From: Auanema rhodensis
Lineage: Eukaryota > Animalia > Nematoda
Assembly: GCA_964057225.1 (NCBI GenBank)
Contig: OZ059897.1
Location: 11,408,001 to 11,472,000 of the forward strand
Direction: 5' to 3'
Length of the DNA: 64,000 bases
How positions within the stretch are numbered: the stretch's first letter is position 1; every line of letters starts with the position of its first letter. A program made the translations under genes and the position numbers. The notes beneath the pieces are model-generated. The model saw only the letters and a list, made by a program, of their open reading frames with translations, searched no databases and was not told the origin of the DNA. Positions 1 through 64,000 of this stretch are shown one piece after another.

Positions 1-152
1 AGAAAATTATTATTTTTCACAATATTAAATACAATTTCAACAATAATTTAAATTTGTGCAAAAGAAAATGAGGAAACAGAACAAGGAGTTTCGGCGCAAG
101 AAGACAAAAAGTTGAAATTTGACAGAATACGACCACTCATTAAACAAGCACT

Positions 153-799
153 TTAATCACTAAACACATTTCTGGCAACATGAACAATAGGGTTCTCCGC
201 TGTTATATCAGATAGTATACGCTGCTTCTCACTTGTTAAAGGATGATTGTCAATCAGTAAATGACTATAGGGAGTAGACATTGCATCATCATACGCCTCT
301 AGAGCATTTTTGAAACGTGGCCCAAATAATTGCTGCAGACAATTACGTATTTCTAAAATATCTGAATGACTTTTCATCAGTATTATATATGTACTATTGA
401 TTCAACTGGTCCTGTCCAGTTGAAATGCCGCTTGCACAAGATTAAACACTGCCAAATTCCAGTGATGTGCCCACACTGTAAAAATGTTGTTGAGTAATTC
501 CTTTGCTGCTTTATTCGATGAAAAAAAGTTCATCAAATCATCCAGCACTAGTATAGTATTTACTCCCTTTGTTCTTTTATTAAATCAGGATCAGGAGGCC
601 CTTGAATAATTATTAAACGCTCATCATTTATTGGTACACCTGACGATGATCCACATTGACTGAACCAGAATATTCTATCAATGGGGACGTTGAAAAACTT
701 TTCAGTATTTTCGCATATGTGCTTTATGAGGGTTGTTTTACCGTATTGGGTTGCCCCTATTACAGTTGTCTGACTGGGTAGTATGAAGCTGAAAACCAT
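153..799 (-). pseudogene. Maverick A32/FtsK-like packaging ATPase, frameshifted near 560 with an internal stop
   Basis: Walker A GATQYGKT; Walker B ILVLDD in the shifted frame; C-terminal PYSHLLIDNHP typical of Polinton ATPases. Confidence 0.88.
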
Positions 800-1486
800 A
801 ATCAACCACTCGTAAATGTACCTAAAATGCAAATGATTTCATTTGTAATAGTGTACACGTATCAAGTGGTGGTTTGTCATGGATGATTTTTACATTACTC
901 TTCCATCATCAGTTGACTCTGAAAAAAGTAATACATCATCAGTGTTTCTTACCAGATTACCTGAAACACTAAGGCTACGCAATAACAGATATTGCATTGG
1001 GCTGACAGACATAATTTTTCCGTGTTCGATATAAAATGTACAAGAAAATCTTTCTTATACACTACGTTTTTCCAACAGAAAGTTTATTCTACACTTGCCC
1101 AAAGGTAACTATGCAAATGGTGATGAAATAATACGCGGAATCAATGCTGGAAAAGAACAATTTATTGCTAGCAGCACTAAACCTCTTGGAGCTGAGGAAG
1201 AAGCACGTATAAAGGGTTTGATAGATAAAGATGAAGATGTGAAAAAGTGGTATAATAATCGACAAGCTGAGGCTAAACTTGTCAAGGAAATGCTGGCAGA
1301 CGCCACGTTTCGGTTTAACAAAACACTACAACGCATAGAGTTTTAACAAGTAAGCGTCTATTATTGAATGCAACACTCGGTGATGCTCTCGCATATTTTC
1401 TTGACTTTGAGAATAAAATTATCAACAACACGTTAATAGCCAGGCGCCCCATTGAATTTTCAAATAACATTAATACAATGTATATA

Positions 1487-2746
1487 CAGTCATGTGCAAA
1501 AAACCTCGGACAAAAATATCTTAGAGGCCCCAGAAACCCCTTACAAACTACAACAAAATAAAATTTAGTAAAAAATCAATATTTAAGGCTTATGAAGTAT
1601 CAATTTTTCAGAAAATAGGCATCAATCTACTGAAACTAAACAATCAATTTAACGATTGAAATTTTTTAACTTTGGAAGCATGAATAATTAAAATTAAAAT
1701 GCAAAATTCATTTTTTTATTATTTAGATGGCTAAAGGAAAGAAGACTTGTGAGAAGTAAGAGTTATAATCCGTAACTTGAAAAAAAAGGGCTGACAATTA
1801 GAAAAATCAGCGACCTTCTCAGTATTCCAAAAAGTACTGTGCATCAAGTGTTCAAAGATGATGCTCGACCTTATCCAATACAAGGAGAAATGAGAGGAAG
1901 ACCCCGGAAAACCACACAAAGACAGGATGAAATGTTAGTTAAACTTGTTACTAAACATCCAGAACTAACGTCCACCGCTCTGAGTCAACATCTTCTGAAA
2001 ATGTGCTCTGTACGGCTACACGCGTCAAACGTGAAAAGAAGACTGATAGCCAGAAATTTAAGAGCCAGGATCCCAGCCCGTAAGCCTCTTATCAGTGTGA
2101 AGAACAGGCTAGCCAGAGTGGAGTTCGCCAACGCACATCTGAATTGGACCTTTGAAGACTGGTCCTCCGTCATTTTTACCGATGAAAGCAAGTTTTGCTT
2201 ATTCGGAAATAATGGTCCTGCTATGGTTCGTAGGCCTCCCAATACAAGATACAACCCCAAATACTTACGACCCACAGTCAAGTATGGTGGAGGCACAATC
2301 ATGGTTTGGGGTTGCTTCTGCTCTTCTGAAGTAGGACCACTTTTTCGTGTGGAAGGAAGAATGTGTGCCTCGGATTACCAGGATATCTTAAGAGAATGCC
2401 TTCTTCCCTATGCTATTTCCAAATTTAGGACAAGAAATAGGTTTATTCTACAGCAAGATAATGATCCAAAGCACACGGCCCGTTCAACAATTAGTTTCTT
2501 CAAAGATCAACGCCGGATCTCCTGAAGAATCTGATTTTATCCATGCCTAGAAGACTTCAAGCTGTTATTGATAACTTCAGTTATCCAACTAAATATTAAT
2601 AAAGTGTTTTTTTAACATTTTAGTTGTTTTTATTCATAAGTTTGGTTCCATAGATACTTGAAAATGTGTTTTTTCGAAATTGTAGTTTGTTTTCATTAAC
2701 ATAGAAGGGTTACAAAATCTTGTCCGAGGTTTTTTGCACATGACTG
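1487..2746 (+). mobile_element. Tc1-like DNA transposon 1 (internally deleted)
   Basis: Perfect 27-bp TIR CAGTCATGTGCAAAAAACCTCGGACAA. TA duplication confirmed against the empty site in copy B (ATG TAT ATA TAT TGT). Confidence 0.96.
1727..2599 (+). pseudogene. Tc1 transposase, frameshifted and lacking the SPDLNPIE (third catalytic residue) segment
   Basis: GRPRKT, FTDESKF and QQDNDPKH motifs present; deletion at about 2512. Confidence 0.9.
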
Positions 2747-3002
2747 TATATTGTGATATTGTAGAATATTCCATTCTCGGTAATGTGAAAGCTAATTTAC
2801 TTGCATGTTTACCTGTACCACCTCCCACTGAATTTGGTAAAATGATTGCCAAAACATTTAATCCTATTCGTTATGTACCAATCACTAAGCAAACACTCGA
2901 CACCATAGGTATTGAAATTTTAGATGAATTTGGTCGCCCTATGCAATTTAATTATGGTTCAACAGTTGTTACATTACATGTTAAAAATGTGAAATAAATG
3001 TT

Positions 3003-3359
3003 TTATTCAACAGTTATACAAGACCACATTACGATTTTCGAAGGTTTAAAAGGTAGTTCAGCGCCGTTTTGTTCGATGCGCGGCTCGTGTAGTGAATATT
3101 CTCGGTTACTATTATGAAGACGCCGAATATGACGCTGACAATTGAATTTTGTTCCATAAGTTTCACTACAATAAAGGCACAAACGTCTACGAACACCATC
3201 CAAATGTCCATATTTTTGAATAAAGTCAGCATTGCTGATATAACTGTTACATACGGGTTGAATCCCGTCATGTCTTTTCAATACGTGATCACTAAAATGC
3301 TTGGCTGATGAAAATATTCCCTGGCACGTAACACAAAACTTGTTACAAAAAAGTTCCAT
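3003..3359 (-). CDS. Maverick accessory protein with two C2H2 zinc fingers
   Basis: CVTC...HVLKRH and CLYC...HIRRLH; homologs start at 24035 and 63579. Confidence 0.75.
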   Translation of the reverse strand: MELFCNKFCVTCQGIFSSAKHFSDHVLKRHDGIQPVCNSYISNADFIQKYGHLDGVRRRLCLYCSETYGTKFNCQRHIRRLHNSNREYSLHEPRIEQNGAELPFKPSKIVMWSCITVE

Positions 3360-3400
3360 TAGAGGAAAATGAAAAACGACCACACACAATCAACCCACTT

Positions 3401-3571
3401 TTATATAATGAGCAATAATATGACTAGTGTTGTACAAAAGCCTAGTCCCAGAGATATTCCTTTAATGAATGGCACTGAAATACGTTTCAAAATCTTTTTG
3501 TACAGGGGTGTTGGCACAGATTGTTCCAACGTGTATCTTATACATAATTCACAGTGACAGGGAATATTCAT
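3401..3571 (-). CDS. 56-aa Maverick protein with CxCxxC and a C-terminal hydrophobic anchor
   Basis: The same 171-nt ORF (MNIPCHCELC...GLGFCTTLV) occurs at 23823-23993 and 63367-63537. Confidence 0.65.
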   Translation of the reverse strand: MNIPCHCELCIRYTLEQSVPTPLYKKILKRISVPFIKGISLGLGFCTTLVILLLII

Positions 3572-3617
3572 AACTGACCACCTAATGTAGCAGGTGACGT
3601 TTTAATGGCGAAGTTGA

Positions 3618-4073
3618 TCATATGCTAGATAATTTATAGTCGAATACTTTATGCATAAACGCTTTAATAAAGACATCATCGTTTTGTAATAGTTTAAAAA
3701 ATGAACAATTGCTTTCAAATGTATTACCAGCTGACAACATTAGTATTACAAATATTGCATAACCACCACAAGTGTATTCAATTATGCGTTGTGGTTTGCA
3801 AGTATTAACTTTTACATTTTTATATTTGGCCAGATAATGACGAATGTACTTGTTCATTTTATAACCCAAGCTACAGAAAAAGTAGGCTTGATCATTACGT
3901 ACAAAGATGACTTGCCAATGTGTGCCCGGTTTATCGTGTGTGTTAGTATTTACAACAAGTGCAAAGTTCTTTCGACGTGTTTTGGGTAGAGTATCGGCGC
4001 TAAACACACCTAGGAATAGTTTTCGAGTGATGCGGACAGATCGCAATAGTGACGCTATTTCAGACGAATACAT
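3618..4073 (-). CDS. Adenain-like (C5) cysteine protease
   Basis: GVFSAD, PGTHW (His) and PQ...TCGGY (Gln/Cys) motifs. Confidence 0.93.
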   Translation of the reverse strand: MYSSEIASLLRSVRITRKLFLGVFSADTLPKTRRKNFALVVNTNTHDKPGTHWQVIFVRNDQAYFFCSLGYKMNKYIRHYLAKYKNVKVNTCKPQRIIEYTCGGYAIFVILMLSAGNTFESNCSFFKLLQNDDVFIKAFMHKVFDYKLSSI

Positions 4074-4183
4074 TTAGTAAAATGATCTAGTGTTACTTTT
4101 GTATTGCGCACGTGCGGTTCAATATGCCACACCTCCTTCTAGACTTGAACTCAATTCAATGGACAACACTTTTGAATTAACAA
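4074..4183. promoter_or_regulatory. Probable bidirectional promoter between the protease and the pVI-like/MCP genes
   Basis: 110-nt divergent intergenic region conserved in three copies; palindrome CGCACGTGCG at 4107-4116 (imperfect in copy B). Confidence 0.35.
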
Positions 4184-4576
4184 ATGGGTGGGGCGCCATT
4201 TAGTGGAATGATGTTTCAACGTGGTATGCAGAGAGGTCATGGCCTGGGTGGTATACTGGCAACTTTGGCATCGTTTTTACCTCGCATTATTCAATCACCT
4301 ATAGCCCAAAATCTCATCAATGCTGGAAGGAATGCATTATCCAGTGCTGTAAGCAATAGTCCAGTTGTAAATTCACCTCTTGGCGGCCAGTTGCTAAAAA
4401 CTAGCAATGAAATTGTTGATGGGGTGCTCAAGGGCGATAATATCAAGCAAACTCTTAAAACAGCCGGCCGGCAGGCTATACGAGATCTTACCGGTTCGGG
4501 CAAGCGGCGACGACGCAAAACCACAAAACCTCATAAACGTCTGTGCATAACTCGTGAGCGGTCGTATCGTATTTAA
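4184..4576 (+). CDS. Polinton core / membrane-lytic (adenovirus pVI-like) protein
   Basis: QRGHGLGGILATL amphipathic motif, LTGSG cleavage-like site and basic KRRRRK tail; lies immediately upstream of MCP. Confidence 0.72.
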   Translation: MGGAPFSGMMFQRGMQRGHGLGGILATLASFLPRIIQSPIAQNLINAGRNALSSAVSNSPVVNSPLGGQLLKTSNEIVDGVLKGDNIKQTLKTAGRQAIRDLTGSGKRRRRKTTKPHKRLCITRERSYRI

Positions 4577-5908
4577 ATGGCTAAATTGATAGATTCAAAA
4601 TCAGCACAAGCACTTTTACCTAATATTAATTATAGTGACATACCGGCGTCGGCATTAGGTGTTGAATCCACTCGTACTGTACAAGTTCCTTTAAAAAATA
4701 CTTTTCTTCCTCAAGGACCATGGGAATTTGTTATAGCCCAAAATTCCAAATCATTTCTTAATTTGAGAAGGTGTTGGTTGAATGTAAAATTCAAAATTGT
4801 AACCACAAACGGCGATCCAGTACCAGACAACCTTGTTTTTGCACCATGCCAACAGTTTGCAGCCAGTTTGATACACTCGTATCATTTAAAAATTGGTGAT
4901 GTTAGCGTGTATGACTCTACCGTAAATCATGCCTACAAAACATATATTAAGAATATTCTAATGTATAGCAACGATGTTAAAGAGAGCAAACTTGCCATAT
5001 CAGGCTATTATGCGGATAGATATCTAGATAATGCAGCCAGTCCTGGATTTAGAGCGCGACAAGGGCTTGTTAAAAATGGCATATTGTGTGAGATGGCTGC
5101 TCCCATCAGTATCGACTCATTCAATCAGGAACGACTGTTTGTAAACTATTCAAAAATGGAGCTAACTGCATATCCAAACCGTGATAATTTCTTAATTGAC
5201 ACACTTGGATGGTATAATGAAAGCAAGGATGCTGCAATGAAGGAGGAGTTTCCAAACCTGAAAATAGATGACAATGTACACTTGCTTATTCAAGAGTTTG
5301 ATCTAAACGCTGGATTAGCTATGGCTATAGAAGATAAACTTGTAAAGGAACGAATACACTGCCCCATGACGTCAGTGAAAATGCGCTCTTATTTCATAGA
5401 AGGAGGCCGTTGGGATTCACCCAATAACATATTATTCACGTCGCATACACCGAAACGTGTTGTAGTAGGTCTTGTCGGCGCACACGCCTATAATGGTACT
5501 TTTAAACATTCGCCATTCAACTTTAAACCGTTTGAATTGAAAAATATAAACTTGACGCTCAACAATCGGGTAACACCTACCCGCCCTTATAACTTAGAAT
5601 GGCGTTCTTCCTATGCCACCGCATATATTGACATGTTGGAGGGTTTGGGTCTTGGTCGTACAGATTCATCCAATGGTATTACACCAGCAATGTATAAAGC
5701 TGGTTTCACATTTTTTGTATTTGATATTTCACCGACTGTACACTCGTCCGAGTTATTTGATGTTATACGACAAGGTAATGTGGCCCTGAAATTGGAATTT
5801 GGTCAACAAACGCCGCAAGAGGGTTTATATGCTATTGTTTATGCAAAATATGACTCTATTCTTTCAATTGACAACAATTGTGCTCCATATATTGATACCA
5901 GTTTGTAA
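4577..5908 (+). CDS. Maverick major capsid protein (double jelly-roll), open 443-aa ORF
   Basis: GPWEF, PKRVVVGLV..AYNG...SPFNFKPF and GFTFFVFDISP motifs of Polinton MCP. Confidence 0.92.
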   Translation: MAKLIDSKSAQALLPNINYSDIPASALGVESTRTVQVPLKNTFLPQGPWEFVIAQNSKSFLNLRRCWLNVKFKIVTTNGDPVPDNLVFAPCQQFAASLIHSYHLKIGDVSVYDSTVNHAYKTYIKNILMYSNDVKESKLAISGYYADRYLDNAASPGFRARQGLVKNGILCEMAAPISIDSFNQERLFVNYSKMELTAYPNRDNFLIDTLGWYNESKDAAMKEEFPNLKIDDNVHLLIQEFDLNAGLAMAIEDKLVKERIHCPMTSVKMRSYFIEGGRWDSPNNILFTSHTPKRVVVGLVGAHAYNGTFKHSPFNFKPFELKNINLTLNNRVTPTRPYNLEWRSSYATAYIDMLEGLGLGRTDSSNGITPAMYKAGFTFFVFDISPTVHSSELFDVIRQGNVALKLEFGQQTPQEGLYAIVYAKYDSILSIDNNCAPYIDTSL

Positions 5909-6046
5909 TGTATGTAATAAACTCTTTAAAACATTTGATGAGAAGAATAAAATTTATTAATACAACTATACATAAAAATCTATAAATACAACCATATACA
6001 AATATACACGCAATAATAAAATTTATAAATTCAAATATATTAAAAA

Positions 6047-9000
6047 TTATTCACAATAACCATAGGGTAAAGTACTAAAATCGTCTAGATAACAAAGTTT
6101 ATCCATTACAACCTTGGTACTTTTTGTCATGTCCATCGTGGATATGGAACCAAGCTGCCTCTTTAATAACGTTTTTTTGGTTTTTAAAACCAACTTTTCT
6201 CCATCCATCACGAGTCCTCGAACCAATCGCTCCATACTTTGATAGTTTACCACGGTGGTTGCCGTGTAGTCCAGCGTCTGTAATTTCAAAAGTTTCTCAA
6301 TAATATATTTTTATACTTACCACTCCCTTTGCCTTGGTGATATACTTGACCTGACCAGTTGCATTTACTAGCTCATAACTATAAACTTTTGCAGCTGGTG
6401 AAACAAATTTGGTCATTGACCAACCATCGGGTATTTCTGAGGTTAGTTTACCTAACCATTCACCCTTCATATCCTCAATTGGATCAGGCTGATCGAGGCA
6501 TTTTAAATAAATTAGAGAATCGGTGTCTAAATGATGCACGTTTAAATTGTATACAAAGTATAAAATTACCTGTATACACCAAGTTCTTTCCAATTTTTTC
6601 CATTGTCTTATACAATAGTAGCCTTGCATGAATATCATGAACCATACAAGGTTGATATGAGAGGAAGGGAACGAAAAACAACCCAGGGACAAGACAATAT
6701 GATGGTTTTGGCTTGTACAACGACATCCTGACATGACGTCATCCGAGTTAAGCCAGCATATTTTTCGAATGTTCAAGATTCAGCTTCATCCCTCAAACGT
6801 AAGAAGAAGATTGATCGCAAGAAATCTAAAAGCTCGTGTACCAGTTCGTAAGCCTCTCATATCAGTTACGAACAGGCTGAAAAAAATTCAATTTGCTCAG
6901 GAGCATTTGAATTGGTCGTATCAAGATTGGTCGTCAGTCATATTTACCGACGAAAGCAAATTTTGCTTATTTGGTAATGACGGACCAGGATTCATCAGAA
7001 GACCTGTGAACCAGCGGTACAACCCCAAGTTTATGAGGCCAACTGTGAAGCATGGAGGAGGAAACGTCATGGTCTGGGGCTGCTTCTGTTCCACCGAAGT
7101 AGGACCCTTATTTTGAATAGAAGGCAGAATGTGTGCAGAGGATTATCAACACATCCTTCAAGAGAGCTTCCTGCCGTTTGCTATCACCAAGTTTGGAACT
7201 AGGAATAGATTCATTCTCCAGCAAGAAAACGATCCGAAGCACACAGCTCGTTCAACAAATAAATTTTTTGATGAACATCGCCTAAATGTTCTGAAATGGC
7301 CAAGTCAATCGCCAGATCTCAACCCGATCGAACATCTTTGGAGAGAACTTGGTCGACGTGCTGCCAAATTCCCTTGTTCAAACAAGGATGAGAAGTTCAG
7401 AGTCTTACGGACCCTATGGAGAGAAATTTCGCCGGAAATTCTGAAGAAGCTCGTGGAATCGATGCCAAGAAGACTTCAAGCTGTGATCGATAATTTTGGG
7501 TACCCCACAAAATATTAATAAACTTGTTATTTATTTTTTTTAAGTTCATTTTTTGATTCTATAGTGTTTTTCAACACTTCTACTATTTTTTTCGATTTTT
7601 TTGTAGTTTGCTTCAAAAGATACAGGGGTTTCTAGTAGGTGTCCGACTTTCATCGCACATGACTGTACCTATTCAGCTGTAGTTTGGTAATGCTACGCAT
7701 GGCCGCATTCTTTTCAATTTTTTTGCTCTCCAGAGCAACACCAGTGTTTTTCTAGTGCTCTTGGAGATATTTTAGCTGTAAAATGTTATTTAATGCCATA
7801 CTTTTCATGAAACATACCTTTTCAGCCTCTGTCATATTTGGCTTAGGCCAGCCCGATGCTTCTTGCTTAATTTTTATGCACTATTGTACAAAATCCTTGA
7901 ATAGGCCTCCTTGCTGCCATTCATCCCAGTGCCAAACCTCATAAACATGAAGCACTTTGTAGCCACGAGTCGAGTTTACTTTGTAGCCACGAATCGAGTT
8001 ACAACCTCAGTGTCCTTCATAAAATTTGCCATTTGCTCATTTGATGACATTTGAGCAGTAATTTCGTGTTCCCACACAGTGGTTATACTAATGCCCTGGC
8101 CTCATTTGATGACATTTGAGCAGTAATTTCGTGTTCCCACACAGTGGTTATACTAATGCCCCCCCCGAATAGCTTCAAGCCTTTTCATGGTTTTTTCATA
8201 AACCTAAATGTTTCAGCTTAAAATGATTAAAAAAAAAAGTATTGGTTACCTCTTCCATTGTTTCACCATTTCTGCCTGGTGCAATAGCAGTCTTGTTGGT
8301 GCACTGGGGGCAACCATGATAAATACAGCCGTTAAACTACAAAATTTTTTATTTTTTACATTTAATACAAATTACTCACCTCATAGCCGTGATTAGCCAC
8401 ACTGTCATAAGCATCAAGTAGATAGCGTTGGCTATCTACTCTCACAACAATATTCCAGAAGCTCCTCATCAAAATCAAACACACTTTGATTACGCTCTTC
8501 ATACCAAATATTGAATGAAGCTAGGTCTTCTGCTTTCATTCTAGCAGTACAATAGTACTGTTTTAGTGGTAAAGATGGTAACACTTCGCCATAATTTATT
8601 GGATGATTAAAGAGGTATGGGAATTGTCCTTAACTCATATCAGGTACACCAAATGCCTTGGGTAACGCTGATAAGGGTAAAGGCACTAGTAAATAACTAT
8701 CTTTAAAACATAAATGATTAATGTTTTGTCCTCTTAAAGGCTTGACAACCATGCTAATAATCTTGGTCCCATTTATAATGGGGTCAGGATATATTCCACG
8801 GTTTATCAGCTTAGACACCAAGAAATGTATGTCAAAGCGTGAACCATTATGCGCTATCAAAATTGCATTATCATTCTCAACAGAGTTGAGTAACCAATCA
8901 AGGAAACGATCTGTTACAGATCATTCACTATCACCTTGTTGGTACCCAAAATGGCCCTCCTTGGTTGTGCATTTTTCACAGGAATTGGCATCTATACAAC

Positions 9001-9192
9001 TTTCACAAAATTTGTTATACACAACCATTTTGGGCCATTGTTCATCTGCATATTCATGAACATTTGTGCCGTTTTTTAACACAACTGTTTCAAAGTCATA
9101 AAATATGAGCTTAAACAAGGAAGCATTACATTTGTAAAGATAACAACTACAAACCTTGAACTTTTCTTGCTTCTTTTTTAGCTGAGCCTTCT
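6047..9192 (-). pseudogene. Protein-primed PolB of copy A (spliced, partly deleted, interrupted by Tc1-2)
   Basis: Motif C YT|DTDS across intron 6527-6569; KAKGV|TLD across intron 6278-6320; KVYSY; exonuclease motifs YDFET and AHNGSRFD. Confidence 0.9.
6631..7665 (+). mobile_element. Tc1-like transposon 2, 5'-truncated; transposase pseudogene (stop at 7114, QQEND)
   Basis: FTDESKF and SPDLNPIEHLW motifs; right TIR ...TCGCACATGACTG followed by TA at 7666. Confidence 0.92.
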
Positions 9193-9993
9193 TACATGTG
9201 TGGGTCAGCGCACCTGTTTTAACGATCTTATCGAATTAATCTTCGATATGTGTTCCATTGGAAACAACACAATTGTTTGTGAATCCTATCGAATTAACCT
9301 TCGATATGTGTTTTATTGAGTTAGTATATTAGAATATACTAATATAAAATTTAAAACAATTTCTTTAAACTATTCTTTCATGTAATTTGAAAATATTAGG
9401 CAACTTGGTACATGTGGTGTACAGCTATTTATCATATTTTAATGAACAAAACGTTTGCCATGTGGTTTTTGTGTGGGTCAGCGCACCTGTTTTAACGATC
9501 TTATCGAATTAACCTTCGATATGTGTTCCATTAACTTTTGTTTTTCACATCGTTCTTATCGAATTAACCTTTGATATGTGTTTCATTAACTTTTGTATTT
9601 CATATCGTTCTTATCGAATTAACCTTCGATATGTATTCCATTAACTTTTGTATTTCATATCGTTCTTATCGAATTAACCTTCGATATGAGTTCCATTGAT
9701 TTACCCATAAGAGGTACGGTGAACATATTAATTAGCTTTTATATATATTCAAATTTTATAAATTAAAACAAAAACAATATATATTAAAATGTTTATTCAA
9801 ATGTATAAATATTGAAAATACATTTAAAAGGAGATAATTTTAAAAATATATAAAAATACATTTAAAAAGAAATAATTAAATAATAATATTTAAAACATAT
9901 ATAAATAATAAAAATTCATTTAAAATACATTAAAAAATAATTTTAAAAAAGATTTTTAAAAAAAATCATGCATTTTGATCCATGCGCAGGCTC
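9193..9993 (+). repeat. Maverick subterminal/TIR sequence (type I) with 55-bp tandem repeats, outer end deleted; duplicate at 12601-13401
   Basis: Matches 38150-38666 and 44150-44670; inverted homolog at 15268-16220. Confidence 0.85.
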
Positions 9994-11859
9994 ATCTTGA
10001 GTATTCAAGACGCTTTTAGTAAATGGGGAACAACTTGCCCATTAATAACACAAACGGCTACTGAAATCACAAAAGCGTTTGTAATTAGATTTGTTTTCAT
10101 ATATGGACCACCAATGAGTATGATAACCGATAATGGTAGTAGCTTTTTGTCATCTGAATTTCAAGCTATGTGTAAACAATTTGGAATTAAACACACTACT
10201 ACGCTACCATATCATAAAAATGCTAATGGACAAGTTGAGAGACTTCATAGAACTTTGGAAGAAGCTCTCTCTTCATTCGTGAATGAACAACAAACTAACT
10301 GGGATATACACCTACCCAAAGTTATGTTTGTGATCAATACGTTACCAAACTCATCAACATCTATTAGTCCATATGTTGTATTATTTGGTCGGGATGCAAG
10401 ACTTCCTATTGACCATCAATTGCCTGGAAATAATCTTCAAACTGAAGAACCAGCCAATCCTACAGAAGATTTTGTCAATAGATCGCTAATACAAAATGAA
10501 AGCACATATAATATAGTAAAAGATAGAATTGAAACATGCAGCCACCCTGTCGGACTCGGACATCAGCGAGGACAACAAAGATCAGGAACAAGGATCACCA
10601 GAGCCACACCTTTTGTATGTCACACAACAACAAAGAAGAATGAACAACAGTACAATACACGAAATAGAACACAAAAAAAAGAAATTCAGGTTAATGACTT
10701 AGTTATGAAAAGTGAATTCTACTCGAAACAAACTAACATTATTTAGTTACAGCAGTTCAAAGATCTTTCGTCGTGGTTCAAATAGATAAAGGAAAAAGCA
10801 GAAGAGTACACAAGGACTTTGTCAAACCTTATCAACGGACAACATTTATTCCGGTTATCACGATTTCTTGCAGGTAGTTTTTTTTAACTAAATCAAACTG
10901 TTGAAATTTTTTTTTATTTTGTGCCATTTCTGATTGTAACACTTCTTTGTTGTTGATTGATTTTCTCTGAGAAGTCTGCTATTGTTTTACAAGGTTTTGT
11001 TTTATTACTCCAATTTTCATTGAGTAGATTTTTTTCAATATTCTCTTGTGAATCTTGCTATTTGTTATGCTTAATCATTACTTGTATTCACCTTATGGAC
11101 ATTAGTCATACGGGTCAAACGAGTTTTTATTTTTTTGTACAGAACGGGCTCGACCTATTCTCAGGGTAACACCGTACCTGTACAACTCAAGAAAATGAAC
11201 GACTATATCACAGTCGAATGGTTTAGAAGCAAAGCTCTCGTTTGCAAGCATTTCACTACTCAAGTGAATGGAATAGAATCTACTCGATACTACATTTCAA
11301 ATTCAACAAACTTGAAGAGACAATAGCTAAACTTTCAAATCGTATTGTATACATTTTTTTTATCCACTACACCATGATTTTTTTTCCAACATCCAACTAT
11401 CTTAAAAAGCGAATTAATTTATTTTGTTTTTGAACGAGGAAGTTCAACTTTTTAAGGTGGGGCGATGTCACATCGGCAAGCACATGGTAAACATGTGCGC
11501 GCTATTCAAATAGCGGGAGCCTGAACAAGCCCCGCCTACAACATGGGACACACATGACACTCTTGCTTCTGGCCTAACCCAGATAGGTTGTCTTATAGTC
11601 ATGTGAGTCTCATCTCTTTATCATCTATATATATCATCTATATATATCATCTATTTAATACTTTATTATATCTCTTTATATTCTTTCTTAATTTAATTCT
11701 TATATTGTACTTTCTTGTTATCTGATAATGAATCCTTTTCTCTTTAAGTATTTGTCTTAATAAGGAAATCGGGGCGTTCGGGTCTGCCTACCTAAGGAAC
11801 AAGGTAGAAGTACATATATCTTCCGACCATGAGAAGACGGGAAGAAACAATATGTAACG
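9994..11859 (+). mobile_element. 5'-truncated gypsy family 2 copy (integrase 3' half, 3' UTR, PPT, LTR 11466-11859); duplicate at 13402-15267
   Basis: Near-identical to 61507-63361; ITDNGS and VERLH integrase motifs. Confidence 0.93.
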
Positions 11860-14800
11860 CTTTTCCTCCCGAGGCAGGCTCTCGAGCCTGCGCATGGATC
11901 AAAATGCATGATTTTTTTAAAATCATTCTTAGGTCTTCTGCTTTCATTCTAGCAGTACAATAGTACTGTTTTAGTGGTAAAGATGGTAACACTTCGCCAT
12001 AATTTATTGGATGATTAAAGAGGTATGGGAATTGTCCTTAACTCATATCAGGTACACCAAATGCCTTGGGTAACGCTGATAAGGGTAAAGGCACTAGTAA
12101 ATAACTATCTTTAAAACATAAATGATTAATGTTTTGTCCTCTTAAAGGCTTGACAACCATGCTAATAATCTTGGTCCCATTTATAATGGGGTCAGGATAT
12201 ATTCCACGGTTTATCAGCTTAGACACCAAGAAATGTATGTCAAAGCGTGAACCATTATGCGCTATCAAAATTGCATTATCATTCTCAACAGAGTTGAGTA
12301 ACCAATCAAGGAAACGATCTGTTACAGATCATTCACTATCACCTTGTTGGTACCCAAAATGGCCCTCCTTGGTTGTGCATTTTTCACAGGAATTGGCATC
12401 TATACAACTTTCACAAAATTTGTTATACACAACCATTTTGGGCCATTGTTCATCTGCATATTCATGAACATTTGTGCCGTTTTTTAACACAAATGTTTCA
12501 AAGTCATAAAATATGAGCTTAAACAAGGAAGCATTACATTTGTAAAGATAACAACTACAAACCTTGAACTTTTCTTGCTTCTTTTTTAGCTGAGCCTTCT
12601 TACATGTGTGGGTCAGCGCACCTGTTTTAACGATCTTATCGAATTAATCTTCGATATGTGTTCCATTGGAAACAACACAATTGTTTGTGAATCCTATCGA
12701 ATTAACCTTCGATATGTGTTTTATTGAGTTAGTATATTAGAATATACTAATATAAAATTTAAAACAATTTCTTTAAACTATTCTTTCATGTAATTTGAAA
12801 ATATTAGGCAACTTGGTACATGTGGTGTACAGCTATTTATCATATTTTAATGAACAAAACGTTTGCCATGTGGTTTTTGTGTGGGTCAGCGCACCTGTTT
12901 TAACGATCTTATCGAATTAACCTTCGATATGTGTTCCATTAACTTTTGTTTTTCACATCGTTCTTATCGAATTAACCTTTGATATGTGTTTCATTAACTT
13001 TTGTATTTCATATCGTTCTTATCGAATTAACCTTCGATATGTATTCCATTAACTTTTGTATTTCATATCGTTCTTATCGAATTAACCTTCGATATGAGTT
13101 CCATTGATTTACCCATAAGAGGTACGGTGAACATATTAATTAGCTTTTATATATATTCAAATTTTATAAATTAAAACAAAAACAATATATATTAAAATGT
13201 TTATTCAAATGTATAAATATTGAAAATACATTTAAAAGGAGATAATTTTAAAAATATATAAAAATACATTTAAAAAGAAATAATTAAATAATAATATTTA
13301 AAACATATATAAATAATAAAAATTCATTTAAAATACATTAAAAAATAATTTTAAAAAAGATTTTTAAAAAAAATCATGCATTTTGATCCATGCGCAGGCT
13401 CATCTTGAGTATTCAAGACGCTTTTAGTAAATGGGGAACAACTTGCCCATTAATAACACAAACGGCTACTGAAATCACAAAAGCGTTTGTAATTAGATTT
13501 GTTTTCATATATGGACCACCAATGAGTATGATAACCGATAATGGTAGTAGCTTTTTGTCATCTGAATTTCAAGCTATGTGTAAACAATTTGGAATTAAAC
13601 ACACTACTACGCTACCATATCATAAAAATGCTAATGGACAAGTTGAGAGACTTCATAGAACTTTGGAAGAAGCTCTCTCTTCATTCGTGAATGAACAACA
13701 AACTAACTGGGATATACACCTACCCAAAGTTATGTTTGTGATCAATACGTTACCAAACTCATCAACATCTATTAGTCCATATGTTGTATTATTTGGTCGG
13801 GATGCAAGACTTCCTATTGACCATCAATTGCCTGGAAATAATCTTCAAACTGAAGAACCAGCCAATCCTACAGAAGATTTTGTCAATAGATCGCTAATAC
13901 AAAATGAAAGCACATATAATATAGTAAAAGATAGAATTGAAACATGCAGCCACCCTGTCGGACTCGGACATCAGCGAGGACAACAAAGATCAGGAACAAG
14001 GATCACCAGAGCCACACCTTTTGTATGTCACACAACAACAAAGAAGAATGAACAACAGTACAATACACGAAATAGAACACAAAAAAAAGAAATTCAGGTT
14101 AATGACTTAGTTATGAAAAGTGAATTCTACTCGAAACAAACTAACATTATTTAGTTACAGCAGTTCAAAGATCTTTCGTCGTGGTTCAAATAGATAAAGG
14201 AAAAAGCAGAAGAGTACACAAGGACTTTGTCAAACCTTATCAACGGACAACATTTATTCCGGTTATCACGATTTCTTGCAGGTAGTTTTTTTTAACTAAA
14301 TCAAACTGTTGAAATTTTTTTTTATTTTGTGCCATTTCTGATTGTAACACTTCTTTGTTGTTGATTGATTTTCTCTGAGAAGTCTGCTATTGTTTTACAA
14401 GGTTTTGTTTTATTACTCCAATTTTCATTGAGTAGATTTTTTTCAATATTCTCTTGTGAATCTTGCTATTTGTTATGCTTAATCATTACTTGTATTCACC
14501 TTATGGACATTAGTCATACGGGTCAAACGAGTTTTTATTTTTTTGTACAGAACGGGCTCGACCTATTCTCAGGGTAACACCGTACCTGTACAACTCAAGA
14601 AAATGAACGACTATATCACAGTCGAATGGTTTAGAAGCAAAGCTCTCGTTTGCAAGCATTTCACTACTCAAGTGAATGGAATAGAATCTACTCGATACTA
14701 CATTTCAAATTCAACAAACTTGAAGAGACAATAGCTAAACTTTCAAATCGTATTGTATACATTTTTTTTATCCACTACACCATGATTTTTTTTCCAACAT

Positions 14801-16823
14801 CCAACTATCTTAAAAAGCGAATTAATTTATTTTGTTTTTGAACGAGGAAGTTCAACTTTTTAAGGTGGGGCGATGTCACATCGGCAAGCACATGGTAAAC
14901 ATGTGCGCGCTATTCAAATAGCGGGAGCCTGAACAAGCCCCGCCTACAACATGGGACACACATGACACTCTTGCTTCTGGCCTAACCCAGATAGGTTGTC
15001 TTATAGTCATGTGAGTCTCATCTCTTTATCATCTATATATATCATCTATATATATCATCTATTTAATACTTTATTATATCTCTTTATATTCTTTCTTAAT
15101 TTAATTCTTATATTGTACTTTCTTGTTATCTGATAATGAATCCTTTTCTCTTTAAGTATTTGTCTTAATAAGGAAATCGGGGCGTTCGGGTCTGCCTACC
15201 TAAGGAACAAGGTAGAAGTACATATATCTTCCGACCATGAGAAGACGGGAAGAAACAATATGTAACGCTTTTCCTCCCGAGGCAGGCTCTCGAGCCTGCG
15301 CATGGATCAAAATGCATGATTTTTTTAAAATCATTCTTAAAGTTTTTTTTTTAATGTATTTTTAAAATTAATTCTTTTAAATGTACTTTTAAAATTATTT
15401 CTTTTTAAATGTATTTTTAAAATTATTTCTTTTTAAATGTATTTTTAATATTTACATATGTTTTAAATATTATTATTTAATTATTTTTTTTAATGTATTT
15501 TTATATATTTTTAAAATATTATTAAAATTATTTCTTTTTAAATCTATTTTCAATATTTATACATTTGAATAAACTTTTTAATATATATTGTTTTAATTTA
15601 TAAAATTTGAATATAAATTATAAAAGCTAATCAATATGTTCACCGTACTTCTTACGGGTTAATCAATGGAACTCATATCGAAGGTTAATTCGATAAGATA
15701 TATTTTATACAATTATTTTTTAATTTTATTTGTTTACATTGTTTATAGTTTGTGTTTATTATAGTTTATAACTATTAATTTAACTTTTAAAAAGTTTGTT
15801 GTTTTTCTAGGCGAATCATTTTGTTCACCGTACCTCTTATGGGTAAATCAATGGAACACATATCGAAAGTTAATTCGATAAGAACGATATGAAATACAAT
15901 AGTTAATGGAACACATATCGAAGGTTGCACTGACCCACACAAGAACCACATGGCAAACGTTTTGTTCATTAATATATGATAAATAGCTGTACACCACATG
16001 TACCAATTTGTCTAATATTTTCAAATTACATGAAAGAATAGTTTAAAGAAATTGTTTTAAATTTTATTTTAGTATATTCTAATATACTAACTCAATAAAA
16101 CACATATCGAAGGTTAATTCGATAGGATTCACAAACAATTGTGTTGTTTCCAATGGAACACATATCGAAGATTAATTCGATAAGATCGTTAAAACAGGTG
16201 CACTGACCCACACATGTACCACATGACAAAAGTTTTGTTCATAAAAATATGCTGCTGTACAGCACAAGTACCCATAACGCTAAAAAGAATACTTACCATG
16301 CCAAGGGGTCATTGGTATATACTTTTTAGTATCAAAAATGTTAACGGAACACATATCGAATATTAATTCGATGAGATTGGTGAAACTGGTACGTTGACCT
16401 ACAATGAACCAAATGGCAAAGCACTTGTTCATTAAAGTATAACAAATAGCTGTATAGCATATGCATCAAAATTTCTAATATTCTCAAATTACGTGGAAAA
16501 AAGAGTATATAGAAATAGTTTTAGTGTGTATATTACTAATATTCTAATACACTAACTCAATGGAACACATATCGAAGATTAATTCAATAAGATTGTTGAA
16601 ACAGGTGCGCTGACCACAACAACACATGCGTATTTATTAACAACGGATTGGTAACTGTCACTGTTGACAGCTGTAATATGATACAATGTTGAGTGTTGGC
16701 AACATTGTTACGTGACAATAAAACAACTGACTGTTCTTGCAATGAAGTGTAATATAAATGTGTAAAATGAAATATGGATAACTATCTCTCAGAGTTTGCA
16801 TAATTTTATTCTAACAAGATACA

Positions 16824-19800
16824 ATGACTGCTAACAGGTTGTGTTTTTTCCTATCTTTTTTTTTAATTAAAATATTTATTTTCAAGTATAAGCGTGTATG
16901 TGAAGAGTTGGGGTTCGATTATGAGGAAATTTATCAACTCAGGTAATTTAACAATATTTTTAAAATATACATCTTTGTTTTTTTTTTAGTAAGCGCATAA
17001 AGCTTACCGAGAGTGGTGGTGTTGAGCTCTGTGACCCCGCAATAACCACTTCCAATAGTGGTCCCTCGTCATCAAGGGTTATTGAAGTTATCACCTTGAA
17101 TGACAGCGATAATGAGTAAGTTATCGTATAATGAAAAAGCATGAAATTTTTTTTTTCAGAGAATGGAATCCCGAGATGCCATCAACTAGTGGGGAACAAT
17201 TAGGAGGCGGTTCATCCTTCAACGATATTTGTCAAATAAAGGTACGAGCTTTTAACTTTTTTTTTGCATGTTACAATTCTTTTCACTCTATATCTTTTAT
17301 TTGATTACATATCTTGAACAATTTTGAATTCTGCCATCTATTTTTAAACAAATCATCATACATTCGGAGGCTTTCTGAAAAATAAAATTAAATCTTATCC
17401 CAAATCCATGCCATAATATCATTTATTAAATTTTCAATCATTAAAATACACTTAAATTTAAATATTTTGATGCTCAAAAACTGACACATTTAAATATTTT
17501 GTATTTTCTAAATTATTTCACTCTATCTATTTTATTTAATCCCATATTTTAAGCAATTTTATATTTCTACCACTATTTCATAATTTCATTTTTTAAAGTT
17601 TTAATCATTAAAAAACATTTAAATTTCAATATTGTGATGCTCAAAAACTGAAACTTGAAATTGATTTATATATTCTAAGCCACTTCACTTCATCTCTTTT
17701 ATCTAATCACATATCTTGAACAAATTTAAATTTCTATCACTTTTTCATAATTTCGTTTATTAAATTTTTAATCATTAAAAAACATTTAAATTTCAATATT
17801 GTGATGCTCAAAAACTGAAACATTTAAATATTTTGTATTTTCTAAACCATTTCACTTCATCTATTTTATTTATATATACATTTTAAACAATTTTATAATT
17901 CCACTATTATTTAATTTTTATTTATTAAATTTTTAAACATTAAAAAAAAACTTGATGCTCAAAAACTGAATCATTTAAATATTTTGTATTTTTCTAATCG
18001 TTTTGAAACAAACTAAACATATATTTGAAACCATTTCGATTAAATAAAAAATACGACTATAACAAACAAAGAGACATAATAATTATGAGCAAAAAAATTA
18101 ATTTATATATATTTTTAAAACTATTTTTATTTAAACTTTAGAAAAAAAAATAAAAAAACATGTAAACTGTTATAAATGTTGTTTATTATAGTGGTCACAC
18201 CGGCGAAGCCATTAATGAACCAATGCATGTTGTCATGCCGCGGCTATTTAATGAGTTTCTTGATCGGTGCCTTGCTAAAAGTGGTGTGCCAGATAAACGA
18301 AAAGCACTATTTTGTCTATCAATAGAGCACCCATCCTTTGAAAAGGGATCCATATTTATGGATTTCCGTAAAAAGGAGCATTTGGATGGCGTAGCCATTA
18401 TGAATGCCATAAGCAAGGTGCAGCAATCAAAACGAGAGGCTGTAATTAGCCAGGCAATGAATATTGAAATGTATGTGTTTGATGAAAGACCGGTGCAGCC
18501 AAGCCTGATGCCTGGTGAAGGTAGAGTTGGTTTCTATTTTGATGCCGAACTCAAAATACCTGGCACAATTGAAAACATTGACACTCATTGCTAGAGCAGC
18601 AGTTGTGGGAATGTGGAAAGCCGATGAAGAGGCAGCAGAAGATGTTATTGAGAAGCGGAGGATTGAAAATCTTCGTTGCAACTACATCTTGTTGCCAAAT
18701 CAACCACATCATATCAATTTATTAAATAGGTGTGGTATTTCTGTACATTTACCAAATTATAATTTGAATCCTTTAAATATTATTGCAAGTTGTAATACAG
18801 ACTATAAGTTTGTAGTATACGCTAGACCACCTGGACAGCGTATGTACGCTAATCAGCGTATCTTTAATGAAACGGCTAGCAAAGTGGTAACACTAGGCTA
18901 CCGAAATAATCATTATGACTTTATTACAACTTGTAGTAGATCACAGCTTTTTGATGGTATTATATGCCAACACTGTAAATTATCTTACAAAACAGTGTTG
19001 CATAGATGTAAAGCCAAGTGTAAGAAATGCCACACCTTAAAATGTAATTCGATGAAAAATGTGGTTGAAAGTAGCATAAGATGTGATAGTTGTAGAGTTT
19101 TGTTTAAAACTCGTCAATGCTTTGACAGGCATATTAGAAAAACATGTCGAATGTTTAAGGTAATTTAAAAAATATATATAAAATTTTACAAGACTAAATT
19201 CAGACATGTGAAAATTGTGATCATTATCACAGAGCACATGCTAATAGACCGCACAATTGCAATGAAAAATTTTGCAAAAAGTGTGGGCAAACAAAGCCTG
19301 AAGATCACTCTTGTTGTTGGGTACCACCTAACGACAAGAAGAAGGATCAGTTAAAAAAGAGGCAAGAAAAATACAAGGTTTGTATTTGACATCTTTACAA
19401 GTGTAATACTTACTTGTTTAAGATTATATTTTATTTAGATTCTCTTTATTCCAGGCAAGTTTTTTAAAATACAAGCATTTTCAAAACTAGTATATTACAG
19501 TTGAAAATGAATCATATTAAAGAGAACCAAGTGGGTATTCTGCCTGAGACTGGTTATTATGCCGGTCAAAAGCAGAGTATAAAAGCCATAAAGTATATAA
19601 AATGGCTAGAACAAGGATTGGGCCGCCCATTAATGCATAAGCTTAATGGTGGTGAATTTGCAGTGAGAGTAGATGGCCATCGCTATCTACTCGATGCTTA
19701 TGACAGCGTTGCCAATCATGGCTATAAGGTGAGTAATTTGTAATAAATGTAAAAAATGCAAATTTTCGTAGATTAATGGTTGTATTTACCATGGTTGCCC

Positions 19801-21354
19801 CCAGTGCACCAACAAGAGCGCTATAGCACCAGGCAGAAATGGTGAAACAATGGAAGAGGTAATTGTGACATTTTTTTTAATCATTTTAATTTGAAAAATT
19901 TAGGTTTATGATAAAACCATGAAAAGGCTTCAAAAAATTCAAAGCCAAGGCATTAGTGTTACCACAGTGTGGGAGCACGAAATTAAAGCTCAAATTTCGG
20001 CCAATGAAGAAATGGCGAAATTTCTGCGTGAAACAAATGTTGTTACACGCTTGGCACCTAGAGATGCCTTTACCGGTGGCCGCACCCAGACATATAAGCT
20101 TTTGGCACAAGCTTCGGATAGATACTCGCTCGAGTATGTGGACTTTCGTTCACTATATCCATATGTCACCGCTTTTGATGCCTATTACCCTGTAGGTAAT
20201 CCCAAAGTTATTACTGAGGGTTTCAAAAGCTTTGAGACATGTTGCCCATACAAGGGGCTAGTAAAATGTGACGTGCTTGCACCCACAAATTTGCTGTACC
20301 CTGTATTAGGCACACGTATTAGCGGTAAACTAATTTTTACAAACTGCCGCACTTGTGCAGTCAAAAGTAAAAATGTAACATGTGAGCACCAAAATGATGT
20401 AAATGATAGAAAGCTGCATCTAACTGTGACACATGTTGAGCTTGAGTGTGCCATACAACGTGGCTATAAAGTGCTTCATGTGCATGAGGTGTGGCACTGG
20501 GAAGAATGGCAACAAGGCGGCCTGTTGAAAGAGTTTGTACAAAAGTACATAAAATTTAACCAAGAGGCATCAAGCTGGCCAAAACCAAACATGACAGAGG
20601 AAGAAAAGGTATGTTTTAATAAAAGTATCACATTAAATAGAATTTTACAGGTAATATATCTCCAAGAGCACGAGGAGAACACTGGTGTTGCTCTGGAGAG
20701 CAATAAAATTTAAAAGAATGCTGCCATGCGTAGCATTGCCAAACTGCAGCTAAATAGGTTTGTAAACTTTTTAAAAACAATACATTACAAATTTGCTTAT
20801 AGTGTCTGGGGTAAAATGGGTCAAAGACCTGATAAAGCCCAAACCAAGATTATTGGTGTTGAGGACCCAGAAATTGGTAGGATCATTACTGATCCTGCAA
20901 GGGAACTCACTGGGTTCAAAATTGTGGATAATGTTGCGTACTGGACAACAGTACCAGAGGATTCACATTTGGCACCACCGCCTTTTACAAATGTAGCTAT
21001 TGCGGCCTATACAACCGCTCATGCAAGGCTACTATTGTATATGTGAAATATGTAACAAAAGCAAAGGGAGTGGTAAGTACGAGCTTTGACTTTTCAAATA
21101 ATTTTATAATTTTCAGACATTTTTCGTTGGACCACACGGCAGCGTCAGTGGTAAACTTTGAAAGTATGGAGCGACTGGTTTGCGGACTCGTTATGGATGG
21201 AGAAAAATTGGTTTTAAAAACCAATACAACCTTGTTAAAGAGGCAACTCGGTGCCATATCCACAATGGATATGAATAAAAGTACTAGAGTTGTAATGGAT
21301 AAACTTTGTTATCTACAAGATTATAGTACTTTACCCTACGATTATTGTGTTTAA
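16824..21354 (+). pseudogene. Multi-exon protein-primed DNA polymerase B (copy B) with internal deletions
   Basis: Motif A YVDFRSLYP; motif B KLQLNS|VWGKMGQR restored by intron 20758-20802; VSR-like Y(K/E)|xNGCIYHGC; TGGRT. Introns at 16943-16989, 17116-17159, 17242-18191, 19160-19203, 19378-19422, 19455-19500, 19729-19771, 19859-19903 and 20609-20650. Start codon uncertain. Confidence 0.88.
17280..18000. repeat. About 150-167-bp AT-rich minisatellite in the long pPolB intron (also 47430-48300)
   Basis: TGATGCTCAAAAACTGA recurs at about 17468, 17635, 17802 and 17953. Confidence 0.8.
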
Positions 21355-21495
21355 TATATTTGAATTTATAAATTTTTATCATCTTGTATATATTTGTATT
21401 TATAAAGTTTTATTATTGTACATATATTTATTTTTAAAAATAGTTGTATTAATAAATTTTATTCTTATATCTTTTAAAGAATTTTATTACATACA

Positions 21496-22825
21496 TTACA
21501 AACGGGTATCAATATATGGAGCACGATTGTTGTCAATTGAAAGAATAGAGTCATATTCTGCATAAACAATAGCATATAAGCCCTCTTGCGGCGTTTGTAG
21601 ACCAAATTCCAATTTCAAGGCTACATAACCTTGCCGTATAACATCAAATAACTCTGACGAATGCACAGTAGGAGAAATATCAAATACAAAAAATGTGAAA
21701 CCAGCTTTATACATTGCTGGTGTAATACCATTGGATGAATCTGTACGACCAAGTCCCAAACCTTCCAGCATGTCAATATATGCTGTGGCATAGGAAGATC
21801 GCCATTCTAGATTTTAAGGACGGGTAGGTATTACCCTATTGTTGAGCGTCAAGTATATATTTTTTAAATCAAACGGTTTAAAGTTGAATGGCGAATGTTT
21901 AAAAGTACCATTATAAGCGTGTGCGCCGACAAGACCTACTACAACACGTATTGGTGTGTGAGATATAAATAGTATATTATTAGGTGAATCCAAGCGGCCT
22001 CCTTCTATGAAATAAGATCGCATTTTCACTGATGTCATGGGGTAGTGTATTCGATCCTTTGCGAGTTTATCTTCTATAGCCATAGCTAATCCAGCGTTTA
22101 GATCAAACTCTTGAATGAGCAAATGTACATCGCTGATATCTACTTTCAAATTTGGAAACTCCTCCTTTAATGTAGTATCCTTGTTTTCATTATTCTAGCC
22201 TAGAGTGTCAATTAAAAAATTATCACGGTTTGGATATGCAGTTAGCTCCATTTTTGAATAGTTTACAAACAGTCGCTCTTGATTAAATAGGTCGATACTG
22301 ACGGGAGCAGCCATCTCACACAATTTTTTTTACAAGCGCTTGACGCGTTCTAAATCCAGCACTGGATGCATTATCTATATATCTATCAGCATAATAGCCT
22401 GATATGGCAAGTTTGCTCTCTTTAACATCGTTGCTATACATTAAAATATTCTCGATATATGTTTTATAGGCATGATTCACGGTAGAGTCATACACGCTAA
22501 CATCGCCAATTTTCAAATGATACGAATGTATTAAACTGGCAGCAAATTGTTGACATGGTGCAAAAACAAGGTTGTCTGGTACTGGATCACCGTTTGTGGT
22601 TACAATTTTAAATTTTACATTCAACCAACATCTTCTCAGATTGAGGAATAATTTGGAATTTTGAGCTATAATAAATTCCCATGGTCCTTGAGGAAGAAAA
22701 GTATTTTTCAAAGGGACTTGTACAGTACGAGTAGACTCTACACCTAATGCCGACGCTGGTATATCACCATAGTTGATATTAGGTAAAAGGGCTTGTGCTG
22801 ATTTTGAATCTATCAATTTAGCCAT
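21496..22825 (-). pseudogene. Major capsid protein, copy B (frameshift and stops)
   Basis: Three ORF pieces collinear with 4577-5908. Confidence 0.92.
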
Positions 22826-23218
22826 TTAAATGTGAAACGACCGCTCACGAGTGATGCACAACCGCTTATGAGGTTTTGTGGTTTTGCGTCGTCGCCGTTT
22901 GCCCAAGCCGGTAAGATCTCGTATAGCTTGCCGGCCGGCTGTTTTAAGAGTTTTCTTGATATTATCGCCTTTCAGCACCCCATCGACAATTCCATTACCA
23001 GTTTTCAGCAACTGTCCGCCAAGAGGTGAATTTACAACTATACTATTGCTTACAGCACTGGATAAGGCGTTTGTTCCGGCATTGATGAGATTTTGGGCTA
23101 TAGGTGATTGAATGATGCGTGGTAGAAATGATGCCAAAGTTGCCAAAATACCACCCAAACCATAACCCCTCTGCATTCCACGTTGAAACATCATTCCGCT
23201 AAATGGGGCGCCACCCAT
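22826..23218 (-). CDS. pVI-like core protein, copy B
   Basis: Homolog of 4184-4576. Confidence 0.72.
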   Translation of the reverse strand: MGGAPFSGMMFQRGMQRGYGLGGILATLASFLPRIIQSPIAQNLINAGTNALSSAVSNSIVVNSPLGGQLLKTGNGIVDGVLKGDNIKKTLKTAGRQAIRDLTGLGKRRRRKTTKPHKRLCITRERSFHI

Positions 23219-23325
23219 TTGTTGATTTAAAAGTGTTGTCCATTGAATAGAGTTGACAAAAGGAGGTGTGGCATATCGAACCGCACGCGCGCAATACAAA
23301 AGTTACACTAGATCATTCTACTAAA

Positions 23326-23781
23326 ATGTATTCGTCTGAAATAGTATCACTATTGCAATCTGTCCCCAGCACTCGGAAACTATTCCTCGGTGTATACAGC
23401 GCTGATACTCTACCCAAAACGCGTCGTAAAAACTTTGCACTTGTCGTAAATACTGACACACATGATAAGCCAGGCACACATTGGCAGGTCATCTTTGTCC
23501 GTAACAAGCAAGCCTATTTTTTCTGTAGCTTGGGATATAAAATGAACAAGTACATTCAAAATTATCTGGCCAAATATAAAAAGGTAAAAATTAATACTTG
23601 CAAACCACAACGTTTAATTGAATACACTTGTGGTGGCTATGTAGTATTTGTAATACTAATGTTGTCGGCTGGTAATTCATTTGAAAGCATTTGTTCATTT
23701 TTTAAACTATTGAAAAATGATGATGTCTTTATTAAAGCGTTTATGCATAAAGTATTCGACTATAAATTAGCTACTATATAA
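23326..23781 (+). CDS. Adenain-like protease, copy B
   Basis: NTD...PGTHW...TCGGY; 151 aa. Confidence 0.93.
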   Translation: MYSSEIVSLLQSVPSTRKLFLGVYSADTLPKTRRKNFALVVNTDTHDKPGTHWQVIFVRNKQAYFFCSLGYKMNKYIQNYLAKYKKVKINTCKPQRLIEYTCGGYVVFVILMLSAGNSFESICSFFKLLKNDDVFIKAFMHKVFDYKLATI

Positions 23782-23822
23782 GAAATTTGTCATTAACAAC
23801 CTGCTACATTACGTGGTCAGTT

Positions 23823-23993
23823 ATGAATATTCCTTGTCACTGTGAATTATGTGTCAAATACACGTTGGAGCAATCTAAACCAGCGCCTTTATACAGGAGA
23901 ATGTTGAAATGTATTTCAGTGCCATTTATTAAAGGTATAGCATTGGGATTGGGCTTTTGTACAACACTAGTAATTTTATTGATCATTATATAA
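23823..23993 (+). CDS. 56-aa CxCxxC / TM protein, copy B
   Basis: Conserved length and sequence in three copies. Confidence 0.65.
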   Translation: MNIPCHCELCVKYTLEQSKPAPLYRRMLKCISVPFIKGIALGLGFCTTLVILLIII

Positions 23994-24034
23994 AAGTGGG
24001 TTGATTGCGTGTGGTCGTTTTTCATTTTCCTCTA

Positions 24035-24331
24035 ATGGAACTTTTATGTAAGAAATATTGTGGTACATGCAAGGAAATATTTTCTTCAACCAAGAATTTT
24101 AGTGATCACGTTTTGAAAAGGCATGCAGGGATTCAACCCGTATGTAACAATTATATCAGGAATGCTGACTTTATTCAAAAATATGGACATTTGGATGGTG
24201 TTCGTAGACGTTTATGTCCTTATTGTAGTGAAACTTTTGGAACAAGATTCAATTGTGAGCGTCATATTCGGCGTATTCATAATAATAATGGAACGAATGG
24301 TGAAGATGGTGATGGAAATGATACCACTTGA
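24035..24331 (+). CDS. C2H2 zinc-finger protein, copy B (C-terminus differs or is frameshifted)
   Basis: CGTC...HVLKRH and CPYC...HIRRIH. Confidence 0.7.
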   Translation: MELLCKKYCGTCKEIFSSTKNFSDHVLKRHAGIQPVCNNYIRNADFIQKYGHLDGVRRRLCPYCSETFGTRFNCERHIRRIHNNNGTNGEDGDGNDTT

Positions 24332-24492
24332 AAAAGCTGAGGAGTTTGTACATTCAACCCAATCAAAAAGATGCCGCAGCAAAAGTAACGGAGAACATTC
24401 ACAACACGAGCCGAGCGACAAACAAAACTGCCCTAAACTTTTAAACCTTCGAAAATAAAAATGTGGTATTGTATAACTGTTGAATAAAACGT

Positions 24493-25212
24493 TTATTTCA
24501 TATTTTTAACATGTAATGTAACAACTGTAGAACCATAATTAAATTGCATAGGACGACCAAATTCATCTAAAATTTCAATACGTATGGTATCGAATGTTTG
24601 TCTGGTACATAACGAATAGGATTAAATGTTTTGGCAATCATTTTACCAAATTCAGTAGGAGGTGGTACAGGTAAACATGCAAGTAAATTAGCTTTCACAT
24701 TACCAAGAATGGAATATTCTACAATATCACAATATATATACATTGTATTAATGTTATTTGAAAAATCAATGGGACGCCTGGCTATTATTGTATCGTTGAT
24801 GTTTTTATTTTCAAAACAAAGAAAATATGCAAAATCATCACCAAGCGTTGCATTCATTAATAGTCGCTTGCTTGTTACAAACTCTATGCGCTGCAATGTT
24901 TTGTTAAACTGAAATGTGGCGTCTGCGAGCATTTCCTCCACTAGCTTAGCCTCAGCCTGGCGATTATTATACCATTTTTCTACATCTTTATCTTTATCTA
25001 TTAAACCCTTTATACGTGCTTCTTCCTCAGCTCCAAGAGGCTCTGTATTGTTGGCGATAAATGATTCTTTTCCAGCATTGATTCCGCGTAATATTTCATC
25101 ACCATTTGCATAGTTGCCTTTAGGCAAGTGTAGAATAAATTTTCTATTGGAAAAACGTAGTGTATAAGATAAATATTTTTGAACATTTAATATAGAACAA
25201 GGAAAAATGATG
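24493..25212 (-). pseudogene. Minor capsid protein, copy B; 5' end and nearly all of the ATPase deleted (ATPase tail at 25222-25266)
   Basis: Collinear with 879-2997; frameshift near 24600. Confidence 0.85.
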
Positions 25213-25279
25213 AAAAAAAAATGAGAACCCTATTGTTTATGTTGCCAGAAATGTGTTTAGTGTTTAAAGTGCTTGTTCA

Positions 25280-25582
25280 ATGAGTGGTCGTATTTTGTCA
25301 AATTTCAACTTTTTGTCTTCTTGCGCCAAAACTCCTTGTTCTGTTTCCTCATTTTCTTTTCCACAAATTGAAATTATTGTTGAAATTGTATTTAATATTG
25401 TGAAAAATAATAATTTTCTTTTAACTAACAAGGAATATAAAACCCTCTTGCCCATATCTTCATTATTACGTCAAATAGCTTTGATACGCACACCGGAAAA
25501 GGCTAAAATCATTATTGGCAACGCTTTCACACAAACAATTGAAAACAATAGTTACATGTGGTATTGCCTATTTTGGTTTTAA
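25280..25582 (+). CDS. Small Polinton-type protein downstream of the ATPase
   Basis: IEIIVEIVFNIVKNN..LT..EYKTL pattern resembles a common Polinton small ORF; homolog on the minus strand at 1-140. Confidence 0.55.
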   Translation: MSGRILSNFNFLSSCAKTPCSVSSFSFPQIEIIVEIVFNIVKNNNFLLTNKEYKTLLPISSLLRQIALIRTPEKAKIIIGNAFTQTIENNSYMWYCLFWF

Positions 25583-25585
25583 ATC

Positions 25586-26100
25586 ATGAAGCTCAACCAT
25601 AAATATCGACTAATTCCTGTCGACGAGGAAACAATTAATATAGACAAGTTTGATGCAGAGCTCAAGCTTTTACGAGAAAATAAAGCTATACCCGACTATA
25701 AAAAGGCTGAACTATACGAAGACTTGATTGCTCGTCTCAAAAACTATAGAGAAAGTATAGATGCGCCCATATCAGTACAAGTGGAAAATGCTGATCCACC
25801 TCTATTGCCAGAATACAAGTTGCCAAGAAAGTATAACAATTTGTGGGAGAAATTTCCAGAGGTGCGCACGTTGTAACTAGAGCTGAACCGGCTGTTACAG
25901 ACTTGGACTCTACTCTATTACCTAGAACGCCTCGTCATCGTAAAGCTGTTATTCGATATTCACCATCACCGGTTCGTACACTCAAAAGTAAAAGGTCAAA
26001 AACTTTTGATACTGCCGCCGAATCATATTACACACCACGAGAAGGAGACTCACAGAATGGCCAAGGTCGTAAAAGGTTCTACATTAGATTATGGAAATGA
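25586..26100 (+). pseudogene. Polinton basic core-like protein upstream of integrase (two overlapping frames)
   Basis: KYRLIP N-terminus, SP/TP- and R-rich region, QNGQG and terminal ..RLWK overlapping the integrase start. Confidence 0.5.
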
Positions 26101-26733
26101 TATTTTGGCGAGCATTTATTACGATATAAAACAGCCAGCTTCATATACATCAGCCAAGATTTTATTATCGCAAGCACGAAAACATGGCATTTCAAAGGTA
26201 CAAGTTGATGATTTTTTGCAAGATTCTGAAACTTTTACACGGCATAAACCAACCAGAATGCGTATGCAGACTAGAAATGTAATATCCTTAAGTTGGATAT
26301 TAATATTCCATGATTGACCCTTAGATTGATGTGTTGTAAAAGAAACAATAAGATTTGAGGAAGAGAGAAAGATTTATTATAAATAAAAAACATTTAAACA
26401 ATAAACAAATAAAGATAAAGATAAGTCCGCCAACTGAAGATTCAGTTGAATGGCAAGCTTATATAGCGAATGTTATCAGCATTTTCCACGAAAGGTTATA
26501 AGTTGTCAATGACAATTATAACTATCTCGGAAAATGCTGAAGCTGCAAAATATAACTGATAACATAATACACTAAGACAAGAAACTAGAATTATAAAATA
26601 TAAAATATAAAACACAGAATAAAGAAATACATAAAAATTATAGAAAGAATAAAGTACATAATTATAAAGTATAACATGCTACCGCTCTTGAAGTCCTGTG
26701 TCCTCACAGGTATGCATAAGGTTTCCAAAATTT

Positions 26734-29700
26734 TCATAATGTTGCAGCAAGCTTTTTGATGAGATCCTTATGTACTTTTCTCATCTTTCCTTGACTCATT
26801 TCCAATTCCACATATGAGTTGTATACGCCTGTAATTTTGAACGGTCCATTATAGGTGGGTCGCAATTTGCCGTGAATCGTCATATCCTTCAATAGTACCA
26901 TTTCACCTATTTCAAATATACGTGATGCTATTCGGTTACTATTATTCAGCCGATTTTGTTGTTCAATTGATTTTAATTGAATTTTTTCTTGAATAGAATC
27001 CCAGGTATTTTTCCGGTTCTCATTTCTTTCCAATAATTCGTCATCTTCAGGAGAATTTAGATGAGGTTGTCCTGGTAATTGACGGTCCATAGGTAGGCGT
27101 GCGTCTCTTCCAAATAAAGCAATGTATGGGCTGATTCCGGTAGTTGTACTTGGGATTGTATTTAACGCGAATGTGATTTTAGGTAATTGTGAGGCCCATT
27201 GAGAGACACGGTTTTCAGCACAAGTGGATAAACATTCCTGGATGGTTCGATGTAGTCGTTCCACTTGACCGTTTGTATTTTTGTGATATGGCAGAGAGAA
27301 GGTTTGTACAATTCCAAATTCGTTGCACATTAACTTGAATTCTTTAGATATAAAATTTCCTCCATTGTCAGACACGATGCTCACTGGTGGTCCAAAAATG
27401 AAGACGAAATTCGTCAGGAACTTTCGGACTGTTTCTTCGGCATTCTGTGTGCGTAAAGGTATGCTCGTTATCCATTTCGAAAAAGCATCTTGAATAGAAA
27501 GAATATATTTAAATCCATTAGTGCTAGGGGAAAAAGGTCCTGTCACATCCATATGAATCCTATCAAATGGTTTTTGTGGGGTAACAAACTTTCCATATGG
27601 TTCTCTCGTTGTATCATGTTGATTTATTTTCCTTTTTGCGCATGTCAGGCATTGGCTGACGATCTCTTTCGCATCTTCCATCATATTTGTCCAATGGAAT
27701 CTTCTTGATAATGCTGCATGTGTTCTTTTGATTCCTTGATGCGCTCCAATTCTTGCGTCTTCATGAAAAAGTTTCGCAAGTACTTGATTCAATGTCTTTT
27801 GTTTTGGAATCATAATCCTTGGAGAAAGATATTGTTTGTTAGGTCGAGCATGTAAAACTCCGTCGATAACAATATATCTATCGCTATTAATCTGTTTAGG
27901 TTGTTCCGTTAACATATCAGCAATAGTTTCCTTAATCCATGGTGTTCCTTGTTGTAACTGAATTAGTTTGTCGGTATCCAGAGTTTCCACATTGGTTACA
28001 TTTATGAGATAGTTGATGGTTTCTTGGATATCCGTTAAACTTGTTGTTGGCGTTGTCTTCTGTAGCTTCGGTTTAGGACCATCGTTAGCTTCGTTGCCTA
28101 TGTATCTGGATAGTGCATCACATACACTATTCATACGTCCTGGACGGTACATAATCACAATATCATATTCCTGGATCATTAACTGATATTTCGCTAGTCT
28201 TCCAATAAGATCTCTTCTACTCATTAGACTGGTTAGTGGTCGATGATCCGTTATTAGCTTAGTTGACGTGCCTAAAACATATGTGCGAAATTGTTGTAAT
28301 GCGTAGACGAGTGCCAAAGCTTCTAATTCGATAGGTGGGTATTTTCTTTCTGTAGGTGAGAGCTTCCTACTTGCGAACGCAACAGGGTGTAATCCGTTTC
28401 CTGTATCTTGTAGTAAGACTGCTCCAATTGCAATAGTACTAGCGTCACTTTCAATAACAAAAGGTGCTCCATTTGTTGGTGGCTTCAGAACTGGTGCTGT
28501 GCATAGAGCTTTCTTGAGAGTCTCGAATGCTTTTTCACGTTCTTCCGTCCATTCGAAATCTTGATCCTTGTGTGTGAGTTGATACAACGGTTCGGCTATT
28601 TTGGCGTAGTCTCTGATGAATCGCCGAAAATAATTTGTCATTCCAAGGAATGAACGAATAGCGGTGACCGTTTTAGGAGTTGGAAATTTCATAACGGCTG
28701 TAATTTTTGATGGATCAGGTTGTATTCCATCACGACCAATTATAAATCCAAGAAATTTAACTTGTGTAGCTGCAAATTTGCATTTACTTAGTTTTGCTTT
28801 CATTCCTAATCCTTGTAAAGCTTGTAACACTTCTTCTATATCCTCCAGATGTTGTTCAGCTGTGTTTGATATAATGAGTAGATCATCCAGATAAACAAAA
28901 AGTCGACATTTTACTTGATTTTGCAAATAGCGAACAGCTGATTGAAATGTATGTGGAGCTCCACAGAGACCCATCGGCATTCTGCAATATTGATAAACTC
29001 CTGATGAGGTCACAAATGCAGTGAGGTGACGGTCTTCTTCACGTAAAGGAATTTGAAAAAATCCCGATACGAGATCGATGTTTGTGAAGTATCGAGCTCC
29101 TGCAGTGCTGTCGATTATTTCTGGTATATGAGGAATAGAATAAGTCTGTTTCTGTGTGACACTATTGAGTGCACGGAAGTCCGTTACAAAGCGGAATGAG
29201 TTGTCTTTCTTCTTGACTAAGACGACTGGACTTGTAAAACTTGATGTTGATGTTTCTATTACTCCTTGGTCCAGCATTTCTTTTACTTGACGTTCAACTT
29301 CATCCTGTTTACCCAAAGGAACTCGATATGATCGAGATTTGGGCAGGTCCATATCGGTTCTCAAAGTGATTGAATGTTCTATTGGTCCTTTGAATAATCC
29401 AATGTTCCGATCTTCGTTAAAAAAAGCATTTTTGAATCTTCTCAACATAGTTTTGAGATTTTGACGTTGATTTTTAGATAGATCCGTTGATTCGAATTTT
29501 AAGTTATCGAAAGGATTCTTCTCAAAAATAGGCAATTTATCTGACCAATCAGCTTCTGGTGGAATATAGTCCGGTATATGTGGGATTCCAATTTCTTCTG
29601 CTATTTTTCCTTTTCCAATAATGGTGTTTCCTGTTAACTTCACCTCATAATTTGCTGTATTGATGGCGAATATTGTGAGTGGTGAAGTCTTGATAGCAGT

Positions 29701-32700
29701 AGGTGTGAATTGAATAGGTCCATTTCCACATCGTATAAGAGCGTATTGTTTTGGTTGTAGTTCTTTTGCCAATTGTAGACGAATCATAGCTTTAGTTCGG
29801 GGTGGAATAATAGATTCTCTAATGTTTATAATTGAAACGGTGTCTGAACTGATGCGAAAGCTCTTCTGGTTAGCGGATAATAATGGTAGAAAATGGTTTC
29901 CAACTATTAATTGCTTGCGTAGAGCTTGTAGAGAAGTTGTTATTCCTTTTTCTTCTAATGCTTTCATGATGTCCAAACCAAGTAACATTTCAGTAGGACA
30001 ATGTTTATCCTCAGAGATTAAAAATGTGTGTGAAAGATGGTATCCAGCAATAACAATGTCCAACGTTATTGTACCCAGAAAGTTGAATATTGATCCATTT
30101 GCTGCGGTGGCAGAGATTTTAGTTGAGTTGAAATTCTCTTTTCCTAAATAGCGTACTGATGATTCCTTCAAATATGAAACAGATGCTCCGCTATCCCATA
30201 AAGCTACGAGTCCTCTGCCTTCTGCTTCGATTCTTATATATGGGAGTTCTCTTTTGTTTGTTGCACAGCATCCAACAAAAGGTATAATAATAGGAATAAA
30301 AGTGATGACAGTAGGAAAATATCTTCGAATAGTTTCATCGTCGGCTGGAACATCGATGTCAGCGTTGAGTAGTTCGTGTTGTTCAACTGCATTCACATTT
30401 AAGATAGGAACTTTCTCTTTGATATAAGATACAACAATAATGTATAATGCTGATCCAAAGATTAATATAACTATCATAACACCTGCAGAGATAAACATTC
30501 TGTTGAGGGATCCAGCAAAGAAATCAACTCCTCGTTCCCATAGTGATGATGCAATATTTTGAGTAGAACTAAAAAGTTCGTTACTTTTTGTAAACCATTC
30601 TGATAAGCCTGGCAAATTCGCTTGATTCGTGATAACTCGTAGAAAATTTCTATGAGGATTGGTAGCGAAAATGTGTCCATATGTTAAGCTTATTGTTCTA
30701 ACTAAGTTTTCATCGGTGATATTTTCATAAAGATTTCTTTGTGAAAATCGAATGGCTGCTAGATCGGGATACTGATCTGAACCAATGTTTAAAGCAGTTA
30801 CGTTTGTAACTCCGTTGAGGGATTTCCATTCTCCATCCTCTTTCCATATATCATTTTCTACTGTTTCACATGGAATTTCAGTTCCATATGCTTCCAAATC
30901 TGCTGAATCTTGAGGTGCAAAGTAGAGGCGGTCATCATCCGTGATGACGGGTGTTTCTAAATAACACTTATCCTTGTATGTGTGGTTGCGATAAATGTGA
31001 ATTGGTTCTATTGGCTGACAGGTTGAAACCCGAATAAGATTCCGTCCAATTATTCGAGCCACTACATCATCTCGTTGCATAATAGATCGGATAGCAATCG
31101 TAGGATTGATATTAAATATAGCTTGCCATGTCTTAATAAGTTCAAGTTGAGCATGACATATGCTGTGATGTTGATGATGAAATTCTTCGACCAGTATGGT
31201 TCTCATTCGTTCAAATCCATAGTTGAGTTTGTTGATGGTAGTTAATGCATCTCGATGTCGAAGTATAGTATTCTGGTGATCAGTTAAGTGAGTGCCGAAT
31301 AATTCTTGAGCTTTCTCTATGCTTCCAATCATGGGTTGCATTGATGTCATCCCTTGAATAGTACTAATTGTTTGTTTTGTAGTAGATGATGTATTTACAA
31401 CAGGTTTTGAGGTAGCACTAAGAAATCGTGCAGTTGGCGTAGTTTTAGTGGTGATAGAGCGACTGAATACTCTTTTTGTAATCTCTTCAGGTGCTGGTTT
31501 TGAAAACCATGACATTAAATCAGTTAATTGTTTAGCGTCAATATTGATGTTACGGCTGTAGAGATCTTCTTTATTCGAAGGCATCGGTATTCCAAAATTG
31601 GTTTCTCGGTTTCTGAGTGTCCAGTTATCCAACAGCTTTAATTTCATTTCATATACTTGATCTTTCACTTGTCGTTGCATAAAATGACTATGAAAGAACA
31701 GTTTCATTCGATAATATTCTATCAGTTGAGGTTGAGAATACTGATAGCGTAGTTCACGAAGTAATTCTTTTGCTTTATATACCACAGAACGTGGATCTCC
31801 AAATGTGAAGTTGAGATGGTTTTGATATACTGTGAATATCAAAAATTCGAGTGGTGGCACATATTCTGTTTCGGATAAGATTGCAGGTATTTGTATCAAT
31901 TCCCATAATTTATCTCTTGCAACCGAAATTGTAGAATTGCCTGGTTTAACTATTCTTTTTATATAATTGATAGGAAGTCGGTGTGCTAGTTGACCGATGA
32001 CAAAACTAGGCTCCATTTGTTCGATCCACATTTTTGTAATCATCTTGCTTTCTTCTCCTCCTAGAGCATGTAGTAAGAGAATATTCGGATCGCGGAAGTC
32101 TTTTAAATTTGCCCAGTAATCTATAGTATGATCAGTAATGTTCAAAACATGGACAGCTGACAGCAAAAATTGATGATATCGAGCAATAACAGTCAGGTTC
32201 TGATATTCGTTGCTAACTGATTGATAGTGATACCAGTTATGAATATATCGTATGGTATTTCCGCCAGACGTGACAGTATATCTAGCAAACGGTAGATCCA
32301 ATATTTGAATAGGAGTTAACTTATATTCCATTTCTGAGCGAAATGACGCAATTAAGGATGAATTTGTTGAACGTTTATAGCGTTGGCGTGAAGGATCCAT
32401 TTGATTATCCAAATAACTTGTTAGATCCAGTAGAGAATATGCATGCGGATAATCAATAAACGAGACAAGAGTCTCAGTAGTGGATTCAAAAATTGGTGAA
32501 GAAAAACAAGATTGAGTTGTAGTAGATGCTGAGGTGTTGGCTAAGACAAGTGCTGTTTCTAGACTTGATATTAGCAGTGTTTGATCTCCAAGTATTCCAT
32601 ACAGAGGTCCAATACGTGTGTATTGGCATGGTGCTCGGGGTGTGGGTGGTTTCCAAACTACTGAACCATCTCCAAATGTACAGCTTCCCATTTGAGCTTT

Positions 32701-34260
32701 ACAGCCTTCGGCGTTGACAATTAAGTCAGATACAATAGTATTGTCCTTTAAATTTGTAATAACTCCTCGCTCCATCACAAATTGAGTTAAGTTGGCGCAT
32801 TGAGTAAAACTGAAGAAACGTTCCGGTTCATATACTGGCTTAGGAGCTTCATATGTAAGTGGATTAGCGCTCAACAGTTTTTCATTTTTCCATTTCTTGT
32901 CTCGAGCAGCTATACGGCATTCTTCTACAGATACATATCCATTACCAATGATGGTGTCATTGCTTTCTCGGAACCAAAATTGATCCGTTACACATAATCG
33001 ATAGATGCGTGTATAACATTTCCACGCTTCCCATGTTACGACGGTTTGTTTAGGAATGAACAATTCAACGTTAACTTGATGAGCTTGTTGAATTGCTTTC
33101 CGTTGGCATCCTGTTATCTCTGGTGGTGTCATCAGAATTCCTCCTTTATGAGCTAAACATAGTTGATATGAAGCATTCACAGTGGGAAGCAGAAATGTGC
33201 AGATTATTGTTGTGAGCAGGAATGGTAATGCAATAGTATTTATATTGAATCGAGGTTTCCATCGTCGTTGATTGCCTTGATTCTCTCTTGGATAATTGTC
33301 GCGATTATTCCTGGCAAAGTTGTCTCGATTTTCTCTTTGATAATTGTTGCGAGGTTCTCTCGAATGGTGATTACTCTCCATTGAGTAGTTGTTTCCATAA
33401 TTTTGTCGAGGGCCAGAGTTCCTGCTGAATTTATTTTTGAAATTCTTCCAAGGGTTTCTTGAATTGTTGCCATTGTTCCGTTCGAAATCTCGTGGCTGCT
33501 GATGGTTCCTTTGGTTCCTATTTTCCTTCATGGTGATCTTCTGAACTGCAGAGATCAACTCTTGCATAGTTGAGTTTTCTTCATGCTGTTTTTTATAGTT
33601 AGCACGAATTGCTTCTTCAAAACGTGCTGTCCTTTTTGCTTCCTCATAAGTCTTCGGATCTTTTCCTTGAACAATTATGCCTAAATCAGCGTTCAATCCA
33701 TTTAAGAAAGCTGATCTTAATATGAGCTCTCTTTCTCGATCAGTTGGGCTCATAATACTGGAAGCCATTTCTTCCAAGTATGAGGCAAACTGAGTAACAG
33801 TTTTCTCTCCTTGCGTCGAGCGTAGCAACTTCGCGATCGTGAAATTCCTTTCCGTGGCAGGGCAAAGTAACTCTGCCAATTGTGAAACAAGGTCTTTCCA
33901 AGGTCCTCGTTCACGAATTTCGAAAGGAATCGAGTTATATGCAGAGATCGCAGAATCATTCTGCTGAAGCAGCAGAGGAAGAAGAAAAATTCTTTCAATT
34001 ACAGAAAGTCCCGCAGCATTCGCGAATCGGTTAAATATATCGATGTACGATCGAAAGCTTCGGCTACCATCGTATTTGGGGCAGTGTGGACTGCCTAGAA
34101 CTTTTGTTAAGTTTTTGGTCAACTCTGGAGATGCCATTAAATTAGGCGTTTCCAGAGTTGAATCTCTGTTTGATTGCTCATGTGGTCTCATGTTGAGTAG
34201 GAGCTTCAGAGGTAGTTTTTCGCGCTGGGGAGTTTTTTCTTTTTTCGGTGTTACAGCCAA
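26734..34260 (-). CDS. Intact Gag-Env-PR-RT-RNaseH-IN polyprotein (2508 aa)
   Basis: Gag CA-like PKYDG...FLNGL; signal-like FLLTTIICTFLLPTVNA; furin RYKR; TM at about 30421-30498; LWDSGA; YLDD; RNase H ESDAS/ELEA/TDH/DALSR; HHCC, DDE and GPF. Confidence 0.95.
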   Translation of the reverse strand: MAVTPKKEKTPQREKLPLKLLLNMRPHEQSNRDSTLETPNLMASPELTKNLTKVLGSPHCPKYDGSRSFRSYIDIFNRFANAAGLSVIERIFLLPLLLQQNDSAISAYNSIPFEIRERGPWKDLVSQLAELLCPATERNFTIAKLLRSTQGEKTVTQFASYLEEMASSIMSPTDRERELILRSAFLNGLNADLGIIVQGKDPKTYEEAKRTARFEEAIRANYKKQHEENSTMQELISAVQKITMKENRNQRNHQQPRDFERNNGNNSRNPWKNFKNKFSRNSGPRQNYGNNYSMESNHHSREPRNNYQRENRDNFARNNRDNYPRENQGNQRRWKPRFNINTIALPFLLTTIICTFLLPTVNASYQLCLAHKGGILMTPPEITGCQRKAIQQAHQVNVELFIPKQTVVTWEAWKCYTRIYRLCVTDQFWFRESNDTIIGNGYVSVEECRIAARDKKWKNEKLLSANPLTYEAPKPVYEPERFFSFTQCANLTQFVMERGVITNLKDNTIVSDLIVNAEGCKAQMGSCTFGDGSVVWKPPTPRAPCQYTRIGPLYGILGDQTLLISSLETALVLANTSASTTTQSCFSSPIFESTTETLVSFIDYPHAYSLLDLTSYLDNQMDPSRQRYKRSTNSSLIASFRSEMEYKLTPIQILDLPFARYTVTSGGNTIRYIHNWYHYQSVSNEYQNLTVIARYHQFLLSAVHVLNITDHTIDYWANLKDFRDPNILLLHALGGEESKMITKMWIEQMEPSFVIGQLAHRLPINYIKRIVKPGNSTISVARDKLWELIQIPAILSETEYVPPLEFLIFTVYQNHLNFTFGDPRSVVYKAKELLRELRYQYSQPQLIEYYRMKLFFHSHFMQRQVKDQVYEMKLKLLDNWTLRNRETNFGIPMPSNKEDLYSRNINIDAKQLTDLMSWFSKPAPEEITKRVFSRSITTKTTPTARFLSATSKPVVNTSSTTKQTISTIQGMTSMQPMIGSIEKAQELFGTHLTDHQNTILRHRDALTTINKLNYGFERMRTILVEEFHHQHHSICHAQLELIKTWQAIFNINPTIAIRSIMQRDDVVARIIGRNLIRVSTCQPIEPIHIYRNHTYKDKCYLETPVITDDDRLYFAPQDSADLEAYGTEIPCETVENDIWKEDGEWKSLNGVTNVTALNIGSDQYPDLAAIRFSQRNLYENITDENLVRTISLTYGHIFATNPHRNFLRVITNQANLPGLSEWFTKSNELFSSTQNIASSLWERGVDFFAGSLNRMFISAGVMIVILIFGSALYIIVVSYIKEKVPILNVNAVEQHELLNADIDVPADDETIRRYFPTVITFIPIIIPFVGCCATNKRELPYIRIEAEGRGLVALWDSGASVSYLKESSVRYLGKENFNSTKISATAANGSIFNFLGTITLDIVIAGYHLSHTFLISEDKHCPTEMLLGLDIMKALEEKGITTSLQALRKQLIVGNHFLPLLSANQKSFRISSDTVSIINIRESIIPPRTKAMIRLQLAKELQPKQYALIRCGNGPIQFTPTAIKTSPLTIFAINTANYEVKLTGNTIIGKGKIAEEIGIPHIPDYIPPEADWSDKLPIFEKNPFDNLKFESTDLSKNQRQNLKTMLRRFKNAFFNEDRNIGLFKGPIEHSITLRTDMDLPKSRSYRVPLGKQDEVERQVKEMLDQGVIETSTSSFTSPVVLVKKKDNSFRFVTDFRALNSVTQKQTYSIPHIPEIIDSTAGARYFTNIDLVSGFFQIPLREEDRHLTAFVTSSGVYQYCRMPMGLCGAPHTFQSAVRYLQNQVKCRLFVYLDDLLIISNTAEQHLEDIEEVLQALQGLGMKAKLSKCKFAATQVKFLGFIIGRDGIQPDPSKITAVMKFPTPKTVTAIRSFLGMTNYFRRFIRDYAKIAEPLYQLTHKDQDFEWTEEREKAFETLKKALCTAPVLKPPTNGAPFVIESDASTIAIGAVLLQDTGNGLHPVAFASRKLSPTERKYPPIELEALALVYALQQFRTYVLGTSTKLITDHRPLTSLMSRRDLIGRLAKYQLMIQEYDIVIMYRPGRMNSVCDALSRYIGNEANDGPKPKLQKTTPTTSLTDIQETINYLINVTNVETLDTDKLIQLQQGTPWIKETIADMLTEQPKQINSDRYIVIDGVLHARPNKQYLSPRIMIPKQKTLNQVLAKLFHEDARIGAHQGIKRTHAALSRRFHWTNMMEDAKEIVSQCLTCAKRKINQHDTTREPYGKFVTPQKPFDRIHMDVTGPFSPSTNGFKYILSIQDAFSKWITSIPLRTQNAEETVRKFLTNFVFIFGPPVSIVSDNGGNFISKEFKLMCNEFGIVQTFSLPYHKNTNGQVERLHRTIQECLSTCAENRVSQWASQLPKITFALNTIPSTTTGISPYIALFGRDARLPMDRQLPGQPHLNSPEDDELLERNENRKNTWDSIQEKIQLKSIEQQNRLNNSNRIASRIFEIGEMVLLKDMTIHGKLRPTYNGPFKITGVYNSYVELEMSQGKMRKVHKDLIKKLAATL
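30421..33240 (-). other. Env region of family 1: class III (gB-like) fusion glycoprotein
   Basis: LNYGF..ICHAQ..WQAIFNINP..VVARIIG..VSTCQPI..CYLETP..EIPC parallels herpesvirus gB LQFTY..WCELQ..WNEARKLNP..VSARMLG..VSTCVPV..CYSRP..IEPC (gB sequence recalled from memory). Confidence 0.78.
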
Positions 34261-35609
34261 GTGTGTTGGCGTTTTTTCGTCGTCCGATGGACTTAAATCG
34301 TTGTCAAACGAGTCGTCACTATCGGGAAAAGGAAATCGAGAAATACGATTTCTCTTGTCTCTTAATCTTTGAGAGGTACGGAAAGGCGTATCCGTATAAT
34401 TATTCTTGGAGGTTGCCGTTTTGGAAAAGGAGGAAAGTCAGAACAATCTACAATGTAAAATAGTGGAATAAGTTAGTAAACAAGATAAGAATATGAATAG
34501 TTAATAGTGAATAAATTAGTGAATAACGTGAAAAAAAAAATCGAAGAAAAAAAAAAGATATATAATAATATGGGTTGAAGATTAATTAATTAATGAACTC
34601 ATACAAAAACAAACTATAGAGAGGAAAAAAAAAAAAGTGAATATAATTAATTGTTAAGATGATGATAGGATATGATTATGTGACAATGTGATTCATAAAT
34701 TAGAGAAGTGAGTATGGCGGACAAATCAAAATCTCAATTGTTACTGAATAACAATGAATTACCAAACAAGGCATCTTTCAAATTCCAAAGTCTTTGTTTC
34801 AACTTGAATCAACAATCAAAAAATTATGAGAGGAAGGTTTAAATTCAAATATGACAAATGATACAGCGGATGTTATTTTCTTACAGTGGCCATTCTGTTA
34901 GTACAAACTTGTAATCTTTATCAAAAATATCGCAAATTGACTTTATTAAGGTCCAATTTTGCTTATATCAAACAGCTTTTCCATTTCCAAAAAATATATA
35001 TTTTTCGCCACAATGAAAAATCAAAAGTACAACTGCGCAGAAACAAAAAGAAATCGAAAAGTTGGCCAATTCAGTATCTCACCCTTGCGCAAAATATCAA
35101 CCCTGTTTATTAAAAAAATGAGTGAGACCCTTCGTACTGAATTGGAAAGAGAGGTGGTAGCCCAGGGAAATAGCTCAAAAAAAGATTTATTATAAATAAA
35201 AAGCATTTAAACAATAAACAAATAAAGATAAAGATAAGTCCGCCAACTGAAGATTCAGTTGAATGGCAAGCTTATATAGCGAATGTTATCAGCATTTTCC
35301 ACGAAAGGTTATAAGTTGTCAATGACAATTATAACTATCTCAGAAAATGCTGAGGCTGCAAAATATAACTGATAACATAATACACTAAGACAAGAAACTA
35401 GAATTATAAAATATAAAATATAAAACACAGAATAAAGAAATACATAAAAATTATAGAAAGAATAAAGTAAAGAATTATAAAGTATTGCAAACATACAAAC
35501 ATAAGTTTTTTGTACGGGCAGCTGTCATTTGGTCAAACGTGGTCAGAAGAGTTTCATCGTTGTTACCATGAATCTGATAAAGAGTTTCAAGAGCAGTATC
35601 ATGAAATTC

Positions 35610-36840
35610 CATTGGGCCATTGTTCATCTGCATATTCATGAACATTTGTACCGTTTTTTAACACAACCGTTTCAAAGTCATAGAATATAATCTTAAACAA
35701 GTAAGCATTACACTTGTAAAGATGTAAAATACAAACCTTGTATTTTTCTTGCCTCTTTTTTAACTGATCCTTCTTCTTGTCGTTAGGTGGTACCCAACAA
35801 CAAGAATGATCTTCAGGCTTTGTCTGACCACACTTTTTGCAAAATTTCTCATTGCAATTGTGCGGTCTATCTGCACGCACCCTGTGATAATGATCACAGT
35901 TTTCACATGTCTGAATTTAGTCTTGTAAAATTTTATATATATTTTTTAAATTACCTTAAACATTCGACATGTTTTTCTAATATGCCTGTCGAAGCATTGA
36001 CGAGTTTTAAACAAAACTCTACAACTATCACATCTTATGCTACTTTCAACCACATTTTCCATCGAATTACAATTTAAGGTGTGGCATTTCTTACACTTGG
36101 CTTTACATCTATGCAACACTGTTTTGTAAGATAATTTACAGTGTTGGCATATAATACCATCAAAAAGCTGTGATCTACTACAAGTAGTAATACAGTCATA
36201 ATGATTATTTCGGTAGCCTAGTGTTACCACTTTGCTAGCCGTTTCATTAAAGATACGCTGAATAGCGTACATACGCTGTCCAGGTGGCCTAGCGTATACT
36301 ACAAACTTATAGTCTGTACTACAACTTGCAATAATATTTAAATGGTTTAAATTATAATTTGGTAAATGTACAGAAATACCACACCTATTTAATAAATTGA
36401 TATGATGTGGTTGATTTGGCAACAAGATGTAGTTGCGACGAAGATTTTGTATCCTCCGCTTTTCAACAACATCTTCTGCTGCCTCTTCATCGGCTTTCCA
36501 CATTCCCACAACTGCTGCTCTAGCCAGGCAATGAGTGTCAGTGTTCTCAATTGTGCCAGGTATTTTGAGTTCGGCATCAAAATAGAAACCAACTCTACCT
36601 TCACCAGGCATCAGGCTTGGCTGCACTGGTCTCTCATCAAACACATACATTTCAATATTCATTGCCTGGCTAATTACAGCCTCTCGCTTTGATTGCTGCA
36701 CCTTGCTGATGGCATTCATGATGGCAACGCCATCCAAATGCTCCCTTCTACGGAAATCCATAAATATGGATCCCTTTTCAAAGGATGGGTGCTCTATTGA
36801 TAAACAAAATAGCACTTTTTGTTTATCTGGCACACCACTC
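35610..36840 (-). pseudogene. pPolB N-terminal fragment (B-type), introns retained
   Basis: Near-identical to 18280-19430. Confidence 0.88.
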
Positions 36841-38833
36841 CATAAAAATGCGGCCCATTGATGTTAAAGCAAATATATTCATTGAAGAATATGCACCAGC
36901 TGTTAAAAGCCGCTTTAAAATTGGTGATACTGTTCGCATAAGTAAAAATAGGCGTACTTTTGAAAAAAGCTACGAGTCTGGATATACAATGGAGCTGTTC
37001 ACAATTGATGAGGTTGTAACCGGAAACCCAACCGTGTATAAACTTGTAGATTATAATGGTGAACGTATAAAGGGAATATTCTACGAACCTGAACTTGTCT
37101 TGGCTACTAATAAAAGCAACCAGTACTATATAGAAAAAGTTTTAAAAGAGCGTACACGAAATGGTAAACGCCAAGTATTTGTAAAATGGAGTGGCTATCC
37201 CGACAACTTTAATGAATGGATAGATGCAGAAAATTTAAATGTATATTTTTTCACTGTTGTTGTAAACAATTGTATTAATAATAAATGATTTATTTGATCA
37301 ATCGTTCATATTGTAACAATAAAAAACCAGCAAAACATAAAAGCCAAGACAATGATATAACCTATAATTATAAACTGATTAATATTTAAATTTTTAATGC
37401 TTACCAGTTGGTTAGAGAGTCGGCTGTTGATGGATAATTTCAAACTTCAAGAGCTGGAAAAAAATGTTACGGCTAAGAAAATTTAAATATAACATAACAA
37501 AATCAACCAACTGTCCATTAAACAGTTTGTGCTTGTTGTAGTCAAAACGATGGATCAAAACGGATAAGCATATTCAAGTTGAGCGCCTGTTGACTTAATT
37601 TAAAGTAGAACACATTCTGCTTATAACCAAAAGACTTGACAGTTGACTCATCAGTATAGATGGCAATGTAACTCATATTATTCAACAATTGTTTTGATGA
37701 CATGCTAGAGTAGGAACGCATCTGTAAAAGAAAAAATAATAATTAGAATTAATAATTTTATAATCTTACATTGATTGTTGAATTGATCGCAGGATTGTTG
37801 CGAAAAACAGACTTGTACACATCCGATTACAAGTACAACATTTCCAGACACTTTGTAGAATAGAAACTCTTACAAAATGTTAACACATGTTCTAATTTTA
37901 AATAAAAATTCATTGTTCAATAAATATATTACGAAACATTTATTCTATTCTTGAACATAGTTATGAAATACATTAGCTATCAGAACATTTATAAACTATT
38001 AGGGCTACAACGACAATTACTTTAAAGTAACATTTTTGATGTTAAAAAGTTTGAAAATATTCGTATATACTCATGACCCCTTGGCATAGTAAGTATTCTT
38101 TAGCGTTATGGGTACATGTGGTGTACAGCTATTTATCATATTTTTATGAACACAACTTTTGCCATGTGGTACATGTGTAGTGCACCTGTTTTAACGATCT
38201 TATCGAATTAACCTTCGATACGTGTTTCATTAAATTTAGTTTAAATATTTAGAACTTCTTATCGAATTGACCTTCGATATGAGTTCCATTGATTAACCCA
38301 TATGAGGTACGGTGAACATATTGATTACCTTTTAAAAATGTTTTTAAATAAATAAAAAACAATATATATGAGAAATAATTTATTCAGTTTTAAAGATACA
38401 ATTAAAAAATATATAAATATTAAAATACATTTAAAAATAAATATTATTAAAAATATATTTAAAAAGAAATAATTAAATAATAATATTTACAAATACAATT
38501 TACAAATATATAAATAATAAAAATTCATTTAAAAAGAAATAATTTTGAAAATATTTACAAATACAACTAACAAATATATAAATAATAAAAATTCATTTAA
38601 AAATACATTAAAAAATGATTTTAAAAAAGATTTAAAATCATGCATTTTGATCCATGCGCAGGCTCGAGAGCCTGCCTCGGGAGGAAAAGTATATTTTTGA
38701 CAGCTGACGCCGAAAATATGATTTTAACAGTTGACGCCCCCAAAAGTATGATTTTAGCAGCTGACGCCCTCAAAAGTATGTTTTTAGCAACTGTTTGGGG
38801 GCGTGGTTAGTAAATTCGGCATGGCTCTCTACT
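36841..38833 (+). mobile_element. Maverick right-end fragment: integrase C-terminus/chromodomain, partial cargo gene, TIR type I ending CTCTCTACT
   Basis: Homologous to 42402-44810. Confidence 0.88.
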
Positions 38834-38906
38834 AACGTAACTGTTTCACCAATCTTATCGAATTAACCTTCAATGTGTGCTCTATAGAGTTATTGTATTG
38901 TTATAT

Positions 38907-39305
38907 TGTAATATCCTTAAGTTGGATATTAATATTCCATGATTGACCCTTAGATTGATGTGTTGTAAAAGAAACAATAAGATTTGAGGAAGAGAGAAAG
39001 ATTTATTATAAATAAAAAACATTTAAACAATAAACAAATAAAGATAAAGATAAGTCCGCCAACTGAAGATTCAGTTGAATGGCAAGCTTATATAGCGAAT
39101 GTTATCAGCATTTTCCACGAAAGGTTATAAGTTGTCAATGACAATTATAACTATCTCGGAAAATGCTGAAGCTGCAAAATATAACTGATAACATAATACA
39201 CTAAGACAAGAAACTAGAATTATAAAATATAAAATATAAAACACAGAATAAAGAAATACATAAAAATTATAGAAAGAATAAAGTACATAATTATAAAGTA
39301 TAACA
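38907..39305 (-). repeat. Gypsy family 1 LTR (399 bp)
   Basis: Appears identical to 26278-26676; followed by GAAA, matching the GAAA before 26278. Confidence 0.95.
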
Positions 39306-40214
39306 GAAAGACTAGCGGATGTGGTCGATTTCTAACAGTGCAAGCAGATTTGGTTGATATTCAAAAATATAAAAAATTAAACGACGGCTATGCTTACATG
39401 TTGACCATGATTGATGTTTATACACGCATGTTATATGTTAGCCCTTTGAAAACTAAAGGTGGTATAGAGGTTGCTAGTGCATTTGCAAATTTATTCAAGA
39501 ATTTTATACCTATTCAGTTGATTACTGATAATGGCACAGAGTTTTATAATAGTCATTGTGAAAAACTATTCAAAAAGTTTGCCATACTGCACGGATCTAC
39601 AAGTTCACCACAAAAGGCTGCAATGTTGGAGCGAGCAAATAGAACTTTAAAAACACGCATGATGAAATATCTCTATTACAAGAATAATCATTGATGGATT
39701 GATATCCTAGATGATTTCGTTGAAGGAATAAACAAATCTTATAATAGGTCAATTAAAATGCGGCCCATTGATGTTAAAGCAAATATATACATTGAAGAAT
39801 ATGCATCAGCTGTTAAAAGCCGCTTTGAAATTGGTGATACTGTTCGCAAAAATAGGCGTACTTTTGAAAAAAGCTACGAGTCTGGATATACAATGGAGCT
39901 ATTCACAATTGATGAGGTTGTAACCGGAAACCCAACCGTGTATAAACTTGTAGATTATAATGGTGAACGTATAAAGGGAATATTTTATGAGCCTGAACTT
40001 GTGTTGGCTATTAATAAAAGCAACCAGTACTATATTGAGAAAGTTTTGAAAGAGCGTACACGAAGCGGTAAACGTCAAGTATTTGTAAAATGGAGTGGAT
40101 ATCCCGACAACTTTAATGAATGGATAGAAGCAGAAAATTTAAATGTATAATTTTTCAATGTTATAAACAATTGTAATTATAATAAATGATTTATTTGATA
40201 TATCGCATAATGTA

Positions 40215-41345
40215 ACAATAAAAAACCAGCAAAATACAAACAACAATTCAACCTGCAAAAAAAAAAATGTAGACTATTCAAATTTTCAAATTCTTACCAG
40301 TTGGTTGATCATTCGTCCTCAATTGATGAGCCATTGATGGATATTCGCAAGAGCTGGAAAAAAAATGTTACGGCTGAGAATATAAAAATGCCACATAACA
40401 AAACAAGAATAAAACACAAATTGTACTATTTGTGCTTGTTGTAGTTAAAATGAAGGATCAAAGCGGATAAACATGTTCAGGTTGAGTGCTTCTGGAATTA
40501 GTTTAAAGTAGAATACATTTTGCTTATAACCAAAAGTCTTTACAGTAGCCTCATCTGCATATATAACAATATAGCCCATATTTCTCAACAATTGCTTGCA
40601 CGTCATGGTGTTATAAGAGCGCATCTAAAAAATGATAAAATTGAAAATAAATAAATATGCAAGCTTACATTAATAGAGAAATTTTCGAGCTTATAGTGAC
40701 GAAATTCCTTCAAAAGACCCAACGCATCATTCCTTCCTCTACACTTTATACAGAGGCTGAAACAGTGATACTCGTCTATAACATGCAATGATTCCCTACA
40801 AGTTTTGCAGAGACAAATTGGTCTCATTAATACACTTCTTGGTGGAGTGCTCTCTCTCAGAATCTCTATCTGCTTTATTGGTGAATCTAAATTAAAGATT
40901 TAAAAAATACAAGTTAAGGTTCATACCAAAACTTGTAAAAATTTGGAGCTGGTGTGGGTGGTCGTGGTACTTCAGGTTCAGGCGATTTGCGCACAACATT
41001 TGTCACATCAGCAAGTACAGCACGCTTCATTTCCGTGGCAAAAGATGGTGAAACGTCGGATCCTCGGATAGTTGGCAGAACTGAAATGTAAATGTAGCAA
41101 AATTGCCAACCTTTTATACAAAGATTTTTGTAAAGTACAACCCATTGTGTTACAATCAAGTTTGCTGATGAAATTCTTTTATTAATTAGATTTTACAGCA
41201 TATTTATGCAGATATACTCATCTCATCGACAGTTGCCAGCAGTTGGCGCACTCTAAACCTGTAAACAATCTGCATATTAATTAGTTTTTACATCTCTTTA
41301 AACATTATTGTTTACCGTTTGTGCCATAAACAACAGCCATCTCTG
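40215..41345 (-). CDS. Spliced Maverick cargo gene of unknown function (Cys/His cluster); boundaries approximate
   Basis: GT-AG introns; exon RPICLCKTC..EYHCFSLCIKC; divergent paralog at about 42700-43640 and a partial copy at 37330-37780. Confidence 0.6.
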
Positions 41346-41779
41346 TAAAACATTTACGCTTTTTAAACTTTGTTTAATAGCTCATATATTATTCATAGTA
41401 TACTTTTACACCCATATTGTAGCACAAAACATATGACTGCCAACGTTTTATATGCGAAAAATATTTCATTCTTGAATATTTACTAATGATTATATTACGA
41501 AACTAAAACTTTTGATATGTTAAAATGATTATACTATATTTAAACCCCCATAGTGCAGTTATTGGTGTTTATTAACCATCGATATGCGTGGCGTTGAGGT
41601 CAGCGCAACTGTTTGTTAATCTTATTGTATTTACCTTCAATGTGTGCTCTATTTAGTTATTGTATTGTTATATTAGTAAAATAAAGTTTAAAACTATCTT
41701 TTCTTTTAATTGGAAACTTTTACTTGTTAGAATAAATAAAATTAATAGCAATTTTTAATTTCAAAAATTAATAATTTAA

Positions 41780-42401
41780 TGTCGTTCTTATCGAATTAAC
41801 TTTCGATATGTGTTCCATTAAATTTTGGTATTTCATATCGTTCTTATCGAATTAACCTTCGATATGTGTTCCATTGAATTACCCATAACAAGTACGGTGA
41901 ACAAAATTATTTACATGCAAAAATTTTATTGTTCTTTAAAATAAAAACAATACAAACACAACACAATAAAAAATAAACAAAATAAGTAAACAAAAATTAT
42001 TAATAAATATAATAAATAAATAAAATTTAAAAACAAATTTATATATTTAAAATTTATATTTTTTATTTTCACTTAATATATTTGAAAATAATTAAAAACA
42101 TATACACACATTTGAAAAAAAAATCTTGCTAAAAATCATGATTTTTAAAGTACATTTGAAAAAACAAATTTAAAATTTGATTTTAAAAAAAATCATGCTT
42201 TAAATCATGTTTTTTAATTCTAAAAAAGGAAACTCCATGAACCATGATCCCAAAATATGATTTTAACAGCTGACGCTCAAAAATATGGTTTTGACAGCTG
42301 ACGCGCCCCAAAAGTATGTTTTTAGTAGCTGACGCCCCCAAAAGTATGTTTTTGACAGCTGTTTGGGGGCATGGTTAGTAAATTTTGCACGGCTCTCTAC
42401 T
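41780..42401 (+). repeat. Maverick TIR type II with about 31-bp terminal tandem repeats
   Basis: Reverse complement of 63774-64000; ends GCACGGCTCTCTACT. Confidence 0.9.
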
Positions 42402-44810
42402 ACCGTGTATAAACTTGTAGATTATAATGGTGAACGTATAAAGGGAATATTCTATGAGCCTGAACTTGTGTTGGCTACTAATAAAAGCAACCAGTACTAT
42501 ATTGAGAAAGTTTTGAAAGAGCGTATACGAAATGGTAAACGCCAAGTATTTGTAAAATGGAGTGGCTATCCCGACAACTTTAATGGATGGATAGATGCAG
42601 AAAATTTAAATGTATAATTTTTCACTGTTGTTGTAAACAATTGTATTAATAATAAATGATTTATTTGATCAATTGTTCATATTGTAACAATAAAAAACCA
42701 GCAAAACATAAAAGCCAAGACAATGATATAACCTATAATTATAAACTGATTAATATTTAAATTTTCAATGCTTACCAGTTGGTTAGAGAGTCGGCTGTTG
42801 ATGGATAATTTCAAACTTCAAGAGCTGGAAAAAAAATGTTACGGCTAAGAAAATTTAAATATAACATAACAAAATCAACCAACTGTCCATTAAACAGTTT
42901 GTGCTTGTTGTAGTCAAAACGATGGATCAAAACGGATGAGCATATTCAAGTTGAGCGCCTGTTGACTTAATTTAAAGTAGAACACATTCTGCTTATAACC
43001 AAAAGACTTGACAGTTGACTCATCAGTATAAATGGCAATGTAACCCATATTATTCAACAATTGTTTTGATGACATGCTAGAGTAGGAACGCATCTGTAAA
43101 AGAAAAAATAATAAGTAGAATTAATAATTTTATAATGTTACATTGATTGTTGAATTTTCAGGTTTATAATGACGGAAAACTTTTAAAAGCCCTATGGCAT
43201 CATTCCTCGCTCTAAACTTGACACAGAGGCTGAAACAGTGGTACTCGTCTACGACTTGCAATGTATCCCTACAAGTTTTGCAGAGACATATTGGTCTCAT
43301 AACTACAGGCTGTTGTGGAGAGCTATCCTTTGAGATTTGTATCTGCTTTTTTGGTGTGTCTAAACAAAAAATAATTAATAACAAAAATGAAACCTTACCA
43401 AAGAATGTGGCAGCAAAGTTGGGTCCTGGTGTGGGTGGTCGTGGAATATCCGGTTCCGGTGTCGAAGGTACAATATTCTCTACATCAACACTAGAAAACA
43501 CCGATTGCGCCAACAGTTGCCGGATTAACAACCTGTAAACTATCCGCTTATTACTTACTTGTTACAGCATTCGATTTCGTAAATACAAATATTTAACAAT
43601 GATTCAACTCATTTGTGACAAGTTCCTATACAATAACAACTGTCATCCAAAATTGTGGAAGATTACAATAGGATCGTTTAATATTGTATCCATATTCTTA
43701 TTATAACAGCTGTGGTACACTCTTATTTTCAGGAAACACTAATTCAAAATGTTGGATCCTACTGAGGAAACGCAGGATTGTTGCGAAAAACAGACTTGTA
43801 CACATCCGATTACAAGTACAACATTTCCAGACACTTTGTAGAATAGAAACTCTTACAAAATGTTAACACATGTTCTAATTTTAAATGAAAATTTATTGTT
43901 CAATAAATATATTACAAAACATTTATTCTATTCTTAGCCATAGTTATGAAATACATTATCTATCAGAACATTTATAAACTATTAGGGCTACAACAACAAT
44001 TACTTTAAAGTAACATTTTTGATGTTAAAAAGTTTGAAAATATTCGTATATACTCATGACCCCTTGGCATAGTAAGTATTCTTTAGCGTTATGGGTACAT
44101 GGTGTACAGCTATTTATCATATTTTTATGAACACAACTTTTGCCATGTGGTACATGTGTAGTGCACCTGTTTTAACGATCTTATCGAATTAACCTTCGAT
44201 ATGTGTTTCATTAAATTCAGTTTAAATATTTATTACTTCTTATCGAATTAACCTTCGATATGAGTTCCATTGATTAACCCATAAGAGGTACGGTGAACAT
44301 ATTGATTACCTTTTAAAAATATTTAAATAATTAAAAAAAACAATATATATGAGAAATAATTTATTCAGTTTTAAAGATACAATTAAAAAATATATAAATA
44401 TTAAAATACATTTAAAAAGAAATATTATTAAAAATATATTTAAAAAGAAATATTATTAAAAATATATTTAAAAAGAAATAATTAAATAATAATATTTAAA
44501 ACATATATAAATATTAAAAATACATTTAAAAAGAAATAATTTTAATAATATTTGAAAAATACAATTAACAAATATATAAATAATAAAAATTCATTTAAAA
44601 ATAATACATTAAAAAATAATTTTAAAAAAGATTTTAAAAAAAACCATGCATTTTGATCCATGCGCAGGCTCGAGAGCCTGCCTGGGGAGGAAAAGTATAT
44701 TTTTGACAGCTGACGCCGAAAATATGATTTTGACAGCTGACGCCCCCAAAAGTATGTTTTTATCAATTGTTTGGGGGCGTGATTAGTAAATTCGGCATGG
44801 CTCTCTACCT
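42402..44810 (+). mobile_element. Maverick right-end fragment (integrase tail, cargo gene 42700-43640 minus, TIR type I)
   Basis: Begins mid-integrase directly after another Maverick terminus; ends GGCATGGCTCTCTAC. Confidence 0.88.
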
Positions 44811-46069
44811 CTTATTAATATTTTGTCGGATATCCAATATTATCTATCACTGCTTGAAGTCTTCTGGGCATTGATTCGACGAGCTTCTTTAGAATATCCG
44901 GTGATATTTCTAACCAGAGGGTACTGAGAACTCTGAACTTCTCATTTTTGTTGGAACAGGGAAACTTGGATGCACGTCGACCAAGTTTACTCCAAAGATG
45001 CTCAATGGGATTCAGATCTGGAGACTGGCTAGGCCATTGTAGCACATTCAGTCGATTTTCTTCTAGGAACTTAGTAGTCGAACGAGCTGTGTGTTTTGGA
45101 TCATTGTCCTGCTGAAGAATGAACCTATTTCTAGTTCCAAACTTCATAACAGCATACGGCAGGAAGCAGGTTCGTAAGATGTTCTGATAATCCTCGGCAC
45201 ACATCCTGCCTTCAACACGATAAAGTGGCCCAACTTCGGAAGCGCTAAAACAGCTCCAAATCATGACGTTGCCGCCACCATGCTTCACCGTAGGTCGCAT
45301 GAATTTACGGTTGAATCGCTGGTTTGGTGGTCTTCTTACGAATCTTGGTCCGTCGTTTCCAAATAAGCAAAACTTGCTTTCATCGGTGAATATAACGGAG
45401 GACCACTGTTCGAACGTCCAATTCAGATGCTTTTGCGCAAACGCAATCCTCTTCTGCCTGTTAGCAACGGATATCAGAGGCTTCCGAGCTGGAACACGAG
45501 CTCTTAGGTTTTTCGACAACAATCTTCGTTGTATATTAGAAGGATGTAGATGAATCTTGAACATTTGTAGGACATGCTGGCTTAACTCTAACGACGTCAT
45601 ATCCGGATGTCTTTCTATGAGTTTAATAATTAAAGAATCTTGTCGTACTGCTGTCTTTTTCTTTCTTCCCCTGGTTTCGTTCTGTTCAACTTGGTTTTGA
45701 TTGGTCCATACATTCTGAATCGTACTCTTCGGGATTCCCTGCATCTCACTAATCTTTCGTACGGTCAGCCCTTCATTTTTCTTTTCGATAATGAGGCTTC
45801 GAAGCTCTGGAGTAGTTTTCTTGCCCCTAACCATCTTAAATTATAAATTTTAATTTTTCATCATTTAAAACAACCAAAAAAGCATTATATTCAATTTTAA
45901 ACTTATATAAATTTCGAAAATTTCATTTTTCATCTTTGTCACTTGTTTTTTAATCAATATGTTGCTACTTCAACCTGAAAACTAAATTAAATTTTTTGAT
46001 TGGTTTGTAGTTTGAGTTTCGCCGTCTGGCCTCTCTTTTTGGTTGTCCCAACTATTTCGCACAGGACTG
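44811..46069 (-). mobile_element. Tc1-like transposon 3; 3' TIR replaced by a Maverick end
   Basis: 5' TIR CAGTCCTGTGCGAAATAG at 46069 flanked by TA. Confidence 0.9.
44815..45834 (-). CDS. Intact Tc1 transposase, DD34E
   Basis: FTDESKF, QQDNDPKH and SPDLNPIE with 34 residues between D and E; paired-like HTH N-terminus. Confidence 0.96.
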   Translation of the reverse strand: MVRGKKTTPELRSLIIEKKNEGLTVRKISEMQGIPKSTIQNVWTNQNQVEQNETRGRKKKTAVRQDSLIIKLIERHPDMTSLELSQHVLQMFKIHLHPSNIQRRLLSKNLRARVPARKPLISVANRQKRIAFAQKHLNWTFEQWSSVIFTDESKFCLFGNDGPRFVRRPPNQRFNRKFMRPTVKHGGGNVMIWSCFSASEVGPLYRVEGRMCAEDYQNILRTCFLPYAVMKFGTRNRFILQQDNDPKHTARSTTKFLEENRLNVLQWPSQSPDLNPIEHLWSKLGRRASKFPCSNKNEKFRVLSTLWLEISPDILKKLVESMPRRLQAVIDNIGYPTKY

Positions 46070-47187
46070 TATATTTTATATATTTATTTTTTAATTTTAT
46101 TTGTTTACATTGTTTATAGATTGTGTTTATTATAGTTTATAATTATTAATTTAACTTTTAAAAAGTTTGTTGTTTATCTAGGCGAACCATTTTGTTCACC
46201 ATACCTCTTATGGGTAAATCAATGGAACACATATCGAAAGTTAATTCGATAAGAACGATATGAAATACAAAAGTTAATGGAACACATATCGAAGGTTAAT
46301 TCGATAAGAACGATATGAAATACAAAAGTTAATGGAACACATATCGAAGGTTAATTCGATAAGATCGTTAAAACAGGTGCACTGACCCACACAAAAACCA
46401 CATGGCAAACGTTTTGTACATTAAAATATGATAAATAGCTGTACACCACATGAACCAAGTTGTCTAATATTTTCAAATTACATGAAAGAATAGTTTAAAG
46501 AAATTTTTTTTTTTAATTTTATATTAGTATATTCTAATATACTAACTCAATAAAACACATATCGAAGGTTAATTCGATAGGATTCACAAACAATTGTGTT
46601 GTTTCCAATGGAACACATATCGAAGATTAATTCGATAAGATCGTTAAAACAGGTGCGCTGACCCACACATGTACCACATGGCAAAAGTTTTGTTCATAAA
46701 AATATGATAAATAGCTGTACAGCACAAGTACCCATAACGCTAAAGAATACTTACTATGCCAAGGGGTCATGGGTATATACTTTTTAGTATCAAAAATGTT
46801 AATGGAACACATATCGAATATCAATTCGATAAGATTGGTGAAACAGATACGTTGACCTACAATGAACCAAATGGCAAAGCACTTATTCATTAAAGTATAA
46901 CAAATAGCTGTATAGCATATGCATCAAGATTTCTAATATTCTCAAATTACGTAAAAAGAAGAGTATATAGAAAAAGTTTTAGTGTGTATATTACTAATAT
47001 TCTAATACCCTAACTCAAAGAACACATATCGAAGATTAATTCGATAAGATTGTTGAAACCGGTACGCTGACCACAACAATACATGCGTATTTATTAACAA
47101 CGGATTGGCAACTGCCACTGTTGACAGCTGTAATATGATACAATGTTGAGTGTTGGCAACATTGTTACGTGACAATAAAACAAAAAA

Positions 47188-50100
47188 CGCAATAACCACT
47201 TCCAATAGTGGTCCCTCGTCATCAAGGGTTATTGAAGTTATCACCTTGGATGACAGCAATAATGAGTAAGTTATCGTATAATGAAAAAGCATGAAATTTT
47301 TTTTTTCAGAGAATGGAATCCCGAGATGCCATCAACTAGTGGGGAACAATTAGGAGGCGGTTCATCCTTCAACGATATTTGTCAAATGAAAGTACCAGCA
47401 TTTCCTTTTTTTTAAATGTTACAATTCTTTTCACTCTATATCTTTTATTTGATTACTTATCTTGAACAATTTTGAATTTTGCCAGTTATTTTTAAACGAA
47501 TCATCATACATTTGGAGGCTTTTTGAAAAATAAAATTAAATCTTATCCCAAATCCATGCCATAATATCATTTATTAAATTTTTAATCATTAAAATACACT
47601 TAAATTTAAATATTTTGATGCTCAAAAACTGACACATTTAAATATTTTGTATTTTCTAAACCATTTCACTTCATCTCTTTTATTTAATCCCATATTTTAA
47701 ACAATTTTATAAATCTACTATTATTTAATTTTTATTTATTAAATTTTTAATCATTAAATTACACTTAAATTTAAATATTTTGATGCGCAAAAACAGAAAC
47801 ATTTAAATATTTTGTTTTTTCTAAACCATTTCACTCCATCTATTTTAAACAATTTTATATTTCTACCACTATTTCATAATTTCATTTTTTAAATTTTTAA
47901 TCATTAAAAAACATTTAAATTTCAATATTGTGATGCTCAAAAACTGAAACATGAAACAGATTTATATTTTCTAAGCCATTTCACTTCATCTCTTTTATTT
48001 AATCATATATCTTGAACAAATTTAAATTTCTATCACTTTTTCATAATTTCGTTTATTAAATTTTTAATCATTAAAAAACATTTAAATTTCAATATTGTGA
48101 TGCTCAAAAACTTAAACATTGAAATGTTTTATATTTTCTAAACCATTTCACTCAAAATTTTTTATTTAATCCCATATTTTGAACAATTTTGTAATTCTAC
48201 TATTATTTAATTTTTATTTATTAAATTTTTAAACATTAAAAAACAAAAAAAAAATTGATGCTCAAAAACTGAAACATTTAAATATTTTGTATTTTTCTAA
48301 TCGTTTTGAAACAAACTAAACATTTATTTGATACCATTTCAATTAAATAAAAAATTACGACTATAACAAACAAAGAGCCATAATAATTATAAGCAAAAGA
48401 TGAAAAAATTCATATATATTCTTAAAACTATTTTTATTTAAACTTTTAAGAATAAAAATAAAAAAAAGCATGTAAACTGCTATAAATGTTGTTTATTATA
48501 GTGGTCACACCGGCGCATAAAACGCACCGGTCGTTTTACCAACGTGGTCGTTCGATCGCTCACGTTCCCACACTTGGAAAATGTTGATGAACCAATGCAT
48601 GTTATCATGCCGCGGTTATTCAACGAATTCCTTGATCGTTGTCTTGCTGAAAGCGGTGTGCCTGATAAGCAAAAAGCCTTATTTTGTTTATTAATTGAGC
48701 ACCCTTCCTTTGAAAAGGGCTCCATATTTATGGACTTTCGTAGAAGGGAGCATCTGGATGGCATAGCCATTGTGAATGCCATCAGCAAGGTGCAGCAATC
48801 AAAACGAGAGGCTGTAATCAGCCAGGCAATGAATATTGAGATGTATGTGTTTGATGAAAGGCCAGCGCAGCCAAGCCTGATGCCTGGTGAAGGTAGAGTC
48901 GGGTTTTATTTTGACCCCGAACTCAAAATACCTGGAACCATTGCCAACACTGACTCACATTGTCTGGCTAGATCAGCAGTTGTGGGAATGTGGAAAGCCG
49001 ATGAAGAGGCAGCAGAAGATGTTGTTGAAAAGCGGAGGATACAAAATCTTCGTCGCAACTACATCTTGTTGCCAAATCAACCACATCATATCAATTTATT
49101 AAATAGGTGTGGTATTTCTGTAGATTTACCAAATTATAATTTAATTCATTTAAACATTATTGCCAGCTGTAATACAAACTATAAGTTTGTAGTATATGCT
49201 AGACCGCCTGGACAGCGTATGTACACTATCCAGAAAATATTTAATGAAGCGGCTAGCAAATTGGTAACACTAGGTTACCGAAATAATCACTATGATTGTA
49301 TTACAGCTGGTAGTCGTTCGAAAATTTTTGACGGTATTATATGTCAACACTGTAAGTTATCTTACAATACAGTGTTGCATAGATGTAAAGCCAAATGTAA
49401 AAAATGCCACACCTATAATTGTAATGCGATGGGGAATGTGGTTGAGAGTAGCGTGAGGTGTGATAGTTGTAGAGTTTTGTTTAAAACTCAACAATGCTTC
49501 GATAGGCATTTGCGAAAAGCCTGCCGAAAATTCAAGGTATTTTGTGAAAATTTAAAAAGTTGTACATAATAAGCTTAAATTCAGACATGTGTGGCGTGTG
49601 ATCACTATCACATGGTCCGTGCTGATAGACCGCACAATTGCAATGAAAAATTTTGCAAAAAGTGCGGTCAGACAACGCCTGAAGAGCACTCTTGTTGTTG
49701 GGTTCCACCTAACGACAAGAAGAAGGCTCAACTAAAAAAGAAGCAAGAAAAGTTCAAGGTTTGTAATTGTTATCTTTACAAATGTAATGCTTTCTTGTTT
49801 AAGCTCATATTTTATGACTTTGAAACAGTTGTGTTAAAAAACGGCACAAATGTTCATGAATATGCAGATAAACAATGGCCCAATATGGTTGTGTATAACA
49901 AATTTTGTGAAAGTTGTATAGATGCCAATTCCTGTGAGAAATGCACAACCAAGGAGGGCCAGTTTGGGTACCAACAAGGTGATAGTGAATGGTCTGTAAC
50001 AGATCGTTTCCTTGATTGGTTACTTAACTTTTCTGAGAATGATAATGCAATTTTGATTGCGCACAACGGGTCGCGCTTTGACATTCATTTCTTGGTGTCT

Positions 50101-51858
50101 AGGCTGATGAACCGTGGAATATATCCTGACCCCATTTTAAATGGGACCAAGATTATTAGCATGGTTGTCAAGCCTTTAAGAGGTCAAAACATTAACCATT
50201 TATGTTTTAAAGATAGTTATTTACTAGTGCCTTCACCCTTATCAGCGTTACCCAAGGCATTTGGTGTACCTGATATGAGTTAAGGACAATTCCCATACCT
50301 CTTTAATCATCCAATAAATTATGGCGAAGTGTTACCATCTTTACCACTAAAACAGTACTATTGTACTGCTAGAATGAAAGCAGAAGACCTAGCTTCATTC
50401 AATATTTGGTATGAAGAGCGTAATCAAAGTTTGTTTGATTTTGATGAGGAGCTTCTGGAATATTGTAGGACAGATGTCCGTGTTTTAACCAACTGTATGA
50501 AAGTGTACATGAAGTTGGCCACCGCCACCACTGGCTGGAATCCTGTCATACAATGTATGACATTTGCCAGTTTCTCTTTATTCCAGGCAAGTTTTTTAAA
50601 ATACAAACATTTTCAAAACTAGTATATTACAGTTGAAAATGAACCACATTAAAGAGAACCAAGTGAGTATTCTGCCTGAGACTGGTTATTATGCCGGCCA
50701 GAAGCAGAGTATAATTGCCATAAAATACATAAAATAGCTAGAACACGGATTAGGCCGCCCATTAATGCATAAGCTTAATGGTGGTGAATTTGTTCTGAGA
50801 GTAGATTGCCAACGCTATCTACTTGATGCTTATGACAGTGTGGCTAATCACGGCTATGAGGTGAGTAATTTGTAATAAATGTAAAAAATGAAAAATTTTG
50901 TAGTTTAACGGCTGTATTTATCATGGTTGCCCCCAGTGCACCAACAAGACTGCTATTGCACCAGGCAGAAATGGTGAAACAATGGAAGAGGTAACCAATA
51001 CTTTTTTTTAATCATTTTAAGCTGAAACATTTAGGTTTATGAGAAAACCATGAAAAGGCTTGAAGCTATTCAAAGCCAGGGCATTAGTATAACCACTGTG
51101 TGGGAACACGAAATTACTGCTCAAATGTCATCAAATGAGCAAATGGCAAATTTTATGAAGGACACTGAGGTTGTAACTCGATTGGCACCTCGAGATGCCT
51201 TCACCGAAATGTGACGTGCTTGCACCCACAAATTTGTTGTATCCTGTATTAGGAACACGCATAGGCGGTAAATTAATTTTTACAAACTGCCGCACATGTG
51301 CAAACAGAGGCAAAAATGTAACATGCCCGCACCAAGATGATGAAGACGCTCGAAAGCTGCATCTGACTGTAACGCATGTAGAGCTCGAATGTGCCATACA
51401 GCGTGGCTACAAAGTGCTTCATGTTTATAAGGTTTGGCACTGGGATGAATGGCAGCAAGGCGGCCTGTTTAAAGAGTTTGTACAAAAGTACATAAAAATT
51501 AAACAAGAGGCATCGGGCTGGCCTAAGCCAAATATGACAGAGGCTAAAAAGGTATGTGTCATGAAAAGTATGGCATTAAATAACATTTTACAGCTAAAAT
51601 ATCTCCAAGAGCACGAGGAGAACACTGGTGTTGCTCTGGAGAGCAACAAAATTGAAAAGAATGCGGCTATGCGTAGCATTGTCAAACTACAGCTGAATAG
51701 GTATGTAAACTTTTAAAAATAAAAATTTACAAATTTGCTCATAGTGTATGGGGTAAAATGGGTCAAAGACCGGATAAAGCCCAAACCAAGATTATTGGTG
51801 TTGAGGATCCTGAAATTGGTAGGATCATAACTGATCCTGCAAGGGAACTCATGGGCTT
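47188..51858 (+). pseudogene. Multi-exon pPolB, copy C (motif A and 3' end deleted)
   Basis: Exonuclease motifs YDFET, AHNGSRFD and YCRTDV; same intron positions as copy B; in-frame stops. Confidence 0.88.
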
Positions 51859-51869
51859 CAAAAAAAATC

Positions 51870-51896
<27 letters not shown>

Positions 51897-51900
<4 letters not shown>

Positions 51901-52544
51901 TTATACCATCCAAGTGTGTCAATTAAGAAATTATCACGGTTTGGATATGCAGTTAGCTCCATTTTTGAATAGTTTACAAACAGTCGTTCCTGATTGAATG
52001 AGTCGATACTGATGGGAGCAGCCATCTCACACAATATGCCATTTTTAACAAGCCCTTGTCGCGCTCTAAATCCAGGACTGGCTGCATTATCTAGATATCT
52101 ATCCGCATAATAGCCTGATATGGCAAGTTTGCTCTCTTTAACATCGTTGCTATACATTAGAATATTCTTAATATATGTTTTGTAGGCATGATTTACGGTA
52201 GAGTCATACACGCTAACATCACCAATTTTTAAATGATACGAGTGTATCAAACTGGCTGCAAATTGTTGGCATGGTGCAAAAACAAGGTTGTCTGGTACTG
52301 GATCACCGTTTGTGGTTACAATTTTGAATTTTACATTCAACCAACACCTTCTCAGATTAAGAAATGATTTGGAATTTTAGGCTATAACAAATTCCCATGG
52401 TCCTTGAGGAAGAAAAGTATTTTTCAAAAATTTTTCTTGTACAGTACGAGTGGATTCAACACCCAATGCCGACGCTGGTATATCACCATAGTTAATATTA
52501 GGTAAAAGGGCTTGTGCTGATTTTGAATCTATCAGTTTAGCCAT
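51897..52544 (-). pseudogene. Major capsid protein 5' half, copy C
   Basis: Near-identical to 4577-5220; truncated at a poly-A junction. Confidence 0.9.
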
Positions 52545-52911
52545 TTAAATACGATACGACCGCTCACGAGTTATGCACAGACTTATGAGGTTTTGTGGTT
52601 TTGCGTCGTCGCCGTTTGCCCAAGCCGGTAAGATCTCGTATAGCTTGCCGGCCGGCTGTTTTAAGAGTTTCCTTGATATTATCGCCTTTCAGCACCTCAT
52701 TGACAATTTCATTACCAGTTTTCAGCAACTGTCCGCCAAGAGGTGAATTTACAACTGGACTATTGCTTACAGCACTGGATAATGCGTTCCTTCCAGCATT
52801 GATGAGATTTTGGGCTATAGGTGATTGAATAATGCGAGGTAAAAACGATGCCAAAGTTGCCAGTATACCACCCAGGCCATGACCTTTCTGCATACCACGT
52901 TGAAACATCAT
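52545..52911 (-). pseudogene. pVI-like protein, copy C (small deletions)
   Basis: QKGHGLGGIL motif. Confidence 0.7.
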
Positions 52912-53025
52912 TCCACTTTTGATTCAAAAGTGTTGTCCATTGAATTGAGTTCAAGTCTAGAAGGAGGTGTGGCATATTGAACCGCACGTGCGCAATACAA
53001 AAGTTACACTAGATCGTTTTGCTAA

Positions 53026-53481
53026 ATGTATTCGTCTGAAATAGCGTCACTATTGCGATCTGTCCGCATCACTCGAAAACTATTCCTAGGTGTATTTAGC
53101 GCCGATACTCTACCCAAAACACGTCGAAAGAACTTTGCACTTGTTGTAAATAGTGACACACACGATAAACCGGGCACACATTGGCAAGTCATCTTTGTAC
53201 GTAATTATCAAGCCTACTTTTTCTGTAGCTTGGGTTATAAAATGAACAAGTACATTCGTCATTATCTGGCCAAATATAAAAATGTAAAAGTTAATACTTG
53301 CAAACCTCAACGCATAATTGAATACACTTGTGGTGGTTATGTGGTTTTTGTAATACTAATGTTGTCAGCTGGTAATACATTTGAAAGCATCTGTTCATCT
53401 TTTAAACTATTACAAAACGATGATGTCTTTATTAAAGCGTTTATGCATAAAGTATTCGACTATAAATTGGCTACTATATAA
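53026..53481 (+). CDS. Adenain-like protease, copy C
   Basis: PGTHW and TCGGY. Confidence 0.93.
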   Translation: MYSSEIASLLRSVRITRKLFLGVFSADTLPKTRRKNFALVVNSDTHDKPGTHWQVIFVRNYQAYFFCSLGYKMNKYIRHYLAKYKNVKVNTCKPQRIIEYTCGGYVVFVILMLSAGNTFESICSSFKLLQNDDVFIKAFMHKVFDYKLATI

Positions 53482-53902
53482 GAAATTTGTCATTAATAAC
53501 CTGCTACATTACGTGGCCAGTTGTCACATCTGCTAGCACATGGTAAACATGTGCGCGCTATTCAAATAGCGGGAGCCTGAACAAGCCCCGCCTACAACAT
53601 GGGACACACATGGCACTCTTGCTTCTGGCCTAACCCAGATAGGTTGTCTTATAGTCATGTGAGTCTCATCTCTATATCATCTATATATATACTCTATTTA
53701 ATACTTTATTAGATCTCTCTATATTCTTTCTTAATGTAATTCTTATATTGTATTTTCTTGTTATCTGATAATGAATTCTTTTCTCGTTAAGTATTTGTCT
53801 TAATAAGGAAATCGAAGCGCTCGGGTCTGCCTACCTAAGGAACAAGGTAGAAGTACATATATCTTCCGACCATGAAAAGACGGGAAGAAACAATATGTAA
53901 CG

Positions 53903-53915
53903 TGGAGGTTCCACC
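53903..53915 (+). promoter_or_regulatory. Primer-binding site, probably tRNA-Gln
   Basis: TGGAGGTTCCACC is complementary to the metazoan tRNA-Gln(CUG) 3' end GGUGGAACCUCCA. Confidence 0.8.
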
Positions 53916-55055
53916 TTGCTTACTCTACTGTTAATTTATTGACAGCAAGTTTACGAGACTTTTGGACTTAATTACCCAACAGTGAGGAGTAACCGAGCCG
54001 TGCACCATGATTTCCCCAAAAATTATTTTGGCTACCACTTCTCCTCCGCTCAACAAAAACTGGGAGGTGTCTGAGACGTTTGGGGAAACTATCAGACAAT
54101 AGTTTTGACGAGCGTTACCTTTTTGTTATGCACGCGCGTGCTATTTTGATTCATTACTTTATGATGTGAATGTCCAGTGTGGCAACAGAGCTCACTTTTT
54201 AGCTGAGTTGTTTGGAAGCTGGAGGCTGTTGGGATAATTTTATTTACGATTTTTTGATTTTGATTCACATCCAAGGGTTCATCAGGGTTCTACTCCTGTT
54301 AACTCTTTTCTTATTAGTTCAGAGATAATAAGAATATTTGAATTCCTACCCACCCAAGTCCACTCTACGTCTGCCAACGTTTCCTTTTTCCTATATTATT
54401 GACAGATTACTGAATTTAAATTCCTATATCAATCTTAAATTACCTTCTATATCTTTTGAAATTAAATTAAAAATTATCTTAATTAAGATTTATTTTGAAA
54501 TTCTTTCTACAAATCTTAATAAACTTTATAAAATTGAACTTAATATACGAGATGAGACATTTTTGTTTACTTTAAGCTTACTCACATTCAAATAGTTGAC
54601 CCACGCGTACCAGCTGTTCGACATGTGTAGTCAATAACAGCTGTTAAAATTCAAAAGTTTTCAAACAGGCTTAAGGCACCATCTGTGATTCCTTATTTGT
54701 CTCTAAGCTGACATTAGTGATTATAATATTCAAATATCACGACAGACGGTCAATGGTTGTTTACCATAAGCGCTAACATCTGGTGTCGTGACACATGGCT
54801 GGAGGCGGAGCTTGAAGCTTCAACGATCCTCCTTCATCAGACGCCATTGTCACAAACGTTTTTACTGGAGTCTAGTTGCTTCCAGTACGCGCTCTTATAT
54901 TCATCTAACTGTATTCACCAGCCACCCTGTCGGACTCGGACATCAGCAAGGAAAACAAAGATCAGGAACAAGGATCACCAGAGGTACGCCAAGTTTTTGA
55001 ATTTAATTCTAAAAACTTAAATACTCCATCCACCTACCTCTCTCCTTTTGAATTT

Positions 55056-58000
55056 TTGAGAGAAGAAGGTGATTCCTCTTCTTCTTCTCACTCTTCTTCT
55101 CTAACAATTAGAACGAGAAGTAAAAGCAGAAAGGCCATCACTGAGGAAACACCTCGGGCACCTACTACAGTACGAAATAGATCACCAAGTCGGTGGGCCG
55201 CTGCTATAACTAAAGCTTTTGAAAGAAAAATGACTCCTACCTCTCCATCTCCTAATTCTAATGTTGCTCCACCCTCTAGAAATATGGCAACTATTTTGAA
55301 TTGCCATCTCTGTCCCAGGTATGAAGGCTCTCGTAGCTTTCGTTCTTTTGTTGAATCTTTAAATAGATTTTTTAATGTTATGAATCTAAGCTTACCTGAG
55401 AGACTATTAATTTTGCCTCTTCTTTTGGAATCAAATGAAACAGCTCTCTCCTTGTATAATAGTATTCCTAGTGGCATAAGAACTAATGGCCCATGGATTG
55501 TTTTGATGGATCAGCTCACTGAGCTTTTAGCGCCTAAAACAGATAAAAATTTCACCATAGCGCTTATTCATCGAGTACAACAAGGAGATAAATCTGTTCT
55601 TGATTTTAGTATGGAATTAGAGAGAATGGCAAGCACCATAATGTCACCAACGGATCCCGAGCGGGAACCAATGTTGAAAACGGCATTTTTAAATGGTTTA
55701 AAAGAGGAACTGGATATTGCGGTTTTAACTAAAAACCCCGCCACTTATGAACAAGCTAAGAAATTAGCTAGGTTTGAAGAAGGCGTTCGAAATAGCTTCA
55801 TGAAAAGAAATGAAGACACCAGCACCTTGAAGGAGCTCATAAATGCTTTACAGCATAAATTAAGCTTTAGTGAAGAAAGAGAAAGAAGTAGGAAAAATAA
55901 TAATAATAAAAATTATAAAAATAATAAAAATAATAAAAAAAATAATAACTGGACTCAGCACAATAATGGCTCTAATGATTATGAGCGAGAGAGAGAGCGA
56001 CCTTCTGCCGTACGTTATAATAATAATAACTCGCAGAACGGGAATATGAATAGGCGTCCTAACCCGGGAAACCGCCCATTTGCGAATGGCAGAAATGCCA
56101 ATAGCTCGTCTTGGAACCCTAGGCCAAGTTCCCCAAGAAGACAAAGACCATCAGCCAATGGGAATGGTAACTCAAGGGTATACAGCGTAGCGACCCCATT
56201 CATGCCACCGGTCACGTTGTGCCTGACTTTATTGGCACTCTCATGCCTTCCCTTTGGGTCGGCAAAATATCAGATTTGCGCTCAATCTGAAGGGGGTATA
56301 TTAGTAACACCTCCTGTGGTCACAGGCTGCCATAAGGCAGAAATTGAAAAGGCTCACAGTGTTGAGGTAGAAATATATCTACCAAAGGCTGAGATAGAGT
56401 CATGGGAAGCATGGAAATGCTATGTGAAAAAGTATAAAAGCTGTGTGAGAGATTTCATGTTTTTGAGAGATCGTAACACCACATTCTCTCATATTAAAAC
56501 AGTAGATAAGAAAGATTGTGTTCGAGCACATAGAAATCGTATGTGGAATGATAAAATCATGAATGCCCAACAGCATTCAGTTTTTGAAACACCATTAAAC
56601 GAGCATAATCCAACTCGCTCTTGGTCCACTGAAGAATGTAGAAATTGAACAATTTGTATTGAAGCGAGGGAGAAATTGAACAATTTGGAGAAATGGAGAA
56701 ATTGAACAATTTGTATTGAAGCGAGGGATAATAACTAGATTGAAAGAAGATCACATTGTATCAGACTTATTTATAAATACTGATAATTGTAAAGGAAATG
56801 AAGGGTTTTGTGCAACTGGTGAAGGTGCAGTTATCTGGCAACCACCTATCCCATTAGTTGTCTGTCACTATCAAAAACTTGGCCCCTTCTCCGCCATGTT
56901 GGATAATCATATTCTTCTAGTTCACTCTATTGAAAGCGCTTTTGTTCTCCAAAATCATTCCACATCCGCTCACGTTCAATCTTGTTTCGAATTCGCTGTT
57001 TTTGAATCATCTTCTGAGGCAATTATCCAATTCACAGCATATCCCCGTGTTTATAATTTGCTTGATCTTTCCAATACTTTGCTTAATGCTGATAGACGCA
57101 GAAATAAACGTAATGCATTACCTCAAAAACATCGCTCTTTCAGTGATGATTATCTTTTTGTTAATGCGAAATCCCAACCATATGCGTTTCCATTTCTAAG
57201 ACCTACTTTCATTTTTGGATCTGCATCTATCACTAAGTTTTACGCAAAATATATGAGATATGCAGCTACATCATCTTATGAGAGTTTGCTCCAATTCGCG
57301 ATAGATAATCCACTGTTCATTGACACAATTGTTAGTTTAGGATTGACAAAAGATCATATAACTAACTGGGCGAAGTCTAATAATTTCAAAGATCCCAATC
57401 TTTTGATTTTACAATGTATGGGTATAGAGGAAATTAAACTGGCTACTAGACAGATGATTAACAGCATGAAATTGGATGATCTTATCACTCAAGTAGCTCG
57501 TCGTATAGAAGTTCCTCGGTTAAAAAGATCGTTGAGGAAATCTACAACATCCATAGAAGACTTCTTTCGAGGAATGGCTCACGCAGTAGTATATCAAGCC
57601 ACAATTCTTGATGGTACACAAACAGTTCCATCAATCGAACAGTTGGCCAGAGCCTTATATCCATCTATATTACCACGCAGTGGAAATATGAATCAATCTG
57701 AAATTATTGCAACTGCTCAAGGCATGTTATTCATGATCCAACAACAATCGGGAAAAGAACAAATATCTCGTGACATGCAAGTCAGTCGACAACAAAAAGC
57801 TGATGCTACTGTTAGAAACAACCAAGAGCAAGATTTAGCAATTATATCCAAGCTGCCTGACTATCACAACCTTTATACAAAGAATAGTACAGCATATTAT
57901 GGATTTCCTCCACAGTCCATCGAATACCCACAGGAAAATTCTAAATTCAATAAAACAGAAGTTTTAGAATTTATAAGTTGGGTTAAAACTCAAATTACAA

Positions 58001-61000
58001 CTGATAAAAATATGTTACATCATACTACTGTAACCCCAATAACTGCCACCAAAACTACAATTCGTAGTTTAACAACTCCTACCCCTAATGCGTACGAGAG
58101 AGGTCGAGAGTTGTATGTAGCAGAAGTATATGACAATGTTCTCCACAAATCAGAGCATAAAACTAAAACGATAATAGATAATAAGTTGAATTATGGGTTT
58201 GAGAAAGCGCGTCTCTCCATAATTGACGAATTTCATCAACAGTTTCATACCATCTGTAAATCTCAAATGGAAACTGTAAAAAGCTGGCAAGCTATATTAC
58301 GTATACATCCTACAATAGGAGTACGAGCTATGCTTCAGCGGGATGATATCGTTGCCCGATTTGTTGGAAGAAATGTTTTAAAAATAACAACTTGTCAGGA
58401 AATAGAACCACATTTCATTTATCGTAATCATTCTTACAATGATAAATGTTATGCAGAGACCCCTGTTTTAACACACGATAAACAATTATTATTTGCTCCT
58501 ATCGATAGCTACGATTTGAGCACTGAAGGACATGAGATCAATTGTGAACACAAAGAGACAGAGATTTGGTATGAAAATGGAACATGGAGAGATTATAAAG
58601 GTGACACACATAAAGTAGATAGTATTCATTCAGAAAAACATGATCATTATGCTGAATTGAGTAAACTTCGATTCACAGGGCGGAATTTGTTTGAAAATTC
58701 GACTGAAAAATCCTTAGCCCTATCTATTGGATTAACTTATGGTTATAGTTTATCTACTTCACCTCACCATGATCTTCTCCGCGTAATTTCTCGTTCACGT
58801 GATTGGCCTCAAATTTCCTCTTTCATCTTCAAAGGAAGTAAACTTATAAGAGATGCCAGGAAAATTGTTTTCTCCAACTGGGATCTGTTCATTGACTTTT
58901 GTATAGGTTCAATTGAACGAACACTCATTACCATCGGTTGTATAACTCTGATATTATGTCTAATGATAGCATTATATTTCACTATAAAATGTTATCTCTC
59001 CCCTACTTCTATGTTAAAAATAAACCATATCATGTTGAGCCCAACAGCTCCACCACTTGAGGGAGATGAGATTCATGAAACAGTTAGTGATGAATTGATG
59101 CGGAGCTATTTTCCCACCATCATAACTTACATTCCTTCAGCCATACCTTTTGTATGTCACACAACAACAAAGAAAAATGGACACATGTTACCGTTTGTTC
59201 ATATTGACATTGAAGGTAGAGGACTGTTAGCATTATGGGATTCTGGAGCTACGATCTCATATATTCCGTTCTCCACATTGGCATATATTGGAAGACAATA
59301 TTTTACAAAATATTCTAAATCTGCATCCACTGCAAATGGATCAGAGTTTCGCTTTGTGGGAAAATGCAAGTTAGATGTGGGTATAGCAGGTTACCAAGTG
59401 GAACACGAATTTTTAATATCTGAAGACAATGACTGTCCAGGACAAATGTTACTTGGTACTGATTTTATGCGTACGTTGGAAGAAAGAGAGATATTTACTA
59501 CATTAAAACTATGTAAAGGAAAGTTGATTGTTGGTAATATGGAAACACCCTTAGTAAAACCTGGTTGTTTTGCATATAAAACCACAACTAAAACAGTAAA
59601 TATCATAAGTTTGTCCACAGTAACAGTTCCACCACATAGTACATCCCACATATCTTTGCAAACAGGACCAGAATTAGATTTTGATCAATATGCTCTTTTA
59701 AAATCTAGCACAGGTCCTATCTCAATTCCAGATGCCGCCATAGGACCTTTTCCTATTACTATGGTAGTATCAAACAATTCTTCAAAGCCAATTAAAATTA
59801 ATAAAAATGACCACATTGGTTCAGGACTTATAGCATCTAAAGAAATTATGAACGATTATGTTCCACCTGAAGCTGATTGGGAAGATAAGTTACCAACTTT
59901 TCCTCAGCATCTTTTGGATGATTTGAACTTCAATTCTTGCACTCTGTCTCATAAAATGAAGAAAAATCTGATCACAATCATTAAGGAAAACCAAACGGCA
60001 TTTTTCAACCATGATCATAATATTGGTCTCTTTTGCGGACCAGTTGAACATGCCATTCCTATAAGATCCGATATGGATTTTCCAAAAAGTAGATCTTACA
60101 GAGTACCATTGGGTAAGCAAGAAGAAGTAGAACGGCAAGTGAAAGAAATGTTGTCGCAAGGTATAATCGAAAATTCGACGGCTACTTTCACTAGTCTGGT
60201 TGTTCTTGTAAAAAAGAAAGATAATTCTTTTCGGTTTGTTACTGACTTTAGAGCATTGAATAGTGTTACTAAGAAACAATCATACAGCATCCCACACATT
60301 CCTGATATCATAGACTTAGCGGCTGGAGCTCAGTTCTTTTCGAATTTTGATCTCATTTCTGGTTTCTTCCAAATACCGTTGAAACGCTCAGATAGATACC
60401 TAACTGCTTTTACCACTCCATCAGGTACCTATCAGTATTGCCGAATGCCTATGGGATTGTGTGGAGCGCCACACACTTTTCAATCCGCAGTACGATACTT
60501 ACAATCTCTTGTTAGATGCAAACTGTTTGTATATCTAGATGATTTGCTAATAATTTCGAACTCAGCTGAAGAACATTTAAGAGATATACAAGAAGTGCTG
60601 AAAAAGGTCACTGAACTAGGGTTAAAAATAAAGTTATCTAAATGTTGCTTTGCAGCCACTGATGTAAAGTTTTTGGGTTTTGTAATAGGTAGAAATGGTG
60701 TTAAACCAGATCCTGCTAAGATACAGGCTGTTTCCGAATTTCCAAATCCAAGTACAGTTACGGCTGTCAGATCCTTTCTAGGTATGACTAACTATTTTCG
60801 ACGGTTTATTCAAAATTATGCCGGAATAGCTGAGTCATTGTATAAGTTAACACATAAGGATACTCCTTTTGAGTGGAAATCGGAACATGCAGACGCATTT
60901 AAAACTTTAAAAACATTACTGTGTACTGCCCCTGAAGCAAATGACAGTCGTCCTACTAAACCAAAGGACAAAGTAAAACCTGTTAATGCTTTTATTGCTC

Positions 61001-62259
61001 ATATCACAACTATTTCTTCCATTGACCAACTAAATTGTGAAGAAATACGGAAAGTTCAAGCTGGAGTTCCCTGGATTCGCGAAGCACTTTCTCAAATTAA
61101 TAATGATAACTGTCCGGCTAATATATCAGACCGGTATGAAGAACGAGAAGGCATATTACATGCAAAACAAGCGAAAAATTATTTAAAACCATCTATTATT
61201 TTGCCGCGAAACGACAAAATAACTGATGTTGTCATCAAATTTTTTCACGAAGATTCCAAAATTGGTGCACACCTAGGTATAAATAAAACTACTGATGCGA
61301 TTCGACGACGATTCTTTTGGACTAATATGGTTCCACAAATAACTGAATTTATTAATCGTTGTACAAAATGTGCAAGTAGGAAATCTAACCCACACCAATC
61401 GTATATTCAACCTATGGGAAGATTTGTTATACCCGAAAAGCCATTTGATCGTATTCATGTAGATATACTAGGTCCTTTACCTCGCACTAATGATGGACAT
61501 CGATACATCTTGAGTATTCAAGACGCTTTTAGTAAATGGGGAACAACTTGCCCATTAATAACACAAACGGCTACTGAAATCACAAAAGCGTTTGTAATTA
61601 GATTTGTTTTCATATATGGACCACCAATGAGTATGATAACCGTTAATGGTAGTAGCTTTTTGTCATCTGAATTTCAAGCTATGTGTAAACAATTTGGAAT
61701 TAAACACACTACTACGCTACCATATCATAAAAATGCTAATGGACAAGTTGAGAGACTTCATAGAACTTTGGAAGAAGCTCTCTCTTCATTCGTGAATGAA
61801 CAACAAACTAACTGGGATATACACCTACCCAAAGTTATGTTTGTGATCAATACGTTACCAAACTCATCAACATCTATTAGTCCATATGTTGTATTATTTG
61901 GTCGGGATGCAAGACTTCCTATTGACCATCAATTGCCTGGAAATAATCCTCAAACTGAAGAACCAGCCAATCCTACAGAAGATTTTGTCAATAGATCGCT
62001 AATACAAAATGAAAGCACATATAATATAGTAAAAGATAGAATTGAAACATGCAGCCACCCTGTCGGACTCGGACATCAGCGAGGACAACAAAGATCAGGA
62101 ACAAGGATCACCAGAGCCATACCTTTTGTATGTCACACAACAACAAAGAAGAATGAACAACAGTACAATACACGAAATAGAACACAAAAAAAAGAAATTC
62201 AGGTTAATGACTTAGTTATGAAAAGTGAATTCTACTCGAAACAAACTAACATTATTTAG
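55056..62259 (+). pseudogene. Gag-Env-PR-RT-IN polyprotein: frameshift at about 56640-56715, in-frame RNase H deletion at about 60933, altered IN C-terminus
   Basis: Collinear with 26734-34260: signal LCLTLLALSCLPFGSA, furin RRNKR, TM 58921-58995, LWDSGA, YLDD, HHCC. Confidence 0.93.
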
Positions 62260-62968
62260 TTACAGCAGTTCAAAGATCTTTCGTCGTGGTTCAAATAGAT
62301 AAAGGAAAAAGCAGAAGAGTACACAAGGACTTTGTCAAACCTTATCAACGGACAACATTTATTCCGGTTATCACGATTTCTTGCAGGTAGTTTTTTTTAA
62401 CTAAATCAAACTGTTGAAATTTTTTTTTATTTTGTGCCATTTCTGATTGTAACACTTCTTTGTTGTTGATTGATTTTCTCTGAGAAGTCTGCTATTGCTT
62501 TACAAGGTTTTGTTTTATTACTCCAATTTTCATTGAGTAGATTTTTTTCAATATTCTCTTGTGAATCTTGCTATTTGTTATGCTTAATCATTACTTGTAT
62601 TCACCTTATGGACATTAGTCATACGGGTCAAACGAGTTTTTATTTTTTTGTACAGAACGGGCTCGATCTATTCTCAGGGTAACACCGTACCTGTACAACT
62701 CAAGAAAATGAACGACTATATCACAGTCGAATGGTTTAGAAGCAAAGCTCTCGTTTGCAAGCATTTCACTACTCAAGTGAATGGAATAGAATCTACTCGA
62801 TACTACATTTCAAATTCAACAAACTTGAAGAGACAATAGCTAAACTTTCAAATCGTATTGTATACATTATTTTTTATCGACTACACCATGATTTTCTTTT
62901 TCCAACATCCAACTATCTTAAAAAGTGAATTAATTTATTTTGTTTTGAACGAGGACGTTCAACTTTTT

Positions 62969-62980
62969 AAGGTGGGGGGA
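62969..62980 (+). promoter_or_regulatory. Polypurine tract
   Basis: AAGGTGGGGGGA immediately before the 3' LTR. Confidence 0.85.
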
Positions 62981-63366
62981 TGTCACATCTGCTAGCACAT
63001 GGTAAACATGTGCGCGCTATTCAAATAGCGGGAGCCTGAACAAGCCCCGCCTACAACATGGGACACACATGGCACTCTTGCTTCTGGCCTAACCCAGATA
63101 GGTTGTCTTATAGTCATGTGAGTCTCATCTCTATATCATCTATATATATACTCTATTTAATACTTTATTAGATCTCTCTATATTCTTTCTTAATGTAATT
63201 CTTATATTGTATTTTCTTGTTATCTGATAATGAATTCTTTTCTCGTTAAGTATTTGTCTTAATAAGGAAATCGAAGCGTTCGGGTCTGCCTACCTAAGGA
63301 ACAAGGTAGAAGTACATATATCTTCCGACCATGAAAAGACGGGAAGAAACAATATGTAACGCAGTT

Positions 63367-63537
63367 ATGAATATTCCCTGTCACTGTGAATTATGTATAA
63401 GATACACGTTGGAACAATCTGTGCCAACACCCCTGTACAAAAAGATTTTGAAACGTATTTCAGTGCCATTCATTAAAGGAATATCTCTGGGACTAGGCTT
63501 TTGTACAACACTAGTCATTATTCCACTCATTATATAA
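63367..63537 (+). CDS. 56-aa CxCxxC / TM protein, copy C
   Basis: ATG 5 nt after the LTR; intact. Confidence 0.62.
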   Translation: MNIPCHCELCIRYTLEQSVPTPLYKKILKRISVPFIKGISLGLGFCTTLVIIPLII

Positions 63538-63773
63538 AAGTGAGTTGACTGTGTGTGGTTGTTTTTTATTTTCCTCTAATGGAACTTTTATGTAACAAGT
63601 ATTGTATTGTATTACGTGCCAGAAAATATTTTCATCAGCCAAGCATTTTAGTGATCATGTATTGAAAAGACATGACGGGATTCAACCCGTATGTAACAGT
63701 TATATCAGCAATGCTGACTTTATTCAAAAATATGGACATTTGGATGGTGTTCGTAGACGTTTGTGCCCTTATT

Positions 63774-64000
63774 AGTAGAGAGCCGTGCAAAATTTACTAA
63801 CCACGCCCCCAAACAGCTGTCAAAAACATACTTTTGGGGGCGTCAGCTGCTAAAAACATACTTTTGGGGCGCGTCAGCTGTCAAAAACATATTTTTGAGC
63901 GTCAGCTGTTAAAATCATATTTTGGGATCATGGTTCATGGATTTTCCTTTTTTAAACTTAAAAATCATGATTTAAAGCATGATTAAAATTTTTTTTTTAA
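63774..64000 (+). mobile_element. Left end (TIR type II) of another Maverick inserted in the ZnF gene
   Basis: Starts AGTAGAGAGCCGTGC; the ZnF sequence stops abruptly at ...TGCCCTTATT. Confidence 0.92.

Follow-up and report, generated by a model that had tools for sequence, protein, structure and literature searches.

Can an envelope be translated in frame between the gag and pol parts of a Ty3/gypsy element? Two such arrangements, here called elements 1 and 2, occur in the 64,000-nucleotide stretch of Auanema rhodensis DNA that we analysed (the window). Are these layouts real? Does the envelope have the fold of a fusogen? How might one precursor be threaded through a membrane and then cut? 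Is the genome plan new?

Element 1 occupies a reverse-strand frame free of stops for 2567 codons, stop to stop, with these features:

26734..34437 (-), single Gag-Env-PR-RT-RH-IN frame (ORF scan, Pfam, hydropathy)
33244..34191 (-), Gag, with a capsid-like domain and an Arg/Asn-rich tail (weak PF03732 match; 53% identical to element 2 Gag)
33232..33243 (-), INTI, where the protease is predicted to cut between Gag and signal (inferred from motif enrichment)
33172..33234 (-), internal signal or signal-anchor, ending ..TVNA and followed by SYQLC (hydropathy; junction survey of relatives)
30499..33171 (-), predicted gB-type class III fusogen ectodomain, aa 423-1313 (PDB profile match; AF2 model; VIA)
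32371..32382 (-), furin-type site RYKR (sequence; 13 of 22 relatives carry R-x-[KR]-R in the same linker)
31318..32370 (-), fast-evolving insert of ~350 aa after the furin site, mostly helical with a Thr-rich end (identity comparison; model pLDDT 45.6)
30427..30498 (-), Env transmembrane (TM) helix (hydropathy, insertion scale)
30253..30426 (-), tail, predicted to be cytosolic, and linker that leads to PR; VNAV at 30385-30396 is a predicted protease site (topology prediction, motif enrichment)
29938..30252 (-), aspartic protease, DSG (Pfam)
28558..29340 (-), reverse transcriptase, YLDD (Pfam)
28138..28557 (-), RNase H (Pfam)
26737..27840 (-), integrase, HHCC and DDE core (Pfam)

The protein runs Gag, signal, ectodomain with RYKR, TM, tail, PR, RT, RH and IN. 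In Pfam terms Retrotrans_gag (PF03732) is matched weakly at residues 177-249 (E 0.038), Monjiviricetes_fusion (PF24664, a class III fusion family) above the cut-off at 1051-1208 (E 1e-11) and gB below the cut-off at 1068-1148; the pol domains follow at 1403-1492 (PR), 1741-1900 (RT), 1963-2091 (RH) and 2215-2385 (IN), and their catalytic motifs are readable in the translation. No zinc knuckle was seen in Gag. Hydropathy places a signal-like segment at aa 402-420 and the TM at aa 1318-1336, and the ectodomain carries 14 cysteines, with the RYKR at 686. An earlier note on this DNA had claimed one uninterrupted Gag-Env-PR-RT-RH-IN ORF, and for element 1 this is borne out by the stop-free frame and the Pfam order. 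The start that it gave, at 34260 for a protein of 2508 aa, is not: that codon, number 60 of the frame, is TTG, and the first ATG lies at 34191, which yields 2485 aa. Upstream of the likely Gag start both elements have an open Ser/Arg/Pro-rich frame (34192-34437 and 54909-55283), for which a non-AUG start or a spliced leader is possible. Within the integrase region a contig of one run, which can only be guessed to be RNA, leaves out two segments bounded by GT..AG on the + strand (27138-27182 and 27299-27346, 43 and 46 nt), antisense to the gene; this is possibly a spliced antisense transcript.

Element 2 lies on the forward strand:

53522..53902 (+), 5' LTR, 381 bp, TSD CAGT (1 difference from the 3' LTR)
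53903..53914 (+), tRNA-Gln primer-binding site (sequence beside the 5' LTR)
54909..56648 (+), Gag, signal (56199-56264) and start of Env (ORF, Pfam)
56680..62259 (+), remaining Env (RNKR 57100-57111, TM 58924-58989, PTAP 59041-59052), PR, RT and IN (ORF, Pfam)
62981..63361 (+), 3' LTR, with a polypurine tract just before it (LTR comparison)
9993..11860 (+), partial copy of the element 2 3' end (IN and LTR), duplicated at 13401-15268 (97.9% identical)

Between 54909 and 62259 the domain order, signal, matching cysteines, RNKR and TM are as in element 1. A short tandem duplication at 56640-56728 splits the frame, RNase H is missing and the end of IN is rearranged. The claim of a second family with the same layout therefore stands for order, cysteines, signal, furin site and TM, and falls for a single intact ORF. 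Identity between the two elements is 77% in RT, 53% in Gag, 40-45% in the env core and 22% in the post-furin insert, and such sequence comparison indicates that element 2 is a sister family of element 1, without an independent origin. The partial copies of element 2 are held in a 3408-bp tandem duplication at 8522-15339, 99.97% identical, which is either a recent duplication or an assembly artefact.

The nature of the envelope was approached through its relatives. A word-based homology search with the env region gave no matches, though HMMER later found 222 relatives among 1.84 billion representatives, of which the best 150 were listed; a single-sequence search of the PDB also returned 0 matches. 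A profile of 88 rows, comprising the window ectodomain and 87 of the 150 listed relatives, chosen mostly by env coverage and a length below ~1700 aa, matched herpes gB among PDB sequences with E 4e-14, and rabies-type G was also matched. The AlphaFold (AF2) model of the ectodomain has a mean pLDDT of 69, with 294 of 891 residues below 50. Every PDB row listed by Foldseek for this model is gB, at low TM-scores of ~0.17, and the best alignment by VIA is to prefusion EBV gB (Z 13.7, rmsd 5.3, 366 residues). The top viral matches in BFVD are mononegaviral-type glycoproteins, including that of Nyavirus midwayense. Together the profile match, the gB rows and the VIA alignment support the prediction of a gB-type class III fusogen, as the earlier note had proposed for the env region. 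The insert of ~350 aa is poorly modelled (pLDDT 45.6), and a profile search restricted to proteins of 1155-3295 aa, which weighs little as evidence, found no relatives of it.

Where does this envelope sit in other proteins? Domain probes divided the 150 listed env matches, with the window proteins subtracted, into 14 gag-env-pol, 33 env-before-pol, 13 gag-env, 1 pol-before-env and 89 env only, so that among these matches env precedes pol within one protein in 47 and follows it in 1. In 123 further proteins env comes first in all 30 that bear it. The closest RTs, 60-61% identical, are from Auanema, Caenorhabditis and Diploscapter, and the named top env matches are also from nematodes. In an RT tree the two elements are sisters (97), nested within a clade of 14 rows, all env-bearing and drawn from Caenorhabditis, Auanema and Diploscapter (SH-aLRT 100). 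The tree is a quick version with no bootstrap, built from 84 RTs of database proteins without named reference elements (all env-bearing rows with a full RT, the named rows and about a quarter of the other unnamed rows). Env matches, nearest RTs and RT clade all agree with the proposal of a nematode retroelement lineage, and they point to a rhabditid nematode as the likely host.

The Ty3/gypsy features are largely present. Element 1 has the PR-RT-RH-IN order, of which element 2 has lost RH; both have LTRs and a TSD (399 bp with GAAA, 381 bp with CAGT), and element 2 has a tRNA-Gln site at its 5' LTR. For element 1 a small number of patterns was tried, and none revealed a primer-binding site next to either of its two upstream LTRs. 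As for a GAG-ENV-POL element of gB type, env lies between gag and pol, the gB-type ectodomain lies between a signal/TM and a TM, and RT groups with nematode env-bearing elements, as judged against database proteins. Belpaoviridae (Atlas, Tas, Cer13), marked by a YVDN motif and a C-terminal env, were considered and rejected, the window having YLDD, env upstream of PR and gypsy-type nearest RTs. The same env family also occurs at the C-terminus of other long proteins (P0033, P0070, P0077, P0078, P0143 and P0147), which are probably of BEL/Pao type; two genome plans would then use related fusogens.

The surroundings of element 1 are more complicated than its coding region:

26278..26676 (-), 3' LTR, 399 bp (0 differences from 38907-39305)
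35181..35485 (-), internal partial LTR, 98.4% identical, without the last ~94 nt
35486..38906 (strand not assigned), 3.4 kb of Maverick/Polinton-like DNA enclosed by the outer LTRs
38907..39305 (-), outer 5' LTR, with a 4-bp TSD GAAA (26274-26277, 39306-39309), in a Maverick integrase gene

Thus 26278-39305 has three LTR copies, an identical outer pair with its TSD enclosing both the Maverick DNA and the truncated inner LTR. Such a layout is hard to obtain by normal reverse transcription, and recombination or assembly may be the explanation. In three sequencing runs a continuation as expected of an empty site is seen as a loose end at 26277. Both insertions look young. Throughout the window (1-64000) the background is made up of Maverick/Polinton copies, nested and decayed, with pPolB, an adenoviral-type protease and a chromodomain-bearing integrase; Tc1-like transposases lie at 1776-2525 and 44815-45840. 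Both LTR elements sit inserted in Maverick DNA, and no gB-like gene was found in the Maverick DNA around them.

How such a protein might cross a membrane was addressed with hydropathy and an insertion scale. At 31 of 36 junctions between Gag and Env, the residues immediately preceding the first cysteine of Env include a hydrophobic core. For the other end of Env, 29 of 32 env-to-PR linkers were kept, two being dropped for want of a detectable catalytic motif and one for want of a TM. None of the 29 tails has a second insertable helix (no insertion sum below +1), and Pol is therefore predicted to be cytosolic. A third TM before PR was considered for element 1 at aa 1374-1392 and rejected, as this stretch is only weakly hydrophobic (KD 2.08, insertion sum +3.7) and not conserved. 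The two-pass topology put forward earlier, with Pol back in the cytosol, is thus upheld as a prediction.

The motif [VI][NH]x[VIL] marks both flanks of Env. Upstream of the signal, within ~45 aa of it, 18 of 31 cases have the motif (shuffles: mean 1.7, maximum 7), as do 22 of the 29 tails (shuffles: mean 5.0, maximum 11); its density is 1.2-1.7 per 100 aa on the cytosolic sides versus 0.17 in ectodomains. The RH-IN linker is enriched as well (11/18, shuffle mean 2.8) and the region after PR weakly (12/33), with no enrichment in the RT and IN cores (6/21 and 5/17). A second set, from which 7 of 29 linkers were dropped, gave 9 of 12 before the signal (shuffle mean 0.8) and 18 of 22 in tails (3.4), with no excess in ectodomains. 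Three caveats apply: the choice of motif followed inspection of the first set, close relatives of that set are present in the second, and the shuffles take no account of kinship. The Ty1 protease is reported to cut VPTIN*NVHTS, favouring Val or Ile at P2 and P2' (PMC6952103). The simplest reading of the motif is that the element's protease frees Gag from the signal anchor and Pol from the Env tail at these predicted sites. Separately, the late-domain-like motif P[TS]AP is enriched in Env tails of both sets (5/29 and 5/22, shuffle mean 0.1); element 2 has it at 59041-59052 and element 1 lacks it. PPxY and YPxL show no enrichment in the tails.

We consider it probable that both are LTR-flanked Ty3/gypsy elements of a published group, with a predicted gB-type fusogen in frame between Gag and Pol, likely made as one membrane-threaded precursor that is cut afterwards. 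Domain order, LTRs and TSDs, fold match and RT placement are observed results, and the following mechanism is our inference. Gag would be made in the cytosol, the internal signal would thread Env into the ER, and the single TM would stop transfer such that PR-RT-RH-IN is again made in the cytosol. On the lumenal side Env would be cut by signal peptidase and furin. The element's own protease would act at [VI][NH]x[VIL] immediately upstream of the signal and within the tail of Env, so that Gag and Pol, once assembled at a membrane, would lose their anchors in it. The resulting particles would hold Gag, Env and Pol in the 1:1:1 ratio of the precursor and might use putative class III fusion to enter neighbouring cells, which would probably be germ cells.

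Of fourteen sequencing runs, 13 contain part of the stretch and none is recorded as RNA; comparison of the contigs of four of these runs with 26000-38300 bears on alternatives to this scheme. The contigs match the coding region at ~99.8%, and so the frame of element 1 is no assembly artefact. They also reveal a shortened form:

27065..33319 (-), ends of a natural 6253-nt deletion in other copies, absent from this copy (joint in 4/4 runs)

The deletion removes env and pol. What is left of Gag ends with codon 373, short of the signal, and after two further codons comes a stop. Contig depth at the joint 27065/33319 is 46, 170, 94 and 2.9 in the four runs against ~60, 140, 46 and 0 over env, bearing in mind that depth differs from copy number. 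That the joint reflects a spliced RNA was considered and rejected, since no shift brings it to GT-AG on the element's strand; with 6 nt of microhomology it resembles the usual product of template switching. There is thus, as DNA, a relative that lacks env and pol and encodes Gag without an anchor, most likely a parasitic template-switch deletion; it might act as a Gag helper or restrictor.

Might the action of Env be confined to the host, say as a membrane anchor or in short-range cell-to-cell spread, with no infectious particle and with copies spreading as intracellular retrotransposons? We hold this to be possible, if on the unlikely side. The mechanism of transmission is described as unknown for most such elements, that is, outside Drosophila (PMC13524379), and the env-less form reaches contig depths like or above those of the env region, which implies that env in cis is not needed to multiply. 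Against this, the cysteine pattern, furin site and gB fold are retained between sister families at 40-45% identity and across the 222 relatives.

The single ORF may also not be the sole product. If spliced or truncated RNAs, or gag-only copies, supplied most Gag, the full precursor would be a minor species. A 1:1:1 precursor yields no excess of Gag, the gag-only form with its stop just before the signal is present in 4/4 runs, and depth over gag exceeds that over env (85/297/145 against ~60/140/46); depth, however, differs from copy number, the RNA nature of the fourth run is a guess, and a microhomology joint that is not GT-AG resembles an ordinary template-switch deletion. We judge this reading unlikely. 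A two-part system, in which the full element makes only a tethered Gag-Env-Pol precursor, its protease freeing Gag and Pol at conserved sites on either side of Env (the Env tail of some families carrying PT/SAP budding motifs), whilst an amplified gag-only family supplies the free Gag lacking in the 1:1:1 design or restricts the element as a dominant-negative capsid, would be a rather improbable elaboration. That a viral glycoprotein gene landed in the coding region by chance, as a nested insertion, or that this region is a chimera of the assembly, can be dismissed: the tangle of nested Mavericks and LTR elements and the odd three-LTR layout invite the idea, but individual contigs, 3.0-3.3 kb long, span the Gag/Env junction (in one run) or the stretch from the linker on the PR side through pol (in two runs) at ~99.8% identity, and the order is common to dozens of relatives.

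The earlier note had taken the gag-env-pol plan to be new, and this has to be given up, as it is already catalogued for Nematoda, Bryozoa and Platyhelminthes, an outcome named beforehand as refuting the claim. Chary and Hayashi (eLife 2026, PMC13524379) describe nematode, bryozoan and flatworm elements as having only gB-type ENV, arranged GAG-ENV-POL, with ectodomains between two TM segments, and credit the flipped env/pol order of nematodes to Sacco et al. 2022. Their supplementary catalogue has 36 nematode elements, 8 of them labelled tRNA-Gln, and the 12-mer primer-binding site of element 2 is identical to that of Clat_errantivirus_4 and Ctro_errantivirus_1 (PMC13524379 Suppl. 1).

Both elements of the window are probably members of this published nematode GAG-ENV-POL group. 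The layout is real but known and, with the genome plan already in print, the window shows no new kind of element. Sacco et al. 2022 reportedly describe, under the name NERV, a continuous gag-env-pro-pol ORF with a nyamivirus-like env. What the window adds is modest, namely candidate cut sites on both sides of Env and a gag-only deleted form. In the main text of PMC13524379 no mention of a polyprotein, budding, a late domain or non-autonomous forms was found; protease sites and a gag-only form were likewise not found in that text or by literature searches on NERVs and gypsy-envelope late domains, and Sacco et al. 2022 or the figures and other supplements of PMC13524379 may cover them. The window gives a testable processing map for a widespread group, with likely cut points and the membrane side of each part. 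The natural gag-only form bears on how the Gag:Env:Pol ratio is set in a single-ORF enveloped element.

Compared with known systems, the envelope has its fold in common with herpesvirus gB and mononegaviral G (the Z of 13.7 is to prefusion EBV gB) at 8-15% identity, and differs in its ~350-aa post-furin insert and in being embedded in a retroelement polyprotein. TR-GAG elements of plants are non-autonomous LTR elements that keep Gag only, as does the deletion form; here the host is an animal and the source element enveloped, and LTRs were not seen on one contig with the joint. Atlas virus and the nematode belpaoviruses (PMC9094657) are nematode elements that likewise hold an envelope within a single polyprotein but, unlike the window, have a BEL/Pao pol and a C-terminal Env of class II, phlebovirus-like fold. 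The non-canonical nematode endogenous retroviruses of Sacco et al. 2022 (J Gen Virol, PMID 35550022), as cited in PMC13524379, share the flipped env/pol order. Closest are the nematode 'ancient errantiviruses' described in PMC13524379 (among them Clat_errantivirus_4, Ctro_errantivirus_1, Crem_errantivirus_1/2 and Cnig_errantivirus_3), which, as described, have a Ty3/gypsy pol, a gB-type env between gag and pol, an ectodomain between two hydrophobic segments, LTRs of similar size and a tRNA-Gln primer-binding site, and come from the host genera of the nearest relatives found here.

Follow-up and report, generated by a model that had tools for sequence, protein, structure and literature searches.

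A probable fossil of spliced RNA in the integrase region of a nematode GAG-ENV-POL errantivirus

Nematode GAG-ENV-POL errantiviruses with an HSV/gB-type env were reportedly first described by Sacco et al. in 2022. In 30 of the 36 nematode rows of supplement 1 of PMC13524379, 8 of the 30 primer sites are of the Gln type and 2 have the same 12-mer as the element analysed here; the terms 'splic' and 'subgenomic' do not occur in the main text of that paper. Our literature search found neither a report of spliced pol RNA in nematode GAG-ENV-POL elements nor an account of protein balance in a single-frame gag-env-pol element; Sacco et al. 2022, which may discuss expression, lay outside this search. 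Splicing is described for other retroelements. Foamy viruses make a subgenomic spliced pol mRNA from a suboptimal splice site, and their Pol is not a Gag-Pol fusion (PMC7828637). The Caenorhabditis elegans element Cer1 produces an SL1-trans-spliced 2.4-kb mRNA (PMC3315495, PMC10309623), and PMC5580714 reports no conserved splicing for Arabidopsis Ty3/gypsy elements. The SD' spliced RNA of MLV is co-packaged and reverse-transcribed, and spliced retroviral RNAs can integrate as retroelements in their own right (PMC2925334). For SERV-K/MER11, a two-crossover insertion has been described in which the template was left and rejoined within a few bases (PMC11379458).

We analysed a 64-kb stretch of Auanema rhodensis DNA (the window), which contains an LTR element at positions 53522-63361 of the forward strand (family 2). 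Its 5' LTR of 381 nt (53522-53902) has 1 difference from the 3' LTR (62981-63361), which is preceded by a purine tract (62969-62980). The flanking 4-bp target-site duplication (53518-53521 and 63362-63365) is confirmed by the empty site in another Maverick copy. The primer-binding site (53903-53914) is of the tRNA-Gln type and identical to a 12-mer tabulated in PMC13524379. Pfam domains follow the order gag, gB-type env, PR, RT and IN, with an RNase H between RT and IN that is present in the related family 1 and deleted here. The env match to PF00606 lies below the curated cut-off, and in family 1 PF24664 is matched above its cut-off. A hydropathy scan places a signal segment and a transmembrane helix on either side of the gB-type env, the family-2 signal segment being below the scan threshold. 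In a tree of 27 rows, from which 5 proteins without an RT core were left out, the RT groups with Caenorhabditis, Auanema, Diploscapter and Heterorhabditis proteins (support 100/99), and the closest proteins, about 50% identical, come from the same genera. Judged by its LTRs, primer site, purine tract, target-site duplication, gene order, env and RT, the element is a nematode GAG-ENV-POL errantivirus of Ty3/gypsy type with a gB-type env and a tRNA-Gln primer site, and this copy of that known kind is defective.

The gag ORF with its signal segment and the start of env (54909-56648, +) stops at a break marked by iterated duplication of local sequence (about 56635-56731), and is followed by an env (gB-type)-PR-RT-IN ORF (56680-62259, +) with a transmembrane helix at about 58912-58998. 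RNase H is missing at about 60933 through an in-frame loss of about 133 codons relative to family 1, and the integrase C-terminus is broken near 62230-62260. The short local duplications at the env break (56635-56731, +) resemble polymerase-theta templated repair. The family-2 LTRs end in ACG and not in the usual CA (53902, 63361, 11860), and the element is inserted in a Maverick/Polinton-like copy. No close family-2 member was found in protein searches (best identities about 50%), and the env-PR search gave nothing shorter. Among DNA relatives, 1 viral-contig and 80 metagenome loci, none covered the pre-protease region, none of the 81 had an env or gag match and none gave an env-PR alignment; the junction pattern described below had 0 matches in viral contigs, and Atlas returned no usable match.

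The comparison element, family 1 (26734-34437, -), encodes Gag-Env-Pol in an uninterrupted ORF of 2567 codons. Both family 1 and the relatives carry Gag-Env-Pol in one ORF, with a signal segment and a transmembrane helix ahead of the protease in the hydropathy scan. Of the 5' LTR of family 1, the first 305 of 399 nt remain, and the primer site is missing; its 3' LTR has a further copy, with 100% identity, at 38907-39305. At 39233-40150 (+) a chromodomain ORF comes after a fragment of integrase, and the window also contains two Tc1-like transposase ORFs (1776-2525, +; 44815-45840, -).

The integrase C-terminal region of the family-2 element contains a 99-nt composite insert (62052-62150, +). 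Its first part, 62052-62116, is identical to leader sequence 54919-54983 at 63 of 65 bases, and its second part, 62117-62150, matches pre-protease sequence 59141-59174 at all 34 bases, the join lying between 62116 and 62117. The leader template starts at CAG, whose AG (54920-54921) is a candidate acceptor, and ends at a donor; the pre-protease template starts inside a conserved hydrophobic motif preceding the protease. The segment skipped between the two begins with GT at 54984 and ends with AG at 59140, so that the join corresponds to excision of an inferred 4157-nt GT-AG intron (54984-59140, +) spanning the gag AUG, gag and env including the transmembrane helix. These observations bear out the preliminary description, which had read the insert as leader joined directly to pre-protease sequence by excision of this segment, in frame within an integrase whose family 1 counterpart lacks it: the integrase reading frame is preserved through all 99 nt, and family 1 has no insert. 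Only the leader start had been placed one base too far, at 54918.

Two further copies of the insert, at 10539-10637 (+) and 13947-14045 (+), had also been reported. Both are real but count as one independent copy: they lie within a single 3.4-kb tandem duplication (8522-15339, 99.97% identical) that produced the third copy from the second, the latter being part of a 5'-truncated element copy (9993-11860). This duplication is either recent or an assembly artefact. The 10-kb copy and the 53522-63361 element agree in the two leader differences and in the break at the integrase C-terminus, yet their LTRs differ, so the insert is older than the latest transposition. In the 10-kb copy, the LTR shows 93% identity to the 5' LTR, while the internal part diverges by about 1%.

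Could such a join have arisen without splicing? A third jump of reverse transcriptase (RT), a polymerase-theta templated join or a copied deletion derivative might each have used the 2-nt AG microhomology between the two ends. This microhomology, raised earlier as a caveat, does exist, with 1 of 3 equivalent placements reading GT-AG, and the same copy bears further structural lesions including the iterated env duplication. As a null we counted, exactly, the distinct junctions that deletions within the element can produce, 35,061,520 in all, of which 0.33% can be read as GT-AG. Among the 1,850,615 junctions with a 2-nt microhomology, GT-AG was readable in 0.53% and GTR..YAG in 0.14%, and both sites were as good as observed in 0.024%, a figure for which site-quality thresholds were fixed after the site was seen. 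Because so few junctions of this class yield GT-AG, and fewer still sites this good, we consider a spliced origin of the join highly likely. Its formation without splicing is correspondingly very improbable; it stays unlikely when a factor of ten is allowed for the window's other junctions. No deletion derivative is present in the window, where the leader/pre-protease join is found only in the three insert copies.

Compared with the C. elegans consensus, the donor matches at 6 of 8 positions and the acceptor at 5 of 8, a moderate fit, but only that, to the 'nematode-type acceptor' proposed before. The motif TTCAG accounts for 8 of the 558 AGs in the element but ends 4 of 10 short candidate introns elsewhere in the window. 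This set of 43-48-nt introns is non-independent, had its donors pre-filtered and owes 3 of the 4 TTCAG cases to homologous copies. AT-rich candidates of this size occur at 19160, 19729, 35954, 49537, 51701, 8379 and 6320, several of them in Maverick/Polinton-like copies with DNA polymerase B and protease matches nearby.

We propose that the likely source of the insert was a spliced RNA of the element family (donor 54984 to acceptor 59141), which was likely copied into integrase by two RT template switches. During minus-strand synthesis, RT would have departed from the genomic RNA while copying integrase and moved, by way of imperfect homology in the pre-protease region, onto a co-packaged spliced RNA; having copied across the exon junction, it would have returned at the CAG homology. 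Apparent short homologies at both outer ends of the insert would fit the capture by template switching suggested in the preliminary description: at the 3' end, homology continues for 7 of 9 bases beyond the insert, and at the 5' end there is the CAG. That both leader differences occur in both copies fits a sibling RNA as template. The resulting non-autonomous lineage would then have been mobilised in trans; later spread of the carrier is evident from a clean LTR-to-LTR insertion with target-site duplication and from a second copy with a different LTR. The 5' boundary of the insert falls on the candidate acceptor at 54922, a weak hint that the captured RNA may also have been cis- or SL1-spliced there, as in Cer1 (PMC3315495).

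A splice product might instead have entered integrase by chromosomal break repair, using spliced cDNA or RNA or an integrated spliced retrocopy. The sequence cannot tell repair from the RT route, the duplication in env is repair-like, and the integration of spliced retroviral RNAs as retroelements is known (PMC2925334). The template was the element's own RNA, however, and not a random host RNA, which co-packaging would explain directly, and the carrier lineage was retrotransposing, as its target-site duplication and the 1 LTR difference in 381 indicate. Entry by break repair thus appears improbable.

In both families the longest AUG-free gap directly precedes the first gag AUG. In family 2 it covers 54796-55229 (+), with AUGs 435 nt apart and the first gag AUG at 55230, and it contains the donor; in family 1 it covers 34601-34192 (-). 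Both families also show an N-terminal extension that is open but contains no AUG, and candidate acceptors are present at 54922 and 34447. Together, the gap and the extension suggest that gag either has a leader processed by splicing or trans-splicing or starts at a non-AUG codon. In family 1, no donor scoring at least 5 was found between the leader acceptor at 34447 and the first AUG at 34191, and the leaders of the two families gave no meaningful alignment. Rfam searches with the leader yielded matches at chance level only, and its predicted fold was no better than shuffles (z -0.85). A leader 12-mer 66 nt past the 5' LTR (53968-53979, +) coincides exactly with the core of the primer given for SL1 in PMC3315495; an in-register comparison by eye gives 16 matching bases of 21, and 3 of 100 shuffles of the window produced an exact match. 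Mimicry of SL1, capture of a leader and chance are all conceivable origins.

The preliminary description had gone further and proposed that Pol is made from the spliced subgenomic mRNA. We lean towards the view that the splice is a family-specific side product rather than the main Pol route, and that a fragment of it was caught by RT switching. Pol itself probably comes from the single Gag-Env-Pol ORF, freed by the protease after the Env tail. Hydropathy places Pol after the Env anchor and on Gag's side, so a single ORF can supply it, and Pol would be releasable there by its own protease. The need to uncouple Pol from the membrane-bound Gag-Env, which had been put forward as the advantage of splicing, is therefore weak: an anchor ahead of the protease would already leave Pol cytosolic.

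That the captured RNA was a dedicated, foamy-virus-like Pol mRNA is possible but rather doubtful. The geometry lends it some support. Like the major donor of a retrovirus, the donor is found in a leader devoid of AUGs, upstream of the gag AUG. At 44 nt downstream of the acceptor is an in-frame AUG (59185), itself 5 residues ahead of the Pfam protease match. Of the good AGs downstream of the donor, 3 of 124 fall in the linker from transmembrane helix to protease. A cryptic acceptor chosen at random would seldom be located in it, which counts against a side product, though a position ahead of env, RT or IN would likewise have seemed meaningful. An RNA that is captured would also more likely be an abundant one. 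The reading frame, on the other hand, does not carry across the join. The donor is in phase 0 of the gag frame and the acceptor in phase 1 of the pol frame, so that reading on from gag stops after 29 codons, and by eye we found no canonical -1 slippery site that would shift the gag frame into pol after the join. The first three AUGs after the acceptor lie within 59154-59187 (+), and the first two, at 59154 and 59177, are out of frame (17 codons each) and precede and overlap the AUG at 59185, with 59177 in a strong A-rich context. In foamy-type pol mRNAs, Pol has its own favoured start codon, whereas here the in-frame AUG is the third, although an upstream coding exon might supply another start. 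The single ORF already encodes Pol, and this arrangement would give an excess and not a shortage of it.

Translation of a Pol mRNA of this kind would begin either at AUG 59185 through leaky scanning, in which case little Pol would be made, or at an AUG supplied by an exon further upstream that is joined to 54922. Gag-Pol lacking Env could also result, if the same acceptor were used by a donor at the end of gag (56167, phase 1). Either an upstream coding exon or this phase-1 donor would solve the frame problem; neither is singled out. We rejected as evidence the 71-codon open pol-phase frame upstream of the donor, which might be counted for a Pol mRNA, since another frame is open there for 85 codons and the signal is thus non-specific.

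The relatives speak against a conserved acceptor. The motif at the acceptor is present in 16 of 25 proteins examined (query included) and absent from the other 9. An AG at the acceptor boundary is impossible in 9 of the 15 motif-bearing relatives, intact family 1 among them, nearby alternative acceptor sites having been examined in family 1 only. The absence of an AG at the equivalent position of family 1 had been pointed out before, and our analysis agrees with it; the site is not conserved among the relatives. Hydrophobic codons supply the pyrimidine run, and a codon change could thus create an acceptor by accident. Two observations point towards a Pol mRNA. An in-frame Met precedes the protease in 4 of 6 relatives in which AG is possible versus 1 of 9 in which it is impossible (Fisher p=0.09), in rows that are non-independent and partly gene models. 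Family 1 has phase-1 candidate acceptors near the pre-protease boundary, at 30482 and 30344; it has no in-frame AUG from its transmembrane helix up to the active site of the protease. In sum, the preliminary proposal of a spliced Pol mRNA is favoured by the positions of donor and acceptor, but is weakened by a join out of frame with gag, by the two out-of-frame AUGs that come first and by an acceptor that most motif-bearing relatives cannot encode.

On the present sequence evidence, the insert is real and unusual, very probably a fossil of spliced RNA within a known kind of element, and it would preserve the exact coordinates of a splice that skips gag and env. Were this splice the regular source of Pol mRNA, it would represent a second origin of a strategy that a foamy virus review calls unique among retroviruses (PMC7828637). 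If it is a side product, genomic DNA can still preserve transcript junctions of retroelements. The wider proposal is that in nematode Gag-Env-Pol errantiviruses a spliced RNA, with its acceptor in the linker from Env anchor to protease, is the source of Pol, or of Gag-Pol lacking Env; this would be a foamy-like solution reached independently in Metaviridae. The proposal is tentative, and we regard it as unlikely on balance.

Compared with the nematode errantiviruses described in PMC13524379, the element has the same gene order, gB-type env, tRNA-Gln primer site and RT clade, and differs as a defective copy with a composite insert. What it shares with foamy viruses is the joining of a donor in the leader to an acceptor ahead of pol, which would set pol behind a leader exon in a subgenomic RNA and which is seen here solely in fossil DNA form. 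The differences are that the intact relative reads gag-env and pol in a single frame, that the AUG of pol comes after out-of-frame AUGs, and that the acceptor lacks conservation (PMC7828637). By the tests run, with a single-ORF fusion and splice sites that are not conserved, the carrier is not a foamy-type system. Ty1/copia elements with a spliced gag mRNA are similar in that splicing regulates the expression of a single-ORF LTR retrotransposon, but there splicing removes pol and Gag is favoured over Pol, the opposite of the join found here (PMC5580714). Cer1, likewise a Ty3/gypsy element of a nematode, has a single long ORF and undergoes alternative cis- and trans-splicing; in contrast to the join described here, its splicing removes pol and makes CERV, its sites are conserved across species, and its Gag and Pol are made from unspliced RNA (PMC3315495, PMC10309623). 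The MLV SD' RNA (PMC2925334) and SERV-K/MER11 (PMC11379458) provide the precedents for capture, whereas in the A. rhodensis element only 99 nt across the exon junction were retained, inside its own integrase. By analogy with these cases, the carrier would work like a retroviral capture of spliced RNA.
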